The translations under genes and the position numbers were made by a program. This document shows, one piece after another, positions 1-39,308 of a stretch of 39,308 nt of DNA. The DNA is taken from positions 1-39,308 of IMG/VR virus record IMGVR_UViG_3300045988_099729. One strand, written 5' to 3'. The notes beneath the pieces were generated by a model. It was not told where the DNA came from. It did not search any database and saw nothing but the letters and a program-made list of their open reading frames with translations. Within the stretch, counting starts at the first letter, position 1, and each line of letters begins with the position of its first letter. The stretch is from a virus.

Positions 1-63
1 TAATTGCATTTCATCTAAAACCGGTTGCATTCTTCGCAATACATCCATTATTTTCGCTTCCAT
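1..63 (-). CDS. 5' end (21 codons, MEAKIMDVLRRMQPVLDEMQL) of an unidentified gene truncated by the window edge; mirror copy of 39246..39308
   Basis: ATG at 63..61 on the minus strand, preceded by AAGGAG (75..70) with a 6-nt spacer. The frame stays open to the window edge and is identical to the right-end copy. Confidence 0.4.
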   Translation of the reverse strand, partial: MEAKIMDVLRRMQPVLDEMQL

Positions 64-119
64 ACATTGCTCCTTTTTTGCTTTCAGTATATCAACTGGC
101 GTACTGAATTAAGTAGCAA
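1..119. repeat. Left arm of a perfect 119-bp terminal inverted repeat (partner 39190..39308)
   Basis: The reverse complement of 39190..39308 is identical to 1..119. Identity ends at position 120 (a versus t), which is 16 nt into the 19-bp fibre core site. Confidence 0.97.
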
Positions 120-122
120 ATT
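104..122 (+). repeat. Fibre crossover core site sC (ctgaattaagtagcaaatt, 18/19 match to the active-gene core)
   Basis: Direct comparison with 38485..38503. The codon phase is the same, encoding (T)ELSSKL. Confidence 0.85.
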
Positions 123-435
123 AAAAAATGCAGAGACAACAATGAGCAATAATTTAAAAAGTTTACTGTCTGTAAAGCAGGTAACGGTAAAGAGTAATAT
201 AAACGTTGGCGCAGGAAAGGATTTTAATTGTTATTTAAAACCGCCTACAGTAAATGGCTACACACCTATTGGAGTAATCGGATATGATCTAGTTGGAGAT
301 TGGGATGTATGGGTAAATATCGTGTCCTGTTATTATAACAGTAGTAATGGTTTGCTTTACATAAAAGGACACAATTTCGGAACGGGAACATGTATTGCAT
401 TAGCGAATGTATTTGTTCTGTACAAAAAGAACTAA
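104..435 (+). CDS. Silent alternative tail-fibre C-terminal cassette C (about 110 aa, no start or RBS of its own)
   Basis: Begins with the in-frame core (TELSSKLKNAETT...). Upstream sequence is the antisense of the truncated gene at 1..63. The only upstream start in the ORF track is a TTG at 25. Stop at 433..435. Confidence 0.7.
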
Positions 436-436
436 A

Positions 437-828
437 TTATTTCCATTTTCCGATTATAAGCATATTACATTGTGAATAACACATTCCCTTTTTTACCGAA
501 TAAACTGTAAGTTTATATCCAGTTGTGCTTACTTCATTGACTCCTGTCCAGTATAGTTCATTTGTAGTTCCAGGAGATACTATAATCAATGGTGCTTCCT
601 TGAATGTGAATGGAAAATCTACAGCTTTACTAGAAACAAAATATAATCCATACCAATTTGTAGCAACGTCAGTACTCCATGTGTATTTACGCCATACAAC
701 TGCATCCCCATTAGAATATTTTATATAGTTGTATCCGTTCTTTGCTCCTCGCTCTACGATAGAAATCAGTTTATTGTTTATGGTTGCAATACTTTCGTTC
801 GATTTTGCCAAATTGCTATTTAGTTCAG
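437..828 (-). CDS. Silent alternative tail-fibre C-terminal cassette D (about 130 aa, no start of its own)
   Basis: The minus strand reads S-E-L-N-S-N-L-A-K-S-N-E-S... from the core at 828..810. An in-frame TAG (838..836) lies three codons upstream of the core. The ORF-track start at 811 is the TTG inside the core. The stop is 1 nt from the cassette C stop. Confidence 0.7.
810..828 (-). repeat. Fibre crossover core site sD (ctgaactaaatagcaattt on the minus strand, 17/19)
   Basis: Direct comparison with 38485..38503. It is inverted relative to the active-gene core and in the same codon phase. Confidence 0.8.
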
Positions 829-864
829 AATCCCTCTAAAAAGAAGAAAGGGGCAAACAGAAAA

Positions 865-1236
865 ATGAAAATCACATTCAATGATGGTCAGGAACTGCAG
901 ATCCAGCAGGTCACTGAACAGACGGATGGCGCACTTCTGATCAAGACCATTTCAGCATCCGAGGATCAGCTGAAGACTTTATTCTCTGATCGGACAACAA
1001 CTAAGAGAATGTCTGTGAGCGAACGGGATGTAGATACCGTTGTGTATGAAAATTACACGAAGCTTGATGCAATCGTGAAGTACACGGCCGGCATCCTTGG
1101 TGTGCTGATGTACCGGGAAGGAGAAGATCCGGACAGCCGGATAGCAGCTCTGGAGACACGACTTAAAAAAGCGGAGGAGAAAAATGAAATGCTCGAAGGA
1201 TGCATTTTGGAAATGTCTGAAATGGTATATCAGTAA
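865..1236 (+). CDS. Hypothetical tail-fibre-associated protein (123 aa)
   Basis: First ATG of ORF 784..1236. C-terminal coiled-coil-like stretch (RIAALETRLKKAEEKNEML). It occupies the XkdW-like slot between fibre genes. Confidence 0.6.
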   Translation: MKITFNDGQELQIQQVTEQTDGALLIKTISASEDQLKTLFSDRTTTKRMSVSERDVDTVVYENYTKLDAIVKYTAGILGVLMYREGEDPDSRIAALETRLKKAEEKNEMLEGCILEMSEMVYQ

Positions 1237-1300
1237 AACGATAATTGTATTAACCATTTTATTTTTATTCATATTATTACAAATTTCAGGAGGAAAAGAA

Positions 1301-1438
1301 ATGATGGCAATGTTATGGGCGCAGCAGATCATGTTAGGAAAGAAAACTTATTCACAGGTACCGAGACTTTTAAAGGACAAGGTAAAAGAGATCCTGATTG
1401 ATTCCGGAACAGAAGAACTTGTAACAGAGGAGCAGTAG
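1301..1438 (+). CDS. Small XkdX-like protein (45 aa)
   Basis: AGGAGGA at 1288..1294 and ATG at 1301. Its size and position directly before a fibre gene match XkdX-type small proteins of Firmicutes phages. Confidence 0.5.
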   Translation: MMAMLWAQQIMLGKKTYSQVPRLLKDKVKEILIDSGTEELVTEEQ

Positions 1439-1439
1439 T

Positions 1440-4091
1440 ATGGACAATATCGTATCCTGCAAATTAGATTCCAGATACGCATCCACGCTAGGGATATGGC
1501 AGTATGATTACGGTCAGGTGCTCCGGATCACAGGTCCGGAGCTTCCACCGGCAGTGGAAGTGCAGTTTTCGCTGGACGAGAAATTAGGAGAGACATTATC
1601 CAGAGTCGGCACGACGGTAGACGGAGTTACAGAGGTAAAGATTCCGGATGAATTACTGAAACACAGTGCGACAAGTAATTACCGGATCTATGCTTATATC
1701 TATCTGACAGATGAGACTTCAGGAAACACCAAATATGAAATTACAATCCCGGTCAGGGTACGTAGTAAGCCAACCTCTCCGGCGGAAGATCCAGAGACGG
1801 ATCCGGATCTCTTTAGGGAGACAGTAGTAGCGGTCAATGCATCTGCTGAACGAGCTGAGAATGCTGCAAGCTCTGCGATGGAAAGTGCAGCATCGGCAGA
1901 TGAGACACTGGCAGAGATCAAACGTGTTGCAGATGGTATTTCGGGAAATATCGAGAACGCCAACACAATGAAGTCTGAGCTCTCTGATATGATCAACAAT
2001 GCAGGGATAGAGAAGAAAGAGCTGGAATCATCAATTGGAAAAGCCGGAGAAGCTAAGATGGCATTAGACAGCTCCATTAGATCCGCTGGAGAGAAGCAGT
2101 TAGCGTTAGACACCACGGTAGAACATGCGAATACAGTAGACGCATCGTTGAAAGAGCATATAGGTAGTGCTGAGCAAATACAGGCAAATGTTGAGCAGAT
2201 TGCGAACAATAAAGAGGATATTGGTTCACTACAGGAAGAGTTAGGTGATATAGAATCAAAATTTGAGATTGAAACCGAAGCTTTTTCTAATAAATGTTCA
2301 ATTATTAGAAATAACACACCTAACAATTTCACAGGAAATCAAATAACGGGCGTAAAACAATATTTTGATTTTGGTGAAAACGCAGCACTAACAAAAATAA
2401 AGATGAATATTAAAGCATCTAATGACGATACTGTCGCTTTAGAAATCGCCACTCTTGATGGCAATATTATAGCAACAGCAGAAAAGGCGGTTACAACAGA
2501 ATATACAGATGTTGTGTTTGATTTAGAGAATATTGTTATTAAAGAACCTGTTTCAGTATTTGTATATACAAAAGGAACCAATTTACTGTCATATGGTTTA
2601 TATGCAACGCCATATGACGATCAATCATTTTCGTATATTTTTCCTGATGGTACAAGGAAATCAGCATTTAAGATTGGTACATCAGAAATACTAAAACCCA
2701 CAGCATCAAATAATAAGCAATGCTTAGTTTTGTTCTTTGATTATACATCTAAGATCATAAAGAATATCTCTGATTCCATTTCACAAAATATTGATACAAC
2801 TTTGTTGAAAAGTGGAAAAGCCGCAGACGCTAAAGTAGTTGGAGATAAATTAAGTAAACTAAAGGAAGATTTATCCAACAAAATCACAAAGTTCTATGCA
2901 TCGAATCAGGGCGAAACTCATCTGGCAGATTCTGACAATGGGAAAATCATGGATATGATGCTGTATGGACGGAGCGAACAGAAGCAGTATCGTGGCATAA
3001 ATTTAATTCCTCCTAACATTAAATATGGAGGCTTTGTAGAAGTTTCGATTCCAAAAGGGACAAAAGTTTTTGCGATTACAGATGGAACAAGTGTTATGGG
3101 TGGTAACTTCCGTTTTTTTAATGCAGATAAAACAGAAAATATGTGGTTCGGAATAGACCAAGGTGTTACTATTGCGACAACTATATTAAAAATTGATGCT
3201 AAATATGTGCAGAATCTTATATCACCCGTTTTCGATTTATCAAAAATATGTTTAGGTATTGGAAATGAACCAATATATGAACCCTATGTTGGAGGTCAGC
3301 CATCCCCATCACCAGATTATCCGCAGGAGATAAAAAGAGTGGTGAATCCTACAGTTAAAGTAACAAATGAAGATGGGTTAAAGGTTCAATCTGTTACACT
3401 TAACAATATCACCCTTAACGCAATATCAGTCTCAAGTGGTGGTAACGTCACAATCGACGGAAAGCAGTATATTGCGGATAGAGTTGTGGAAAAAGACGGT
3501 GTATTTGGCATCGAAAGAAATATTCGAGAAATCCATACGAATACAAAAACTATGAATAACAGCGAGGAGTATCCTGGATGGAAAAAAGTAGAAGGCATAT
3601 CTGATGTTGTATATTACAATGTGGATCCCGTAGGAGACTCCAGAAAACTTACTTTTATATCTAATTTTACAAAGGATAGTTTTTTGCAAAATAATAAAGG
3701 AACAAATAATATCTTGTACTTTATAAAGAATATTATTGGTTATTCACAATCTGAATTGATTGCTAAAGCAATAGATGTAGATATGTATATCAGATTGCAA
3801 GATGCTATATTTGAGCCTCTTCCGGGGGATATACAAGCTAAATTGCGAACCCTTGTCACTAACTACCCAGTAACCAACATCTCCGTCACATCCGACCAGT
3901 TAGACGGATATACAGTATTTAACTATCCAATCTCTCTTGCTGATGGTTGGAACTATGTGAAACAGCAGATTAACGACAACCGTGATTACATCTATAACAT
4001 GGACGCACGTACTCAGGACACCGATTTACAGGTGGCAGAAGCCTATGTGAACAGTGAGTACGCAGTAGCACTTGCAGAATTGGAGGTATGA
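1440..4091 (+). CDS. Large tail fibre / receptor-binding protein with a BppU-N-like N-terminus, coiled-coil shaft and AT-rich distal domains (883 aa)
   Basis: The N-terminus (WQYDYGQVLRITG...YAYIYLTDE...ITIPVRVRSKP) resembles the baseplate-upper-protein Ig-like domain. A long Ala/Glu/Ser-rich heptad region follows. The motif GKAADAKVVGDKL is common in phage fibres. Confidence 0.8.
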   Translation: MDNIVSCKLDSRYASTLGIWQYDYGQVLRITGPELPPAVEVQFSLDEKLGETLSRVGTTVDGVTEVKIPDELLKHSATSNYRIYAYIYLTDETSGNTKYEITIPVRVRSKPTSPAEDPETDPDLFRETVVAVNASAERAENAASSAMESAASADETLAEIKRVADGISGNIENANTMKSELSDMINNAGIEKKELESSIGKAGEAKMALDSSIRSAGEKQLALDTTVEHANTVDASLKEHIGSAEQIQANVEQIANNKEDIGSLQEELGDIESKFEIETEAFSNKCSIIRNNTPNNFTGNQITGVKQYFDFGENAALTKIKMNIKASNDDTVALEIATLDGNIIATAEKAVTTEYTDVVFDLENIVIKEPVSVFVYTKGTNLLSYGLYATPYDDQSFSYIFPDGTRKSAFKIGTSEILKPTASNNKQCLVLFFDYTSKIIKNISDSISQNIDTTLLKSGKAADAKVVGDKLSKLKEDLSNKITKFYASNQGETHLADSDNGKIMDMMLYGRSEQKQYRGINLIPPNIKYGGFVEVSIPKGTKVFAITDGTSVMGGNFRFFNADKTENMWFGIDQGVTIATTILKIDAKYVQNLISPVFDLSKICLGIGNEPIYEPYVGGQPSPSPDYPQEIKRVVNPTVKVTNEDGLKVQSVTLNNITLNAISVSSGGNVTIDGKQYIADRVVEKDGVFGIERNIREIHTNTKTMNNSEEYPGWKKVEGISDVVYYNVDPVGDSRKLTFISNFTKDSFLQNNKGTNNILYFIKNIIGYSQSELIAKAIDVDMYIRLQDAIFEPLPGDIQAKLRTLVTNYPVTNISVTSDQLDGYTVFNYPISLADGWNYVKQQINDNRDYIYNMDARTQDTDLQVAEAYVNSEYAVALAELEV

Positions 4092-4093
4092 TT

Positions 4094-4258
4094 ATGTTAT
4101 ACAAGACACTGAAAAAATTAAAGGAAAGAAACGGTCTGACAGAAGATCTGAAGAACAAGATTGACATTTTCTTCGCCACGGGCAGGATTACTGAGGAACA
4201 GTATAATGATCTGATGGATGTTAATAAGGAAGAAGAGCCGAAAGCGGAAAATAATTAA
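4094..4258 (+). CDS. XkdX-family small protein (54 aa); too short for the ORF track
   Basis: ATG at 4094, 2 nt after the fibre stop. MLYKTLKKLKERNGLTEDLKNKIDIFFATGRITEEQYNDLM... matches the typical XkdX pattern (G-x-IT-x-E-x-Y). Confidence 0.6.
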   Translation: MLYKTLKKLKERNGLTEDLKNKIDIFFATGRITEEQYNDLMDVNKEEEPKAENN

Positions 4259-4303
4259 CTAAAGGGGAGCTTTAACAGATTAATCAATTACAGAAGCGAT
4301 CAT

Positions 4304-4501
4304 ATGGAAATACTTGCAAGACTGAGAGGTTTTATTTTGCAGATACAAATAACACCATCCGAAATCCAATCCTACCAAGAATTAACTACTTATGCCGGAA
4401 CAACGATTGTGGAGAGCGATGCAGAATGCTACATGGAAGTCTCTGCCGGTGGTGGAGACACATTAAGAGCCAAGAAGCTGGCACTGCTCCTGGGAGATTA
4501 A
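4304..4501 (+). CDS. Hypothetical 65-aa ORF, possibly a fibre-gene remnant
   Basis: No clear RBS. ITPSEIQSYQELTTYAGTTIVESD resembles LPGDIQAKLRTLVTNYPVTNISVTSD near the C-terminus of the 883-aa fibre. Confidence 0.3.
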   Translation: MEILARLRGFILQIQITPSEIQSYQELTTYAGTTIVESDAECYMEVSAGGGDTLRAKKLALLLGD

Positions 4502-4503
4502 TC

Positions 4504-4532
4504 TTGGAAAACTTCTCCTTCTACTGTATAAT
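4504..4532 (+). promoter_or_regulatory. Sigma-70-like promoter of the moron gene (TTGGAA-17 nt-TATAAT)
   Basis: -35 at 4504..4509 and a perfect -10 at 4527..4532, 25 nt upstream of the RBS/ATG at 4558. Confidence 0.5.
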
Positions 4533-4557
4533 GACAGTGGAAGGAGAGGTTAATAAT

Positions 4558-5280
4558 ATGGATTATAAAGAGATGAAAATACGTCCTATAAATAGCAAAA
4601 AGGATGCTATTATTTTTTTGAATCAAATGATTGTTTTGACAGATAAAAGAATGACTAGATTAAAAAACGCAATTAACGATACTGAAAAACTATTAAGAAA
4701 ATATACTGAAAAAAATAAAATAGAAACTGCTATTTATCAATCGTATGCGGAAAGAATAGAATGTTTAACAATGTATTTATGTAATATATTTGCAGATGAA
4801 ACTAAAAATGCAGTATCGTATAGGCAGTTTAGAAAAGTAATTGATAAAAAGTATGAAAAAGGAAATGACGAGTTTAAGCTTGAACCGTTAGAAAAAGACA
4901 TACTTAAATCATTAGATCAAATGAGAGAACAAAGGAATTGGGGGCATCACATTCCGCAATCGCTTTTAGCAAGCCAAGAAAATTTTATGGTTAATGAGCA
5001 AAATGTGAGCCAAGAACTATTTGATGGATTGTTTTCAGATTATGAAGTATACGTTTCTATATGGGAGTATCATGATATTGAATGGCTTGTTGATTTATAC
5101 GTTTCGTCCCAAAGTGCATATAATGATTACAGAAAAATCTTTCAACAAATGAAAAAAGATTATTCGTATTTGATAGGAAAACATATGAGAGTTAGTCGAA
5201 TAAAAGAGCCTAATCCAAGACCTTTTCGGTTTACGCAAATTTCAAAGGACTCTTTAAAAGCTAATTCGAAAAGAAGATAA
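4558..5280 (+). CDS. AT-rich moron protein (240 aa) with a HEPN-like R-N-x-x-x-H motif; candidate abortive-infection/defence RNase
   Basis: GGAAGGAGAGG RBS and ATG at 4558. Motif LDQMREQRNWGHH (RNWGHH at 4933..4950). Composition is visibly more AT-rich than neighbouring genes. It has its own promoter and terminator. Confidence 0.75.
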   Translation: MDYKEMKIRPINSKKDAIIFLNQMIVLTDKRMTRLKNAINDTEKLLRKYTEKNKIETAIYQSYAERIECLTMYLCNIFADETKNAVSYRQFRKVIDKKYEKGNDEFKLEPLEKDILKSLDQMREQRNWGHHIPQSLLASQENFMVNEQNVSQELFDGLFSDYEVYVSIWEYHDIEWLVDLYVSSQSAYNDYRKIFQQMKKDYSYLIGKHMRVSRIKEPNPRPFRFTQISKDSLKANSKRR

Positions 5281-5306
5281 TATAATAACTTGAAAGGTAG
5301 GAATTT

Positions 5307-5332
5307 AGAGAGGTTAACGCCTCTCTTTTTTC
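5307..5332 (+). terminator. Rho-independent terminator after the moron gene
   Basis: agagagg / cctctct 7-bp stem, 6-nt loop, then a T-run (5326..5331). Confidence 0.75.
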
Positions 5333-5418
5333 TATGCAAAGAGGTAAATATATGGAAATTAGAGCAAGACCGGAAAGGTCTTATTTTTTTACAAGAAAAT
5401 AGGAAAGAGAGACAAAAA

Positions 5419-5721
5419 ATGAAAGATTTAGTCTTACAAACTTATACCATTGCACTTCCGGTATTACTGGGGTATATTGTGTGGCTTCTTAAAAATCAGA
5501 AAAGAGATAGAGATGCAAATAGCAAAGGCACCATGCTCTTGCTTAGAGTGCAGTTGATTGAATACCACGGCAAGTACACGCAGCTTGGAAATATCCCGTC
5601 TTATGCATACCAGAACTTCTGTGAAATGTATGAGGCATATCATGAACTTGGCGGAAATGGAATGGTGACGAAAATGAAACAGGAAATTGATGAATTACAT
5701 CTGAAGCAAAAAGGAGAGTAA
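5419..5721 (+). CDS. Small membrane protein of the lysis cassette (100 aa, one N-terminal TM helix)
   Basis: ATG at 5419 downstream of AGGAAAGAGAG. Hydrophobic stretch TIALPVLLGYIVWLL. Its stop overlaps the holin start (TAATG). Confidence 0.6.
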   Translation: MKDLVLQTYTIALPVLLGYIVWLLKNQKRDRDANSKGTMLLLRVQLIEYHGKYTQLGNIPSYAYQNFCEMYEAYHELGGNGMVTKMKQEIDELHLKQKGE

Positions 5722-6047
5722 TGATTATGAATACAGAAATGTTGATGCAGTATATTACATATGCACTTGCCGGAGTTGGAATCCTGGCATTCTTCGTGAG
5801 CGTAGTTGTGCAGGTGATAAAGGAAATGCCGATACTGAAAAAGATCCAGACCAATGTGGTGGCACTTGCAGTGTCACTGATCCTGACACCAGTGGCGGTG
5901 GTGGTCTTGTGCATTTATTATGGAATTGTAATTGAATGGTATTATGTATTTGCCTCATTTCTGGAAGCATTTATTGTGTATCTGGTAAGCACCGGAGGCT
6001 GGGAACGGATCACAGAAATCTGGAACAGAAGTAAATACAAGGAATAA
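5721..6047 (+). CDS. Holin (108 aa, multiple TM segments)
   Basis: AAAGGAGAG RBS. Hydrophobic segments [41 protein letters not shown] and [14 protein letters not shown], with a charged C-terminus. It lies immediately upstream of the endolysin. Confidence 0.75.
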
Positions 6048-6049
6048 TG

Positions 6050-6072
6050 GGGCGAATAGTCGCCCTCTTTTT
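6050..6072 (+). terminator. GC-rich hairpin plus T-run between holin and endolysin (possible attenuator)
   Basis: gggcga/tcgccc 6-bp stem, 4-nt loop, then tcttttt. The endolysin RBS follows directly. Confidence 0.45.
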
Positions 6073-6087
6073 GAAAGGAGAAACATT

Positions 6088-7278
6088 ATGGCAATGAATG
6101 GAATTGATATTGCAAGTTATCAGGCAGGAATTGACCTCAGTGTGGTCCCGTGCGATTTTGTGATCGTAAAGGCAACAGAGGGAACAGGCTACGTGAACCC
6201 AGATTTCACAAGAGCTTACGCACAGGCTAAGAACGCCGGAAAGTGTCTCGGTATCTACCATTATGCGAATGGTGGAGATTACCAGAAAGAAGCAGATTAC
6301 TTCCTTGATAGAATCGGAAACCGTATAGGTGAAGCAATTCTCTGTCTTGACTGGGAGGGGAAGAGCAACCCGGCATTCGGTAGCTCGGATTTTGCATGGT
6401 GCAAGAGCTGGCTTGACTATGTATACCAGAAAACAGGCGTAAGACCTCTTTTGTATTGTTCGCAGTCTGTAGCCTATAAATTCAACAATATCGGAAACTA
6501 TGGACTCTGGATTGCACAGTACGCAGACATGAACGCCACAGGCTATCAGGATAAGCCGTGGAATGAGGGAGCTTATACTTGTGTTATCCGGCAGTATAGC
6601 TCTTGTGGTAGATTGAATGGATGGGGCGGTAATCTCGATCTGGATAAATTCTACGGCGACAAGGACGCATGGAACAAGTATGCCGGAAAAGGAAACACAA
6701 CCAAACCGGCAGAAACACCGAAACCGACAGTGAATACTCCGGGCGGATCCACGCTCGATCTGGTTGTTGGAGTCATGCAGGGCAAGTACGGTGATGGTGA
6801 CAACCGCAAGAACGCCCTCGGAACACGGTATACGGAAGTGCAGAGCTTCATCGACCATATCTATTCTGCATCCGTAGATACACTGGTGAACGAAGTGAAA
6901 GCTGGTAAATATGGTAACGGTGACACAAGAAAGGTTGTTCTCGGTAGTCGTTACACAGAAGTCCAGAACAAGATCAACGCTGCGTCTGCCAGAAAATCAA
7001 ATGAGCAGATCGCACAGGAAGTTCTTGCCGGTAAATGGGGCAACGGAAACGACAGAAAGAATCGTCTTTCAGCTGCCGGATATGACTACAATACAATTCA
7101 GAATATTGTGAATGGTAAATCCGGTGCTTTATCCGCACAGTATTACACTGTCCAGTCTGGTGATACGCTTTCCGGTATTGCAGCTAAATACGGCACGTCC
7201 TACCAGAAGGTTGCGCAGCTGAATGGAATCAGCAATCCGAATGTGATCTATGTTGGTCAGAGACTGCGGGTAAAATAA
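6088..7278 (+). CDS. Endolysin: GH25 muramidase, three CW_7 (Cpl-7-type) repeats and a C-terminal LysM
   Basis: The N-terminus ([13 protein letters not shown]...[11 protein letters not shown]) is typical of GH25. Three repeats: [42 protein letters not shown] and [20 protein letters not shown]. The C-terminus ([17 protein letters not shown]...LNGI) is LysM. Confidence 0.9.
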
Positions 7279-7286
7279 TAAATATT

Positions 7287-7338
7287 GTCTTGTACTAACT
7301 AAACTACCCCAAACGGAGTCAACCAGTTAGTACAAGAC
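7287..7338. repeat. 13-bp perfect inverted repeat separated by 26 nt, between the convergent endolysin and integrase genes; attP candidate or bidirectional terminator
   Basis: gtcttgtactaac (7287..7299) and gttagtacaagac (7326..7338), ending 1 nt from the integrase stop. Confidence 0.5.
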
Positions 7339-7339
7339 G

Positions 7340-8731
7340 CTATAAGAAATCAACAGAGTCAACGGTATGATCAGTATTCAGGTGAATCTTCCGGATAATG
7401 GAGTGCCAGAAAGCTCTGCGGTTTTCTTGGGTTAAATTGTAGTACATTGTTCTAAAGTCTGTATTCAGCAGATCTTCCAGATAAGCATAATCAGGTTCTA
7501 ATTCCGGAGCCGCATTTAACAATTCATTCAGATCGTTTTCAATCCGATCATATTCTTTGCTGTAATAATCCCATTCGATTCTTCCTTTCTGGAAGAGAAG
7601 ATTTAATCGTTCTAATTCTTTCTGGAGCTTTTCCGGAGTCTGGACTTTCTTCTTTTTTTCTTGTTCCTTTTCAATTTTTTCACATTTTATTTTAAATTTA
7701 TTGTATTCGTATTCCAGATGATCAATCAGGTATTGTTCTATGAGATTTTGACTTACCATGTGCTTGTATGTACATTTGTGATCAATAAAAGCTTTGTTGC
7801 ATCGGTAATAGCAGTATATTTTTTTGGCACCGGTTTTCCGGTTGATAATGGACGAACCGCCTCTTGCGCTAAGCCTGCGTCCACAGATCGGACAATTTAT
7901 CATGCCACTGAAAAGATAAATCCGGCCAGAAGGAGCACGCTTAACATTTGCGTTCTGTATTTCCTGCAGATTGTTCCATTCAGATTCTGTCAGGTAAGCA
8001 GGGCAGTATGGAATCCCGCGATAGGTTCCTTTGTAAAATTCACTCGACAGCAGTGTTCGCATATTCGCCCATGTAAAATCCGGATCATAATTTTCCTGAA
8101 TATAGCGCATGGAAAGCCCTTTTGCATGGTGCTTAAAGAAAAAACGATAAAAGGCATTTACAGTGTCTTCTCGATCTGGATCTTTTACCATGCGTTTTAC
8201 TCCATCAATGATTCCGGATTTGTAGCCGTACCCCATATTCACATCACCGAAGATCAGCTTTCCCTGTCGGATAGATGCTTCGTTTACGAATTTGATACGT
8301 TCGCTGGTGGTATCCACTTCATTCTGGCCAATAGACAGGACTACATTCAGCTGCAACCGTCCATCCCTGGTTTCCATATTGATTCCTGGTTCACTGGTGC
8401 TGATCCAGCGGACGTTATTATTGTCGAGGACTTCTTGGACCTTATAAAAATCAGACAGGTTACGAAACCATCTATCAATCCGCCAGAAGATGATCACATC
8501 AATTTTTCCGGCTTTTACATCTTCGAGAAGTGAATGGATAGCTTTTCTCTTTTTTAATTCTTTACGGGCGGTTTTACCTTCATCCGCATAAACTCCAACA
8601 ATAGTCATGTTGTGCTCTTTGGCGTAATTGGTCAGGTACTGCTTTTGCGCTTCCAGGGATTTACCGTGCATCATCTGTTCAGCGGTAGACACACGGATGT
8701 AAATGGCGCAGCGTTCAATTTTACTTGGCAT
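7340..8731 (-). CDS. int: Large serine recombinase (phage integrase), 463 aa
   Basis: N-terminal resolvase motif CAIYIRVSTAEQ. Central recombinase domain, Cys-rich zinc ribbon (CPICGRRL...CYYRC...C) and C-terminal coiled coil (KEQEKKKKVQTPEKLQKELERL). Confidence 0.9.
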   Translation of the reverse strand: MPSKIERCAIYIRVSTAEQMMHGKSLEAQKQYLTNYAKEHNMTIVGVYADEGKTARKELKKRKAIHSLLEDVKAGKIDVIIFWRIDRWFRNLSDFYKVQEVLDNNNVRWISTSEPGINMETRDGRLQLNVVLSIGQNEVDTTSERIKFVNEASIRQGKLIFGDVNMGYGYKSGIIDGVKRMVKDPDREDTVNAFYRFFFKHHAKGLSMRYIQENYDPDFTWANMRTLLSSEFYKGTYRGIPYCPAYLTESEWNNLQEIQNANVKRAPSGRIYLFSGMINCPICGRRLSARGGSSIINRKTGAKKIYCYYRCNKAFIDHKCTYKHMVSQNLIEQYLIDHLEYEYNKFKIKCEKIEKEQEKKKKVQTPEKLQKELERLNLLFQKGRIEWDYYSKEYDRIENDLNELLNAAPELEPDYAYLEDLLNTDFRTMYYNLTQENRRAFWHSIIRKIHLNTDHTVDSVDFL

Positions 8732-8802
8732 ATTATATCACCTTTCTCTTCAATATACGTAAAAATGAGTATAAAAATAACAGCCTGAGAACTTTTGTTC
8801 TC

Positions 8803-8831
8803 TTGCGTGGCTGCTCCGGAGATGATACAAT
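8803..8831 (+). promoter_or_regulatory. Sigma-70-like promoter (TTGCGT-17 nt-TACAAT) driving the candidate small RNA
   Basis: -35 at 8803..8808 and -10 at 8826..8831. The palindrome gagaac-tttt-gttctc (8787..8802) abuts the -35. Confidence 0.45.
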
Positions 8832-8837
8832 ATTATT

Positions 8838-8933
8838 GCATTTGGGTATCTCTTCGGAGTACTTAATAGAGAAACATATTGGCGTATGTTTCATCGCTCG
8901 ACCGTTCCTGTTGGCGCAGGAGCGGTTTTTTTT
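8838..8933 (+). ncRNA. Candidate ~95-nt small RNA with two hairpins that both have the loop UUGGCG; the second is a rho-independent terminator
   Basis: Hairpin 1 is 8871..8878/8885..8892 (8 bp, perfect) with loop ttggcg. Hairpin 2 is 8902..8910/8917..8925 (9 bp, one G-U) with loop ttggcg, followed by T8 (8926..8933). There is no convincing ORF. Confidence 0.45.
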
Positions 8934-8935
8934 AT

Positions 8936-9481
8936 TTATTTCAGCAGATCGGCAATACGGATCTTTAAATCATTGTAGATTCCCACGCTGATTTCTTCAT
9001 CAAAAGAATATTGCGTAGAATCTTCTGGCTCACCAAAACAGTAGACTTGGACGATCCGTGTCATTGGATTGACAATCCAGTATTCGCGGACACCGGCTGT
9101 ACGGTACTTAAATAATTTTGTAAGGTAATCCATACGCTGGCTGCTTGGCGATACAATTTCAATGATGAAATCAGGAGCGCCGTTGCATCCTCTGTCGTTC
9201 ATTTTGCTTGGATCACATATTATGGAGATATCCGGCTCAACATAATTATAATTATCCTGATTAAGAAAAACAGCAAATGGAGCAGGATAAACCTCACAGG
9301 AACCACTATTTGATTTAATGTAGTTTCTGATGGTTGCAGATAATTCCATTACAAGTTTCTGATGCAATGGACTTGGTGGAGCCATATTGTAGATCTGACC
9401 ATCGATCAGCTCGGCACGCTGTCCATCTGGAAGAAGATAGATATCTTCAACTGTGTAAGTGTTTGGTTTTGGTAATGGCAT
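8936..9481 (-). CDS. Uma2-family (DUF820) putative endonuclease, 181 aa
   Basis: Typical Uma2 pattern: YTVEDIYLLPDGQRAELIDGQIY-MAPPSPLHQ ... EPDISII ... APDFIIEIVSPSS ... D...K...Y...GV-EYWIV. Confidence 0.8.
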   Translation of the reverse strand: MPLPKPNTYTVEDIYLLPDGQRAELIDGQIYNMAPPSPLHQKLVMELSATIRNYIKSNSGSCEVYPAPFAVFLNQDNYNYVEPDISIICDPSKMNDRGCNGAPDFIIEIVSPSSQRMDYLTKLFKYRTAGVREYWIVNPMTRIVQVYCFGEPEDSTQYSFDEEISVGIYNDLKIRIADLLK

Positions 9482-9519
9482 GTGATCACGTCCTTTCTGA
9501 AAATAAAATAAAGTTAATA

Positions 9520-11031
9520 TTATTCTAGTTCTTCGTCGTCTTCATCGGTATTAACGTAATTTTTTGAATAGTTTTCAGTAGTTGATAAAGATTGACGGTA
9601 TTCTTCAGCTGCCATAGTTCGATTAAATTCGGCAGTTGGCTCTATTTCGGTGACTAATTCTTCCAATTCATCTATTGTAACGTTGAAGAATTCTTTTCTC
9701 ATGTTTACTTTGTTGACTCGCTTTTGATTTAACATTTCATGCAATTTGCTTTCTAATCCAACAGCATCATCAGAGAAAATAAAGCTGTGGACATCAAATT
9801 TAAATGGAACAGATGCATTACCCAATTCATCTACACGATCCTGAGGATTAAGTCTTCTTGTCATTCCGATTTTAAATACATTTTCACCAAATGAACCAAG
9901 ATTGCTAATAACATATACATTTCCCGCTTTTCCATTCGCAAGATTGGAAATTTCTTCTTTTTTGAGAACAACTTCAGATAATTGCGCTTGTAATTGAAGG
10001 ATTCGAGCATTAAGTTGTTCGATTTCAGACGAAGAGGCGGATTGCAACTGATTCTGTAACTTTTCTATTTCAGTATTATATTTAGATTCTTCTTTTTCTA
10101 CTTTCTTGCGCTCTGCTTCGAGAGCTTTGCGTTCTTGGGCTTCCTGTCGCATTTGCTCACGAATAGCAAGTTGCTCTTGGCGAGACTGTTCTTTTTTGAC
10201 GTAATAGTTATATTCTATTTTTACAGCATTGATAAAGAGATATTCTATTTCTCCGATGAATTTAGTTAATGTACCGGCTATGCTCTGATTTCCTTCAGCT
10301 GCAACTTTTAAGAATTTTTGAGTTACCTTTTTGACATCTCCAATAGATGTATCGAGTTTCTCATATTTGAGGTTATATAAAATATTCTGAAGCTCAGCTC
10401 GGAGAGCAATGACCATTAACTTATAAATAGCTTGATTGGCTTTTGTGGTATATCTGGCAGAATATTTTTGCAAAATAGAATCTATCTGCTTATCATTAAG
10501 TCTATAAGCTTTCTGTAAATCTTTTATATCCATGCAATGTAATTTTAATATAACAGACGGACTAATTTCTTCCAGTTCGGATAATTGATTTTCAGGAAAA
10601 CGAAGAGTGCTTTGCGAAGGCTCATAATTCAAGTATTTATCAAATGTGTAATTTATGGCTTTTACGAGTTCCTTAGATTTATTCAGTTTATTAGTTTGAG
10701 TTTTTACATTTTTGTTTAATTTTACCTCTTGAGAACGCAATTCCTCTAATTGGTTCAAAATATTTTGACATTCAGAATTTTTTTCAGCGATGGATTTATC
10801 GATGGAATCCAGATGCTTTTGGAAGTCTTCTTGAGCGGTTTGCTTTTTGGATTCATACTCACTTTTTAACTGCTCGGTCATGTCAAGAATTTTGTAATAA
10901 TCAAAAGCTCCTAATTCTTGGAGTTGTTGGTGCATATTTTGATTATCGTTAAGTAAGTTTTGATTTTCGTTTTTGAGTTGTTCGATTTCAGCTTTGAATT
11001 GCTTAATTTTAAAAATATCCCCTATTCCCAT
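9520..11031 (-). CDS. DUF4041-like coiled-coil protein with a C-terminal T5orf172/MUG113 (GIY-YIG-like) domain, 503 aa; candidate defence gene
   Basis: Long coiled-coil N-terminal and middle parts. The C-terminus is NVYVISNLGSFGENVFKIGMTRRLNPQDRVDELGNASVPFKFDVHSFIFSDDAVGLESKLHEML...KEFF. AAGGAG RBS. The gene is strongly AT-rich. Confidence 0.75.
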   Translation of the reverse strand: MGIGDIFKIKQFKAEIEQLKNENQNLLNDNQNMHQQLQELGAFDYYKILDMTEQLKSEYESKKQTAQEDFQKHLDSIDKSIAEKNSECQNILNQLEELRSQEVKLNKNVKTQTNKLNKSKELVKAINYTFDKYLNYEPSQSTLRFPENQLSELEEISPSVILKLHCMDIKDLQKAYRLNDKQIDSILQKYSARYTTKANQAIYKLMVIALRAELQNILYNLKYEKLDTSIGDVKKVTQKFLKVAAEGNQSIAGTLTKFIGEIEYLFINAVKIEYNYYVKKEQSRQEQLAIREQMRQEAQERKALEAERKKVEKEESKYNTEIEKLQNQLQSASSSEIEQLNARILQLQAQLSEVVLKKEEISNLANGKAGNVYVISNLGSFGENVFKIGMTRRLNPQDRVDELGNASVPFKFDVHSFIFSDDAVGLESKLHEMLNQKRVNKVNMRKEFFNVTIDELEELVTEIEPTAEFNRTMAAEEYRQSLSTTENYSKNYVNTDEDDEELE

Positions 11032-11052
11032 AAAGTGTTCTCCTTTGTATTA

Positions 11053-11511
11053 TTATATAAATTTAATAATTGTAAGATGTGGTATAAAATACACCACATA
11101 ATTATCCACCTGTTTACAGATTCCGTATTTATTCCGGTAACACTCAATACATTCTTCCAGAAATTCTTCTGTCACTTCCAGGTATTCAGCGATTTCAAAC
11201 CGGTTCTGACAGCCATGCTCAAAGGCTCGTACCAGTCCGATCAGACCGATCTGCTTGTTGTACGCCCAGAGTCTTGCCTGACGTTCCTGTTTTCGGTTGG
11301 CAGCAGATGTCATATCGATGATATTTCCGACAGATGTTTCGTGGTGTCCGAGTTCTTCAGCTAAAGCACAGGTCTTTTCCGGAATGGTCATGTCTTCTCG
11401 GATGGCAATCTTGTTTCCCTTAATTCTTCCGTCACTTCCTTGGAGGGGCTTTTCCTTTACCAGCATTCCATCATTGTAGGCATTGTCTAAAAGTATTTCG
11501 TAAGGATTCAA
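11053..11511 (-). CDS. ImmA/IrrE-family (COG2856) metallopeptidase-like protein with an atypical EELGH motif, 152 aa
   Basis: Directly downstream of the XRE repressor, as in ImmR/ImmA pairs. The motif LAEELGHHETS (11341..11358) sits where HExxH is expected. Confidence 0.7.
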   Translation of the reverse strand: MNPYEILLDNAYNDGMLVKEKPLQGSDGRIKGNKIAIREDMTIPEKTCALAEELGHHETSVGNIIDMTSAANRKQERQARLWAYNKQIGLIGLVRAFEHGCQNRFEIAEYLEVTEEFLEECIECYRNKYGICKQVDNYVVYFIPHLTIIKFI

Positions 11512-11523
11512 CCTAACACCTCC

Positions 11524-12012
11524 CTAGAAATTTTTATCATCCATAATATCATCATCGTGCTGGTTCATTTTGTCAGTTACTTCTATATCTGTACGTCCAT
11601 GAGCTGCTTGGACAGTAAGGTCTTCTTCCATTTGCTGGTTCGCAAGCAGATTTTTTGAATAGGTAAGGACTCTTTTCTGATTCGGAGAAGAGAGTTTTTC
11701 GTATATATCAAGTAGTTCTTTATGCTCTCCGTGAAATTTATACACATTATTCTTAAATTTATCTGCTATTTCTTTCGGAGCTTCTTTTCCGGAGAAATTT
11801 GTGTCTATCTGTTCCCAGCCCATTAAATCGCTAGGAGATGTCTGCAGCACATCAGCAAAAGCAAGTATCTTTGATTGAGGCAAGTCTACCAATCCTTTTT
11901 CTATTTTTGCAATCATACTTTTATCGGCATAACCTAGTTTAATTGCTAAATCTGTCTGCGTTAATTGCAATTCTAATCGTCTCTTTTTTATGTTTTTATA
12001 TAATTGAAGCAT
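11524..12012 (-). CDS. XRE-family HTH repressor (CI-like), 162 aa
   Basis: ATG at 12012 with AAGGAGG RBS; the ORF-track ORF is trimmed. HTH: LQLTQTDLAIKLGYADKSMIAKIEKG. Divergent from the early operon. Confidence 0.85.
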   Translation of the reverse strand: MLQLYKNIKKRRLELQLTQTDLAIKLGYADKSMIAKIEKGLVDLPQSKILAFADVLQTSPSDLMGWEQIDTNFSGKEAPKEIADKFKNNVYKFHGEHKELLDIYEKLSSPNQKRVLTYSKNLLANQQMEEDLTVQAAHGRTDIEVTDKMNQHDDDIMDDKNF

Positions 12013-12033
12013 TTTGCGTACCTCCTTGATTTC

Positions 12034-12062
12034 AATATAGCACAGGATTGAAAAATATTCAA
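12034..12062 (-). promoter_or_regulatory. Repressor promoter (minus strand TTGAAT-17 nt-TATATT with TGn extension)
   Basis: On the minus strand the -35 is at 12062..12057 and the -10 at 12039..12034. It overlaps the palindrome ttgaaaaatattcaa (12048..12062). Confidence 0.5.
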
Positions 12063-12131
12063 CATTTTTGTAAAAATAGTTGACACACATTCAACCCTAT
12101 GGTATATTGATAGCGTTGAATGAAATTCAAC
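12048..12131. promoter_or_regulatory. Operator-like palindromes TTGAA-N5-TTCAA flanking the divergent promoters
   Basis: ttgaaaaatattcaa (12048..12062) and gttgaatgaaattcaac (12115..12131). A further ttcaac half-site is at 12091..12096. Confidence 0.5.
12080..12108 (+). promoter_or_regulatory. Early rightward promoter (TTGACA-17 nt-TATATT with TGn extended -10)
   Basis: -35 at 12080..12085 and -10 at 12103..12108, preceded by tgg. Confidence 0.6.
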
Positions 12132-12151
12132 TAGAAAGGAGGGGCGTAGCC

Positions 12152-12364
12152 TTGGCAGACATCAAACTTTTAAAAGAAAGAATTGCCGATAGCGGAATGA
12201 CAATCAAAGCCATCTGTGAAAAAAGCGGTATTCTTAGAGAAACATTCTACAATCGTTTAAAAGGTGGAGAGTTTACAGCTTCTGAAATCGTTGGGTTAAC
12301 AAAGACATTAAAACTTTCAAGGTCTGACAGAGACAAAATTTTTTTAAACGAAAAGTTGAACTAA
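12152..12364 (+). CDS. Small Cro/excisionase-like HTH protein (70 aa, TTG start)
   Basis: AAGGAGG at 12137..12143 and an in-frame TTG at 12152. It is the first gene of the operon divergent from the repressor. Helix-turn-helix-like MTIKAICEKSGILRETFYNRLKG. Confidence 0.6.
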   Translation: MADIKLLKERIADSGMTIKAICEKSGILRETFYNRLKGGEFTASEIVGLTKTLKLSRSDRDKIFLNEKLN

Positions 12365-12392
12365 ATGACACCTTAAGGAGGTAATCACAGAA

Positions 12393-13094
12393 ATGGACAA
12401 CTTACAGATTTTTAATTCAGAAGAGTTCGGGGAAATCCGAACAGTACAACTTAATAATGAAACATATTTTGTAGGAAAAGACGTGGCAACAGCACTTGGT
12501 TATGCAAATCCTAAAAATGCAGTTCCAACTCATGTAAGTGAGGAAGATAAGCTGAGTACCCAAATCGAGTACGCAGGTCAGAGAAGAGAAGTAACGGTCA
12601 TCAACGAGTCTGGCTTATATGCTTTAATCTTCGGAAGTAAGCTGGAGTCAGCTAAGAGATTTAAGCGCTGGGTGACAAGCGAGGTGCTTCCAGCTATCAG
12701 AAAGACTGGTTCTTATCAGAAGCCGCTTACACCACAGGAGATGTTGCGTATTCAGCTTGGTATGATCGATAACCACGAAGACAGAATCGCTGATCTTGAG
12801 CAGAATATGACAATTGATTACGGTCAGCAGATGGTACTTGGCGATACAGTCAGCAAAGTGGTTATTGATGCACTTGGCGGGAAAGAAAGTAATGCCTATA
12901 AAGAAATCAGTAAAAAGGTATTTGCGGAATGCAACAGAGATTTGAAACATTACTTTAATGTCAATGCGAGAAATAATGTTCCGAAAAAGAAATTCGATGA
13001 AGCTGTGCAGTATGTAAAGAATTGGCAGCCGTGTACAAATACAAGGATTATGATTCAGGAATGTAACGCCCAGTTATCTATGGGGTGTGATTAA
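12393..13094 (+). CDS. Antirepressor-type protein (Bro-N/ORF6N N-terminal domain, ORF6C-like C-terminal domain)
   Basis: FNSEEFGEIRTVQLNNETYFVGKDVATALGY...ESGLYALIFGSKLESAKRFKRWVTSEVLPAIRKTG is the classic Bro-N pattern. Confidence 0.85.
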   Translation: MDNLQIFNSEEFGEIRTVQLNNETYFVGKDVATALGYANPKNAVPTHVSEEDKLSTQIEYAGQRREVTVINESGLYALIFGSKLESAKRFKRWVTSEVLPAIRKTGSYQKPLTPQEMLRIQLGMIDNHEDRIADLEQNMTIDYGQQMVLGDTVSKVVIDALGGKESNAYKEISKKVFAECNRDLKHYFNVNARNNVPKKKFDEAVQYVKNWQPCTNTRIMIQECNAQLSMGCD

Positions 13095-13098
13095 AATT

Positions 13099-13389
13099 AT
13101 GAATCAAGATGTAGGCGAGACACAAATCGCAAGACAGCTTGTTGATCGGTATCCGGAATTATCTGGTTATATCAGCTTTCAAGGATTGAAAAAGTTAGCA
13201 CGGAGAGCACTGCTTAGAGGTTATTCAGAGCAAATGGTAGTGTTCGGATTAGATACGGTTATCAAAAAAAACTATAAGCGAGACGAATACCGTGGAAATG
13301 ATGCACTTGATGAGAAACGTTTCATATTGGATGCCGAGTTCCGAGCCGTTATGCAAGGACAGGATGAGACAAAAATATTGTGGTGTTAG
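13099..13389 (+). CDS. Hypothetical early protein (96 aa; alternative GTG start at 13087)
   Basis: ORF in the operon with phage-like codon usage and no recognisable motif. Confidence 0.55.
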   Translation: MNQDVGETQIARQLVDRYPELSGYISFQGLKKLARRALLRGYSEQMVVFGLDTVIKKNYKRDEYRGNDALDEKRFILDAEFRAVMQGQDETKILWC

Positions 13390-13468
13390 GGGGAAGAAAA
13401 ATCAAGCAGGACAAATCAACAAGTACAACCAGCACCGCATAAACTTCAATAGAAAGTAGGTGGTAAGC

Positions 13469-13567
13469 ATGAAACCCGATATCGAAAAAATCATACAGGT
13501 GATGATTTCTTTATTGGAAGAACAGGAAAAAGTGAAAATTACATATACCATTGAGAAAACCGCGTAA
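13469..13567 (+). CDS. Possible 32-aa small ORF (MKPDIEKIIQVMISLLEEQEKVKITYTIEKTA)
   Basis: AGGTGG 7 nt upstream of the ATG. It fills an otherwise empty gap and is too short to judge. Confidence 0.3.
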   Translation: MKPDIEKIIQVMISLLEEQEKVKITYTIEKTA

Positions 13568-13604
13568 GCGGTACCAGTTGGACAAGCAAAGGAGGGATGA
13601 AAAA

Positions 13605-13841
13605 ATGTTTTATAAGATCGCAAAGACACTCAGCGTAACGGCAAGCATTACCGGAATCTTGATGATGGCTGGTGCGTGCTCAGTGAAAAGTCAGGAGCTG
13701 TTTTACTTATATGCAGCACTTGGAATCACAACACTTACTACCGGAGCATTTGCACTGGAATATTTCCGGATACGGGAATGGCAGTACCGGAAAAGGAAAA
13801 TAAGGGAGGCGAGGGAGCATGCCAGAAGAGAAGCAGCGTAA
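13605..13841 (+). CDS. Small membrane protein (78 aa, two hydrophobic segments, basic C-terminus)
   Basis: AAGGAGGGA RBS and ATG at 13605. Hydrophobic segments TASITGILMMAGA and LYAALGITTLTTGAFAL. Confidence 0.6.
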   Translation: MFYKIAKTLSVTASITGILMMAGACSVKSQELFYLYAALGITTLTTGAFALEYFRIREWQYRKRKIREAREHARREAA

Positions 13842-14049
13842 GAGCATGAGAACGTCAGAGCTTGATAAGATGATCAACAAACTGCAGTCGCTGGAAAGGG
13901 TTGACGGTACATCCGAGTATTACAAGAATAATGCGATCGCATACTTGTCGGATCTGGCAAATTATCTGGATAGGATAGGCGTAAAGACAATAAAAATGCG
14001 CCCGGAAGTTGCAGCTTCCAGTGGCGCACATAACAAAAAACTCAACTAA
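13819..14049 (+). CDS. Hypothetical early protein (76 aa)
   Basis: GGGAGG-type RBS. The ORF overlaps the previous gene end. Confidence 0.55.
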   Translation: MPEEKQRKSMRTSELDKMINKLQSLERVDGTSEYYKNNAIAYLSDLANYLDRIGVKTIKMRPEVAASSGAHNKKLN

Positions 14050-14079
14050 ATTATAGGAAAATCGGAGGAGAAAGTCAAT

Positions 14080-14337
14080 ATGATCAGAGTTGAAAAAGGA
14101 ACATGTGATATTAAGACATCGGAGGGAGTGCCGGGATTAATGGCAGATTTGGCGGTTATCGTCCGGACTCTTAAAAAGACACTGACGGAGAAGTGCGATC
14201 AAAGCGAAGCCGAGGCGAAGGAAGTAATTAACCGGGCGGTGGAGCTTGGTCTTGTAACGGATGCGGAACTTGAATCGGAAGCGTTTAAGGTAGTGGGAGA
14301 ATTTCTGACAATGCTGATGAATAATTCGTCTCTTTAG
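14080..14337 (+). CDS. Hypothetical early protein (85 aa)
   Basis: GGAGGAG RBS 8 nt upstream of the ATG. Confidence 0.6.
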   Translation: MIRVEKGTCDIKTSEGVPGLMADLAVIVRTLKKTLTEKCDQSEAEAKEVINRAVELGLVTDAELESEAFKVVGEFLTMLMNNSSL

Positions 14338-14368
14338 AGAAGGATGTGTACCTAAAGGGGGCGTGATA

Positions 14369-14500
14369 ATGGAAAAGAAACCATTGATTATTCGGTGCTC
14401 TGATGGGTGGATCTACGGCTTATTCGGTTATTACGAGGAAGCGGTAGAAGTGGCAGAACAGCATATAGACGGAACAGAACATACATATATCATCATATGA
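14369..14500 (+). CDS. Possible 43-aa small ORF (MEKKPLIIRCSDGWIYGLFGYYEE...)
   Basis: AAGGGGG upstream. It fills the gap before the exonuclease gene. Confidence 0.35.
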   Translation: MEKKPLIIRCSDGWIYGLFGYYEEAVEVAEQHIDGTEHTYIII

Positions 14501-14516
14501 AAAGCGTGAGGAAAAG

Positions 14517-15173
14517 ATGGAACCTTATAAAATCTATGATTTTGAAGATGAAAAAGCCTGGCTGAAGGGGCGGTTAAACGGAATCGGCGGAAGTGATGCA
14601 AGTGCTGTGGTTGGAAAGAACCCATACAAAACAAACATTGAGCTGTTTGAAGAAAAGACCGGCAGAAGGATTGCACCAGACATTTCAGAAAAGCCTTATG
14701 TAATCTATGGGAAAGAGGCGGAGCAGTTCATCAGGGAGCTGTTCCGCCTGGATTATCCACAGTATCAGGTTGCGCACCATGAATTCCGGATCTTGCAGAG
14801 TCTGGAGTATCCGTTCATGCAGGCTTCTCTGGATGGGGAGCTGGTTGATCAGGACGGCCGGAAAGGGATTCTGGAGATTAAGACCACCAACATTCTGCAG
14901 TCTATGCAATATGAGAAATGGAAGGACCGGATCCCGGATAACTATTACATTCAGGTGCTGCATTATCTGCTTGTTACCGGATATGAGTTTGTTGTCCTCC
15001 GGGCACATTTACGGAGTAACTGGGGAACAGATGTCCGGACACAGGTAAAACATTATTTTATTGAAAGAGCAGAAGTCAAGGCTGATCTGGATTATCTGCA
15101 GGAGGAAGAAATCAAGTTTTGGAAGTATGTGGAAAGCGGACGGAAACCGCCACTGATACTTCCAGAGATCTAA
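14517..15173 (+). CDS. YqaJ-type viral recombinase exonuclease (lambda Exo-like PD-(D/E)xK)
   Basis: WLKGRLNGIGGSDASAVVGKNPYKT...LFRLDY...ASLDGEL...GILEIKT is typical of the YqaJ family. It lies upstream of RecT. Confidence 0.85.
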   Translation: MEPYKIYDFEDEKAWLKGRLNGIGGSDASAVVGKNPYKTNIELFEEKTGRRIAPDISEKPYVIYGKEAEQFIRELFRLDYPQYQVAHHEFRILQSLEYPFMQASLDGELVDQDGRKGILEIKTTNILQSMQYEKWKDRIPDNYYIQVLHYLLVTGYEFVVLRAHLRSNWGTDVRTQVKHYFIERAEVKADLDYLQEEEIKFWKYVESGRKPPLILPEI

Positions 15174-15190
15174 AAAAGAAGGAGGAGCGT

Positions 15191-16084
15191 ATGGAATTAC
15201 GGATCACAAATCCGCAGGAGAATTGGCTTACAGAGCAGATCCTGTGGAACAACGAGGAATTAAAGGCTGCGATTGCCGAGAAGGTAAAGGATTACAAGAC
15301 GATTGCCTACACAGAAGATTCGCTCAAAGATATGAAAGCAGACCGGGCGGATCTGAACAAGTTAAAGAAAGCTTTTGAGGACGAACGGAAACGTGTCAAG
15401 AAGATCTGCATGGAGCCGTATACCAAGTTTGAGCAGCAGGTCAAGGAAATCACAGCTCTGATCGATGAACCGATCGGACTGATTGACTACCAGATTAGAG
15501 AGATTGATGAACGCCGCAAGGCTGCAAAACGGGAAGAGATTGAAGAACTGTTTGCGTCCATCGGATTCCAGAGCTTTGTAAAGCTGGACATGATCTGGGA
15601 TGAAAAGTGGCTGAATGCAACGGTTACGCTGCCAAAGATTGAAGAGCAGATGAAGAGCCGGATGTACCAGATCGGTACGGATGTGGTGACGATCAGCAAG
15701 CTTCCGGAGTTTAAGTTTGAAGCAATGGAAGTTTACCGGAAGACACTGGATATGAACCAGGCAATCCAGGAAGGACAGAGGCTTGCCGATATCCAGAAGA
15801 GAAAGCTGGAAGCAGAACGCATGGAGGCAGAGCGGAAAGCAAGGGAAGCGGAAGAGGCAGCGAAGCAGCAGACTGCAGCTGAACAAAAGGAAGAACTTGC
15901 AGCAGAGAAGGAAACAGCATCCGGATCTGTACCGGAAGCTCCGGCAGAGGAAACAGCTTCAATTCCGGAAGAGGAAGAACCGGTATTCCAGCTTGACTTC
16001 CGTGTATGGGGAACCAGGGGGCAGATTATGGCACTCCGTGAATATATGTTACAGAATCAGATTCGATTCGGAAAGGTGGAATAA
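15191..16084 (+). CDS. DUF1351-like protein of the RecT recombination module (297 aa)
   Basis: AAGGAGGAG RBS and ATG at 15191. Coiled-coil and acidic C-terminal part. It sits between the exonuclease and RecT, as in many Firmicutes phages. Confidence 0.65.
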   Translation: MELRITNPQENWLTEQILWNNEELKAAIAEKVKDYKTIAYTEDSLKDMKADRADLNKLKKAFEDERKRVKKICMEPYTKFEQQVKEITALIDEPIGLIDYQIREIDERRKAAKREEIEELFASIGFQSFVKLDMIWDEKWLNATVTLPKIEEQMKSRMYQIGTDVVTISKLPEFKFEAMEVYRKTLDMNQAIQEGQRLADIQKRKLEAERMEAERKAREAEEAAKQQTAAEQKEELAAEKETASGSVPEAPAEETASIPEEEEPVFQLDFRVWGTRGQIMALREYMLQNQIRFGKVE

Positions 16085-16087
16085 GAC

Positions 16088-16999
16088 ATGGCAGTAAATA
16101 ACAGTCTGGCAAGACAGGATCAGTCAATGAAGTTATCAGTTTATCTGCAGAACGATGCGGTAAAGAAGCAGATCAATCAGGTCGTTGGTGGAAAGAATGG
16201 GACAAGGTTCATTTCCAGTATTGTAAGTGCGGTGCAGAGTACACCGGCGCTGCAGGAGTGTACAAGCCCGAGTATTGTAAACGCTGCATTACTCGGAGAG
16301 GCACTGAATCTTTCACCGTCCCCGCAGCTTGGTCAGTTTTATATGGTCCCGTTCGATAATAAGAAGAAAGGCTGTAAGGAAGCACAGTTCCAGCTTGGGT
16401 ATAAAGGATATATTCAGCTGGCAATCCGTTCCGGTTACTACAAAAAGCTCAATGTGCTTGCAATCAAAGAAGGGGAGCTTGTCCGGTATGATCCTCTGGA
16501 TGAAGAAGTGGAGGTTAATCTGATTGATGATGATATCCTCCGGGAGGAAGCTCCGACCATGGGATACTTCGCAATGTTCGAGTATGAGAATGGTTTCCGG
16601 AAGACTTTGTACTGGTCAAAAAAGAAGATGCTGGCACACGCAGAAAAATATTCCTTTGCATTTTATAAAAACGGTGGGGCAAGATCCCTGGAATTACTGG
16701 AACAGGGCAAGATTCCGGAAAAGGATATGTGGAAGTATTCTTCATTCTGGTTTAAGGATTTTGACGGAATGGCACTGAAAACCATGCTCCGTCAGCTGAT
16801 CAGCAAATGGGGAATCATGAGTATTGATCTCCAGAATGCTATTGACAAGGATATGGCAGTGATCCATGGGGACGGAAAGACAGACTATGTGGATGCAGTG
16901 AAGGCGGAAGATGATGGAGTGGTATCCGATCAGGAGTTACAGGAGGTCCAGGAAGACCAGCCGGATCCGAAGGGTATTGAGGCATCATTTTTTGGATAG
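16088..16999 (+). CDS. recT: RecT-family single-strand annealing protein
   Basis: FISSIVSAVQSTPALQECTSPSIVNAALLGEALNLSPSPQLGQFYMVPF...QFQLGYKGYIQLAIRSG is the canonical RecT core. Confidence 0.9.
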   Translation: MAVNNSLARQDQSMKLSVYLQNDAVKKQINQVVGGKNGTRFISSIVSAVQSTPALQECTSPSIVNAALLGEALNLSPSPQLGQFYMVPFDNKKKGCKEAQFQLGYKGYIQLAIRSGYYKKLNVLAIKEGELVRYDPLDEEVEVNLIDDDILREEAPTMGYFAMFEYENGFRKTLYWSKKKMLAHAEKYSFAFYKNGGARSLELLEQGKIPEKDMWKYSSFWFKDFDGMALKTMLRQLISKWGIMSIDLQNAIDKDMAVIHGDGKTDYVDAVKAEDDGVVSDQELQEVQEDQPDPKGIEASFFG

Positions 17000-17023
17000 A
17001 TTTAAGAAAGGGGAAAAAGAATT

Positions 17024-17479
17024 ATGCAGCACATTAACTTAGAAACATTTGCAAACGGAGCATTTACCGCGCAAGTAAACCGGGCAATCGAAGAGGTCAC
17101 GAAGAACATCCAGGATCCGAACACGGATGCCGGCACAGCGAGAAAGATTACGGTAACGATCGCATTTAAGCCGAATCAGGAAAGAAACTTCATTGCAACC
17201 GGAGTTCAGACGAAGACAACCCTTGCACCGGCACTCGGAGCAGTCACTGCATTGAGCATGGGAAAAGATCTCCGCACCGGCGAAGTGGAAGCAGTCGAGA
17301 TCGGCAACCAGATTCCAGGACAGATGTCTGTACAGGACGTTCCGGGAGTTGTACCAGAAGCAGGAACTACAGTGGTAGATGGAAAAGTAATTGATAAAGC
17401 TACTGGAGAAGTTGTGGCGGATTCAGTTCCGGAACACGCAGGCAAAGTCATTGATTTAAGAACAGCAAAACAGGCATAG
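17024..17479 (+). CDS. Hypothetical phage protein (151 aa)
   Basis: Good RBS. A conserved-looking N-terminus (NLETFANGAFTAQVNRAIEEVTKNIQDPNTDA..ARKITVTIAFKP) that I cannot assign. Confidence 0.6.
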   Translation: MQHINLETFANGAFTAQVNRAIEEVTKNIQDPNTDAGTARKITVTIAFKPNQERNFIATGVQTKTTLAPALGAVTALSMGKDLRTGEVEAVEIGNQIPGQMSVQDVPGVVPEAGTTVVDGKVIDKATGEVVADSVPEHAGKVIDLRTAKQA

Positions 17480-17492
17480 GAGGAGTAAGACG

Positions 17493-18233
17493 ATGGAAGG
17501 ATTAAAAGAAGCAATTGAATTTATCACAAATCTGAAAGAAGGCAGCATGGAGCCGAAGGTGCTTGATATTAACGGTAATACATACTGTAATAAAAATCTT
17601 ACAAGATATCATTATTTCCCGAAGGCAGATTCCCTGAGTGTCAACACCCTGACATCCATTGTGGACTATATCAAGGGGAAACCGGAAGAGCTCCGGGAGA
17701 CCATGATTCTGCATGTAATCAGTCCGACAGAAGTAAGATTGTATTCCGGACTGGTGGACGAACGCAACAGGGAGGAGCTTATGAGGGCAGATGCCATTGT
17801 AAATGAATTCCAGTTTGACCGTTGTTATGACCAAGAACGTTTTCTGATCGAGCTGCAGGCAAACTTCATTGAATCCGATGATCTGACTGTCCTGAAGCAG
17901 GTTGCCGGAAATATCGAGTCAGGAACAACGGCGAATTATGATGATGATGGTGTCAGCCAGAAAACCACGATCAAGAACGGGATTGCAAATAAGACGGATG
18001 TGATCGTACCGAATCTGGTGAAGCTCAGACCGTATCGTACTTTTGCAGAAATCGAGCAGCCACAGAGCAGTTATGTATTCCGGATCCAGGACAGTGACCA
18101 TGGACCATCCTTCAAGCTTGTGGAAGCAGACGGCGGTTTATGGAAGAATGCAACCATGAAGAAAATCAAGGACTATCTGGCATATGAACTGGCGGAGGAA
18201 CTTGAGAAGTACCACATTACGATTATCGCGTAG
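17493..18233 (+). CDS. Hypothetical phage protein (246 aa)
   Basis: GGAGGAG RBS. The ORF lies in the replication/recombination module and has no diagnostic motif. Confidence 0.6.
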   Translation: MEGLKEAIEFITNLKEGSMEPKVLDINGNTYCNKNLTRYHYFPKADSLSVNTLTSIVDYIKGKPEELRETMILHVISPTEVRLYSGLVDERNREELMRADAIVNEFQFDRCYDQERFLIELQANFIESDDLTVLKQVAGNIESGTTANYDDDGVSQKTTIKNGIANKTDVIVPNLVKLRPYRTFAEIEQPQSSYVFRIQDSDHGPSFKLVEADGGLWKNATMKKIKDYLAYELAEELEKYHITIIA

Positions 18234-18344
18234 AAAATAGCATCTCCTTAAAAATAATATATCACACGTAACCTGATAACAAGAAAGCAAGCCGGCATTA
18301 TGCAGCATCTGTTGTGTAAGTGCCGGAAGAAAGGAAAAAAAGGA

Positions 18345-18779
18345 ATGACATCGGTAATGTTTACAGTTCCGGGCAAGCCGCAGGGAAAAGCCAGGGCGCG
18401 GACGTATTATAATGTATCGACAAAGAAGCACTGTTCCACTACGCCGGAGAACACGGTCCTGTATGAGAACTTCATCAAGGATCGGTATCTGCAGATGGCA
18501 AAGGGAGCGTTCCTGGAAAGAGAAAAGCCTGTGACGCTCCGGATTATTGCAAGGTATCTTCCGCCAAAGAGCGTATCGAAGAAACGGAAGCTTGATATGC
18601 TAGAGGGAAGAGAATTGCCGCTGAAGAAACCGGATATGGACAATATTGTGAAGGTGGTAGCAGATGCACTGAACGGGGTTGCTTATCACGATGATACGCA
18701 GATCGCACTGGTTCAGGCAAAGAAATGTTATTCGGCGGTAGAGGGGCTGGATGTGACAGTTGAGGAGTATACCGGATAA
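18345..18779 (+). CDS. rusA: RusA-family Holliday junction resolvase
   Basis: FTVPGKPQGKARAR...KKPDMDNIVKVVADALNGVAYHDDTQI is the RusA signature. ATG at 18345. Confidence 0.85.
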   Translation: MTSVMFTVPGKPQGKARARTYYNVSTKKHCSTTPENTVLYENFIKDRYLQMAKGAFLEREKPVTLRIIARYLPPKSVSKKRKLDMLEGRELPLKKPDMDNIVKVVADALNGVAYHDDTQIALVQAKKCYSAVEGLDVTVEEYTG

Positions 18780-18799
18780 AAAGGAAGGAAATGTAAGAA

Positions 18800-19645
18800 G
18801 TGGCAGGACGACCAAAACAAGGAATTGATTATTCCGGATGGTCGGTTGACATATTCGATGGTGATAAGAAAATAGACAAACTTCTCGATGCAAAAGGATG
18901 GAAGGGATTCGGGATCTACTTCTTTTTGTGTCAGAGGGCATATAAAGTAAATGGATATTTTTATGAATGGGGCTATGACGACTGTGCAACGACAGCAAGG
19001 CGGATGGGCGGCGGCATCAGTTCCGGTACAGTAAAAGAGACTGTGGATTACTGCCTGCAAGTGGATCTTTTTGATAAAGGGTTATTTGACAGGTGGGGGA
19101 TCTTGACCAGTAGAGGTATCCAGCGTCGTTTTTGGGCGGTACTATCCGAGCGGCGGAGTAAAACAGTATATGGTGAGTATTGGCTTTTGAAACCCGAAGA
19201 ATGCAAAGGTCTAGTTAAAGTCAGCTTATTTTCGGATGTGCAACCGACAAATGATGATGTGCAAGGGACAAATGAGGATTCGCTTTATAGAAAGGAAAGT
19301 AAAGTAAAGAAAAGTAATGTATATAAGGGCGCTTTCAGCGATTCTTCCCTTGAATCAGCTTTTCAGTTCTATCTCCTTGTCCGATCACAGAACTGGGGAG
19401 AGATCTCTGAAGAGCAGGTAAATGCTTTGAGAGAGGATCTCCTATCATTGTCCTCTGATCTGGCTGAACAGAAAGCAATCCTGAATAAAGCTGCAGCTGG
19501 TGGATGGAAGAATTTATATCCTGTTCAAAGCAAGAGAAGGCCAAAAACAAAGAAACAGCCAGAGAAACAGGGAAAGTTTAAGAATTTTGAAGAGCGTGAA
19601 TATGAGGACATGACAGATCTTACAAGGAAGTTGATGCAGCGATGA
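18800..19645 (+). CDS. Replisome-organizer-like protein (DUF4373 / Lin1244-type N-terminal domain), GTG start
   Basis: GRPKQGIDYSGWSVDIFDGDKKIDKLLDAKGWKGFGIYFFLCQRAY...WGILTSRGIQRRF is the typical DUF4373 pattern. Confidence 0.75.
   Translation: MAGRPKQGIDYSGWSVDIFDGDKKIDKLLDAKGWKGFGIYFFLCQRAYKVNGYFYEWGYDDCATTARRMGGGISSGTVKETVDYCLQVDLFDKGLFDRWGILTSRGIQRRFWAVLSERRSKTVYGEYWLLKPEECKGLVKVSLFSDVQPTNDDVQGTNEDSLYRKESKVKKSNVYKGAFSDSSLESAFQFYLLVRSQNWGEISEEQVNALREDLLSLSSDLAEQKAILNKAAAGGWKNLYPVQSKRRPKTKKQPEKQGKFKNFEEREYEDMTDLTRKLMQR
19238..19279 (+). repeat. Tandem imperfect 21-bp direct repeat inside the replisome-organizer gene (possible iterons)
   Basis: gtgcaaccgacaaatgatgat followed directly by gtgcaagggacaaatgaggat (17/21 identical). 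Confidence 0.6.
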
Positions 19646-19765
19646 AAAAGAAGAATGGGAAACGGAGTACGTTCCTGAGAACTGGAAGCAGGAAGAAACG
19701 GAAGATTATTAAGCGTGGGAAGTAGTCAAAGATAGTCGAAAAAGATCGAAACAGTACCTTGACAA

Positions 19766-19794
19766 TTGAATATTGATGGTTGGAATGGTATAAT
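19766..19794 (+). promoter_or_regulatory. Sigma-70-like promoter (TTGAAT-17 nt-TATAAT, TGn extended)
   Basis: -35 at 19766..19771 and a perfect -10 at 19789..19794, preceded by tgg. It lies upstream of the zinc-finger mini-gene. Confidence 0.55.
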
Positions 19795-19827
19795 TTCTGT
19801 ATCAAATATGCGAAGGAGGATATCGAT

Positions 19828-20028
19828 ATGGGAACTTGCTTTTGGTGTGAAGGAACCGGGAAATTCAAAAAACCTAGAGATGAAGAAAAATATTCAGAAA
19901 TATTTGACAGGTATGATGCTCCGGGAACGTTATCAATGGGAGAGTGTAGAAAAAGAGCTCTCGAGGAAGTTGGATACGACTTGGTAAAATGCAAGCATTG
20001 CAACGGAACTGGAATTCAAAAAGATTAA
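19828..20028 (+). CDS. 66-aa protein with two DnaJ-type CxxCxGxG zinc-finger motifs
   Basis: GAAGGAGGA RBS and ATG at 19828. Motifs CFWCEGTG and CKHCNGTG. Confidence 0.7.
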   Translation: MGTCFWCEGTGKFKKPRDEEKYSEIFDRYDAPGTLSMGECRKRALEEVGYDLVKCKHCNGTGIQKD

Positions 20029-20039
20029 AATTGTTCTTG

Positions 20040-20072
20040 CCAACCATCAATATTCGGTGGTTGGTATTTTTA
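20040..20072 (+). terminator. Rho-independent terminator after the zinc-finger gene
   Basis: ccaacca/tggttgg stem, 11-nt loop, then tattttta. Confidence 0.65.
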
Positions 20073-20102
20073 TGCCTAAAAATAGGTAGAAAGGTTGAAT
20101 AA

Positions 20103-20441
20103 ATGAGTTGGGCAGATAAGCAGTTAAAGAAACATAAGCTCCGAAAGCAGATTAAAGAGATCATGGATAGTCCGGAGTTTCGAAAGGAACGCCAGAAGGA
20201 ATTGGATAAACATACAGCAGAGGCAATGAAGTGCTTCTTGCTGATCAGTGTAGATTATTTGTACCGGAACTATCATTGCAAGAGAAAGGGAGTTTTGAAA
20301 TATCTGGAATTTGTTTTACACCAGATGCATTTCGCACAGAAGGACGAGGAATATTTTCGGCTGATGAATAAGGAGTTGGAAAGAGAAGTTGGTGTGAATG
20401 TGCCGGGGACGTTGAAAGGAGAGAAAAATGAGAATAGTTAG
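20103..20441 (+). CDS. Hypothetical protein (112 aa)
   Basis: ORF in the co-oriented gene string with no motif. Confidence 0.55.
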   Translation: MSWADKQLKKHKLRKQIKEIMDSPEFRKERQKELDKHTAEAMKCFLLISVDYLYRNYHCKRKGVLKYLEFVLHQMHFAQKDEEYFRLMNKELEREVGVNVPGTLKGEKNENS

Positions 20442-20754
20442 TCAATGTGGCCAGGCGGATTTTCCTTATGAAAGAACATACATCTTATCAGATAGAGAAA
20501 ATGTAAAGGCAGTATATGACGGAAAATCATACGTGATTGGAAGGTATTCTACACACGAAAAAGCTATTAAGGCTATGGAGATGTGTAGAAAACAGTATAT
20601 GGACGGTGAATACAATCGAAATTCACTATCTGGAGTTGCTGAGAGCATTGGACGGTTAAGTGAGGGACTTGCTTCGGTTTTTAAAGAGGGCGTTTGTCAA
20701 ACATTTGTTTTTAAATTTCCGGCAGATGAAGAGGTGCAAGAGTATGGAAAATAA
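20428..20754 (+). CDS. Hypothetical protein (108 aa)
   Basis: AAAGGAGAG RBS. The ORF overlaps the end of the upstream gene. Confidence 0.6.
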   Translation: MRIVSQCGQADFPYERTYILSDRENVKAVYDGKSYVIGRYSTHEKAIKAMEMCRKQYMDGEYNRNSLSGVAESIGRLSEGLASVFKEGVCQTFVFKFPADEEVQEYGK

Positions 20755-21292
20755 GAAATTAAAAGAATATCTGGATGAATTCAAGGATGATGTAGCACTC
20801 CACGTTATTGTCGCAAATCCACAGGACAGAAAAATATATGTACCGTATGAGTTAAATATGATCTGTGATAAGGGACAGAAAGATCCGGTGTTATGTATTG
20901 AAGTTGGGCAACCTCAGGATATGGATGCAGAATTGGTAGAAGCAGCTATGGAAGATGAGAGGGCGGCACAGCCGGAACTTCTAAAACTCAAAAACAATGA
21001 GGAGAGAAAAGAGTTTCTGGCGAAATACCGGGAGTGGCCGGTATGGTTTGAAGTTCCGCAGGCAGAGGAAACTTATTATAGATATATTCTTCCAGATGGA
21101 TCAGCAATCGTTATCTGCGAGTATAAGCATTATAACGAGTGGTGGGAGAACAAATATGTTCCGGGAGAACCAGAAGGAACGCTGACTGTAGAGTATCTGC
21201 TTGAACCGGGATATAAGCATCTGCATAATTGCAAAACAAACCAGACTGCGTTGATCAGAAAGTTGATGGAGGTGCAAAGAAATGGGCAATAG
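20744..21292 (+). CDS. Hypothetical protein (182 aa)
   Basis: ATG at 20744 (ORF 20660..21292 trimmed), overlapping the previous stop. Confidence 0.55.
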   Translation: MENKKLKEYLDEFKDDVALHVIVANPQDRKIYVPYELNMICDKGQKDPVLCIEVGQPQDMDAELVEAAMEDERAAQPELLKLKNNEERKEFLAKYREWPVWFEVPQAEETYYRYILPDGSAIVICEYKHYNEWWENKYVPGEPEGTLTVEYLLEPGYKHLHNCKTNQTALIRKLMEVQRNGQ

Positions 21293-21506
21293 ATGGATTC
21301 CAACAACAGAACGTCTTCCAGATCAACGGGAATTCATAGAATCATATGTCAGAAGTGCATATGCAGCGGAGTTTCTGGTCACGATCGAGGGAGCAGATAA
21401 GGCAACAACATTGTATTATTCCCAGACTGGTGTCTGGTTCGATGAACAGGGAGAGCCATATAAGGTTGCGGCGTGGATGCCGCTTCCGGAAGTGTTCAAA
21501 GGATAG
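21282..21506 (+). CDS. DUF551-like phage protein (74 aa)
   Basis: GGAGGTG RBS. WIPTTERLPD ... W ... PLPE is the typical DUF551 pattern. Confidence 0.6.
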   Translation: MGNRWIPTTERLPDQREFIESYVRSAYAAEFLVTIEGADKATTLYYSQTGVWFDEQGEPYKVAAWMPLPEVFKG

Positions 21507-21517
21507 AAGGTGATAAT

Positions 21518-21718
21518 TTGCAGGAGAAACGAAGCAGAAAAGAGCAGCGGAGGGATAGACAGCAACATTATGAGGAGTTGGAGAGCCGGCATGATGCAAA
21601 GGCGTTGGAGAGATTCCGAAGACCAGCATACCAGAGTGTGAGCGTTGCGGAATATCTGGCGAAGAAGTATGACATTACAGCGGAGGTGGATACCGGTGGA
21701 CAAGGGTATTTTGATTGA
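21518..21718 (+). CDS. Hypothetical basic protein (66 aa, TTG start)
   Basis: GAAGGTG RBS 5 nt before an in-frame TTG. The start is uncertain. Confidence 0.4.
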   Translation: MQEKRSRKEQRRDRQQHYEELESRHDAKALERFRRPAYQSVSVAEYLAKKYDITAEVDTGGQGYFD

Positions 21719-22178
21719 GTACGCGGATATGAAAGAAGAGATTAAGGATCTGCGCCGGAGAATTGAAAAAATCCAGAAAGAATTGGATAAACTGCATGGA
21801 CAAATTGTTGTGGATTCGGTATTATGTGGTAAGAAGGGCAAGAAGCCACTTGGCACGGTGAAGATCACTGGCAGACCGGTTGGTGTGATTTCCAGAAAAG
21901 AACAGCTGCTGAAAAAGCGGAACAGAAGGCTTGAGGAGCTGGAGGAAGAACTTCTAGAAATGACAATCCAGGTGGAAGAGTACATAGAATCCATTGAGAA
22001 GAGTGAACTGCGGATTATCTTTCGGCTGTATTTTCTGGATGATTTATCGTATCCGAAGGTTGCAGATCAGATGAACAAAATGTTCCCGAAACGCCGGATC
22101 CGGTACACGGACGAGAATATCAAGAAAAAAATTCAAAGATATTTTGAAAATGTCCCCCAATGTCCCGATAAAAAGTAG
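21696..22178 (+). CDS. Putative late-gene transcriptional activator (sigma-70 region-4-like, ArpU/RinA class)
   Basis: GGAGGTGG RBS and GTG at 21696. The C-terminal HTH-like stretch (ELRIIFRLYFLDDLSYPKVADQM) follows a coiled coil. It is the last regulator-type gene before the terminase operon. Confidence 0.5.
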   Translation: MDKGILIEYADMKEEIKDLRRRIEKIQKELDKLHGQIVVDSVLCGKKGKKPLGTVKITGRPVGVISRKEQLLKKRNRRLEELEEELLEMTIQVEEYIESIEKSELRIIFRLYFLDDLSYPKVADQMNKMFPKRRIRYTDENIKKKIQRYFENVPQCPDKK

Positions 22179-22190
22179 TAATATGATAAC

Positions 22191-22228
22191 ATCGAAAAAA
22201 CAGAGATGGTTTTCGATACGATCTTTTT
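22191..22228 (+). terminator. Hairpin (atcgaaaa/ttttcgat) followed by a T-run
   Basis: 8-bp stem at 22191..22198/22210..22217, with ttttt at 22224..22228. Confidence 0.4.
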
Positions 22229-22288
22229 CATAAGAGAATTTTTCCTCAGTATTGGAATAGGCGATCTGGTGACAGGTCGTCTTTTTCG

Positions 22289-22317
22289 TTGCGTATTATC
22301 AGGCTATACGATATTAT
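22289..22317 (+). promoter_or_regulatory. Sigma-70-like promoter (TTGCGT-17 nt-TATTAT)
   Basis: -35 at 22289..22294 and -10 at 22312..22317, upstream of the gene at 22346. Confidence 0.4.
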
Positions 22318-22345
22318 AATAAGTATAGAATATGGTGAAAGGGTG

Positions 22346-22588
22346 ATGAAAATGTCAGAATGGTTAAGTGAAGAAGAACAGTATAAAGATACGTTGAATA
22401 ACGAAGAAATCAGCAGGATCAAAGACCCTGAGCTGAGAGAAATAAGGCAAAGACATTGGGCGTATGAGAAAAAGATATATAAAGATAGCTCTATTGCGGA
22501 TTCGGAACTTGACAGATTGGTAAAGATAGATTGGGAGAAAGAGCGAAAAGAGATTTTGGAATACAAGAAAAAGCATAATAAATGTTAG
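22346..22588 (+). CDS. Hypothetical protein (80 aa, charged/helical)
   Basis: GAAAGGGTG RBS and ATG at 22346. Confidence 0.55.
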   Translation: MKMSEWLSEEEQYKDTLNNEEISRIKDPELREIRQRHWAYEKKIYKDSSIADSELDRLVKIDWEKERKEILEYKKKHNKC

Positions 22589-22590
22589 TT

Positions 22591-22616
22591 AAAAGCATCC
22601 TTCGGGGTGCTTTTGT
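22591..22616 (+). terminator. Hairpin with UUCG tetraloop (aaaagcatcc-ttcg-gggtgctttt) separating the early/middle genes from the packaging operon
   Basis: 10-bp stem with one G-U pair. Confidence 0.6.
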
Positions 22617-22653
22617 AATACGGCAAAACAACACGAATGAGAGGTGATGGTAC

Positions 22654-23424
22654 ATGGCGAGAGCACCGGATCCACGAATCGAACAGGCGAAAGCCATGTA
22701 CCTACAGGGCATGAAGTTGGTTGAGATTGCAAACCGGCTAAGTTTGCCAGAAGGAACAGTTCGGCGTTGGAAGTGTACTCATAAATGGGAAAACGAACGC
22801 TCGGATAGGAGCTCGAATAAGAAAACGAACGTTCGGATAAGAAAAAGAGGTGGACAGCCAAAGAATAAAAATGCTGTCGGAAATGGCGGTGGAGCACCTG
22901 AACAGAATAAGAATGCTGAAAAATACGGATTCTTCAGCAAGTATCTCCCGGATGAAACACGGGAGATTTTTTCTGCCATTGAACAGGCTGATCCGCTTGA
23001 TCTGTTGTGGCATCAGATACAGATTGCCTATGCTGCAATCGTTAGAGCGCAGAGAATTGCATATGTTAAAGATCAGGCAGACAAGACCGTTGAGAAGGTC
23101 GAAGAGAAAGACGGGAACGTAATTGGCGAGAAATGGGAAGTACAACAGGCATGGGACAAACAGGAGAACTTCCTGAAGGCGCAGGCAAGAGCACAAGGGG
23201 AGCTCCGGGCAATGATCAAGCAGTATGATGAAATGCTGCATAAAGACTGGGAAGCTGCAAGTGAAGAACAGAAAGCCAGAATTGAACAGATCCGTACAAA
23301 CACCGCCAGAATGAGTGGTGGAAACGGAGATGAGGATGAAGGAGTAGAGATTATCAATGACGCACCAGAAGAAACAGGTCCGGATATCGGAGATCATAAT
23401 TCCGAAGTATCTGCAAATATTTAA
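22654..23424 (+). CDS. terS: Terminase small subunit (YjcR-like HTH type)
   Basis: N-terminal HTH AKAMYLQGMKLVEIANRLSLPEGTVRRWK. A Gly/Asn/Lys-rich linker follows. It lies immediately upstream of the large subunit. Confidence 0.8.
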   Translation: MARAPDPRIEQAKAMYLQGMKLVEIANRLSLPEGTVRRWKCTHKWENERSDRSSNKKTNVRIRKRGGQPKNKNAVGNGGGAPEQNKNAEKYGFFSKYLPDETREIFSAIEQADPLDLLWHQIQIAYAAIVRAQRIAYVKDQADKTVEKVEEKDGNVIGEKWEVQQAWDKQENFLKAQARAQGELRAMIKQYDEMLHKDWEAASEEQKARIEQIRTNTARMSGGNGDEDEGVEIINDAPEETGPDIGDHNSEVSANI

Positions 23425-24763
23425 CAACCGGAGTATCAAGCACATCATCCTGACTTCTGGGAGAGCAGGAACAAAGTCCAGTTATGCTTCCATCCGGTCA
23501 GATTATCAGCTCGTATCGGATGCCAATGGATCTGTTGTTGTGCTGCGTAAGCACCATAACAAGCTCAGAAAGACGGTATACAAGGAAATGCTGCGGGGGA
23601 TCAGCCGTTTGCAAATACCGAAAAACAAGTTCCGAATTACGAAATCCCCGATGGAAATCACTTACAAGAAGTACGGGACAACAATGTACTTTGCCGGATC
23701 AGACGGTATTGACGATACAAAGGGTATCATTGACGAGGATAAACCGATCAAGCTGGTTGTCCTGGATGAACTGACAGAGTTTTTTGATGATGGCGAAGGC
23801 GAAGATGAGCTGACCAACATTGAAGCAACGTTCGTCCGTGGAAATAAGGGTGGATTCCAGATGATTTATCTGTACAACCCGCCAAAGAACCCAAATGCTC
23901 CGATCAATCTGTGGTGCAAGAAAATGGAAAAGCGTGAAGACTGCATCCATATTCACACGGATTACCGGGATGTGCCAGTGGACTGGTTAGGTCCTGATCT
24001 GATTGCATCGGCAGAGATGATGAAGAAAGCGGATCCGAAGATGTACCGGTGGGTATGGCTCGGTGAAGCGATCGGTGTGGATGAGCTGATCTATTATATG
24101 TTTTCAGATCGGCACAGACAAAAGCCGGATCCGGACAGGAGATATGATCGGATTTACATTGGAGGTGACTACGGGCAGCAGAATGCGACAACTTTTGAAG
24201 CATTCGGCCTGGATACCTACCGGAAGAAATTTCCGGGACTTGGAGAATATTATCACAGTGGACGGGAATCTGGAAGGCAGAAGAGCCCATCCGAATATGC
24301 AAGAGATCTGGTTGAGTTCATGGATGGGCTGCATGAACAGTATGAAAACCGGATCTTTTATATTTTTCTGGATCCGTCTGCAAAAGGTCTGGCAGAAGAG
24401 GTTAGAAGAGCCACCAGAACCGGACTGGATTATCAGGTGTTTCTCCGGGATGCGGAAAATGATGTGGCTCTTGGCATCAGCCGGGTACAGAAAGCACTGG
24501 TATTCGATATCATGTCGATTTCCCCGAAGCAGGAGTATGCGGTGCAGGAGTTTGGAACCTACGAGTATGATAAGAAATCCATTGAAAAAGGAAAAGAAGT
24601 GCCGGTGAAGGAAGCGGATCACTGCATGGATGCCATACGCTATGTGGTTATGGGCGCCTGGAGCAAGATCAAACATTGGCTACCTAAAGATGAAACGCCG
24701 GAAGAAATAGACATACGCGATATCAGCAGCAGGGAGGTGAGAGAAGAGGATGAATATCTTTAA
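23357..24763 (+). CDS. terL: Terminase large subunit (PBSX/XtmB-like)
   Basis: Walker A-like ILTSGRAGTKSS and Walker B-like LVVLDELTEF. C-terminal nuclease region with DHCMDAIRY. Confidence 0.9.
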   Translation: MTHQKKQVRISEIIIPKYLQIFNNRSIKHIILTSGRAGTKSSYASIRSDYQLVSDANGSVVVLRKHHNKLRKTVYKEMLRGISRLQIPKNKFRITKSPMEITYKKYGTTMYFAGSDGIDDTKGIIDEDKPIKLVVLDELTEFFDDGEGEDELTNIEATFVRGNKGGFQMIYLYNPPKNPNAPINLWCKKMEKREDCIHIHTDYRDVPVDWLGPDLIASAEMMKKADPKMYRWVWLGEAIGVDELIYYMFSDRHRQKPDPDRRYDRIYIGGDYGQQNATTFEAFGLDTYRKKFPGLGEYYHSGRESGRQKSPSEYARDLVEFMDGLHEQYENRIFYIFLDPSAKGLAEEVRRATRTGLDYQVFLRDAENDVALGISRVQKALVFDIMSISPKQEYAVQEFGTYEYDKKSIEKGKEVPVKEADHCMDAIRYVVMGAWSKIKHWLPKDETPEEIDIRDISSREVREEDEYL

Positions 24764-26165
24764 TTATTTCAGGAAAAAAGGAATCGATACGGTAGATGCT
24801 TCGTTCTACCGGAAGATCGATGAGTGGATCAGCTGGTACAATTCCAATGTCCGGCAGTTTACGTTCTACAAGGTGAATACCGGACGAGGTACAAGTAAAC
24901 GATGCCGTAGGAAGAGCATGGGAATGGCAAAGAAACTGTCAGAGGATATTGCAGATCTGCTCCTTAATGAGAGAGTTATGATCACACTGGAAGATGAAAT
25001 GACACAGGAATTTGTGCAGAAGGTTCTGGATAACAATCACTTCTTGGTCATGGGAAATGACTACCAGGAACGGAAAGCGTATTCCGGGACCGTGGCATAC
25101 ATCCCTTATCTGTACAATGCGGTTGTACAGGAAGATGGAACGATATCTGCAGGTGAGATTGGAATCAACTATGTGGATGCCAAGAACATCTATCCGGTCA
25201 GTTGGAATAACGGGAACGTCACAGAATGCGTTTTTACGTTTGTCCATACTGTTCGCCAGAAGAAATACGTGCAGATTCAGTTCCATCGGATTGAGTCAAA
25301 TGGGATGTATGTGATCGAAAATAATGTCCTGGAATGCACGAAAGGCAGTGCGGAAGGACGTGAGCTGACAGAACAGGAATGGAAACAGCTGAAACCATTT
25401 GCAAATCTGGCATCCAGAACAGAGACAGGATCCACAGAACCGCAGTTTGTTATCGACAGGCTGAATATCACAAACAATGCGGGCGAATGTAATCCAATGG
25501 GAATTGCGATTTTTGCAAACGCCATAGATACCTTAAAAAAACTGGACACGGAGTTTGATTCCTACTGCAATGAGTTCGATCTGGGAAGAAAAAGAATCTT
25601 TGTTGCTCCGGAAATGCTGACGAATGAGGACGGATCCCCAACCTTTGATCCGGATGATGGTGTGTTCTATTCGCTTCCGGAAGATTACGATAAGAGCCAG
25701 ACCGGTCTGATCAAGGAAGTAGACATGAGCCTCCGGGTAGAACAGCACAGCAAGGCAATCAATGATGATCTGAATTATCTGTCTCTGAAATGCGGATTCG
25801 GTACGGAAAGATACCGGTTTGACGGAGCAGGAGCGAAGACAGCAACTGAGATCATTTCGGAGAACTCAGATATGTACCGTATGCTGAAGAAGCATGAGAT
25901 AATCTTGGAAGATGTCATAAAGCGGCTGGTCAGAATCATTATCCGGCTCGGTATTGTGACAGGAAATACACTGGACCAGAACACAGATATTGTGATTGAC
26001 TTTGATGATTCTATCATTGAGGATAAGGGCGCAGAGCGTCAGCAGGACCGTCAGGACGTCAGCATGGGCGTGATGCGGCATGAAGAGTACCGTGCAAAAT
26101 GGTACGGTGAAACAGTGAAACAGGCAAAAAAGAATCTGCCAGAGCAGAATCAGGTAATGGAGTAG
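24750..26165 (+). CDS. Portal protein
   Basis: 471 aa and directly after terL, with the size, position and acidic C-terminal region typical of SPP1-type portals. Confidence 0.85.
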   Translation: MNIFNYFRKKGIDTVDASFYRKIDEWISWYNSNVRQFTFYKVNTGRGTSKRCRRKSMGMAKKLSEDIADLLLNERVMITLEDEMTQEFVQKVLDNNHFLVMGNDYQERKAYSGTVAYIPYLYNAVVQEDGTISAGEIGINYVDAKNIYPVSWNNGNVTECVFTFVHTVRQKKYVQIQFHRIESNGMYVIENNVLECTKGSAEGRELTEQEWKQLKPFANLASRTETGSTEPQFVIDRLNITNNAGECNPMGIAIFANAIDTLKKLDTEFDSYCNEFDLGRKRIFVAPEMLTNEDGSPTFDPDDGVFYSLPEDYDKSQTGLIKEVDMSLRVEQHSKAINDDLNYLSLKCGFGTERYRFDGAGAKTATEIISENSDMYRMLKKHEIILEDVIKRLVRIIIRLGIVTGNTLDQNTDIVIDFDDSIIEDKGAERQQDRQDVSMGVMRHEEYRAKWYGETVKQAKKNLPEQNQVME

Positions 26166-26166
26166 G

Positions 26167-27885
26167 ATGCGAAAAGAATACAAAGATCAAGTTGCCGATA
26201 AGATTGCAGCGCGGTACATAGGTCTGGAAGAACGGATCCTGCAGGACATTGCCCGGCGGATCAAAAAGACCGGCGAGATCACCAGTACAGCAGACTGGCA
26301 GATCAATAGACTTCTGATTCTGGGATATTCTTCCGAGGATATCGAAAGAGAGATCAAGAAAACACTGGATGCATCTTATCCGGAGATGTTTGAACTGTAC
26401 GATAAGGTAATTGACTGGGAATATGTTCGGAACAAGGACATTTACGAACAGATCAATGCAGAGTTTATCCTGTTTGAGAAGAATGAACAGCTCAAGCAGA
26501 TCACAGATGCGGTCATTCAGCAGAGTCTGGAAGATCTGGAAAATGTAACGAGGTCACTTGGCTTTTATCTGGATTATAACGGCAGAAAGGTCCTGACACC
26601 GTTGTCGCAGGTTTATACAAATTATCTGGACAATGCCTGCTTTGACATTGTGACCGGAGCATTTGACTATGGCAGCGTATTGCGCCGAGTGGTCACACAG
26701 CTGACAAACAGTGGACTTCGGAAGATTGAGTACGGATCCGGATACGCAAGCCGGGTAGAAGTGGCTGCCAGAAGAGCTGTGATGACTGGTGTGGCGAATC
26801 TTACCGGTGAAATAGCAGACTATAATGCCAAGAAGCTCGGAACAGAGTATTTTGAGGTTGAGTGGCATGCCGGAGCCCGTCCGACTCATGCAGTATGGCA
26901 AGGTCAGGTCTGGACAAAAGAGCAATTGTACTCAGTCTGTGGACTTGGTACAGTGACAGGACTTCTGGGAGCCAATTGTTATCATACTTATTATCCATTC
27001 TTTCCTGGTATTTCACAGCGTAACTGGTCAGATGAATGGCTGGAAGCTCAGAACCGGAAGGAAAGCAAACCAAAAGAGTTCCGGGGCAAAGCGTACACTC
27101 TGTACGAGGCAAAGCAGAGACAGCGCCAGATGGAGACAGCAATGCGGGCACAGCGAGAAAAGGTACAGATGCTTCAGGATGGCGGTGCTGATCGGCAGGA
27201 AGTTATGCTCCAAAAAGCCAAATATCAGGGACAGCTTAATGAATATGCGACGTTTTCTCGGAAAATGAGGCTGAAAGAGGAAAGAGAGCGGATTTATATT
27301 GATGGACGAGGAAGAATTGCACCGAGTCAGTATGATCTGAAAATGAGAATTTCTATTCCAGACACAGTTGCTAAGAAAGCAGGTTTGAGCAAAGAAATTG
27401 AAGCGAAAATCAATGCGGCGATAAAGAAGTTGGATTCGGAATACGTGATTTACTTAGATTCTATTAAAGGCGGAAAACTAAAGAAAAATGATATTTTTGC
27501 AACAGGTGCTTACTTGGATGAAAATGGAATGCTGAGACATGGACTTGTTTTGAATTACAAACAAGATTATAGAAAAGTTGAAACTATTATGCCGAGATGG
27601 TACAATGATGGTGTAATGGCGGGAAAGAATTTTGAAGATTACATTGCGCATGAAATGGCGCATATAATACCATTTCAGAACTGCGTATCAGAAGTGGAAT
27701 ATATAGAGTTAAATGAAAAAATAAGAAGGCAGTTCATAGCAGGAATTTCAGAATATGCAGATAGAAGCAAAGACGGTCGAGAGTGCTTAGCGGAGGCGTT
27801 TGTTAGATATAGAAACGGAGAGTGGATTCCAGATGAAGCAAGAAAACTTATCAGAAAATATATCCTTCATTGGCGGAGGGTTTAG
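26167..27885 (+). CDS. MuF-like / minor capsid protein 2 family head morphogenesis protein with a ~185-aa C-terminal extension carrying HExxH
   Basis: Core motifs VEVAARRAVMTG...EVEWHAGARPTHAVWQGQVW...GANCYHTYYPF. The extension spans about 27320..27885, with HEMAH at 27649..27663. Confidence 0.8.
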   Translation: MRKEYKDQVADKIAARYIGLEERILQDIARRIKKTGEITSTADWQINRLLILGYSSEDIEREIKKTLDASYPEMFELYDKVIDWEYVRNKDIYEQINAEFILFEKNEQLKQITDAVIQQSLEDLENVTRSLGFYLDYNGRKVLTPLSQVYTNYLDNACFDIVTGAFDYGSVLRRVVTQLTNSGLRKIEYGSGYASRVEVAARRAVMTGVANLTGEIADYNAKKLGTEYFEVEWHAGARPTHAVWQGQVWTKEQLYSVCGLGTVTGLLGANCYHTYYPFFPGISQRNWSDEWLEAQNRKESKPKEFRGKAYTLYEAKQRQRQMETAMRAQREKVQMLQDGGADRQEVMLQKAKYQGQLNEYATFSRKMRLKEERERIYIDGRGRIAPSQYDLKMRISIPDTVAKKAGLSKEIEAKINAAIKKLDSEYVIYLDSIKGGKLKKNDIFATGAYLDENGMLRHGLVLNYKQDYRKVETIMPRWYNDGVMAGKNFEDYIAHEMAHIIPFQNCVSEVEYIELNEKIRRQFIAGISEYADRSKDGRECLAEAFVRYRNGEWIPDEARKLIRKYILHWRRV

Positions 27886-27886
27886 A

Positions 27887-28042
27887 ATGACATTGCCAAA
27901 GTGTATGCTGTGCAGTAATTTCAATGAAAATAGTGAAGAGATGACTTGTAAAGCATTTCCAGATGGAATACCGGAGGATGTAATTTTTTCTGGTTATGAA
28001 GAGGAATGCAAAAACGGAATTAAATTTAAAGAGTTTGAATAG
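27887..28042 (+). CDS. Small Cys-containing protein (51 aa)
   Basis: ATG 1 nt after the MuF stop and GGCGGAGGG upstream. Sequence starts MTLPKCMLCSNFNENSEEMTCKAFPDGIPEDV. Confidence 0.55.
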   Translation: MTLPKCMLCSNFNENSEEMTCKAFPDGIPEDVIFSGYEEECKNGIKFKEFE

Positions 28043-28045
28043 TTG

Positions 28046-28075
28046 CCACCAGTCGAAATGACCGGTGGTATTTTT
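28046..28075 (+). terminator. Rho-independent terminator inside the head module
   Basis: ccaccagtc/gaccggtgg stem (one mismatch), 5-nt loop, then tattttt. Confidence 0.6.
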
Positions 28076-28099
28076 GTACTTATTTTTAGGAGGCCGGTA

Positions 28100-28375
28100 A
28101 TGAAAAAGAAAGCAGTAGCAGTATTAACGGCTATCAGCATATTGATAGCAGGTTTAACTGGATGCCAGACCGCCACGAAAAGTTATGGTGGGAAGACAAC
28201 GATAAAGCTTGAGCCAAATCAGAAACTGGAAGAAATTACCTGGAAAGATGATTCTTTATGGTACCTTACAAGACCAATGACTAATGAGGATATTGCTGAA
28301 ACCCATACATTCCAACAGCAGTCAAATTTTGGAGTCTTTGAAGGAACAGTAACCATCATAGAGTCAAAGGAGTAA
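28100..28375 (+). CDS. Small lipoprotein (91 aa), candidate superinfection-exclusion moron
   Basis: AGGAGG RBS. Signal peptide MKKKAVAVLTAISILIAGLTGC with lipobox LTGC. Confidence 0.75.
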   Translation: MKKKAVAVLTAISILIAGLTGCQTATKSYGGKTTIKLEPNQKLEEITWKDDSLWYLTRPMTNEDIAETHTFQQQSNFGVFEGTVTIIESKE

Positions 28376-28382
28376 AGAATTT

Positions 28383-28670
28383 ATGATAACAATAAAAATA
28401 ACAGATCACAGCATCTGTATGAATGGTCATGCCGGCAGGAAGAGTCCGGATGGGATTGATCGGGTATGTGCGGCAGTATCAGCACTGACCTGCAACCTGA
28501 TCAATTCCCTGAAAGATCTGACAGGTGACAGAATCCGGGGAGAAACAGCCAGCGGAATGACTGTGATCGAATGGGAAGATCTGTCAGATGGTGGAAAGCT
28601 TCTGATTGATTCATGGTTCCTGGGGATTGCAGTAATTGACCAGGAATACAATTGCATACAGTTTGAGTAA
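28383..28670 (+). CDS. prp: Prp-family (DUF464/YsxB-like) cysteine protease
   Basis: GHAG...GIDRVCAAVSALTCNLINSL is the Prp His/Cys signature. 95 aa. Confidence 0.8.
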   Translation: MITIKITDHSICMNGHAGRKSPDGIDRVCAAVSALTCNLINSLKDLTGDRIRGETASGMTVIEWEDLSDGGKLLIDSWFLGIAVIDQEYNCIQFE

Positions 28671-28757
28671 ATGAGCATCCAGTGAGGGTGCTTTTTATTA
28701 TGTCCAAAACATGAAGACAGAAAAAGCTCTGGAAAACACTCATATTTGGAGGTAAGC

Positions 28758-29357
28758 ATGAGAAAAAGAATTTTTTTACAGCTCTTTGAAGACGGCGGCG
28801 GAGCTGGCTCTGGTGGACAGGGTGGAAACGCTGGAGCAGGTAACGGCAGCCAGGGAAATGCCGGCGGAACAGGAAACCAGGGATCGTACAGTTTTGCGCA
28901 GGCAGAAGAGATTGCCAATGCGAGAGCAGACAGAGCTGAAAAAGCGGCGCTTCGTTCCTATTTTCAGCAGCAGGGAATGACAGAGCAGCAGGTGAATCAG
29001 GCAATTGCCGATTATAAGGAACAGCAGAAAAAGAATCAGCCGAATGTGACACAGCTGCAGCAGGATCTGGAAAATTCCAGAAATGAAGTCCAGCAGATGA
29101 AGAATGAGAAGTTTTTATCCGGAAAAGGTGTCAAGGCTGATGATCTGGACTATGTGACTTACAAGGTTTCCAAATTGGTGGATGATAAAACGACATTTGA
29201 AAAGGCAGCAGAGAAGTTTTTAAAGGAGAATCCGAGATTTGCCGGTGGAGGTTCTTACCGGATTGCAGATTCTTCAACAGGTAACGCTTCAAATGGTTCT
29301 GGCGGAAACATGAACGTTTCCATCAATGACCGGATCAGAGCTGCCGCGAGAAGATAA
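28758..29357 (+). CDS. Scaffolding protein (199 aa) with a Prp-type N-terminal leader
   Basis: GGAGGT RBS and ATG at 28758. Leader MRKRIFLQLFE, then a Gly-rich linker, then a coiled coil (QQKKNQPNVTQLQQDLENSRNEVQQMKNEK). Confidence 0.8.
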   Translation: MRKRIFLQLFEDGGGAGSGGQGGNAGAGNGSQGNAGGTGNQGSYSFAQAEEIANARADRAEKAALRSYFQQQGMTEQQVNQAIADYKEQQKKNQPNVTQLQQDLENSRNEVQQMKNEKFLSGKGVKADDLDYVTYKVSKLVDDKTTFEKAAEKFLKENPRFAGGGSYRIADSSTGNASNGSGGNMNVSINDRIRAAARR

Positions 29358-29371
29358 TGGAGGTAGAGTAA

Positions 29372-30352
29372 ATGCAGAATAGAAGAATGAATTTAAGATT
29401 GTTTGACACAGATACAAACATCATTGACCGTACCGGAGCAGAGTCTCTGATTCCAATTCAGGAATCCAATGAGATCATCCAGGGAACGATCGCACAGTCA
29501 GCAGTCCTGTCAAGAGGTCGCAAGCTGGCGAACATGACAAGCAGACAGTACAAAATGCCGGTACTGGATATGCTGCCGATTGCATATTTCGTAAACGGTG
29601 ATACCGGACAGAAGAAAACTACAAAGCAGGCATGGGACAAGAAGCTCATCACTGCCGAAGAGATTGCGGTTATTGTTCCAATTCCGGAAGCAGTTCTGGA
29701 TGATTCTGAGTATGACATCTGGGGAGAAGTAAAACCGAGAGTTACAGAAGCATTTGGAAAGGTTATCGACAGCGCAGTGCTGTTCGGTGAAAATAAACCG
29801 AACACATGGAGAGAAGATGTGGTTACAACCGCGACAAAAGCGGGAGCAGTCGTAACATTAGGAGCCGCAGACAGTCTGTATGACAAGATCATGGCAGAGG
29901 ACGGAGTGATCGCACATATTGAAGACTGCGGATACTTTGTAAACGGTCACATGGCAGACATTTCCATGAGAGCAAAACTCAGAGGCCTGAAGAACGCAAA
30001 CGGGGATCCGCTGTTCAAACAGGATCTGCAGGGAACCACACAGTATGCGCTTGACGGATCTCCGATGAACTTCCCGAACAACGGTGCTTTTGACAAATCA
30101 AAGGCTCTTATGATTTCCGGAGATTTCTCACAGCTCGTATATTCTATCCGTCAGGATATCACATTCAAACTCTTCACAGAGGGTGTTGTACAGAACACAG
30201 ACGGAACTATCGCATACAACCTGATGCAGAATGATATGGTCGCTCTTCGTGCTGTAATGCGTCTTGGTTGGGAAATCCCGAATCCGATCAACGCTCTTAA
30301 GACGGACAAAAACAAGAGATGCCCGTTTGCAGTTCTGAAAACAGGTGAGTAA
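29372..30352 (+). CDS. Major capsid protein (HK97-fold type) with a Prp-type N-terminal leader
   Basis: 326 aa and directly after the scaffold gene. Leader MQNRRMNLRLFD. The body is typical of Firmicutes siphovirus capsid proteins. Confidence 0.85.
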   Translation: MQNRRMNLRLFDTDTNIIDRTGAESLIPIQESNEIIQGTIAQSAVLSRGRKLANMTSRQYKMPVLDMLPIAYFVNGDTGQKKTTKQAWDKKLITAEEIAVIVPIPEAVLDDSEYDIWGEVKPRVTEAFGKVIDSAVLFGENKPNTWREDVVTTATKAGAVVTLGAADSLYDKIMAEDGVIAHIEDCGYFVNGHMADISMRAKLRGLKNANGDPLFKQDLQGTTQYALDGSPMNFPNNGAFDKSKALMISGDFSQLVYSIRQDITFKLFTEGVVQNTDGTIAYNLMQNDMVALRAVMRLGWEIPNPINALKTDKNKRCPFAVLKTGE

Positions 30353-30368
30353 GGGAGGGTGATGATCC

Positions 30369-30782
30369 ATGCAGATCACGTATGGATACTACGCAGTTGA
30401 ATATGGAGGAAAAACCATTCCGGAACAGGACTTCCAAAAAGCCGAAAGGCAGGCGGAAGCCTATATCCGGCATCTGACCTATGTGAAAGGTGATATCTTT
30501 GCCGCGGAAAATGATATAGTGAAGGATGCTGTTTGTGCTGCAGCAGAGGTTTATTACAAATACAATGCGCAGCAACAGTCAGGAGTCCCGTTGGTGAAGT
30601 CGGAAAATAACGATGGCTACAGTGTGACCTATGTCACAGAGCAGACGGATGGAAAGACAGCGGAAGAGATGGTGAAGAAAAAGGCGTATGATGCGGTATA
30701 TCCTTATCTTCTCCCTACTGGATGGCTGTCAAGAAAGGTAGGGGTGCGGTGTGATCACAAATGCAGATGTGACAGTTTATAA
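30369..30782 (+). CDS. Head-tail connector (gp6-like) protein
   Basis: Position after the capsid gene. The N-terminus is YAVEYGGKTIPEQDFQKAERQAEAYIRHLT. Confidence 0.6.
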   Translation: MQITYGYYAVEYGGKTIPEQDFQKAERQAEAYIRHLTYVKGDIFAAENDIVKDAVCAAAEVYYKYNAQQQSGVPLVKSENNDGYSVTYVTEQTDGKTAEEMVKKKAYDAVYPYLLPTGWLSRKVGVRCDHKCRCDSL

Positions 30783-31152
30783 CAGAATAAGCGGTGATTC
30801 CACACATTACGATACCTGGATCCGAACTGTTTTGCATGGTGTCCACGTCCATGTGGACCATAAGACTGCAGTTACGGATAACGGGCTGAAAAGTGCGGAG
30901 GTTTACAAAATCCGGATTCCCGCGGATATTCCGGAAGCAGGGCAGTATCTTCCGCCGGATCAGTTCGCCTGCTGTGGCGGTTATGGATACTGGACCATAC
31001 AGAATGATGATCAGATTGTCCTGGGAGAGTGTCAGATTGAGATTGAAAGACCTGCAGATCTGAAAGCCGTGTTCCAGAAGCACTGCAAGGTGACAAGCTG
31101 GTCGGACAACCGGTTTGGTACGACTCCGCACTGGCGGATCGGAGGCGAGTAA
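30751..31152 (+). CDS. Neck/head-closure protein (minor capsid 1-type slot), GTG start
   Basis: AGGGGTG RBS. The ORF lies in the neck gene string. Confidence 0.55.
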   Translation: MITNADVTVYNRISGDSTHYDTWIRTVLHGVHVHVDHKTAVTDNGLKSAEVYKIRIPADIPEAGQYLPPDQFACCGGYGYWTIQNDDQIVLGECQIEIERPADLKAVFQKHCKVTSWSDNRFGTTPHWRIGGE

Positions 31153-31153
31153 G

Positions 31154-31537
31154 ATGGCAGGAAAGAAAGAATTCCGGATCACAACGCCGAGAGGCAGTGT
31201 ATTTACAGTGACTGGTAAGAATGGTTCTACCACGGCATGGATGGAATGGGCTCCGGGATTCGCACAGAAAAAAGCGGAGGGATTTTCAAGGGCCCAGACA
31301 TTTGTGGATTCCGAGTGTCTGCGCTACATGAATCCGCTGACACCGAGAAGAACCGGGATGTTGATTAAGTCCGGGGCGCTTGGTACGGTGGTTGGTTCTG
31401 GCTCTATTGAATACCTTGCCCCATATGCCCGCCGGCAGTATTACGAGCATAAAACTAAGGCAAGATGGTTTGAAACAATGAAAGCGAGCCACAAAGATGC
31501 CATAAGGGAAGGAGCTGAGAAACTTGCCGGACAGTAA
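31154..31537 (+). CDS. Neck/tail-completion protein (minor capsid 2 / gp10-like)
   Basis: ATG at 31154. ...LAPYARRQYYEH is the typical motif. Confidence 0.6.
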   Translation: MAGKKEFRITTPRGSVFTVTGKNGSTTAWMEWAPGFAQKKAEGFSRAQTFVDSECLRYMNPLTPRRTGMLIKSGALGTVVGSGSIEYLAPYARRQYYEHKTKARWFETMKASHKDAIREGAEKLAGQ

Positions 31538-31946
31538 ACGGAAACCGATTATCGAAAGCATCCGGGAATATGTGAGAACGTATCCCGGAATCGATAACAG
31601 GAAGATCAATATTGATTATCTCGGAGACGGAATGGAGTATTCCATTGATCCGATCGGAGCAGATCCTGTCTATAAAAAATATACGGATGGGAGCTGTCTG
31701 AAACAGTTCCAGTTTGCTCTTACCAGTAAGGAGGCCTATGACGGTGATGCAAGAACAGGCATTGCCAATAGTGGCTTTTATCAGGACTTTGAAGAGTGGA
31801 CGGAACAGAACAACTTAAATGATATCGTACCTCAGCTGGACGGTCACAATGCTATTAGGGTGGAAGTGATGCAGTCCGGCTATTTATTTAGCGCGGAAGC
31901 TGATCTCGGACGGTATCAGATGATATGCAGAGTAATTTACAGATAG
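31524..31946 (+). CDS. Neck/tail-terminator-slot protein (140 aa, TTG start)
   Basis: The ORF directly precedes the major tail gene. Confidence 0.55.
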   Translation: MPDSKRKPIIESIREYVRTYPGIDNRKINIDYLGDGMEYSIDPIGADPVYKKYTDGSCLKQFQFALTSKEAYDGDARTGIANSGFYQDFEEWTEQNNLNDIVPQLDGHNAIRVEVMQSGYLFSAEADLGRYQMICRVIYR

Positions 31947-31956
31947 GAGGAGTTAT

Positions 31957-32454
31957 ATGGACCCAGAAAAGATGTTAGTAGGCAGACATAAGAAAGTAGC
32001 TTTTATGGATGCTGACGGTAAAGGAACAACATATACGAGAATGACTGGTTTTACATCACTGTCAGAGGGCAAAAACTCTATTGAGTACAGCCGTCAGTAT
32101 GTGGACGAAGCATCAGAAAGATCGGATGTAGTAGGCTATTCACCAGCCATCGACTACGAACTGGATAGATATACGAATGATCCGGTGCATGAAAAGATCG
32201 CAACAATTACAGATGATGAGATTGTTGGAACAGATGCACAGGTTAGCATTGTAGTAGTTGACCTCTTCGACCAGAAGACGTCCGAAACAACTTGTACAGC
32301 GCGTAAAAGATTGTGGAGTGTGATTCCGGACACAGAAGGTGACGGAACGGACGCGCTGATCTACAAAGGAAGTTTTAAAGCAGCAGGAGAAATTGTGAAA
32401 GGCACAGCTACCACCACAGACGGGTGGAAGACTTGTACTTTTTCAGAAGCATAG
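31957..32454 (+). CDS. Major tail protein
   Basis: AGGAGGAG RBS. 165 aa, in the canonical position before the chaperones and tape measure. Confidence 0.75.
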   Translation: MDPEKMLVGRHKKVAFMDADGKGTTYTRMTGFTSLSEGKNSIEYSRQYVDEASERSDVVGYSPAIDYELDRYTNDPVHEKIATITDDEIVGTDAQVSIVVVDLFDQKTSETTCTARKRLWSVIPDTEGDGTDALIYKGSFKAAGEIVKGTATTTDGWKTCTFSEA

Positions 32455-32476
32455 AATATAACAGGAGAGTGAGCCA

Positions 32477-32920
32477 ATGAGCCTTTGGAAATTTGGAGAT
32501 TTTGAAGCAGAAGTGGATTTCACGGATGCGGATTTTTTAGATGTGTTAGAGGAAGCAAAAGCAGAAATGTTTGAAGCAGGGAAAAAGGTTCCCATAACCG
32601 GAAAGCAGAGTGATATCATCCGCGCGCAGTGCGCGTGTTTTTATGTGTTCTTCGATACCCTGTTTGGCGAGGGAGCAGGGGAGCGGATCCTTTGCGGAAA
32701 GAACAGCATCAAGCTGTGTAACGAAGTGGCTGAATCATTGTTAGACTTTGAAACAGCAGAAACAAAGAAACTGGACGATAAATATGATAAGTATGCACCA
32801 AATCAAAATACAACGCAGCAGTTCCCGCATCCGCAGCCACAGCCAAATGGAAGCCGTCAGCAGAGAAGAAACTACCAGAAACAGTATGGTAAGGGAAAAT
32901 ATTCCAATACCGGAAGGTAG
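32477..32920 (+). CDS. Tail assembly chaperone (gpG-slot)
   Basis: Acidic N-terminal part and a Q/P-rich tail. Position immediately after the major tail gene. Confidence 0.6.
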   Translation: MSLWKFGDFEAEVDFTDADFLDVLEEAKAEMFEAGKKVPITGKQSDIIRAQCACFYVFFDTLFGEGAGERILCGKNSIKLCNEVAESLLDFETAETKKLDDKYDKYAPNQNTTQQFPHPQPQPNGSRQQRRNYQKQYGKGKYSNTGR

Positions 32921-32926
32921 CAGAGC

Positions 32927-33502
32927 ATGAATATTTTATATGAGCAGTTTCCGGAAGAAATCAAGGTGAACGGGGAGTACTACCCGATCGTGACAGATTT
33001 CCGTGAATGGATCCGTTTTACGGAGCTGGTTGAAGACGACTCGGTTCCGTGGCGGATCAAATGTGGACTTCTGTTGCAGTGGTATCTGGATCAGATTCCG
33101 GATGATATTGAAGTTGCAATATATGCACTCGGAGATTTCCTGATGTGCAAAAGGATGTACCAGGATGATCTGGAAGATAAAGAGGAAGAGCAGCAGAGAA
33201 GTGGAAAGCCGGTATTTTCTTTTTCGGAAGATGCCGGCTGCATTTATGCAGCGTTCCGGGAGGCATATGGAATTGACCTGCAGCAGATCGATTATATGCA
33301 CTGGTGGGAGTTCCGGAGCTTGTTTGACTGGTTGCCGGATGGTACAGAGATTAAACAACGGATTATGTATCGTTCGATTGATCCTGGAACAATCCGGGAC
33401 AAGGACGAACGTAAACGGATCAAGAAGATCCAGAGAGCTGTTGCACTGAAAAAGAAACAGCGAAAGCTTGATGATTATGAGATTGGAGATATGTTCTCAT
33501 GA
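32927..33502 (+). CDS. Phage Gp15-family protein (second chaperone-slot gene)
   Basis: EIKVNGEYYPIVTDFREWIRF...IDYMHWWEFRSLF is the typical Gp15 family pattern. Confidence 0.7.
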   Translation: MNILYEQFPEEIKVNGEYYPIVTDFREWIRFTELVEDDSVPWRIKCGLLLQWYLDQIPDDIEVAIYALGDFLMCKRMYQDDLEDKEEEQQRSGKPVFSFSEDAGCIYAAFREAYGIDLQQIDYMHWWEFRSLFDWLPDGTEIKQRIMYRSIDPGTIRDKDERKRIKKIQRAVALKKKQRKLDDYEIGDMFS

Positions 33503-33654
33503 TGGAAATTAAAATACCGACACGGCGTGAGTGGTATCCGTGTCCGTACTGCGGTCAGCATCTGCTTGTTTACGCAGATACTGCAGTGTGCAGCGGACTG
33601 TATGTAAAATGCCGCAAATGCCGACGGGAGGTGGAGATAAAAATTAAGAATTAA
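33499..33654 (+). CDS. 51-aa Cys-rich zinc-ribbon protein (Cys_rich_KTR-like); too short for the ORF track
   Basis: ATGATG overlaps the upstream stop. Sequence MMEIKIPTRREWYPCPYCGQHLLVYADTAVCSGLYVKCRKCRREVEIKIKN (CxxC ... CxxC). Confidence 0.55.
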   Translation: MMEIKIPTRREWYPCPYCGQHLLVYADTAVCSGLYVKCRKCRREVEIKIKN

Positions 33655-33698
33655 GCACTTGTGAGCCCCTGAGCCGTGCTATCAGAAAGGATGATAGT

Positions 33699-36233
33699 AT
33701 GGCAGATGGATATTTGAATTTTGATACCAAAATCAATGAGAGTGGGTTCAATGAAGGCATAAATAAGCTTGGAAGTCTTGGAAAAAGTGGCTTATCTGTA
33801 GTCAGCAAGGCAATGACCGGAGCTGTTGCAGCTGTAGGAACTGGAGCAGCGGCGATTGTAAAGTCTTCTCTTGGTGTAGTCGCCAATATGGAGCAGCAGG
33901 TCGGTGGTGTAGAGACACTATTTAAAGATAGTGCCAAGACAGTGATCAGGAACGCAAACAATGCGTTCAAAACAGCACAGCTTTCTGCTAATGATTACAT
34001 GTCAACGGTTACAAGCTTTTCAGCATCATTACTACAGGGCTTAGGCGGAGATACTGCAAAGGCTGCAGAGATTGCAGATATGGCAATCATCGACATGGCA
34101 GATAATGCCAATAAGATGGGTACGAATATGCAGGATATCCAGAATGCCTATCAAGGTTTTGCAAAGCAGAATTATACAATGCTGGATAACCTTAAATTAG
34201 GTTACGGCGGTACACAGTCGGAAATGATCCGATTGATCAATGATTCCGGTATCTTAAATGAAAAAATAGAAGATCTGGATAATGTAACGTTTGACCAGAT
34301 GATTCAGGCAATTCACAAAGTCCAGCAAAATCTCGGAATCACAGGAACTTCCGCAAAAGAAGCCTCTACAACGATAGAAGGTTCTGTTAATTCTGCTAAA
34401 GCCGCCTGGGAAAATTTTGAAGCCGGTGTAATCAGTGCGGACGACCTGGTTGACACATTCTGGACAGCGGCAAAGAATATCTTAAATAATCTTGGTCAAA
34501 TGATCCCGCGTCTGGGAAAGACCGGAATGGATGTGGTGGAATCCTTATCCGGAAAAATCGGTGAAGCGGTTCCGCAATTAAAGGGATTTACAGATAGTGT
34601 CGGAAAATTAGCAGATAAGTTAAAGAACATGAGCACGGATGAGCTCATGAATCTTGGCAAGACTGCAGCAGTGCTTGCAGGAGCCGGACCGGCGATCTCA
34701 TTATTCGGATCACAGATCGGTAATGTACAGTCAGCCGTATCCGGATTCAGCGGACTTACAACTGGTGTTTTATCTGAACTTGGAAAGCTTCCAAAGGGAT
34801 TCAAAAGTGCAACAAAATCGGCTGCAAATTTCCGGAAAGATTTTACGGGTAGCCTGAAAGGGCTCGGCAGTGCAGTTACGGGACCATTTCAGGTACTGAC
34901 TCCGAAATTGTCAGCTACTGTCGGAAAAATCGGCAAGGTAGTTTCCGGTGTCCCAGGTAAAATCGGAGGGGCAGTTGGAAAGATCGGTTCTGCAATCGCA
35001 TCAAAAATCCCCAGAATTACAAGCACGTTTTCACTACTTGGAGATACTGCCGGTTATCTGGGAGCATGGGGCGGACAGGTTGGTTCTGCTCTGCAGGGAG
35101 TTCTTGGAACAGTAGCCGGCTTTATTCCGTCGTTTGTAGGGTTGATGAATTTCGGTGCAGTTGCAGCCGTTGTGGTAGCCGGTCTTGGACTGGTTTACAG
35201 TCAGTTTGGTACACAGATTGACCAGATCCTGCTTCTGGCGCAGACCAAAGGACCGGAGATCATATATAACTTTGGAGCAGGAATCACAGCAGCACTTCCG
35301 GGACTGATTTCATCAGGTGCAACCCTGATCTTGGGATTGATGAATGCGATTACGGCAAATCTACCATCGCTCATTTCCGTAGGCGCAAGCATCATAGCAA
35401 CTCTGGTAAGCAGCCTGGGCGCACAACTTCCGCAGTTAATTCCGGTAGCGGTACAGATGATCCTGACTCTGGTTGAGTCGCTGATCAGTAATCTTCCGCA
35501 GTTAATAACTTCCGGATTACAGTTAATGGAAGGCTTGGCACAGGGAATTGCAAACGCGATTCCGCAGGTGGCAGCGAAAGCACCGGTTATCATCGGCAAG
35601 CTGGCATCTACGATTATCACGAATTTGCCGAAGATCATACAGACTGGTGTGAAGATTATCACGCAGCTCGCAGTCGGACTGGTTCAGGGAATCCCGGCGT
35701 TACTTGGTAAGATTCCATCCATGATCAGCCAGATCAAAAATGCATTTACCAGTGTAAACTGGGGCAGTGTTGGTATGAACATTGTCCGGGGAATTGCAAG
35801 TGGATTAACAAGTGCGGCAAAAAGCCTGGCAGAAGCAGCTGCAAACGCGGCGGATAATGCACTCAATTGGGTGAAATCAAAACTTGGTATTCATTCTCCA
35901 TCGAGAGTATTCCGGGACCAGGTTGGTAAGATGATGGCTCTTGGTATGGGAAGCGGATTTGAGAAGAATATTCCGGTCGGATCCATGAATGCCGGAGTAC
36001 AAAAAGCAGTCCAGAGTCTGCAAAGAAGTGTGCAGCTTACAACATCCGTTAATCCGGATAAAACGGTAGGCGGAATAAAGAATAATCCGATCTTTAAGGA
36101 TCAAGGATTTGATTACGACAGATTTGAACGTATCCAGAGGAAGATTGCAAAAGAAAATGGCAATAAGCCGGTATTCCTGGATACGAAACGGATAGACAGA
36201 CCATTACCGAAAGGAGCAGTGCCACAGGTATGA
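33699..36233 (+). CDS. Tape measure protein (844 aa)
   Basis: Size, position, and a long Gly/Ala/Ser/Ile/Leu-rich hydrophobic central region. Confidence 0.9.
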   Translation: MADGYLNFDTKINESGFNEGINKLGSLGKSGLSVVSKAMTGAVAAVGTGAAAIVKSSLGVVANMEQQVGGVETLFKDSAKTVIRNANNAFKTAQLSANDYMSTVTSFSASLLQGLGGDTAKAAEIADMAIIDMADNANKMGTNMQDIQNAYQGFAKQNYTMLDNLKLGYGGTQSEMIRLINDSGILNEKIEDLDNVTFDQMIQAIHKVQQNLGITGTSAKEASTTIEGSVNSAKAAWENFEAGVISADDLVDTFWTAAKNILNNLGQMIPRLGKTGMDVVESLSGKIGEAVPQLKGFTDSVGKLADKLKNMSTDELMNLGKTAAVLAGAGPAISLFGSQIGNVQSAVSGFSGLTTGVLSELGKLPKGFKSATKSAANFRKDFTGSLKGLGSAVTGPFQVLTPKLSATVGKIGKVVSGVPGKIGGAVGKIGSAIASKIPRITSTFSLLGDTAGYLGAWGGQVGSALQGVLGTVAGFIPSFVGLMNFGAVAAVVVAGLGLVYSQFGTQIDQILLLAQTKGPEIIYNFGAGITAALPGLISSGATLILGLMNAITANLPSLISVGASIIATLVSSLGAQLPQLIPVAVQMILTLVESLISNLPQLITSGLQLMEGLAQGIANAIPQVAAKAPVIIGKLASTIITNLPKIIQTGVKIITQLAVGLVQGIPALLGKIPSMISQIKNAFTSVNWGSVGMNIVRGIASGLTSAAKSLAEAAANAADNALNWVKSKLGIHSPSRVFRDQVGKMMALGMGSGFEKNIPVGSMNAGVQKAVQSLQRSVQLTTSVNPDKTVGGIKNNPIFKDQGFDYDRFERIQRKIAKENGNKPVFLDTKRIDRPLPKGAVPQV

Positions 36234-37012
36234 TTGTATATTATGAAAATATGAATGGCGAAAAGCTGAATCTTTTGAAAGCTCCTTTTCGTACAACGAA
36301 GACTGACTGGTTCGATGCGGACTGGTCAGAGTCTTCGGACGGATATGAAAAAACAGTGACGATTGATGTGTTTGGAAAGCGGGAAGAATTTCAGGCGAAT
36401 ATGGAGCAGCTATACCGGATCATTGCGGTTGATGCAGAAAATGATACCTACGGGAAACTGTACGTGAATGGTGCATATTTAAGATGCAAGGTGTTGAAGT
36501 CAGCGAAAGAAGGATGGAAGGGATATGTGTATTCGGAAGTGGAGATCACCTTCCAGGCTCCAGAGCTTGTATGGGTAGTAGAAGCGACAAGACAGTTTTT
36601 TCCACAATTGGAAGAAACGGCAGCATCCGGAATCGACTTTCAGTATGACTATCCGTTTGATTTTGCCGGAGAAAAAAGAGGAATCGCAGCATGGAATGTT
36701 GATCACATCATTCCAAGCGAGTACCGGATGATCATTTACGGACCATGTGTAAATCCGAAGATTCTGATCAACGATTATCCTTATGAGTTTTTCGTAACGC
36801 TTGAAAGCAGGGAATATCTGATCATAGATAGCCAGAGAAGAACGATCCGAAGGTATTTGACGAATGGAACGGTACAAAATTTATTTAATCAGAGAGCGCA
36901 GAAACAAACTGTTTTCAAGAGAATACCATCCGGGCTTTTAAATATTAACTGGTCCGGGGATTATGGATTTGACCTGACTTTATTTTTGAACAGGAGGGAG
37001 CCGCCGTGGTAA
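36230..37012 (+). CDS. Distal tail protein (Dit-slot)
   Basis: ATGA overlap with the tape measure stop. 260 aa. Confidence 0.7.
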   Translation: MIVYYENMNGEKLNLLKAPFRTTKTDWFDADWSESSDGYEKTVTIDVFGKREEFQANMEQLYRIIAVDAENDTYGKLYVNGAYLRCKVLKSAKEGWKGYVYSEVEITFQAPELVWVVEATRQFFPQLEETAASGIDFQYDYPFDFAGEKRGIAAWNVDHIIPSEYRMIIYGPCVNPKILINDYPYEFFVTLESREYLIIDSQRRTIRRYLTNGTVQNLFNQRAQKQTVFKRIPSGLLNINWSGDYGFDLTLFLNRREPPW

Positions 37013-38004
37013 AGGACATAATTCTTGCAGATAGTGCTGGAAGAGAACTTGGAGCGATTTTGGACTCAAATATCACAGTGGATACGAATGGCGAGTACGA
37101 ATTTTCTGTACAGATTGCAAGGTCGAACTGGTATCCGGAGCTGACCTTTTCAAGCTATGTGTATATTACGGATACGGAATACGGAGGCATTATCGGAGAG
37201 GTGCTGACAGATACAACGCTGGATTATGTGGAGCTGAAGGGAATCACATGGCGGGGAAGACTGCAGTATAAGGTGATTGAACCGCCTACCGGATCTGACT
37301 ACAAAACGATATCCGGCGAACTGAATCAGGTAATGAAAACACTGATCGAGCCGGAGTTTGATGGATTATTCAGAGTTTCATCAGAAGATACGGGTATATC
37401 TGTAAAGAATTTTCAATTTGACCGGTACTGTACATTACTGGAAGGTCTTACCAAAATGCTGAAAAGTGTTGGATACCGCCTGCAGATCCGGTTGATCAAA
37501 GAACAGGATGAACCATGTTATATTCTGATTGAAGCAGTTCCGATTACTGATTATTCTGCGCAGATTGAATTGTCACAGGACAGTCGAATGAATTTCACGA
37601 TGGATGATAAACAAAATGGCGTAAATCATCTGGTCGTAACCGGAAAAGGGGAAATGCAGGAGAGGAACATATTCCATCTGTATGTGCAGAAAGATGGAAG
37701 CATTGGAAAGACGCAGTATTACAAAGGACTGAATGAGATCTCAGCAGTATATGAAAATACGAGCACAGAAACAGCAGAGCTGGAGAAAACGTCCGTGGAA
37801 CAATTGCAGAAGCTGATGAATAAAAAGACATTTCAGATGGATGTTGCAAAGCTTGGAATCGAGGTTGGGATTGGAGATATTGTCGGTGGCAGGGATTACC
37901 TGACTGGGCTGTATATGTCAAAACCAATCGAAAATATCATTTATGAGATTACGAATGATGTGGAATCAATTACTTATAAACTGGAAGGAGAAGATGAAGA
38001 ATGA
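37006..38004 (+). CDS. Tal-slot protein (Sipho_Gp37-like), GTG start
   Basis: 332 aa, directly after Dit. N-terminus DIILADSAGRELGAILDS...EYEFSVQIA. Confidence 0.65.
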   Translation: MVKDIILADSAGRELGAILDSNITVDTNGEYEFSVQIARSNWYPELTFSSYVYITDTEYGGIIGEVLTDTTLDYVELKGITWRGRLQYKVIEPPTGSDYKTISGELNQVMKTLIEPEFDGLFRVSSEDTGISVKNFQFDRYCTLLEGLTKMLKSVGYRLQIRLIKEQDEPCYILIEAVPITDYSAQIELSQDSRMNFTMDDKQNGVNHLVVTGKGEMQERNIFHLYVQKDGSIGKTQYYKGLNEISAVYENTSTETAELEKTSVEQLQKLMNKKTFQMDVAKLGIEVGIGDIVGGRDYLTGLYMSKPIENIIYEITNDVESITYKLEGEDEE

Positions 38005-38843
38005 AAATTGTATCTGGAAGAACCGGATCACCACATGTGACTTCGCAGCAGTTCCGGCAGATGCTGGAGGGGATTATCGGGCAGGGGAGTTATATTATAA
38101 CAAGCGGAGAGAATCTGAAGCCGGAACTTAGCAGTAATAATCTGCTGAAAATCCGAAGTGGGATGATGGCGCATCACGGCTGTATATCTTGCGTGGATAT
38201 TGGTACTTATGATGAGGTTACACTGACAAATGGTAGTCAAGGAATGAAAAGGATTGATCTTATTGTAAATCGGTATACCAGAAATGCAGAGACAGAGGTT
38301 GAAAACTGCAGTTGGAAGGTAATCCAGGGGAAACCGGTTGCAAGTAATCCGGCAGTGCCGGCATACACTTCGGGAAATTTGCAGAATGGAGATCTTGTGG
38401 ATGAATGCCCGGTTTTTGAAGTGCATTATGATGGAATCAATGTTACAGAAGTGAAGAGTTTGTTGAGTGTGACGGATGGACTTTCTGAATTAAGTAGCAA
38501 TTTAACCAAAACTAACACTGTTTTAGAGAACAGGAAACCAATATTCATTGATTCAACGGCGCAAGGAACAGCAAATTTGGATACCAATAGCTTTTTGAAA
38601 GCTGGCGTTACATATGCTTTCATCGTTATGGTTTCCTCCAATATCAGCAGTGAAAGCTATAAACAGGAAATCGCTTGTGCATTAAACAATGTAAATATGG
38701 GAAATAACGGAAACTATTACAAATTAGTTTCTACTTTTGCAGGAAAATGTAGCAAAGGCGATAAGCTTCATATTACTTCGTACAAAAATGGAGGCACATG
38801 GACTCTTTTTGCGACAAGAGCTATTTTTATACCAGTTAGCTAA
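38001..38843 (+). CDS. Tail fibre with a switchable C-terminus: constant part 38001..38484, core 38485..38503, currently fused cassette A to 38843
   Basis: ATGA overlap with the upstream gene and GGAAGGAG RBS. The core encodes (S)ELSSNL. Three further cassettes share the core in phase. Confidence 0.85.
   Translation: MKIVSGRTGSPHVTSQQFRQMLEGIIGQGSYIITSGENLKPELSSNNLLKIRSGMMAHHGCISCVDIGTYDEVTLTNGSQGMKRIDLIVNRYTRNAETEVENCSWKVIQGKPVASNPAVPAYTSGNLQNGDLVDECPVFEVHYDGINVTEVKSLLSVTDGLSELSSNLTKTNTVLENRKPIFIDSTAQGTANLDTNSFLKAGVTYAFIVMVSSNISSESYKQEIACALNNVNMGNNGNYYKLVSTFAGKCSKGDKLHITSYKNGGTWTLFATRAIFIPVS
38485..38503 (+). repeat. Fibre crossover core site sA (ctgaattaagtagcaattt) inside the expressed gene
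   Basis: Identical 19/19 to the inverted copy at 39187..39205, 18/19 to 104..122 and 17/19 to 810..828 (inverted). Confidence 0.85.
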
Positions 38844-39205
38844 TTAGCTAAAATAAGCCGTTGTTGCAATCATTACGAATGAGGCACTATCTGTACCGAC
38901 GATATATACTCCACCATTTTTTATGTATATACGTGCTTGTGTTCCAGCAGGTCCACCATTATGCGTAGCTATTGGAATAAGGCACTCAAAATCGCCATAA
39001 CCATTTGGTGTCATTCCTGACGGGACACTGCCGAGAGCCTGATCGTTTGCAAATTTCCCACCATCTAAAAATCTTATCGATCCAGAAACAAATACCACAT
39101 GACCTATTTTGCGGAATTTTAGCTTTTCTGAAAGATTATTTGCATTAGTCATATATTTCCAACCAGAATCAGCAGTTGCCGTTTTCAAATTGCTACTTAA
39201 TTCAG
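38844..39205 (-). CDS. Silent alternative tail-fibre C-terminal cassette B (about 115 aa, no start of its own)
   Basis: The minus strand reads TELSSNLKTATADSGWKY... from the core. Its stop codon abuts the cassette A stop with 0 nt between them (palindrome agctaattagct, 38838..38849). Confidence 0.7.
39187..39205 (-). repeat. Fibre crossover core site sB (inverted, 19/19 to sA)
   Basis: aaattgctacttaattcag on the + strand is the exact reverse complement of 38485..38503. Confidence 0.85.
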
Positions 39206-39308
39206 TACGCCAGTTGATATACTGAAAGCAAAAAAGGAGCAATGTATGGAAGCGAAAATAATGGATGTATTGCGAAGAATGCAACCGGTTTTAGATGAAA
39301 TGCAATTA
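39190..39308. repeat. Right arm of the 119-bp terminal inverted repeat
   Basis: Exact reverse complement of 1..119. Confidence 0.97.
39246..39308 (+). CDS. 5' end (21 codons) of an unidentified gene running off the window; possible fibre-switch recombinase
   Basis: AAGGAG at 39234..39239, 6-nt spacer, ATG at 39246. MEAKIMDVLRRMQPVLDEMQL stays open to the window end, 40 nt beyond core sB. Confidence 0.4.
   Translation, partial: MEAKIMDVLRRMQPVLDEMQL

Follow-up and report, generated by a model that had tools for sequence, protein, structure and literature searches.

Cassettes C and D, at the left end of the 39,308-nt stretch of viral DNA analysed here (the window), very probably belong to a set of four 3' cassettes, silent or expressed, in a site-specific multiple-inversion system (shufflon) that acts on a tail protein. 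The carrier is a temperate gut phage that resides as a prophage in Lachnospiraceae, with Coprococcus comes as its most likely host. In the window and a comparison set of about 70 related contigs we find four sites, two in each orientation, a constant 5' gene part with in-frame 3' cassettes, a recombinase gene within the locus (contig L072) and, at the level of contigs, isomers. The full locus, as seen in an identical contig, reads: constant part, site (+), convergent cassettes A and B, site (-), recombinase gene, site (+), convergent cassettes C and D, site (-), downstream gene.

The expressed product is a 280-aa tail protein (38001..38843, + strand) made up of a constant part (38001-38484), an in-gene site (38485-38503) and cassette A (38487-38843). 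Cassette B (38844..39203, - strand; 119 codons plus TAA, 38846..38844) is silent and converges on A without a spacer. At the other end of the window, C (106..435, + strand; 109 codons plus TAA) and D (437..826, - strand; 129 codons plus TAA, 439..437) are both silent 3' cassettes. As an earlier, preliminary description of this DNA had it, the stop codons of C (433-435) and D lie 1 nt apart, with base 436 between them, and those of A (38841-38843) and B follow each other without a gap, jointly reading AGCTAATTAGCT because both cassettes terminate in AGC-TAA. All four cassettes are open, as was also claimed: every copy of the core leads in frame into 109-129 open codons, and from base composition an open run of this kind has a probability of 1.3e-3 at 109 codons and 3.9e-4 at 129. 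The outer flank beyond D (F4; 829..864, no strand) contains the ribosome-binding site of the next gene and a TAG in D's frame (838..836, - strand), which we confirm to lie three codons 5' of the core Glu codon. The downstream boundary of the shufflon is a conserved gene for a 123-aa protein (865..1236, + strand), followed on its 3' side by a CD1375/XkdX-like gene (1301-1438) and an 883-aa tail-fibre-like gene (1440-4091).

The family of the 280-aa protein comprises 5,766 database clusters and is very common in gut metagenomes. The protein has no family match in Pfam or NCBIfam, and PDB sequence searches with D, the 280-aa protein and a constant-domain profile gave no meaningful match. The nearest constant domains in deposited phage records are those of unannotated faecal contigs, Clostridium scindens phage phiCs5676-1 (40%) and Bifidobacterium phage PMBT6 (26-27%). 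Relatives of the domain in genome collections come from Dorea and Mediterraneibacter (59-84% identity); a simple inverted site pair is present in two of the genome-collection relatives, and no recombinase homologue was found within 6 kb of the constant domain in the Dorea and Mediterraneibacter relatives.

Each cassette begins at a copy of a 16-nt core, CTGAAYTAARTAGCAA, which occurs four times in the window (104, 828-, 38485 and 39205-; two on each strand) versus 0.01 expected. The sites lie ahead of C (104..122, + strand; core CTGAATTAAGTAGCAA; putative crossover hexamer TAGCAA at 114-119), ahead of D (810..828, - strand; core CTGAACTAAATAGCAA; TAGCAA at 818..813), within the expressed gene (flank F1; 38485..38503, + strand; TAGCAA at 38495-38500) and ahead of B (flank F2; 39187..39205, - strand), the last being a perfect inverted repeat of 38485-38503. 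All four read ..S-E-L-S/N-S-N/K-L.. in frame, and this Ser-Glu-Leu-Ser/Asn-Ser-Asn/Lys-Leu stretch is located at the start of a helical neck. In related loci, core positions 6 and 10 track the flank, positions 17 onward track the cassette and positions 11-16 are invariant, so that crossovers appear to map to the invariant hexamer TAGCAA. The site as a whole is asymmetric, with a conserved left arm, a cassette-specific right arm and a non-palindromic TAGCAA centre.

The recombinase gene is seen in the window only as its 5' end. Its 5' flank and first 21 codons lie at 39206..39308 (+ strand; AAGGAG at 39234-39239, ATG at 39246), and an inverted copy of this flank (F2), duplicating 39206-39308, occupies positions 1..103 (- strand), with the ribosome-binding site and the first 21 codons (63..1). 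A tblastn search with the recombinase places residues 1-21 both at 63..1 and at 39246-39308; the other 1,023 nt, comprising the rest of the gene and flank F3, are lacking in the window. Cassette C had been described as preceded only by the antisense of another gene's 5' end, which is true of the window (positions 1-103, start codon 63-61, - strand) but reflects the contig end. Contig L072, 100% identical to window positions 32001-39308 (7,308 nt) and 99.98% identical over 4,512 nt on the other side, carries between B and C a 329-aa Phage_integrase-family gene and flank F3, and then rejoins the window at 104 onward. The encoded protein has Pfam Phage_integrase and SAM_4 domains (E 7e-34) and no arm-binding domain. 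It is XerA-like (E 8e-29 to PDB 4a8e); the XerA/XerD alignment spans the core-binding and catalytic domains, and R186, H276, R279, H302 and Y311 align with catalytic residues. The complete gene is present in L072 and 22 other loci, and the protein is 98.5-100% identical across 23 loci with differing cassettes. This arm-less tyrosine recombinase, encoded between the two cassette pairs, is almost certainly the shufflon enzyme. A 37% homologue is encoded in the tail-lysis region of Terrisporobacter phage TPELB_ph1, where no convincing inverted site pair was found.

Comparison of the related contigs reveals shuffling. Cassettes of at least 13 types are present, grouped in fixed pairs that converge, and the common ones (A-G) turn up behind each of the four flanks. 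In-frame fusion to the constant part is seen for C-type cassettes in 6 of the related contigs and for D-type cassettes in 10, and both types are also found in each silent position. The arrangement of the locus varies too: L035 has the order A/B, recombinase, C/D, the whole block is inverted in L026 and L033 (D/C, recombinase, B/A), and the recombinase segment is flipped in L046. Two-cassette loci without a recombinase (F1:x, y:F4) account for 11 contigs and are found either way round, as in L001 (A, B) and L014 (B, A). In a contig of the identical phage (L076) the constant part is joined to D; other junctions in that phage are F3-A (L073), F4-B (L074 and L077), an F3-like flank with B (L079) and F2-C (the window). 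The junction of D with the constant part in contigs of the identical phage indicates ongoing inversion. Switching within a phage lineage probably occurs on short time scales. Isomer mixtures are read here from contig ends and contig comparisons, and some contigs may be chimeric assembly-graph paths or represent co-occurring strains.

The preliminary description had predicted small beta-rich domains, and the AlphaFold models of C and D agree with this (pLDDT about 90 for both): a 20-residue helix is followed by a small beta-sandwich, six-stranded in C and lectin-like in D. In the PDB the D model resembles R-pyocin fibre tips and H-type lectins (E 3e-4), in BFVD the C-termini of many phage tail-fibre or receptor-binding proteins (E 6e-9, TM 0.77), and D matches tail-fibre family PHROG 2712 (E 4e-10). 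By its predicted structure and its matches to such tips, D is a tail-fibre/receptor-binding tip. The C fold has no significant match in the PDB (best E 0.048), pyocin-fibre tips being matched only weakly. The different tips presumably bind different receptors.

Could C and D instead be decaying paralogues, that is, pseudogene debris from a duplicated tail-gene 3' end? The lack of start signals of their own and the truncated copies in a few relatives (5 of 72 silent ones) would fit such decay, but we regard it as extremely unlikely. Silent copies are as intact as expressed ones (open in 67 of 72 versus 50 of 53, or 93% versus 94%); counting only cassettes that do not run off a contig, 117 of 125 in related loci keep their frame, and truncations also occur at expressed positions and in low-coverage contigs. 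Both cassettes are under purifying selection, with dN/dS values of 0.12 for C and 0.18 for D, silent-only comparisons included; constraint on B is weaker (0.43). The same cassettes are fused in frame to the constant part elsewhere, and C and D give confident folded models. The proposal that they are storage cassettes, read only after fusion, is borne out by the in-frame fusions, the intact silent copies, the low dN/dS and the folds. A different possibility is that C and D are independent small genes, coding for a tip or chaperone like U and U' of phage Mu and starting at ATG 142 and TTG 811. Gene callers and NCBI annotate ORFs of 97 aa (from C's ATG at 142) and 124 aa, and C, lying in the sense direction of the late operon, would be transcribed. 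We nevertheless consider independent genes very improbable: neither start has a ribosome-binding site, whereas the neighbours have AGGAG-type sites, both starts would cut into the predicted N-terminal helix that begins at the shared site, identical cassettes exist as in-frame fusions, and the TAG just outside the site closes D's frame. What had been said about start codons stands in part. C is not strictly start-less: codon 13 is an in-frame ATG (142-144), and upstream the frame stays open as far as a TTG at 25, but neither has a ribosome-binding site. The TTG at 811-809 is the first in-frame start of D, as described, and has no Shine-Dalgarno-like motif; it is not the only one, since further in-frame starts exist downstream, including a TTG at codon 80 with AAGGA ahead of it. 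Taken together, C, D and B have no start coupled to a credible ribosome-binding site, and true neighbouring genes do have sites of the AGGAG type. Simple scans for promoter-like sites at the cassettes gave counts not above those of shuffled sequence, and neither show nor exclude internal promoters; a simple scan found no terminator between cassettes, with counts likewise not above shuffled sequence.

Two further readings concern the ends of the window and the enzyme. Positions 1-119 are a perfect reverse complement of 39190-39308, as would be expected if the inverted repeat marked the true termini of a linear genome and C were without an upstream partner by design. The probability of this is close to nil: L072 bridges both ends via 1,023 nt with the sequence otherwise identical, the repeat ends precisely with the final base that the cores have in common, it is as long as the k-mer given in the names (k119_) of the MEGAHIT contigs carrying the identical phage, and the phage has a serine integrase and is a Lachnospiraceae prophage. 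Real genome termini were rejected because L072 joins the window ends. The 119-nt inverted repeat at the window's ends reflects a contig that breaks off at a branching junction; a branching k-mer leaves such a repeat when the F2-B and F2-C junctions are both among the reads. As to the enzyme, the cassettes might be exchanged by host RecA or by the 463-aa large serine recombinase encoded at 7340-8731, 30 kb from the locus, with the tyrosine recombinase serving another role. The recombinase-less two-cassette loci in both orientations, such as L001 and L014, and the Dorea relatives that have an inverted site pair with no recombinase homologue nearby speak for such an arrangement. We find it improbable all the same. 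A shared core of 16-19 nt is too short for efficient RecA exchange, and the crossovers fall in a single 6-bp interval, which fits the overlap region of a tyrosine recombinase. The highly conserved tyrosine recombinase has sites on both sides, and the domain set of the serine recombinase (Resolvase domain plus zinc-ribbon) is that of an integrase. A diversity-generating retroelement was set aside, as what varies is which of several discrete, unrelated cassettes occupies a fixed site.

In the shufflon we propose, the 329-aa XerA/XerC-like arm-less tyrosine recombinase, the probable catalyst, would exchange strands inside TAGCAA of two inverted sites, flipping one pair, the recombinase segment or the whole block. 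This would generate 16 isomers and four alternative proteins, with translation limited to the cassette that adjoins the constant part. Because only that cassette would be translated, the others could dispense with a promoter, a ribosome-binding site, a start codon and a terminator, and because silent cassettes would need no expression signals they could be packed stop-to-stop. The window would then represent a genome broken within the recombinase segment, its left end showing an isomer with that segment flipped.

Swapping of tips by DNA inversion is a known strategy; what differs here is the recombinase, the site and the layout, and the closest known system is the Rin shufflon. The Gin/G segment of phage Mu, the Cin/C segment of P1 and Min of plasmid p15B swap tail-fibre 3' parts by inversion and thereby switch host range (outlined in PMC6109161). 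They likewise combine a constant 5' tail-fibre part with alternative 3' parts, the G segment has convergent cassettes, and Min has multiple sites and many isomers. In contrast to the tyrosine recombinase here, these systems rely on small serine invertases together with dyad sites of 26 bp and an enhancer that depends on Fis. We found no small (about 190-aa) serine invertase at the locus, and the sole Resolvase-domain protein found in the window is the 463-aa one of integrase type; compared by description with gix/cix-type dyad sites, the sites here have one conserved arm and a non-palindromic TAGCAA centre. The R64 plasmid shufflon, with its Rci recombinase, 19-bp sfx sites and pilV, resembles the present locus, again by description, in its tyrosine recombinase, its several short, asymmetric sites that have one arm conserved, and its in-frame exchange of adhesin C-termini. 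It differs in its target, a plasmid pilus adhesin rather than a phage tail protein, and in having rci outside the invertible block. In BV01-like phages of Phocaeicola vulgatus, a tail-fibre shufflon with the motif TGGGAGAACT, three cassettes and six variants has been described, every configuration of which is seen in populations (preprint PMC13596623, 2026). It, too, is an active, recombinase-flanked multi-cassette inversion over the distal end of a gut-phage tail-fibre gene; going by the description, it is set apart by another motif, a recombinase at the flank and a host of another phylum (PMC13596623).

Rin shufflons are known from prophages of Bifidobacterium (Mavrich et al. 2018, PMC6109161) and Eggerthella lenta (PMC8778435). 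Like the locus described here they are phage-encoded and pair a constant N-terminal receptor-binding-protein gene with several start-less 3' cassettes (PMC6109161), with short asymmetric sites ahead of each cassette and an arm-less tyrosine recombinase (XerD-like in Rin); the recombinase here also has no arm-type DNA-binding domain. The constant domain is homologous to a protein of Bifidobacterium phage PMBT6 (26% identity, E 3e-17), which stands for Rin in our comparison and has rix-like repeats (TTCCGTAACCC) and a neighbouring tyrosine recombinase. The in-gene site has the same relative position in both, at about residue 166 in PMBT6 and residues 162-168 here. Other features differ. The site sequences are unrelated (CTGAAYTAARTAGCAA here, the 11-bp rix TTCCCTAACCC in Rin), and no match to TTCCSTAACCC was found in the window at up to 1 mismatch. 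The recombinase aligns with that of PMBT6 only at the catalytic motif (E 0.017; comparison with PMBT6). The cassettes form convergent stop-to-stop pairs here and a row in Rin, the recombinase gene, placed at the edge in Rin, here separates the two pairs and can itself be inverted, and the host belongs to Lachnospiraceae (Bacillota) rather than Actinomycetota.

A further-reaching but less likely possibility is that the locus represents a separate shufflon lineage, very abundant among Lachnospiraceae phages of the human gut. The invertible recombinase gene, with its orientation relative to the late operon setting its own expression, might act as a self-limiting switch, and recombination between direct sites might excise the recombinase with one cassette pair and leave locked two-cassette phages. 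Its origin might lie in a receptor-binding-protein scaffold that it has in common with the actinobacterial Rin systems and that captured, at the same junction, a different tyrosine recombinase and site.

For genome annotation, silent cassettes such as these are routinely recorded as small hypothetical genes. Inversion also breaks assemblies; the resulting false terminal inverted repeats may be taken for genome ends by completeness tools, and the recombinase gene can be dropped from a contig, as in this window. The 16-nt core, the putative 6-bp crossover and the 329-aa arm-less recombinase may serve as a tool for DNA inversion. For the phages themselves, programmed tip switching means that one prophage lineage could present four specificities, drawn from a pool of at least 13 across relatives, which matters for predicting host range, inferring phage-host networks and engineering phages for abundant gut Lachnospiraceae (Coprococcus, Dorea).

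Each of the four cassettes of the tail protein, of which A is expressed and B, C and D are silent, begins with a shared core, CTGAAYTAARTAGCAA, which occurs four times in the window (at 104 and 38485 on the plus strand, at 828 and 39205 on the minus strand) versus 0.01 expected. Between 109 and 129 open codons lie in frame with each copy, an opening that base composition would yield with a chance of 4e-4 to 1.3e-3 per cassette. The left arm of the site is conserved at all sites and the right arm only loosely (TTTAnnAAA), so that the site is asymmetric, like the sfx and rix sites. All coordinates in the preliminary description proved correct on re-checking. The stop codons of C (TAA, 433–435, plus strand) and D (TAA, 439–437, minus strand) are separated by a single base, while A (ending at 38841–38843) and B (38846–38844) abut and form the palindrome AGCTAATTAGCT (38838–38849), because both end in AGC-TAA (AGC encoding serine) without a spacer. 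The same C-terminal residues (IPVS-stop and AYFS-stop) recur in relatives, and no function is evident for the palindrome at the A/B boundary. The frame of D is indeed closed by a TAG (838–836) immediately outside the core, leaving a TTG (811–809) as its earliest in-frame start. The proposal that C and D are start-less holds in the sense that ribosome-binding sites are absent from all in-frame starts of these two cassettes and of B, AGGAG-type sites being present at neighbouring real genes; however, it overlooked an in-frame ATG in C (142–144), from which gene callers predict a 97-aa ORF, and a TTG at 25, back to which the frame is open. A promoter scan gave no excess of promoter-like sites.

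The sequence in front of C had been taken for the antisense of another gene's 5′ end. A gene 5′ end it is, but its position there is a contig-end effect. Window positions 1–119 are the perfect reverse complement of 39190–39308, and the identity ends exactly at the last base of the core common to both. In relatives, the 5′ end of a gene for a 329-aa tyrosine recombinase corresponds to window 39246–39308, and it recurs antisense at 63–1. A contig otherwise identical to the window (L072; ENA ERZ27230000, k119_109631) matches window 32001–39308 at 100% and 104–4615 at 99.98% identity, and between these stretches carries 1,023 nt (7309–8331) comprising the remainder of the recombinase gene and the flank beyond it, F3. 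Since this segment joins both ends, the window represents a phage genome opened at the shufflon, and a reading of the terminal inverted repeat as a genome end is rejected. The window thus lacks the recombinase; its left 103 nt repeat its right end in the opposite orientation, placing in front of C an inverted copy of F2, the flank 5′ of the recombinase gene. MEGAHIT contigs carrying the identical phage have a k of 119 in their names, the same value as the repeat length. An assembly graph yields a contig with one k-mer at both ends, oppositely oriented, where that k-mer leads on to two different sequences in the reads, and we infer that here the F2 flank plus core led to both B and C. The F2–C junction is also present in other contigs, such as the related locus L026, and is the one expected if the recombinase segment has flipped; its reciprocal, in which B adjoins an F3-like flank, is found in another (L079). 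Repeats of this kind could be mistaken by completeness tools for genuine inverted terminal repeats. Corrections to the preliminary description therefore concern mainly the window (the missing recombinase, the inverted left duplicate and the false genome end) and not the biology.

In canonical order (L072 and the related locus L035), the constant part (flank F1) is followed by a plus-oriented site, the convergent cassettes A and B and a minus-oriented site, then by F2, the recombinase gene and F3, and finally by a second plus site, convergent C and D, a minus site and F4. Upstream lie genes for the tape measure, a 260-aa protein and a 332-aa minor tail protein; downstream of F4, a conserved 123-aa gene precedes a CD1375/XkdX-like gene, and these are followed by a fibre-like gene of 883 aa, holin and endolysin. 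These downstream genes would be reached only by a late transcript crossing the shufflon, which is consistent with the absence of terminators: a scan found none between convergent cassettes. In L072, F3 (8262–8331; not in the window) has AAAGGAGGG immediately ahead of the site, and a GTG some 20 codons before it opens a frame, so that whichever cassette occupies this position is listed in databases as a putative 156-aa ORF. The 883-aa gene (window 1440–4091) is mosaic in relatives, with blocks of 77–98% identity and unrelated stretches between them, suggesting a second host-range determinant that diversifies through ordinary recombination.

The recombinase combines a Phage_integrase with a SAM-like core-binding domain and lacks an arm-binding domain. 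Its closest matches are XerA and XerC models and PDB 4a8e (E 8e-29), and R186, H276, R279, H302 and Y311 align with catalytic residues. It is 98.5–100% identical across 23 loci that differ in cassettes and constant parts, and is co-oriented with the late genes in about 25 loci but flipped in L046, L079 and at the left junction of the window. The only other recombinase in the window is a 463-aa large serine recombinase (integrase; 7340–8731, minus strand). It belongs to a three-gene lysogeny module (7340–11031, minus) with a Uma2-family nuclease (8936–9481, minus) and a 503-aa coiled-coil protein (9520–11031, minus) whose C-terminus resembles, by eye, a T5orf172/GIY-YIG-type domain; the latter two are possible cargo or defence genes. 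Terrisporobacter phage TPELB_ph1 (L081, PP197244; 3824–4819) encodes, between tail genes and holin and separately from its integrase, a protein 37% identical and homologous to the shufflon recombinase; no clear inverted site pair was found there.

Does the locus actually shuffle? We collected 71 related loci through pattern and protein-based scans and 8 more through exact-protein look-up, classing sites by outer flank and cassettes by protein clustering. At least 13 cassette types (A–M) occur in fixed convergent pairs (A/B, C/D, D/E, F/G, H/J and K/I); the common types A–G are found behind all four flanks and rarer types in fewer positions. Type C lies behind F1, fused to the constant part, 6 times, and behind F2, F3 and F4 5, 1 and 1 times; the corresponding counts for D are 10, 3, 4 and 5, with F1 over-sampled because the metagenome scan was keyed on it. 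L035 has the order A/B, recombinase, C/D; L026 and L033 have the whole block inverted (D/C, recombinase, B/A), and in L046 the recombinase segment is flipped. Contigs of the identical phage, i.e. those with a tail protein 100% identical to that of the window, end in extra junctions: constant part–D (L076), F3–A (L073) and F4–B (L074, L077). In every case the two variable core positions bear the alleles of the flank, not those of the cassette. Across 116 sites, every position up to core position 10 is predicted by the flank, which raises prediction accuracy from 0.70 to 0.94 at variable position 6 and from 0.73 to 0.92 at variable position 10; at every variable position from 17 on, the cassette is the predictor and the flank has no predictive value. 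Exchange therefore takes place within or at the borders of positions 11–16, TAGCAA, a non-palindromic 6-bp block invariant at all 116 sites. Six base pairs is a typical size for the region of overlap in tyrosine recombinase exchange. A breadth-first enumeration yields 16 isomers, with four variants of the expressed protein.

Some loci have just two cassettes and no recombinase (L001, L002, L014, L025, L032, L038, L040, L041, L043, L074 and L077), with two convergent cassettes between constant part and downstream gene, and the A/B pair in both orientations. Such loci may have lost a segment by deletion between direct sites, which would lock the phage; alternatively, they may be chimeras assembled along paths through mixed isomers. 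Two Dorea genomes whose tail proteins are more distant relatives, L062 (6485/7334) and L063 (6486/7258), each have a variant core, GAACTAAATAGTAAT, in a single inverted pair spaced by about 800 nt; no recombinase homologue was found within 6 kb of it, and this is a simpler two-cassette switch, possibly served in trans.

With open defined as at least 90 codons, 67 of 72 silent cassettes are open, versus 50 of 53 expressed ones, and dN/dS of cassette homologues is 0.12 for C, 0.18 for D, 0.18 for A and 0.43 for B, unchanged when the comparison is limited to silent copies. Together with the in-frame fusions, these data support the original interpretation of storage cassettes, as opposed to decayed paralogues, that are read only after fusion. 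For C and D, fold prediction also agrees with the proposed beta-rich ends. The AlphaFold model of D (pLDDT 90.1) has a helix (residues 2–22) followed by a beta-sandwich, and resembles, in the PDB, R1/R2 pyocin fibre tips and H-type lectins (E 3e-4, TM about 0.5) and, in BFVD, the C-termini of many phage tail-fibre or receptor-binding proteins (E 6e-9, TM up to 0.77); D also matches the C-terminus of tail-fibre family PHROG 2712 (E 4e-10). C is modelled (pLDDT 89.7) as a helix (2–20) and a six-strand sandwich, with no significant match in the PDB. The models thus put the site at the start of a putative helical neck bearing an exchangeable head, a design expected of a receptor-binding protein that would be trimeric.

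Inversion of phage tail-fibre genes is classical, as in Gin, Cin and Min, but these are serine invertases, whereas the present system has a tyrosine recombinase. Shufflons of the latter type (Rin) are described in Bifidobacterium (PMC6109161) and Eggerthella (PMC8778435) prophages, and BV01-like Phocaeicola phages have a multi-cassette shufflon (PMC13596623). The constant domain is homologous to its counterpart in Bifidobacterium phage PMBT6 (L080, MK932884; E 3e-17), which at 3989–6385 has three direct copies of TTCCGTAACCC and one inverted copy adjoining a tyrosine recombinase annotated as 'integrase'. The repeats match the published rix site at 10 of 11 positions, and one lies inside the tail gene at the residue equivalent to the in-gene site of the window; the arrangement resembles a Rin-type shufflon that has escaped annotation. 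Beyond the catalytic motif, however, its recombinase does not resemble ours, the Rin/PMBT6 sites are unrelated in sequence, and, unlike Rin, our system has convergent pairs and an invertible block that contains the recombinase. At NCBI, near-identical proteins carry the name Coprococcus comes, and genomes of Dorea and Mediterraneibacter encode constant domains that are more distant. The literature searched yielded no account of such a system in phages of Lachnospiraceae, which is not proof of absence. The kind of system is already known, and the Lachnospiraceae phage variant differs from it in recombinase, site and layout.

What the first reader, a model, noticed from the sequence alone, without database searches (positions are those of the whole stretch)
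38001..39308. Shufflon-like inversion switch offering four alternative C-terminal cassettes to one tail-fibre gene
The expressed fibre gene (38001..38843) contains the 19-nt core ctgaattaagtagcaattt at 38485..38503, encoding (S)ELSSNL. The same core occurs three more times: 39187..39205 inverted (19/19), 104..122 direct (18/19) and 810..828 inverted (17/19). Each copy sits in the same codon phase at the head of an open frame of about 110-130 codons. Those frames have no ATG or RBS of their own, and their sequences are unrelated after the core. The cassettes lie in two tail-to-tail pairs (A>/<B and C>/<D). Inversion between sA and sB, or sA and sD, would fuse the constant 161-aa N-terminal part in frame to B or D, and C becomes reachable after a second inversion. 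This is the logic of the Mu G / P1 C / p15B Min segments and of the R64 pilV shufflon. As far as I can recall, however, the core resembles neither the 26-bp gix/cix/hix sites nor the R64 sfx repeat. The host context is a Gram-positive siphovirus, which also carries a second, invariant BppU-type fibre. I therefore treat it as a candidate new host-range switching system.
Basis: partly seen in the sequence, partly recalled or inferred. Interest (0 to 1): 0.9.

Follow-up and report, generated by a model that had tools for sequence, protein, structure and literature searches.

The report
Tail-fibre gene shuffling switch, gut phage
A temperate phage of the gut bacterium Coprococcus comes carries a DNA-flipping switch that joins one receptor-binding tail protein to any of four unrelated tips; the switch is real and seen flipped in public data, but it is a new variant of a kind already described in Bifidobacterium phages.

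Summary
The 19-nt core occurs four times (0.03 expected by chance), in one codon phase, heading four mutually unrelated cassettes.

The window is broken inside the switch: its ends are a 132-nt inverted repeat. It therefore lacks 1,023 bp encoding a 329-aa Xer-like tyrosine recombinase that sits between the two cassette pairs (seen intact in L001, the same phage).

Public contigs of the same phage differ by precise inversions bounded by the cores. A database protein (P0121) is 100% identical to the predicted constant+B fusion. In this strain 11 of the 16 possible flank × cassette junctions are seen.

Core polymorphisms place the strand exchange in TAGCA(A), the stretch that differs between recombinase clades.

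The constant domain is homologous to Rc of the Bifidobacterium Rin shufflon (34% identity, E 4e-28), and the break falls at the same junction. The recombinases (BLASTP E 0.06) and the sites are unrelated.

The module is widespread in Lachnospiraceae phages: about 24 cassette families on at least seven types of constant region.

Verdict: a new variant of a known kind. Receptor switching is inferred, not shown. Interest 0.5.

The parts
38001..38483 (+). Constant region K of the receptor-binding / tail-fibre gene (codons 1-161). Its start overlaps the stop of the Tal-like gene.
   Evidence: The ORF is 38001-38843. PHROG 9994 matches at 1.3e-69. It is homologous to Rin Rc: 34% identity over 176 aa, E 4e-28. 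The AF2 model has pLDDT 92-98 over residues ~20-160. The fold matches the phage 1358 RBP, a phi812 baseplate protein, SPP1 gp22 and many viral proteins annotated as receptor-binding proteins.
38485..38503 (+). Core site sA (junction K-A). It lies inside the expressed gene and encodes ELSSNL at the start of the linker helix.
   Evidence: Exact match. The model places a helix at residues 161-176. It is an inversion breakpoint in L107 vs L001.
38484..38843 (+). Cassette A, the C-terminal part currently expressed (119 aa plus stop).
   Evidence: Translation. Cassette family 0 is found joined to the K, U, V and R flanks in other contigs.
38844..39206 (-). Cassette B (120 aa), silent here and tail-to-tail with A.
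   Evidence: Translation. The K+B fusion protein P0121 is 100% identical to the prediction. L107 carries it in the expressed position.
39187..39205 (-). Core site sB (junction U-B).
   Evidence: Exact match. It is an inversion breakpoint.
39206..39308 (+). Flank U: a 40-nt leader with RBS plus the first 21 codons (39246-39308, MEAKIMDVLRRMQPVLDEMQL) of the tyrosine recombinase gene. The rest of the gene is missing from the window.
   Evidence: L001 11206-11308 is identical, and the gene continues to L001 12235 for 329 aa. PF00589 matches at 2.5e-34. The catalytic residues R186, K210, H276, R279, H302 and Y311 align with XerD.
1..103 (-). Second, inverted copy of flank U, here joined to core sC. 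It is an assembly trace of the recombinase segment in the opposite orientation, not a true second copy.
   Evidence: Inverted repeat I1, 1-132 vs 39177-39308, 97%. L001 has flank V in front of sC instead.
104..122 (+). Core site sC (junction U-C in this contig, V-C in L001).
   Evidence: One mismatch. The variant bases AAATT travel with cassette C.
103..435 (+). Cassette C (110 aa), silent.
   Evidence: Translation. It is fused to K in L011, L018 and L101 at 76-93% identity.
437..829 (-). Cassette D (130 aa), silent and tail-to-tail with C.
   Evidence: Translation. A K-D junction occurs in L006 (same phage), and full K-D genes occur in L023 and L103.
810..828 (-). Core site sD (junction R-D).
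   Evidence: Two mismatches. Its variant bases at positions 6 and 10 travel with flank R.
829..864 (+). Flank R, the fixed right border of the switch and the leader of the next late gene (865-1236).
   Evidence: It is conserved as the outer flank in dozens of loci. It is the junction of the precise deletion in L007.

Best explanation
This is a shufflon, a multiple-inversion switch, driven by a tyrosine recombinase and acting on the receptor-binding protein of a temperate siphovirus of Coprococcus comes.

Layout. The full locus reads K | A> <B | U'-recombinase-V | C> <D | R. K is the constant 161-codon part of the gene and R is the fixed right border. Four ~20-bp sites alternate in orientation (+, -, +, -).

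Mechanism. The 329-aa Xer-like recombinase is encoded between the two cassette pairs. It pairs any two inverted sites and exchanges strands within the central TAGCA(A). This flips the A/B pair, the C/D pair, its own gene segment, or larger blocks. Because every site is in the same codon phase, each flip that involves sA puts a different cassette in frame behind K. B and D are reached in one step and C in two.

Protein consequence. The exchange point lies at the start of a linker helix between a conserved N-terminal anchoring domain and the variable C-terminal part. A phage population therefore makes virions with alternative receptor-binding tips. The same recombinase also seems to delete between directly oriented sites, which leaves two-cassette loci without a recombinase.

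Shown: the sites, the phase, the recombinase gene, the inversions and their exact breakpoints, and the fusion proteins.

Inferred: that this recombinase is the catalyst, the exact cleavage positions, and that the cassettes change receptor or host specificity.
For: Sites and phase.

Intact locus. L001 is the same phage (100% over 11.3 kb and 99.99% over 7.2 kb) and has a tyrosine recombinase gene between the cassette pairs. The gene matches PF00589 and a SAM-like N-terminal domain. Its best NCBIfam hits are XerA/XerC/XerD-type models and its closest solved structures are XerA and XerD. All six catalytic residues are aligned.

Precise inversions bounded by the cores.
- L107 vs L001: 721 bp inverted, otherwise 100% identical.
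- L108 vs L109: right cassette pair inverted, 894 bp.
- L108 vs L110: recombinase segment inverted, 1,165 bp (all).

Fusion proteins. P0121 equals the predicted K+B fusion at 100% identity and 100% coverage, with more than 100 further K+B proteins, some from C. comes isolates. K-C and K-D fusions are found in relatives.

Heterogeneity within one assembly. These junction pairs cannot coexist in one genome:
- window: U-B and U-C
- L003: K-A and K-B
- L006: K-A and K-D
- L002: K-A and V-A
- L107: K-B and V-B

Crossover mapping over 134 sites. Core positions 4, 6 and 10 track the upstream flank (normalised MI 0.44, 0.84, 0.89). Positions 16-18 track the cassette. Positions 11-15 never vary.

Co-variation. 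Each recombinase clade (64-74% identity) has its own core centre, shared by all its sites: TAGCAA, TGGCAA, TGGTAA or TAACAA. The left arm is conserved.

Protein role. The gene follows the Dit and Tal-like genes. The N-domain fold matches receptor-binding and baseplate proteins. It is homologous to Rin Rc.
Against: - All evidence comes from assembled contigs. No raw reads were mapped, so switching rates are unknown. Contig paths longer than a read can be chimeric between subpopulations; this matters most for the apparent deletion forms.
- No experiment links this recombinase to the inversions. The phage also encodes a large serine recombinase (7340-8731), and the host may supply others.
- No promoter could be assigned to the recombinase.
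- The cassettes could not be modelled (pLDDT below 50), so their receptor-binding nature rests on position and analogy.
- A constant+C junction was not found in exactly this strain, only in relatives 76-93% identical in the cassette.
Confidence: 0.88

Rival explanations
1. The core is only a conserved ELSSNL-coding motif shared by paralogous, independently expressed genes, and nothing rearranges.
For: The wider protein family does end its N-domain with related motifs (ELNSK, ELNGK, AELN) even where no switch was examined. Gene callers call internal-start ORFs in B, C and D.
Against: Otherwise identical contigs differ by inversions whose ends are the cores. The exact K+B fusion exists. Flank-specific and cassette-specific core bases recombine in the pattern expected of crossover. 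B, C and D have a stop or non-coding sequence just upstream and no start at the core.
Confidence: 0.02
2. The rearrangements are real but arise from general homologous recombination between short repeats, or from assembler artefacts at repeats. They are not site-specific recombination.
For: A 19-nt repeat is a branch point for any assembler. The window itself is mis-joined there.
Against: - The junction k-mers (k = 119-141) span the 19-nt core, so they need reads that cross it.
- The same junction types recur in MEGAHIT, SPAdes and Logan assemblies from many samples.
- The exchange is confined to about 6 nt, with polarity always preserved: upstream flank joined to cassette, never flank to flank.
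- 19 bp is short for RecA-dependent exchange (established knowledge).
- A dedicated recombinase co-varies with the site.
Confidence: 0.04
3. Site-specific inversion occurs, but it is catalysed by another enzyme: the phage's large serine recombinase or a host invertase acting in trans. The embedded tyrosine recombinase would then have another role, such as integration.
For: Two-cassette loci without the recombinase occur in both orientations, so action in trans must be possible. The Bifidobacterium paper also proposes a trans-acting case.
Against: - The tyrosine recombinase keeps its position between the cassette pairs in 64 viral loci.
- Its clades have matching clade-specific cores.
- It lacks an arm-binding domain, as Xer-type recombinases and invertases do.
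- The serine recombinase sits in the lysogeny module beside the prophage end, the usual place for the integrase.
Confidence: 0.06

Closest known systems
Rin shufflon of Bifidobacterium breve/longum prophages (Mavrich et al. 2018, PMC6109161), also reported in Eggerthella lenta prophages (PMC8778435)
   Same: - It is carried by a temperate siphovirus of a Gram-positive gut bacterium.
- One constant RBP N-terminus (168 aa there, 161 aa here) is joined to alternative, mutually dissimilar C-termini of about 100-130 aa.
- The recombinase is an armless, Xer-like tyrosine recombinase.
- The constant domains are homologous: 34% identity, E 4e-28.
- The break falls at the same alignment position: rix is read as S-L-T and aligns with N-L-T at the 3' end of this core.
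   Different: - The recombinases are not detectably related beyond the superfamily motif (BLASTP E 0.06). Their N-domains differ (SAM_3 vs SAM_4) and their XerA model scores are 67 vs 203 bits.
- The site is an 11-bp rix, TTCCCTAACCC, against a ~20-bp core here. Neither site occurs in the other system.
- rin lies at the edge of the cassette array. Here the gene lies between two tail-to-tail cassette pairs and is itself inverted.
- The host phylum is Actinobacteria, against Firmicutes (Lachnospiraceae) here.
Int1 tail-fibre inversion of the haloarchaeal virus phiCh1 (cited in PMC8651126; details from my own knowledge)
   Same: A tyrosine recombinase gene lies between two oppositely oriented tail-fibre gene parts, inside the invertible segment. 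Inversion exchanges the fibre C-termini.
   Different: It is an archaeal myovirus with two genes and clusters of repeats, rather than four single sites and four cassettes. Homology was not tested here.
R64 plasmid shufflon (Rci recombinase, sfx sites, pilV; details from my own knowledge)
   Same: It is a tyrosine recombinase system with multiple inversions among several segments. A constant N-terminus is joined to alternative C-termini of an adhesin. The sites have one well conserved arm and one poorly conserved arm, as seen here.
   Different: The target is a conjugative pilus adhesin on a plasmid, not a phage protein, and the recombinase gene lies outside the segments. Rci is reported to avoid deletions, whereas deletion-type products are common here.
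Gin (Mu), Cin (P1), Pin (e14) and Min (p15B) tail-fibre inversion systems
   Same: These phage tail-fibre genes have a constant N-terminal part and invertible alternative C-terminal parts. Min performs multiple inversions.
   Different: They use small serine invertases with 26-bp sites and an enhancer (established knowledge). No such enzyme is present here. The only serine recombinase is a 463-aa integrase-type protein in the lysogeny module.
Type I restriction-modification hsdS shufflons (tyrosine recombinases in Firmicutes, Mycoplasma and Bacteroides; class reviewed in PMC9881135)
   Same: A tyrosine recombinase shuffles specificity-domain coding segments by inversion at short in-frame repeats.
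   Different: The target is a DNA-recognition subunit of a cellular defence system, not a virion protein.

Membership tests
Rin-type phage RBP shufflon | Constant N-terminal RBP domain of the Rc family | tested here: met
   BLASTP of the window fibre against Rc-Rv of a Rin locus (L127 4790-5599) gives 34% identity over 176 aa, E 4e-28. The joint alignment has 17 invariant columns.
Rin-type phage RBP shufflon | Armless, Xer-like tyrosine recombinase encoded in the locus | tested here: met
   L001 11246-12235 matches PF00589 and SAM_4, best fits XerA/XerC/XerD-type models, and has all catalytic residues. The gene is cut off in the window itself.
Rin-type phage RBP shufflon | Recombinase orthologous to Rin | tested here: not met
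   BLASTP against rin (L127 6857-7732) gives E 0.06 over a 34-aa motif only. tblastn of this recombinase against 60 Rin loci gives no hit at E up to 1e-3.
Rin-type phage RBP shufflon | rix crossover site TTCCCTAACCC | tested here: not met
   There is no rix match (up to 1 mismatch) in the window or L001, and no match to the 19-nt core (up to 3 mismatches) in 60 Rin loci.
Rin-type phage RBP shufflon | Inversions at the sites that create alternative full-length RBP genes | tested here: met
   L107 vs L001, P0121, and K-C and K-D genes in relatives.
R64-type shufflon (Rci/sfx) | Rci-family recombinase and sfx repeats acting on pilV | tested here: not met
   The target is a phage tail protein next to the Dit and Tal genes. 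No Rci or sfx reference sequence was at hand, so homology of the enzyme and the site was not tested. The judgement that they differ rests on memory.
R64-type shufflon (Rci/sfx) | Inversion only, with no deletion between direct sites | tested here: inconclusive
   Precise deletion-type contigs exist: L007 vs L001 (1,831 bp lost at the cores), and K|C D'|R in L101. Chimeric assembly paths cannot be excluded without reads.
Gin/Cin/Pin/Min serine invertase systems | Small serine invertase next to the invertible segment | tested here: not met
   The only serine recombinase (7340-8731) is 463 aa with a zinc-ribbon domain and lies 6.5 kb away in the lysogeny module. It scores 28.9 bits against the Mpi invertase model, whose cut-off is 272.
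Tyrosine recombinase core site (general) | Short overlap region identical between partner sites, flanked by recognition arms, with exchange inside the overlap | tested here: met
   TAGCA is invariant at all sites of a clade and differs between clades. Flank-linked and cassette-linked polymorphisms switch across it. There is an imperfect dyad, TGAATT-N7-AATTTA, and conservation is limited to positions -1 to +20. The cleavage positions themselves are not testable here.
phiCh1 Int1-type fibre inversion | Tyrosine recombinase gene inside the invertible DNA, between opposed fibre gene parts | tested here: met
   The architecture is seen in L001, and the recombinase segment is seen inverted in L110. 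Sequence homology to Int1 was not tested.

The most novel reading that the evidence does not exclude
The recombinase-plus-cassette unit may work as an integron-like mobile module, not only as a flip switch. Recombination between directly oriented cores would release a circle carrying the recombinase and a cassette pair with one core. That circle could insert into the core of another phage's fibre gene. Receptor-binding tips would then be traded between unrelated phage backbones at a fixed in-frame junction.

Observations that fit this reading:
- Precise deletion forms of the same strain exist, and a second deletion type is seen.
- Blocks of sequence identity between phages start and stop at the cores.
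- Recombinases 96-100% identical sit behind constant regions that are 50%, 33% or not detectably similar to this one.
- Cassette pairs occupy either slot.
Probability: 0.3. Interest if true: 0.75.

Novelty: new variant of a known kind. Interest (0 to 1): 0.5.

Why it matters
Lachnospiraceae are abundant gut bacteria whose phages are almost all uncultured, and their host-range determinants are unknown.

- The locus marks the exact domain boundary where receptor-binding tips are swapped.
- It supplies a natural library of about 24 cassette families on at least seven types of anchoring domain.
- The anchor family has at least 3,500 representatives at 50% identity.
- It shows that one RBP scaffold is served by two unrelated tyrosine recombinase and site pairs in two phyla.

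There is also a practical point for virome work. The switch breaks assemblies and creates false inverted terminal repeats. One phage then appears as several 'strains' that differ only in the orientation of the switch.

Tried and rejected
- First structure prediction, with the only alignment then allowed (22 near-identical sequences): mean pLDDT 36, discarded without a fold search.
- Sequence search of the fibre against PDB: nothing significant. A 7-sequence profile hit a chain called 'receptor-binding protein' (30yz_W, E 2.9e-4). With a 26-sequence profile the same hit fell to E 0.51, so I treat it as suggestive only. The profile's hit to 6xi1 is four weak repeats and looks spurious.
- Cassette structure: not obtainable (pLDDT below 50).
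- Promoter scan around the recombinase: no enrichment over shuffles.
- GenBank phage collection: no DNA match to the locus. Related 'integrases' (30-37% identity) between the tail genes and the holin occur in Terrisporobacter phage TPELB_ph1 and in phiCp-D. I checked them for flanking inverted repeats and found nothing convincing in the AT-rich noise. phiCs5676-1 shows no such tail-gene context.
- Literature searches for this system in Lachnospiraceae, Firmicutes or Coprococcus phages found nothing.
- 'BppU-type' second fibre: neither Pfam nor PHROGs supports the label.
Full report
OBSERVATION

The 19-nt core CTGAATTAAGTAGCAATTT is present four times, at 38485 (+), 39187 (-), 104 (+, 1 mismatch) and 810 (-, 2 mismatches). 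Shuffles give 0.03 expected matches, and there are no other matches at up to 3 mismatches. All four copies share one codon phase and head open frames of 119, 120, 110 and 130 codons, arranged as two tail-to-tail pairs. The four cassettes have no detectable similarity to each other (best BLASTP E 0.58). Their G+C content is 34-40%, lower than the 44% of the constant part.

The window as a whole is a complete temperate siphovirus. Terminase, portal and capsid genes are followed by the tape measure, Dit and Tal-like genes, then the fibre gene at the right end. At the left end lie a second long fibre, a holin, a GH25 endolysin, a large serine recombinase and a repressor module.

THE WINDOW IS BROKEN INSIDE THE SWITCH

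Bases 1-132 are the reverse complement of 39177-39308 at 97%. The identical 103 nt, flank U, are therefore joined to core sB at one end of the contig and to core sC at the other. U contains an RBS and the first 21 codons of a gene, with the ATG at 39246.

An 82-kb public contig, L001, carries the same phage: 100% identical over 11.3 kb and 99.99% over 7.2 kb. It shows the uninterrupted locus:

fibre gene K-A, then B on the opposite strand, then a 329-aa tyrosine recombinase gene, then C, then D on the opposite strand, then the next late genes.

The window lacks exactly L001 11309-12331, which is 1,023 bp. L001 departs from the window just after the endolysin gene, so L001 is the integrated prophage and the window is the excised or circular form.

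The inverted ends of the window mean that its assembler met the recombinase segment in both orientations.

THE RECOMBINASE

It matches PF00589 (2.5e-34) and a SAM-like core-binding domain. Its best NCBIfam models are XerA (203 bits, just under the cut-off of 220), XerC and XerD. Its closest solved structures are Pyrococcus XerA (7.9e-29) and E. coli XerD. In the XerD alignment all six catalytic positions are kept: R186, K210, H276, R279, H302 and Y311. It has no arm-binding domain. A terminator-like hairpin follows the gene, and no promoter could be assigned.

DIRECT EVIDENCE OF REARRANGEMENT

I named the four upstream flanks K (constant region), U (recombinase 5' end), V (recombinase 3' end) and R (right border), and classified every junction in every retrieved contig.

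L001 has the arrangement K-A, U-B, V-C, R-D. Contigs that encode the identical fibre protein also show K-B (L003), K-D (L006), V-A (L002), V-B (L009, which ends in Illumina adapter; and L107), U-A (L107), U-C (the window) and R-B (L004, L007). That is 11 of the 16 possible junctions for one strain.

Several contigs carry two junctions that cannot coexist in one genome, for example K-A and K-B in L003. Those samples were therefore mixed.

Pairwise alignments give base-pair proof:
- L107 and L001 are 100% identical except for a 721-bp segment that is precisely inverted, with the 19-nt cores at both boundaries.
- L108 and L109 differ by inversion of the right cassette pair (894 bp).
- L108 and L110 differ by inversion of the recombinase segment (1,165 bp).

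A protein search with the hypothetical K+B fusion returned P0121, 281 aa, at 100% identity and full coverage. More than 100 further K+B proteins followed, some from Coprococcus comes isolates and some on contigs up to 254 kb. Constant regions 97-99% identical to the window's are fused to B (99% identical cassette, L094), C (91%, L101) and D (92%, L103).

WHERE THE STRANDS ARE EXCHANGED

Across 134 sites, core positions 4, 6 and 10 follow the upstream flank (normalised mutual information 0.44, 0.84 and 0.89). No label shuffle out of 2,000 reached the observed value for positions 6 and 10; position 4 was not shuffled. Positions 16-18 follow the cassette (1.0, 0.52, 0.67). Positions 11-15, TAGCA, never vary.

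Conservation is confined to positions -1 to +20, and there is an imperfect dyad, TGAATT-N7-AATTTA.

Recombinase clades at 64-74% identity keep the same four-site layout but have their own centre, shared by all sites of a locus: TGGCAA, TGGTAA or TAACAA instead of TAGCAA. The left arm, CTGAATTAA, stays the same.

This is the behaviour of a tyrosine-recombinase overlap region. It also ties the site to this enzyme. The exact cleavage positions remain an inference.

SPREAD

The recombinase has 64 relatives in IMG/VR, and relatives in Faecalimonas and Mediterraneibacter genomes. The architecture K | x y' | U'-rec-V | z w' | R is conserved.

The 171 complete cassettes fall into 24 families. Each of the window's four cassette families is found behind all four flank types.

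Recombinases of the window's clade (96-100% identical), with the same core and cassette pool, sit behind five types of constant region. Three are homologous to each other (this one, one 50% identical, one 33% identical). Two are unrelated (those of L028/L079 and of L048). Clades with more divergent recombinases (64-74% identity) and their own core centres carry further types, including a collagen-like one and that of the Faecalimonas locus L082.

Blocks of identity between such phages begin and end at the cores.

Loci with two cassettes and no recombinase are common and occur in both orientations. L007 equals L001 minus exactly 1,831 bp (recombinase, C and D), with a core at the junction. These are either true deletions between direct sites or chimeric assembly paths. 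Reads are needed to decide.

WHAT THE PROTEIN IS

The constant domain defines a family with at least 3,539 representatives at 50% identity. It is always the N-terminal ~168 aa of proteins of 250-320 aa with variable ends.

With a diverse alignment, AlphaFold2 models residues ~20-160 at pLDDT 92-98. A helix spans residues 161-176, and the core-encoded SELSSNL is residues 162-168.

The best solved matches are a phi812 baseplate protein, the RBP of lactococcal phage 1358 and SPP1 gp22. In addition, 53 viral models match at E up to 1e-3, many of them named receptor-binding protein.

The cassettes themselves could not be modelled.

COMPARISON WITH WHAT IS KNOWN

Mavrich et al. 2018 (PMC6109161) described the Rin shufflon of Bifidobacterium prophages. 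It has a 168-aa constant Rc, Rv cassettes of 95-100 aa, an armless Xer-like tyrosine invertase, and 11-bp rix sites. It was later reported in Eggerthella prophages.

I retrieved 60 Rin loci from IMG/VR, found rin and tested homology directly:
- The window's constant domain is homologous to Rc: 34% identity over 176 aa, E 4e-28.
- rix is read as S-L-T and aligns with N-L-T at the 3' end of this core. Both systems therefore cut at the same junction of the same scaffold.
- The recombinases are not detectably related (E 0.06; no tblastn hit).
- The sites do not occur in each other's loci.
- rin lies at the edge of its cassette array, whereas here the gene lies inside the invertible DNA, as in the archaeal virus phiCh1.

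No paper describing this system in Firmicutes phages was found. No deposited phage genome matches the locus.

VERDICT

It is a new variant of a known kind rather than a new kind. Receptor or host-range switching is inferred from the protein's position, fold and homology. It has not been demonstrated.

Noticed in passing
window 1-132 and 39177-39308: The contig has a 132-nt inverted terminal repeat. It is an assembly product of the invertible recombinase segment, not a genome end. Completeness tools that accept inverted terminal repeats could call this contig complete, although 1,023 bp are missing.
   Followed up: yes
window 7313-8731: Identity with the prophage contig L001 stops at window 7313, just before the 463-aa large serine recombinase gene (7340-8731, minus strand). 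This is probably the phage integrase, with attP close by.
   Followed up: partly
window 8936-11031: A Uma2-family endonuclease-like gene (8936-9481, minus strand) and a 503-aa T5orf172/MUG113-domain gene (9520-11031, minus strand) lie next to the integrase. They may be accessory or defence genes of the prophage.
   Followed up: no
L007 1857-1876 vs L001 11206-13036; also L101, L104, L105, L096, L099: There are two-cassette loci without a recombinase. L007 is a precise 1,831-bp deletion of the same strain. Such loci occur in both orientations, which suggests flipping in trans or repeated independent deletions.
   Followed up: partly
L071-L075 (e.g. L071 3072-4020): These loci are decayed. The recombinase is truncated to residues 199-329 and the right slot is empty, so the V core abuts the inverted R core and forms the palindrome CTGAACTAAGTAGCAATTTAGTTCAG.
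   Followed up: no
L087 (PP197244 17645-18640) and L089 (MW478291 21639-22616): Terrisporobacter phage TPELB_ph1 and C. perfringens phage phiCp-D encode tyrosine recombinases 33-37% identical to this one, placed between the last tail gene and the holin and annotated as 'integrase'. TPELB_ph1 has a second integrase in its lysogeny module. No clear flanking repeats were found.
   Followed up: partly
L076 2279-2634; L058-L068: In the clade with the variant core, the constant region is collagen-like (Gly-X-Y repeats) and unrelated to the window's constant domain. It nevertheless ends in the same ELNGKL-type junction.
   Followed up: no
L108-L110, about 9870-11150: In close relatives the 883-aa second fibre (window 1440-4091) is replaced by a 294-aa Big_7/Big_13 protein plus a Big_3_4 protein. 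The 'invariant' fibre is therefore also modular between phages.
   Followed up: no
L009 2367-2382: This public contig ends in Illumina adapter sequence (AGATCGGAAGAGCACA) directly after 14 nt of flank V.
   Followed up: yes
L001 12256-12277: The terminator-like hairpin after the recombinase gene lies between the fibre gene and the downstream late genes when the segment is in the forward orientation. The orientation of the segment might therefore affect read-through into the second fibre and the lysis genes.
   Followed up: no
L094 4326 and L103 3166: In two metagenome contigs a cassette at the far end of the locus is fused in frame to a second, divergent constant-type ORF (167-172 codons) on the opposite strand. 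This is either a co-assembly of two related phages or an unusual double-ended locus.
   Followed up: no

What the first reader, a model, noticed from the sequence alone, without database searches (positions are those of the whole stretch)
39190..39308. The 119-bp terminal inverted repeat ends inside the crossover core, suggesting an inversion polymorphism and a missing recombinase segment
Positions 1..119 and 39190..39308 are exact reverse complements. The repeat consists of 103 nt of unique sequence plus the first 16 nt of the core, and it stops at the first base where cassettes B and C differ (core position 17). So the same flank is joined to cassette B at one end and to cassette C at the other, which is expected if the segment between sB and sC exists in both orientations in the sampled population. 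A graph assembler would stop a contig at such a shared node. A repeat of 119 nt would fit a k-mer-sized node, but I cannot verify the assembler. The flank carries an RBS and the first 21 codons of a gene (MEAKIMDVLRRMQPVLDEMQL) reading away from the core and out of the window. By analogy with gin/cin/rci lying next to their segments, this is the best candidate for the invertase. It does not begin like a Hin/Gin-type serine invertase: the first 21 residues hold no YxRVSTxxQ block and no Ser at all. The enzyme, and possibly further cassettes, are therefore outside the window.
Basis: partly seen in the sequence, partly recalled or inferred. Interest (0 to 1): 0.85.

Follow-up and report, generated by a model that had tools for sequence, protein, structure and literature searches.

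The report
Assembly break at phage tail-gene shufflon
The inverted repeat at the two ends of this phage contig is where a k=119 assembler stopped, because a 1.1-kb invertible segment carrying a tyrosine recombinase gene lies in both orientations in the sample; that enzyme shuffles four alternative tail-protein ends, a known kind of host-range switch not yet described in these gut Firmicutes phages.

Summary
Window 1..119 is the exact reverse complement of 39190..39308, and the match ends at core position 17.

Contigs of the same phage from sister samples are named k119_*, so the repeat length equals the assembler's k-mer (16 nt of core plus 103 nt of flank).

One sister contig (L025) is 100% identical to the window's right end and 99.93% identical to its left end. 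It supplies the missing 1126-bp middle segment M. The MEAKIMDVL... gene continues there to 329 aa. It is a Xer-like tyrosine recombinase (Pfam Phage_integrase 6.6e-34) with the catalytic R, H, R, H and Y present.

M holds no further cassettes. The complete genome is predicted at 40,228 bp.

M lies between two inverted 19-bp cores and between two tail-to-tail cassette pairs. Junctions that only an inversion of M can make occur in the window and in four other assemblies. Eleven of the 16 possible flank-by-cassette junctions are seen for this one phage. Hybrid cores place strand exchange in the invariant TAGCAA.

This is a four-cassette shufflon on the protein encoded after Dit and Tal. It works like the Rin, Rci and hsdS shufflons. 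It is a real and widespread system, but a new member of a known kind.

The parts
1..119 (-). Left copy of the terminal inverted repeat. It is the recombinase 5' flank (L2, 1..103, reverse strand) plus core positions 1-16 (104..119). It is one 119-mer graph node, not a genome end.
   Evidence: k119 contig names.
1..63 (-). First 21 codons of the tyrosine recombinase gene, reading out of the window (the M-inverted state).
   Evidence: tblastn; full gene in L009 and L025.
104..122 (+). Hybrid core: L2-type left half (CTGAATTAAG), the invariant TAGCAA, then cassette-B-type ATT.
   Evidence: In L025 the same cassette carries an L3-type left half (CTGAACTAAG).
103..435 (+). Cassette B, a silent alternative C-terminal module (110 codons in frame from the core).
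437..829 (-). Cassette D, a silent alternative C-terminal module (130 codons), including core 810..828, which is joined to the downstream-gene side (L4).
38001..38843 (+). The expressed variable tail protein: constant N-terminal part (L1, to 38484), core 38485..38503 and cassette A.
38844..39206 (-). Cassette C, a silent alternative C-terminal module (120 codons), including core 39187..39205.
39190..39308 (+). Right copy of the terminal inverted repeat: core positions 16-1 (reverse strand), then the L2 flank with an RBS and the first 21 codons of the recombinase (39246..39308).
   Evidence: The flank is identical to the first 103 nt of M in L025.

Best explanation
The window is the excised, circular form of a roughly 40.2-kb temperate siphophage of gut Lachnospiraceae. 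It was assembled with MEGAHIT at k=119 and cut open at one point.

That point is a 1126-bp segment M. M carries a 329-aa Xer-like tyrosine recombinase gene and is bounded by two inverted 19-bp cores.

In the sampled population M lies in both orientations. Its 5' flank (L2) is therefore joined to cassette C in some molecules and to cassette B in others. The 119-mer made of 16 shared core bases plus 103 flank bases is then a branching node of the assembly graph. The contig runs from that node all the way round the genome and back to it. This produces an exact 119-nt terminal inverted repeat and leaves the rest of M in another contig.

In biological terms the locus is a shufflon with this layout: constant N-terminal part of a tail-tip protein, core(+), cassette A facing cassette C, core(-), recombinase, core(+), cassette B facing cassette D, core(-).

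The recombinase exchanges strands inside the invariant TAGCAA of the cores. Inversions between oppositely oriented cores place any of four unrelated C-terminal modules (18-26% identical to each other) behind the constant part. This presumably changes receptor specificity. Inversions also flip the recombinase gene itself.

Shown: the repeat; the k value; the missing gene and its family; the junction diversity; and the interval in which exchange occurs.

Inferred: that this recombinase, and not the phage's serine integrase, catalyses the exchange; and that the cassettes are receptor-binding modules.
For: - Exact 119-nt ITR and four cores.
- Contigs of the same phage are named k119_*.
- L025 is 100% and 99.93% identical to the two window ends and holds M with the full gene.
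- The gene scores Pfam Phage_integrase 6.6e-34 plus a SAM-like N-terminal domain, and NCBIfam XerA-like 4.5e-60. It aligns to XerA and XerD structures with R186, H276, R279, H302 and Y311 in place.
- Junctions that only an inversion of M can create: L2-B in the window and in L039; L3-A in L026; L3-C in L033 and L041. L026 and L039 come from one sample.
- Eleven of 16 flank-by-cassette junctions are seen for this one phage.
- Core positions 6 and 10 always follow the flank, position 17 follows the cassette, and positions 11-16 (TAGCAA) never vary.
- IMG/VR contigs L007 and L022 carry the recombinase inverted relative to the downstream genes.
- Relatives at 72-73% identity keep the same + - rec + - layout with different, co-varying cores.
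- 27 of the 120 best recombinase clusters have a longest contig of 1084-1243 nt, the size of M. Two such contigs were inspected: L045 begins and ends in inverted cores, and L034 ends just past one core but begins about 26 nt inside M.
Against: - The window's own sample and its M-only contig were not retrieved, so the continuation is shown in sister samples of an identical phage, not in the same assembly.
- No reads were available, so orientation frequencies and the switching rate are unknown.
- Stable co-resident sublineages would give the same graph as active switching.
- Catalysis by this recombinase is not demonstrated.
- The variable protein has no Pfam or PDB sequence match. Its role in receptor binding rests on gene order alone.
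Confidence: 0.93

Rival explanations
1. The repeat is a genuine terminal inverted repeat of a linear phage genome, as in protein-primed or telomere-bearing phages.
For: An exact 119-nt ITR lies at both ends of a phage-sized contig.
Against: - The repeat cuts a recombinase ORF at codon 21 at both ends.
- Its length equals the assembler's k.
- The identical phage is assembled straight through the site in L025.
- The phage integrates through a serine integrase and the window spans the closed attP junction. That indicates a circular or concatemeric intermediate.
Confidence: 0.01
2. The repeat is a purely technical chimera, such as a fold-back library artefact or a misjoin of two different phages, with no real inversion behind it.
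For: De Bruijn assemblers can create palindromic contig ends. Some sister contigs look like mixed paths: L029 joins L1-A to C-L1.
Against: - The same L2-B junction was assembled independently in another sample (L039).
- The reciprocal L3-C and L3-A junctions exist (L033, L041, L026).
- The hybrid cores are exactly what conservative site-specific exchange would produce.
- Both window ends match a single phage at 99.9-100% identity.
Confidence: 0.03
3. The two orientations belong to two stable co-resident sublineages, fixed by old inversion events. They do not reflect ongoing switching within a clone.
For: Assembly graphs cannot separate active switching from a mixture of strains. Deletion-type variants that lack the recombinase exist (L031/L036, L028, L038), so locked lineages do occur.
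Against: Eleven junction types occur among about 15 assemblies of a phage that is otherwise 99.9-100% identical. Several states occur within single samples. This is hard to reconcile with rare, ancient events.
Confidence: 0.1
4. The inversions are catalysed by the phage's large serine recombinase (7340..8731), and the tyrosine recombinase in M has another role.
For: A Resolvase plus Zn_ribbon_recom protein is encoded in the window. Classical phage tail-fibre switches use serine invertases.
Against: - That protein sits at the prophage-host junction next to an attP-like inverted repeat. This is typical of an integrase.
- The tyrosine recombinase travels with the cores as one block, 97-98% identical at the nucleotide level, into phages with unrelated tail genes.
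- Its 72-73%-identical relatives have matching changed cores.
- Its nearest annotated relatives sit inside hsdS inversion loci.
Confidence: 0.03

Closest known systems
Rin shufflon of Bifidobacterium breve/longum prophages (Mavrich et al. 2018, PMC6109161), also reported in Eggerthella lenta prophages (PMC8778435)
   Same: - A phage-encoded tyrosine-family invertase of XerD-like build, without an arm-binding domain.
- Several in-frame alternative C-terminal cassettes for a tail receptor-binding protein.
- Short asymmetric crossover repeats.
- Variants seen both in prophage and in virion DNA.
   Different: - The host phylum here is Bacillota (Lachnospiraceae), not Actinobacteria.
- The core is a 19-bp CTGAAYTAARTAGCAAWWT, not the 11-bp TTCCCTAACCC.
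- In Rin the recombinase gene flanks the cassette array. Here it lies in the middle, between two cassette pairs, and is itself invertible.
- Sequence relatedness to Rin was not tested.
R64/IncI shufflon with the Rci tyrosine recombinase and sfx sites (from my own knowledge of the literature)
   Same: - A multiple-inversion system run by a tyrosine recombinase.
- 19-bp repeats in which one arm and the spacer are conserved while the other arm varies with the segment.
- Alternative C-termini of an adhesin-like specificity protein.
   Different: - The R64 target is the conjugative pilus tip protein PilV on a plasmid.
- rci lies outside the invertible segments.
- Rci is reported to give inversions only. 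Here, contigs that look like deletions between directly oriented cores exist.
- Rci did not appear among the best plasmid matches.
Tyrosine recombinases of phase-variable type I restriction-modification hsdS loci (annotated xerA-like, for example Ligilactobacillus salivarius plasmid NZ_CP020859.1)
   Same: - These are the closest annotated sequence relatives found, at 37-39% identity over 98-100% of the protein.
- The recombinase gene is embedded between oppositely oriented half-genes of the specificity subunit, the same embedded layout as here.
   Different: - The target there is the HsdS specificity subunit of a defence system, not a virion protein.
- Identity is only 37-39%.
- The recombination sites were not compared.
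Gin/Cin/Pin/Min serine-invertase tail-fibre switches of Mu, P1, e14 and p15B
   Same: The biological logic is the same: inversion swaps the C-terminal part of a phage tail fibre and so changes host range. Min is also a multi-segment shufflon.
   Different: - Those enzymes are small serine recombinases that depend on an enhancer and Fis.
- The enzyme here is a tyrosine recombinase.
- Here the invertase gene lies inside the invertible DNA.

Membership tests
Shufflon (multiple-inversion system acting on a coding sequence) | Three or more copies of a short recombination site, in both orientations, that delimit invertible segments. | tested here: met
   Four cores in the order + - + -. The same layout is found in L009-L013 and L025.
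Shufflon (multiple-inversion system acting on a coding sequence) | The segments carry alternative 3' ends that are in frame with one constant 5' part. | tested here: met
   All four cassettes are open from the core in the frame of the constant part, at 110-130 codons, and are 18-26% identical to each other.
Shufflon (multiple-inversion system acting on a coding sequence) | Different arrangements actually occur, with breakpoints at the sites. | tested here: met
   Eleven of 16 junction types are seen for one phage, all with breakpoints inside the core.
Shufflon (multiple-inversion system acting on a coding sequence) | A dedicated site-specific recombinase is encoded at the locus. | tested here: met
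   A 329-aa tyrosine recombinase lies between cores 2 and 3 in L025 and 12 or more related contigs. Its first 21 codons are in the window.
Tyrosine recombinase superfamily (Xer-like, no arm-binding domain) | The Phage_integrase catalytic domain with the R-K-H-R-H/W-Y residues and a SAM-like core-binding domain. | tested here: met
   PF00589 at 6.6e-34 and PF13495 at 8.4e-10. R186, the GKGAKER lysine, H276, R279, H302 and Y311 align with XerD and XerA.
Tyrosine recombinase superfamily (Xer-like, no arm-binding domain) | Membership of a curated equivalog family (XerA, XerC, XerD, FimB/E-type invertase or integron integrase). | tested here: not met
   The best match is XerA-like at 203.4 bits against a cut-off of 220. 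All other families score far below their cut-offs.
Rin shufflon (Bifidobacterium prophages) | The rix crossover repeat TTCCCTAACCC. | tested here: not met
   The core here is CTGAAYTAARTAGCAAWWT. The rix sequence is taken from PMC6109161.
Rin shufflon (Bifidobacterium prophages) | A recombinase orthologous to Rin. | not tested
   No Rin sequence was available through the tools. Only the shared XerD-like domain build can be stated.
Gin/Cin/Hin/Min serine invertases | A small serine recombinase (Resolvase domain plus HTH) as the invertase. | tested here: not met
   The locus enzyme is a tyrosine recombinase. The only Resolvase-domain protein in the window is a 463-aa large serine recombinase at the prophage end.
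Genuine terminal inverted repeat of a linear genome | The repeat marks physical DNA ends and is independent of the assembler. | tested here: not met
   The repeat length equals k=119. The identical phage is assembled continuously across the site.

The most novel reading that the evidence does not exclude
M, alone or together with a cassette pair, may be a site-specifically mobile module and not just an invertible one.

Exchange between directly oriented cores would excise a circle that carries the recombinase. That circle could re-enter any phage tail gene that holds a compatible core, rather as an integron cassette does.

This would account for three observations. First, deletion-type genomes occur (L1-A facing C-L4, without M, B and D, in three samples). 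Second, M is a block of 97-98% nucleotide identity, cut off exactly at the cores, in phages whose tail-protein N-termini are only 32-50% identical. Third, one contig (L024) has the two flank-side half-cores fused head to head.
Probability: 0.15. Interest if true: 0.6.

Novelty: new member of a known kind. Interest (0 to 1): 0.4.

Why it matters
- For annotation: an exact terminal inverted repeat of k-mer length on a metagenomic phage contig should be read as a sign of an active inversion locus and a missing piece. It is not a genome terminus. This contig lacks about 1 kb, including a gene.
- For biology: tyrosine-recombinase shufflons on phage tail proteins, so far reported only for Actinobacteria prophages in the papers I could search, are also common in temperate phages of human-gut Lachnospiraceae. 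I found 2256 homologues at E <= 1e-30.
- The sister-sample data give an unusually complete natural experiment: 11 of 16 junctions, and the exchange interval narrowed to 6 bp.
- Such switches matter for host-range prediction and for phage-host dynamics in the gut.

Tried and rejected
- A blastn search of the tail/shufflon region against GenBank phages found only two weak partial matches and no annotated relative.
- tblastn of the recombinase against GenBank phages gave at most 39% identity, mostly to unannotated faecal contigs or generic 'integrase' entries.
- A 47-mer from cassette A did not find the window's own contig in IMG/VR.
For that reason the M-only contig of the window's own sample could not be fetched. 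The window's own record was also not listed (it falls under 'similar places not shown').
- The promoter scan of the locus found no more sites than in shuffled sequence (10 against 8.0 ± 2.9). It reported no canonical promoter in front of the recombinase, only a terminator-like hairpin behind it. By eye there is a TGnTATACT extended -10-like motif at 39215-39223, which is untested.
- The variable tail protein has no Pfam match and no significant PDB sequence match. I ran no further search on it.
- I considered that M might have its own inverted ends, which would give the same graph in a clonal genome. I rejected this because M's other end (L3) is unrelated sequence in L025 and all relatives.

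Full report
**1. The observation**

Window 1..119 is the exact reverse complement of 39190..39308. The first mismatch comes at base 120, and the extension to 132 nt has 4 mismatches.

A 19-bp core, CTGAATTAAGTAGCAATTT, occurs four times with at most 2 mismatches: at 38485(+), 39187(-), 104(+) and 810(-).

The repeat is 103 nt of flank plus core positions 1-16. It ends at core position 17, which is A beside cassette B and T beside cassette C.

The flank carries AGGAG (39235-39239) and an ATG at 39246, followed by 21 codons that run off the window.

**2. Why the repeat is exactly 119 nt**

I looked up the window's 280-aa variable protein and its 123-aa downstream protein in public assemblies. 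This returned about 20 contigs from one ENA series (ERZ272298xx to ERZ27230000), and all of them are named k119_*. That is the naming MEGAHIT gives when its final k-mer is 119 (my knowledge of the assembler).

In a de Bruijn graph a k-mer and its reverse complement are one node. A 119-mer that begins at the last base shared by two alternative junctions is a branching node, and contigs stop there. So 119 = 16 shared core bases + 103 flank bases by construction. The 103 nt has no biological meaning.

A sister contig, L028, ends 99 nt past another core for the same reason.

A 19-bp core cannot break a k=119 graph in a clonal genome. The break therefore needs real reads for both junctions.

**3. 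What is missing**

A 41-mer from the start of the truncated gene hit 13 IMG/VR contigs. In L009 the frame continues to 329 aa.

L025 (ERZ27230000:k119_109631) is 100% identical to window 35001..39308. It is 99.93% identical to window 104..1615, and the single mismatch is core position 6. L025 contains the complete middle segment M of 1126 bp. M consists of 40 nt of 5' flank (L2), the 990-nt gene, and 96 nt of 3' flank (L3) with a terminator-like hairpin.

M's first 103 nt equal the window's flank exactly. Window 104..39205 plus M gives a 40,228-bp genome. There are no further cassettes in M.

The protein matches Pfam Phage_integrase (6.6e-34) and Phage_int_SAM_4. Its best NCBIfam match is XerA-like, at 203 bits against a cut-off of 220. 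It aligns with XerA and XerD structures, with R186, the GKGAKER lysine, H276, R279, H302 and Y311 in place. It is a Xer-like tyrosine recombinase without an arm-binding domain.

**4. The locus**

Upstream lie the tape measure gene (33699..36233), Dit (36230..37012) and a minor tail protein (37006..38004). Then comes the variable gene (38001..38843).

The locus reads: constant part (L1), core(+), cassette A facing cassette C, core(-), L2, recombinase, L3, core(+), cassette B facing cassette D, core(-), L4, then the downstream genes.

The four cassettes are 110-130 codons long, in frame with the constant part, and 18-26% identical to each other.

The variable protein has no Pfam or PDB sequence match. 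Its role as a receptor-binding tail protein is inferred from gene order.

**5. Evidence that M, and everything else, really inverts**

The two cassettes of a pair are never separated, because no core lies between them. M always lies between the two pairs. It follows that only an exchange between the two cores that bound M can change which pair L2 faces.

Junctions diagnostic for that exchange are:
- L2-B, in the window's left end and in L039;
- L3-A, in L026;
- L3-C, in L033 and L041.

L026 (with L2-C) and L039 (with L2-B) come from the same sample, ERZ27229903. That is the same polymorphism as in the window.

Across the sister contigs of this one phage I count 11 of the 16 possible flank-by-cassette junctions: L1-A, L1-C, L1-D; L2-B, L2-C; L3-A, L3-B, L3-C; L4-A, L4-C, L4-D.

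IMG/VR contigs L007 and L022 have the recombinase inverted relative to the downstream genes. L003, L007 and L013 carry the same cassettes on different flanks.

**6. Where the strands exchange**

In every junction, core positions 6 and 10 follow the flank: L1 and L2 have T..G, L3 has C..G, and L4 has C..A. Position 17 follows the cassette: A for cassette B and T for A, C and D. Positions 11-16 (TAGCAA) are invariant.

Exchange therefore occurs within positions 11-16. This is a 6-bp interval of the size expected for the overlap region of a tyrosine recombinase (established knowledge of the family).

The flank-side arm (CTGAAYTAAR) is conserved. The cassette-side arm is only weakly symmetric to it (WTTRA). 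This recalls the one-conserved-arm sfx sites of the R64 shufflon, a resemblance I draw from memory and did not test.

**7. How general it is**

The recombinase has 2256 homologues at E <= 1e-30. The cluster whose representative is 97% identical to it holds 1848 member sequences.

For 27 of the 120 best clusters the longest contig is 1084-1243 nt, the size of M. I inspected two of these contigs. L045 begins and ends in inverted cores. L034 ends just past one core but begins about 26 nt inside M. So assemblies worldwide tend to break at this segment.

Relatives at 72-73% identity in Faecalimonas and Mediterraneibacter MAGs keep the + - rec + - layout, with different cores: TTAAATAACAAAT and TTAATTGGCAAT. 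This is what is expected if this enzyme recognises these sites.

**8. Comparison with what is known**

The concept is known. The Rin shufflon of Bifidobacterium prophages was described as the first phage-encoded tyrosine invertase acting on a receptor-binding protein (PMC6109161). It was later noted in Eggerthella prophages (PMC8778435).

My literature searches found no description for Lachnospiraceae or other Firmicutes phages.

The differences from Rin are the core sequence, the host phylum, and the position of the recombinase gene, which here lies inside an invertible segment between two cassette pairs.

By sequence, the nearest annotated relatives (37-39% identity) are xerA-like recombinases embedded between opposed hsdS half-genes of type I restriction-modification loci. 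These have the same embedded layout.

GenBank phages hold nothing closer than 39% identity.

**9. Verdict**

The repeat is an assembly signature, not a structure of the DNA.

I rate the system a new member of a known kind and moderately interesting. The most novel reading still open is that M is also a mobile module. Three observations point that way: deletion-type contigs, M as a 97-98% identical block bounded by the cores in unrelated phages, and a head-to-head half-core fusion in L024. I give that reading a probability of about 0.15.

Noticed in passing
window 7282-7343 (crossover near 7307); integrase gene 7340..8731 (-): The window spans the closed attP junction. In sister samples the same phage is integrated: L046 is 100% identical to window 12731->7307 and then continues into host genes (NMT1-type binding protein, DUF975, ABC-F, permease). 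The breakpoint lies inside an imperfect inverted repeat (7282-7300 / 7325-7343), between the endolysin gene and a 463-aa large serine recombinase. The window is therefore the excised, circular form of a temperate phage.
   Followed up: partly
L031/L036 (ERZ27229995), L028 (ERZ27229925), L038 (ERZ27229931); corresponds to window 38001..39205 joined directly to 810..: These contigs join constant part, A, C and L4 directly to the downstream genes. They lack M, B and D, a precise 1.83-kb deletion at the cores. L036 runs through both cores without a break. For intact genomes that would need two mutually exclusive junctions to dominate together. This is therefore probably a real deletion between directly oriented cores, giving a 'locked' phage without the invertase.
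   Followed up: partly
L002, L004, L005, L008, L009, L013 compared with L025 4176-5358: M is 96.5-98.4% identical at the nucleotide level, and the similarity stops at the cores. The neighbouring tail-gene sequence is unrelated or only 67-84% identical (constant part 32-50% identical at the protein level). This suggests recent exchange of the recombinase segment between different phages.
   Followed up: partly
L024 1850-1880 (IMGVR_UViG_3300029359_000143): The recombinase 3' flank is joined to the downstream side through a palindromic fusion of two flank-side half-cores (CTGAACTAAGTAGCAGTTTAGTTCAG), with no distal cassette pair. It is either an aberrant recombination product or an assembly collapse.
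   Followed up: no
L006 11153/11814 and L008 6010/6824: In these relatives the cores of the distal pair read CTTAATTAAATAGCAA. This puts a stop codon (TAA) in the cassette frame on the flank side. Because positions 1-10 stay with the flank, it should not be carried into the expressed gene.
   Followed up: no
window 8936..9481 (-), 9520..11031 (-), 11524..12090 (-): Three genes lie between the integrase and the early region: a Uma2-family putative endonuclease, a 503-aa protein with a T5orf172/MUG113 (GIY-YIG-like) domain, and an HTH repressor-like gene. The first two could be accessory or defence-type cargo.
   Followed up: no
window 1440..4091 (+): An 883-aa protein two genes downstream of the shufflon has only PHROG matches of unknown function. 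Its middle part is 80% identical, while its ends are only 38-49% identical, in related phages. It may be a second, mosaic tail or host-recognition protein.
   Followed up: no
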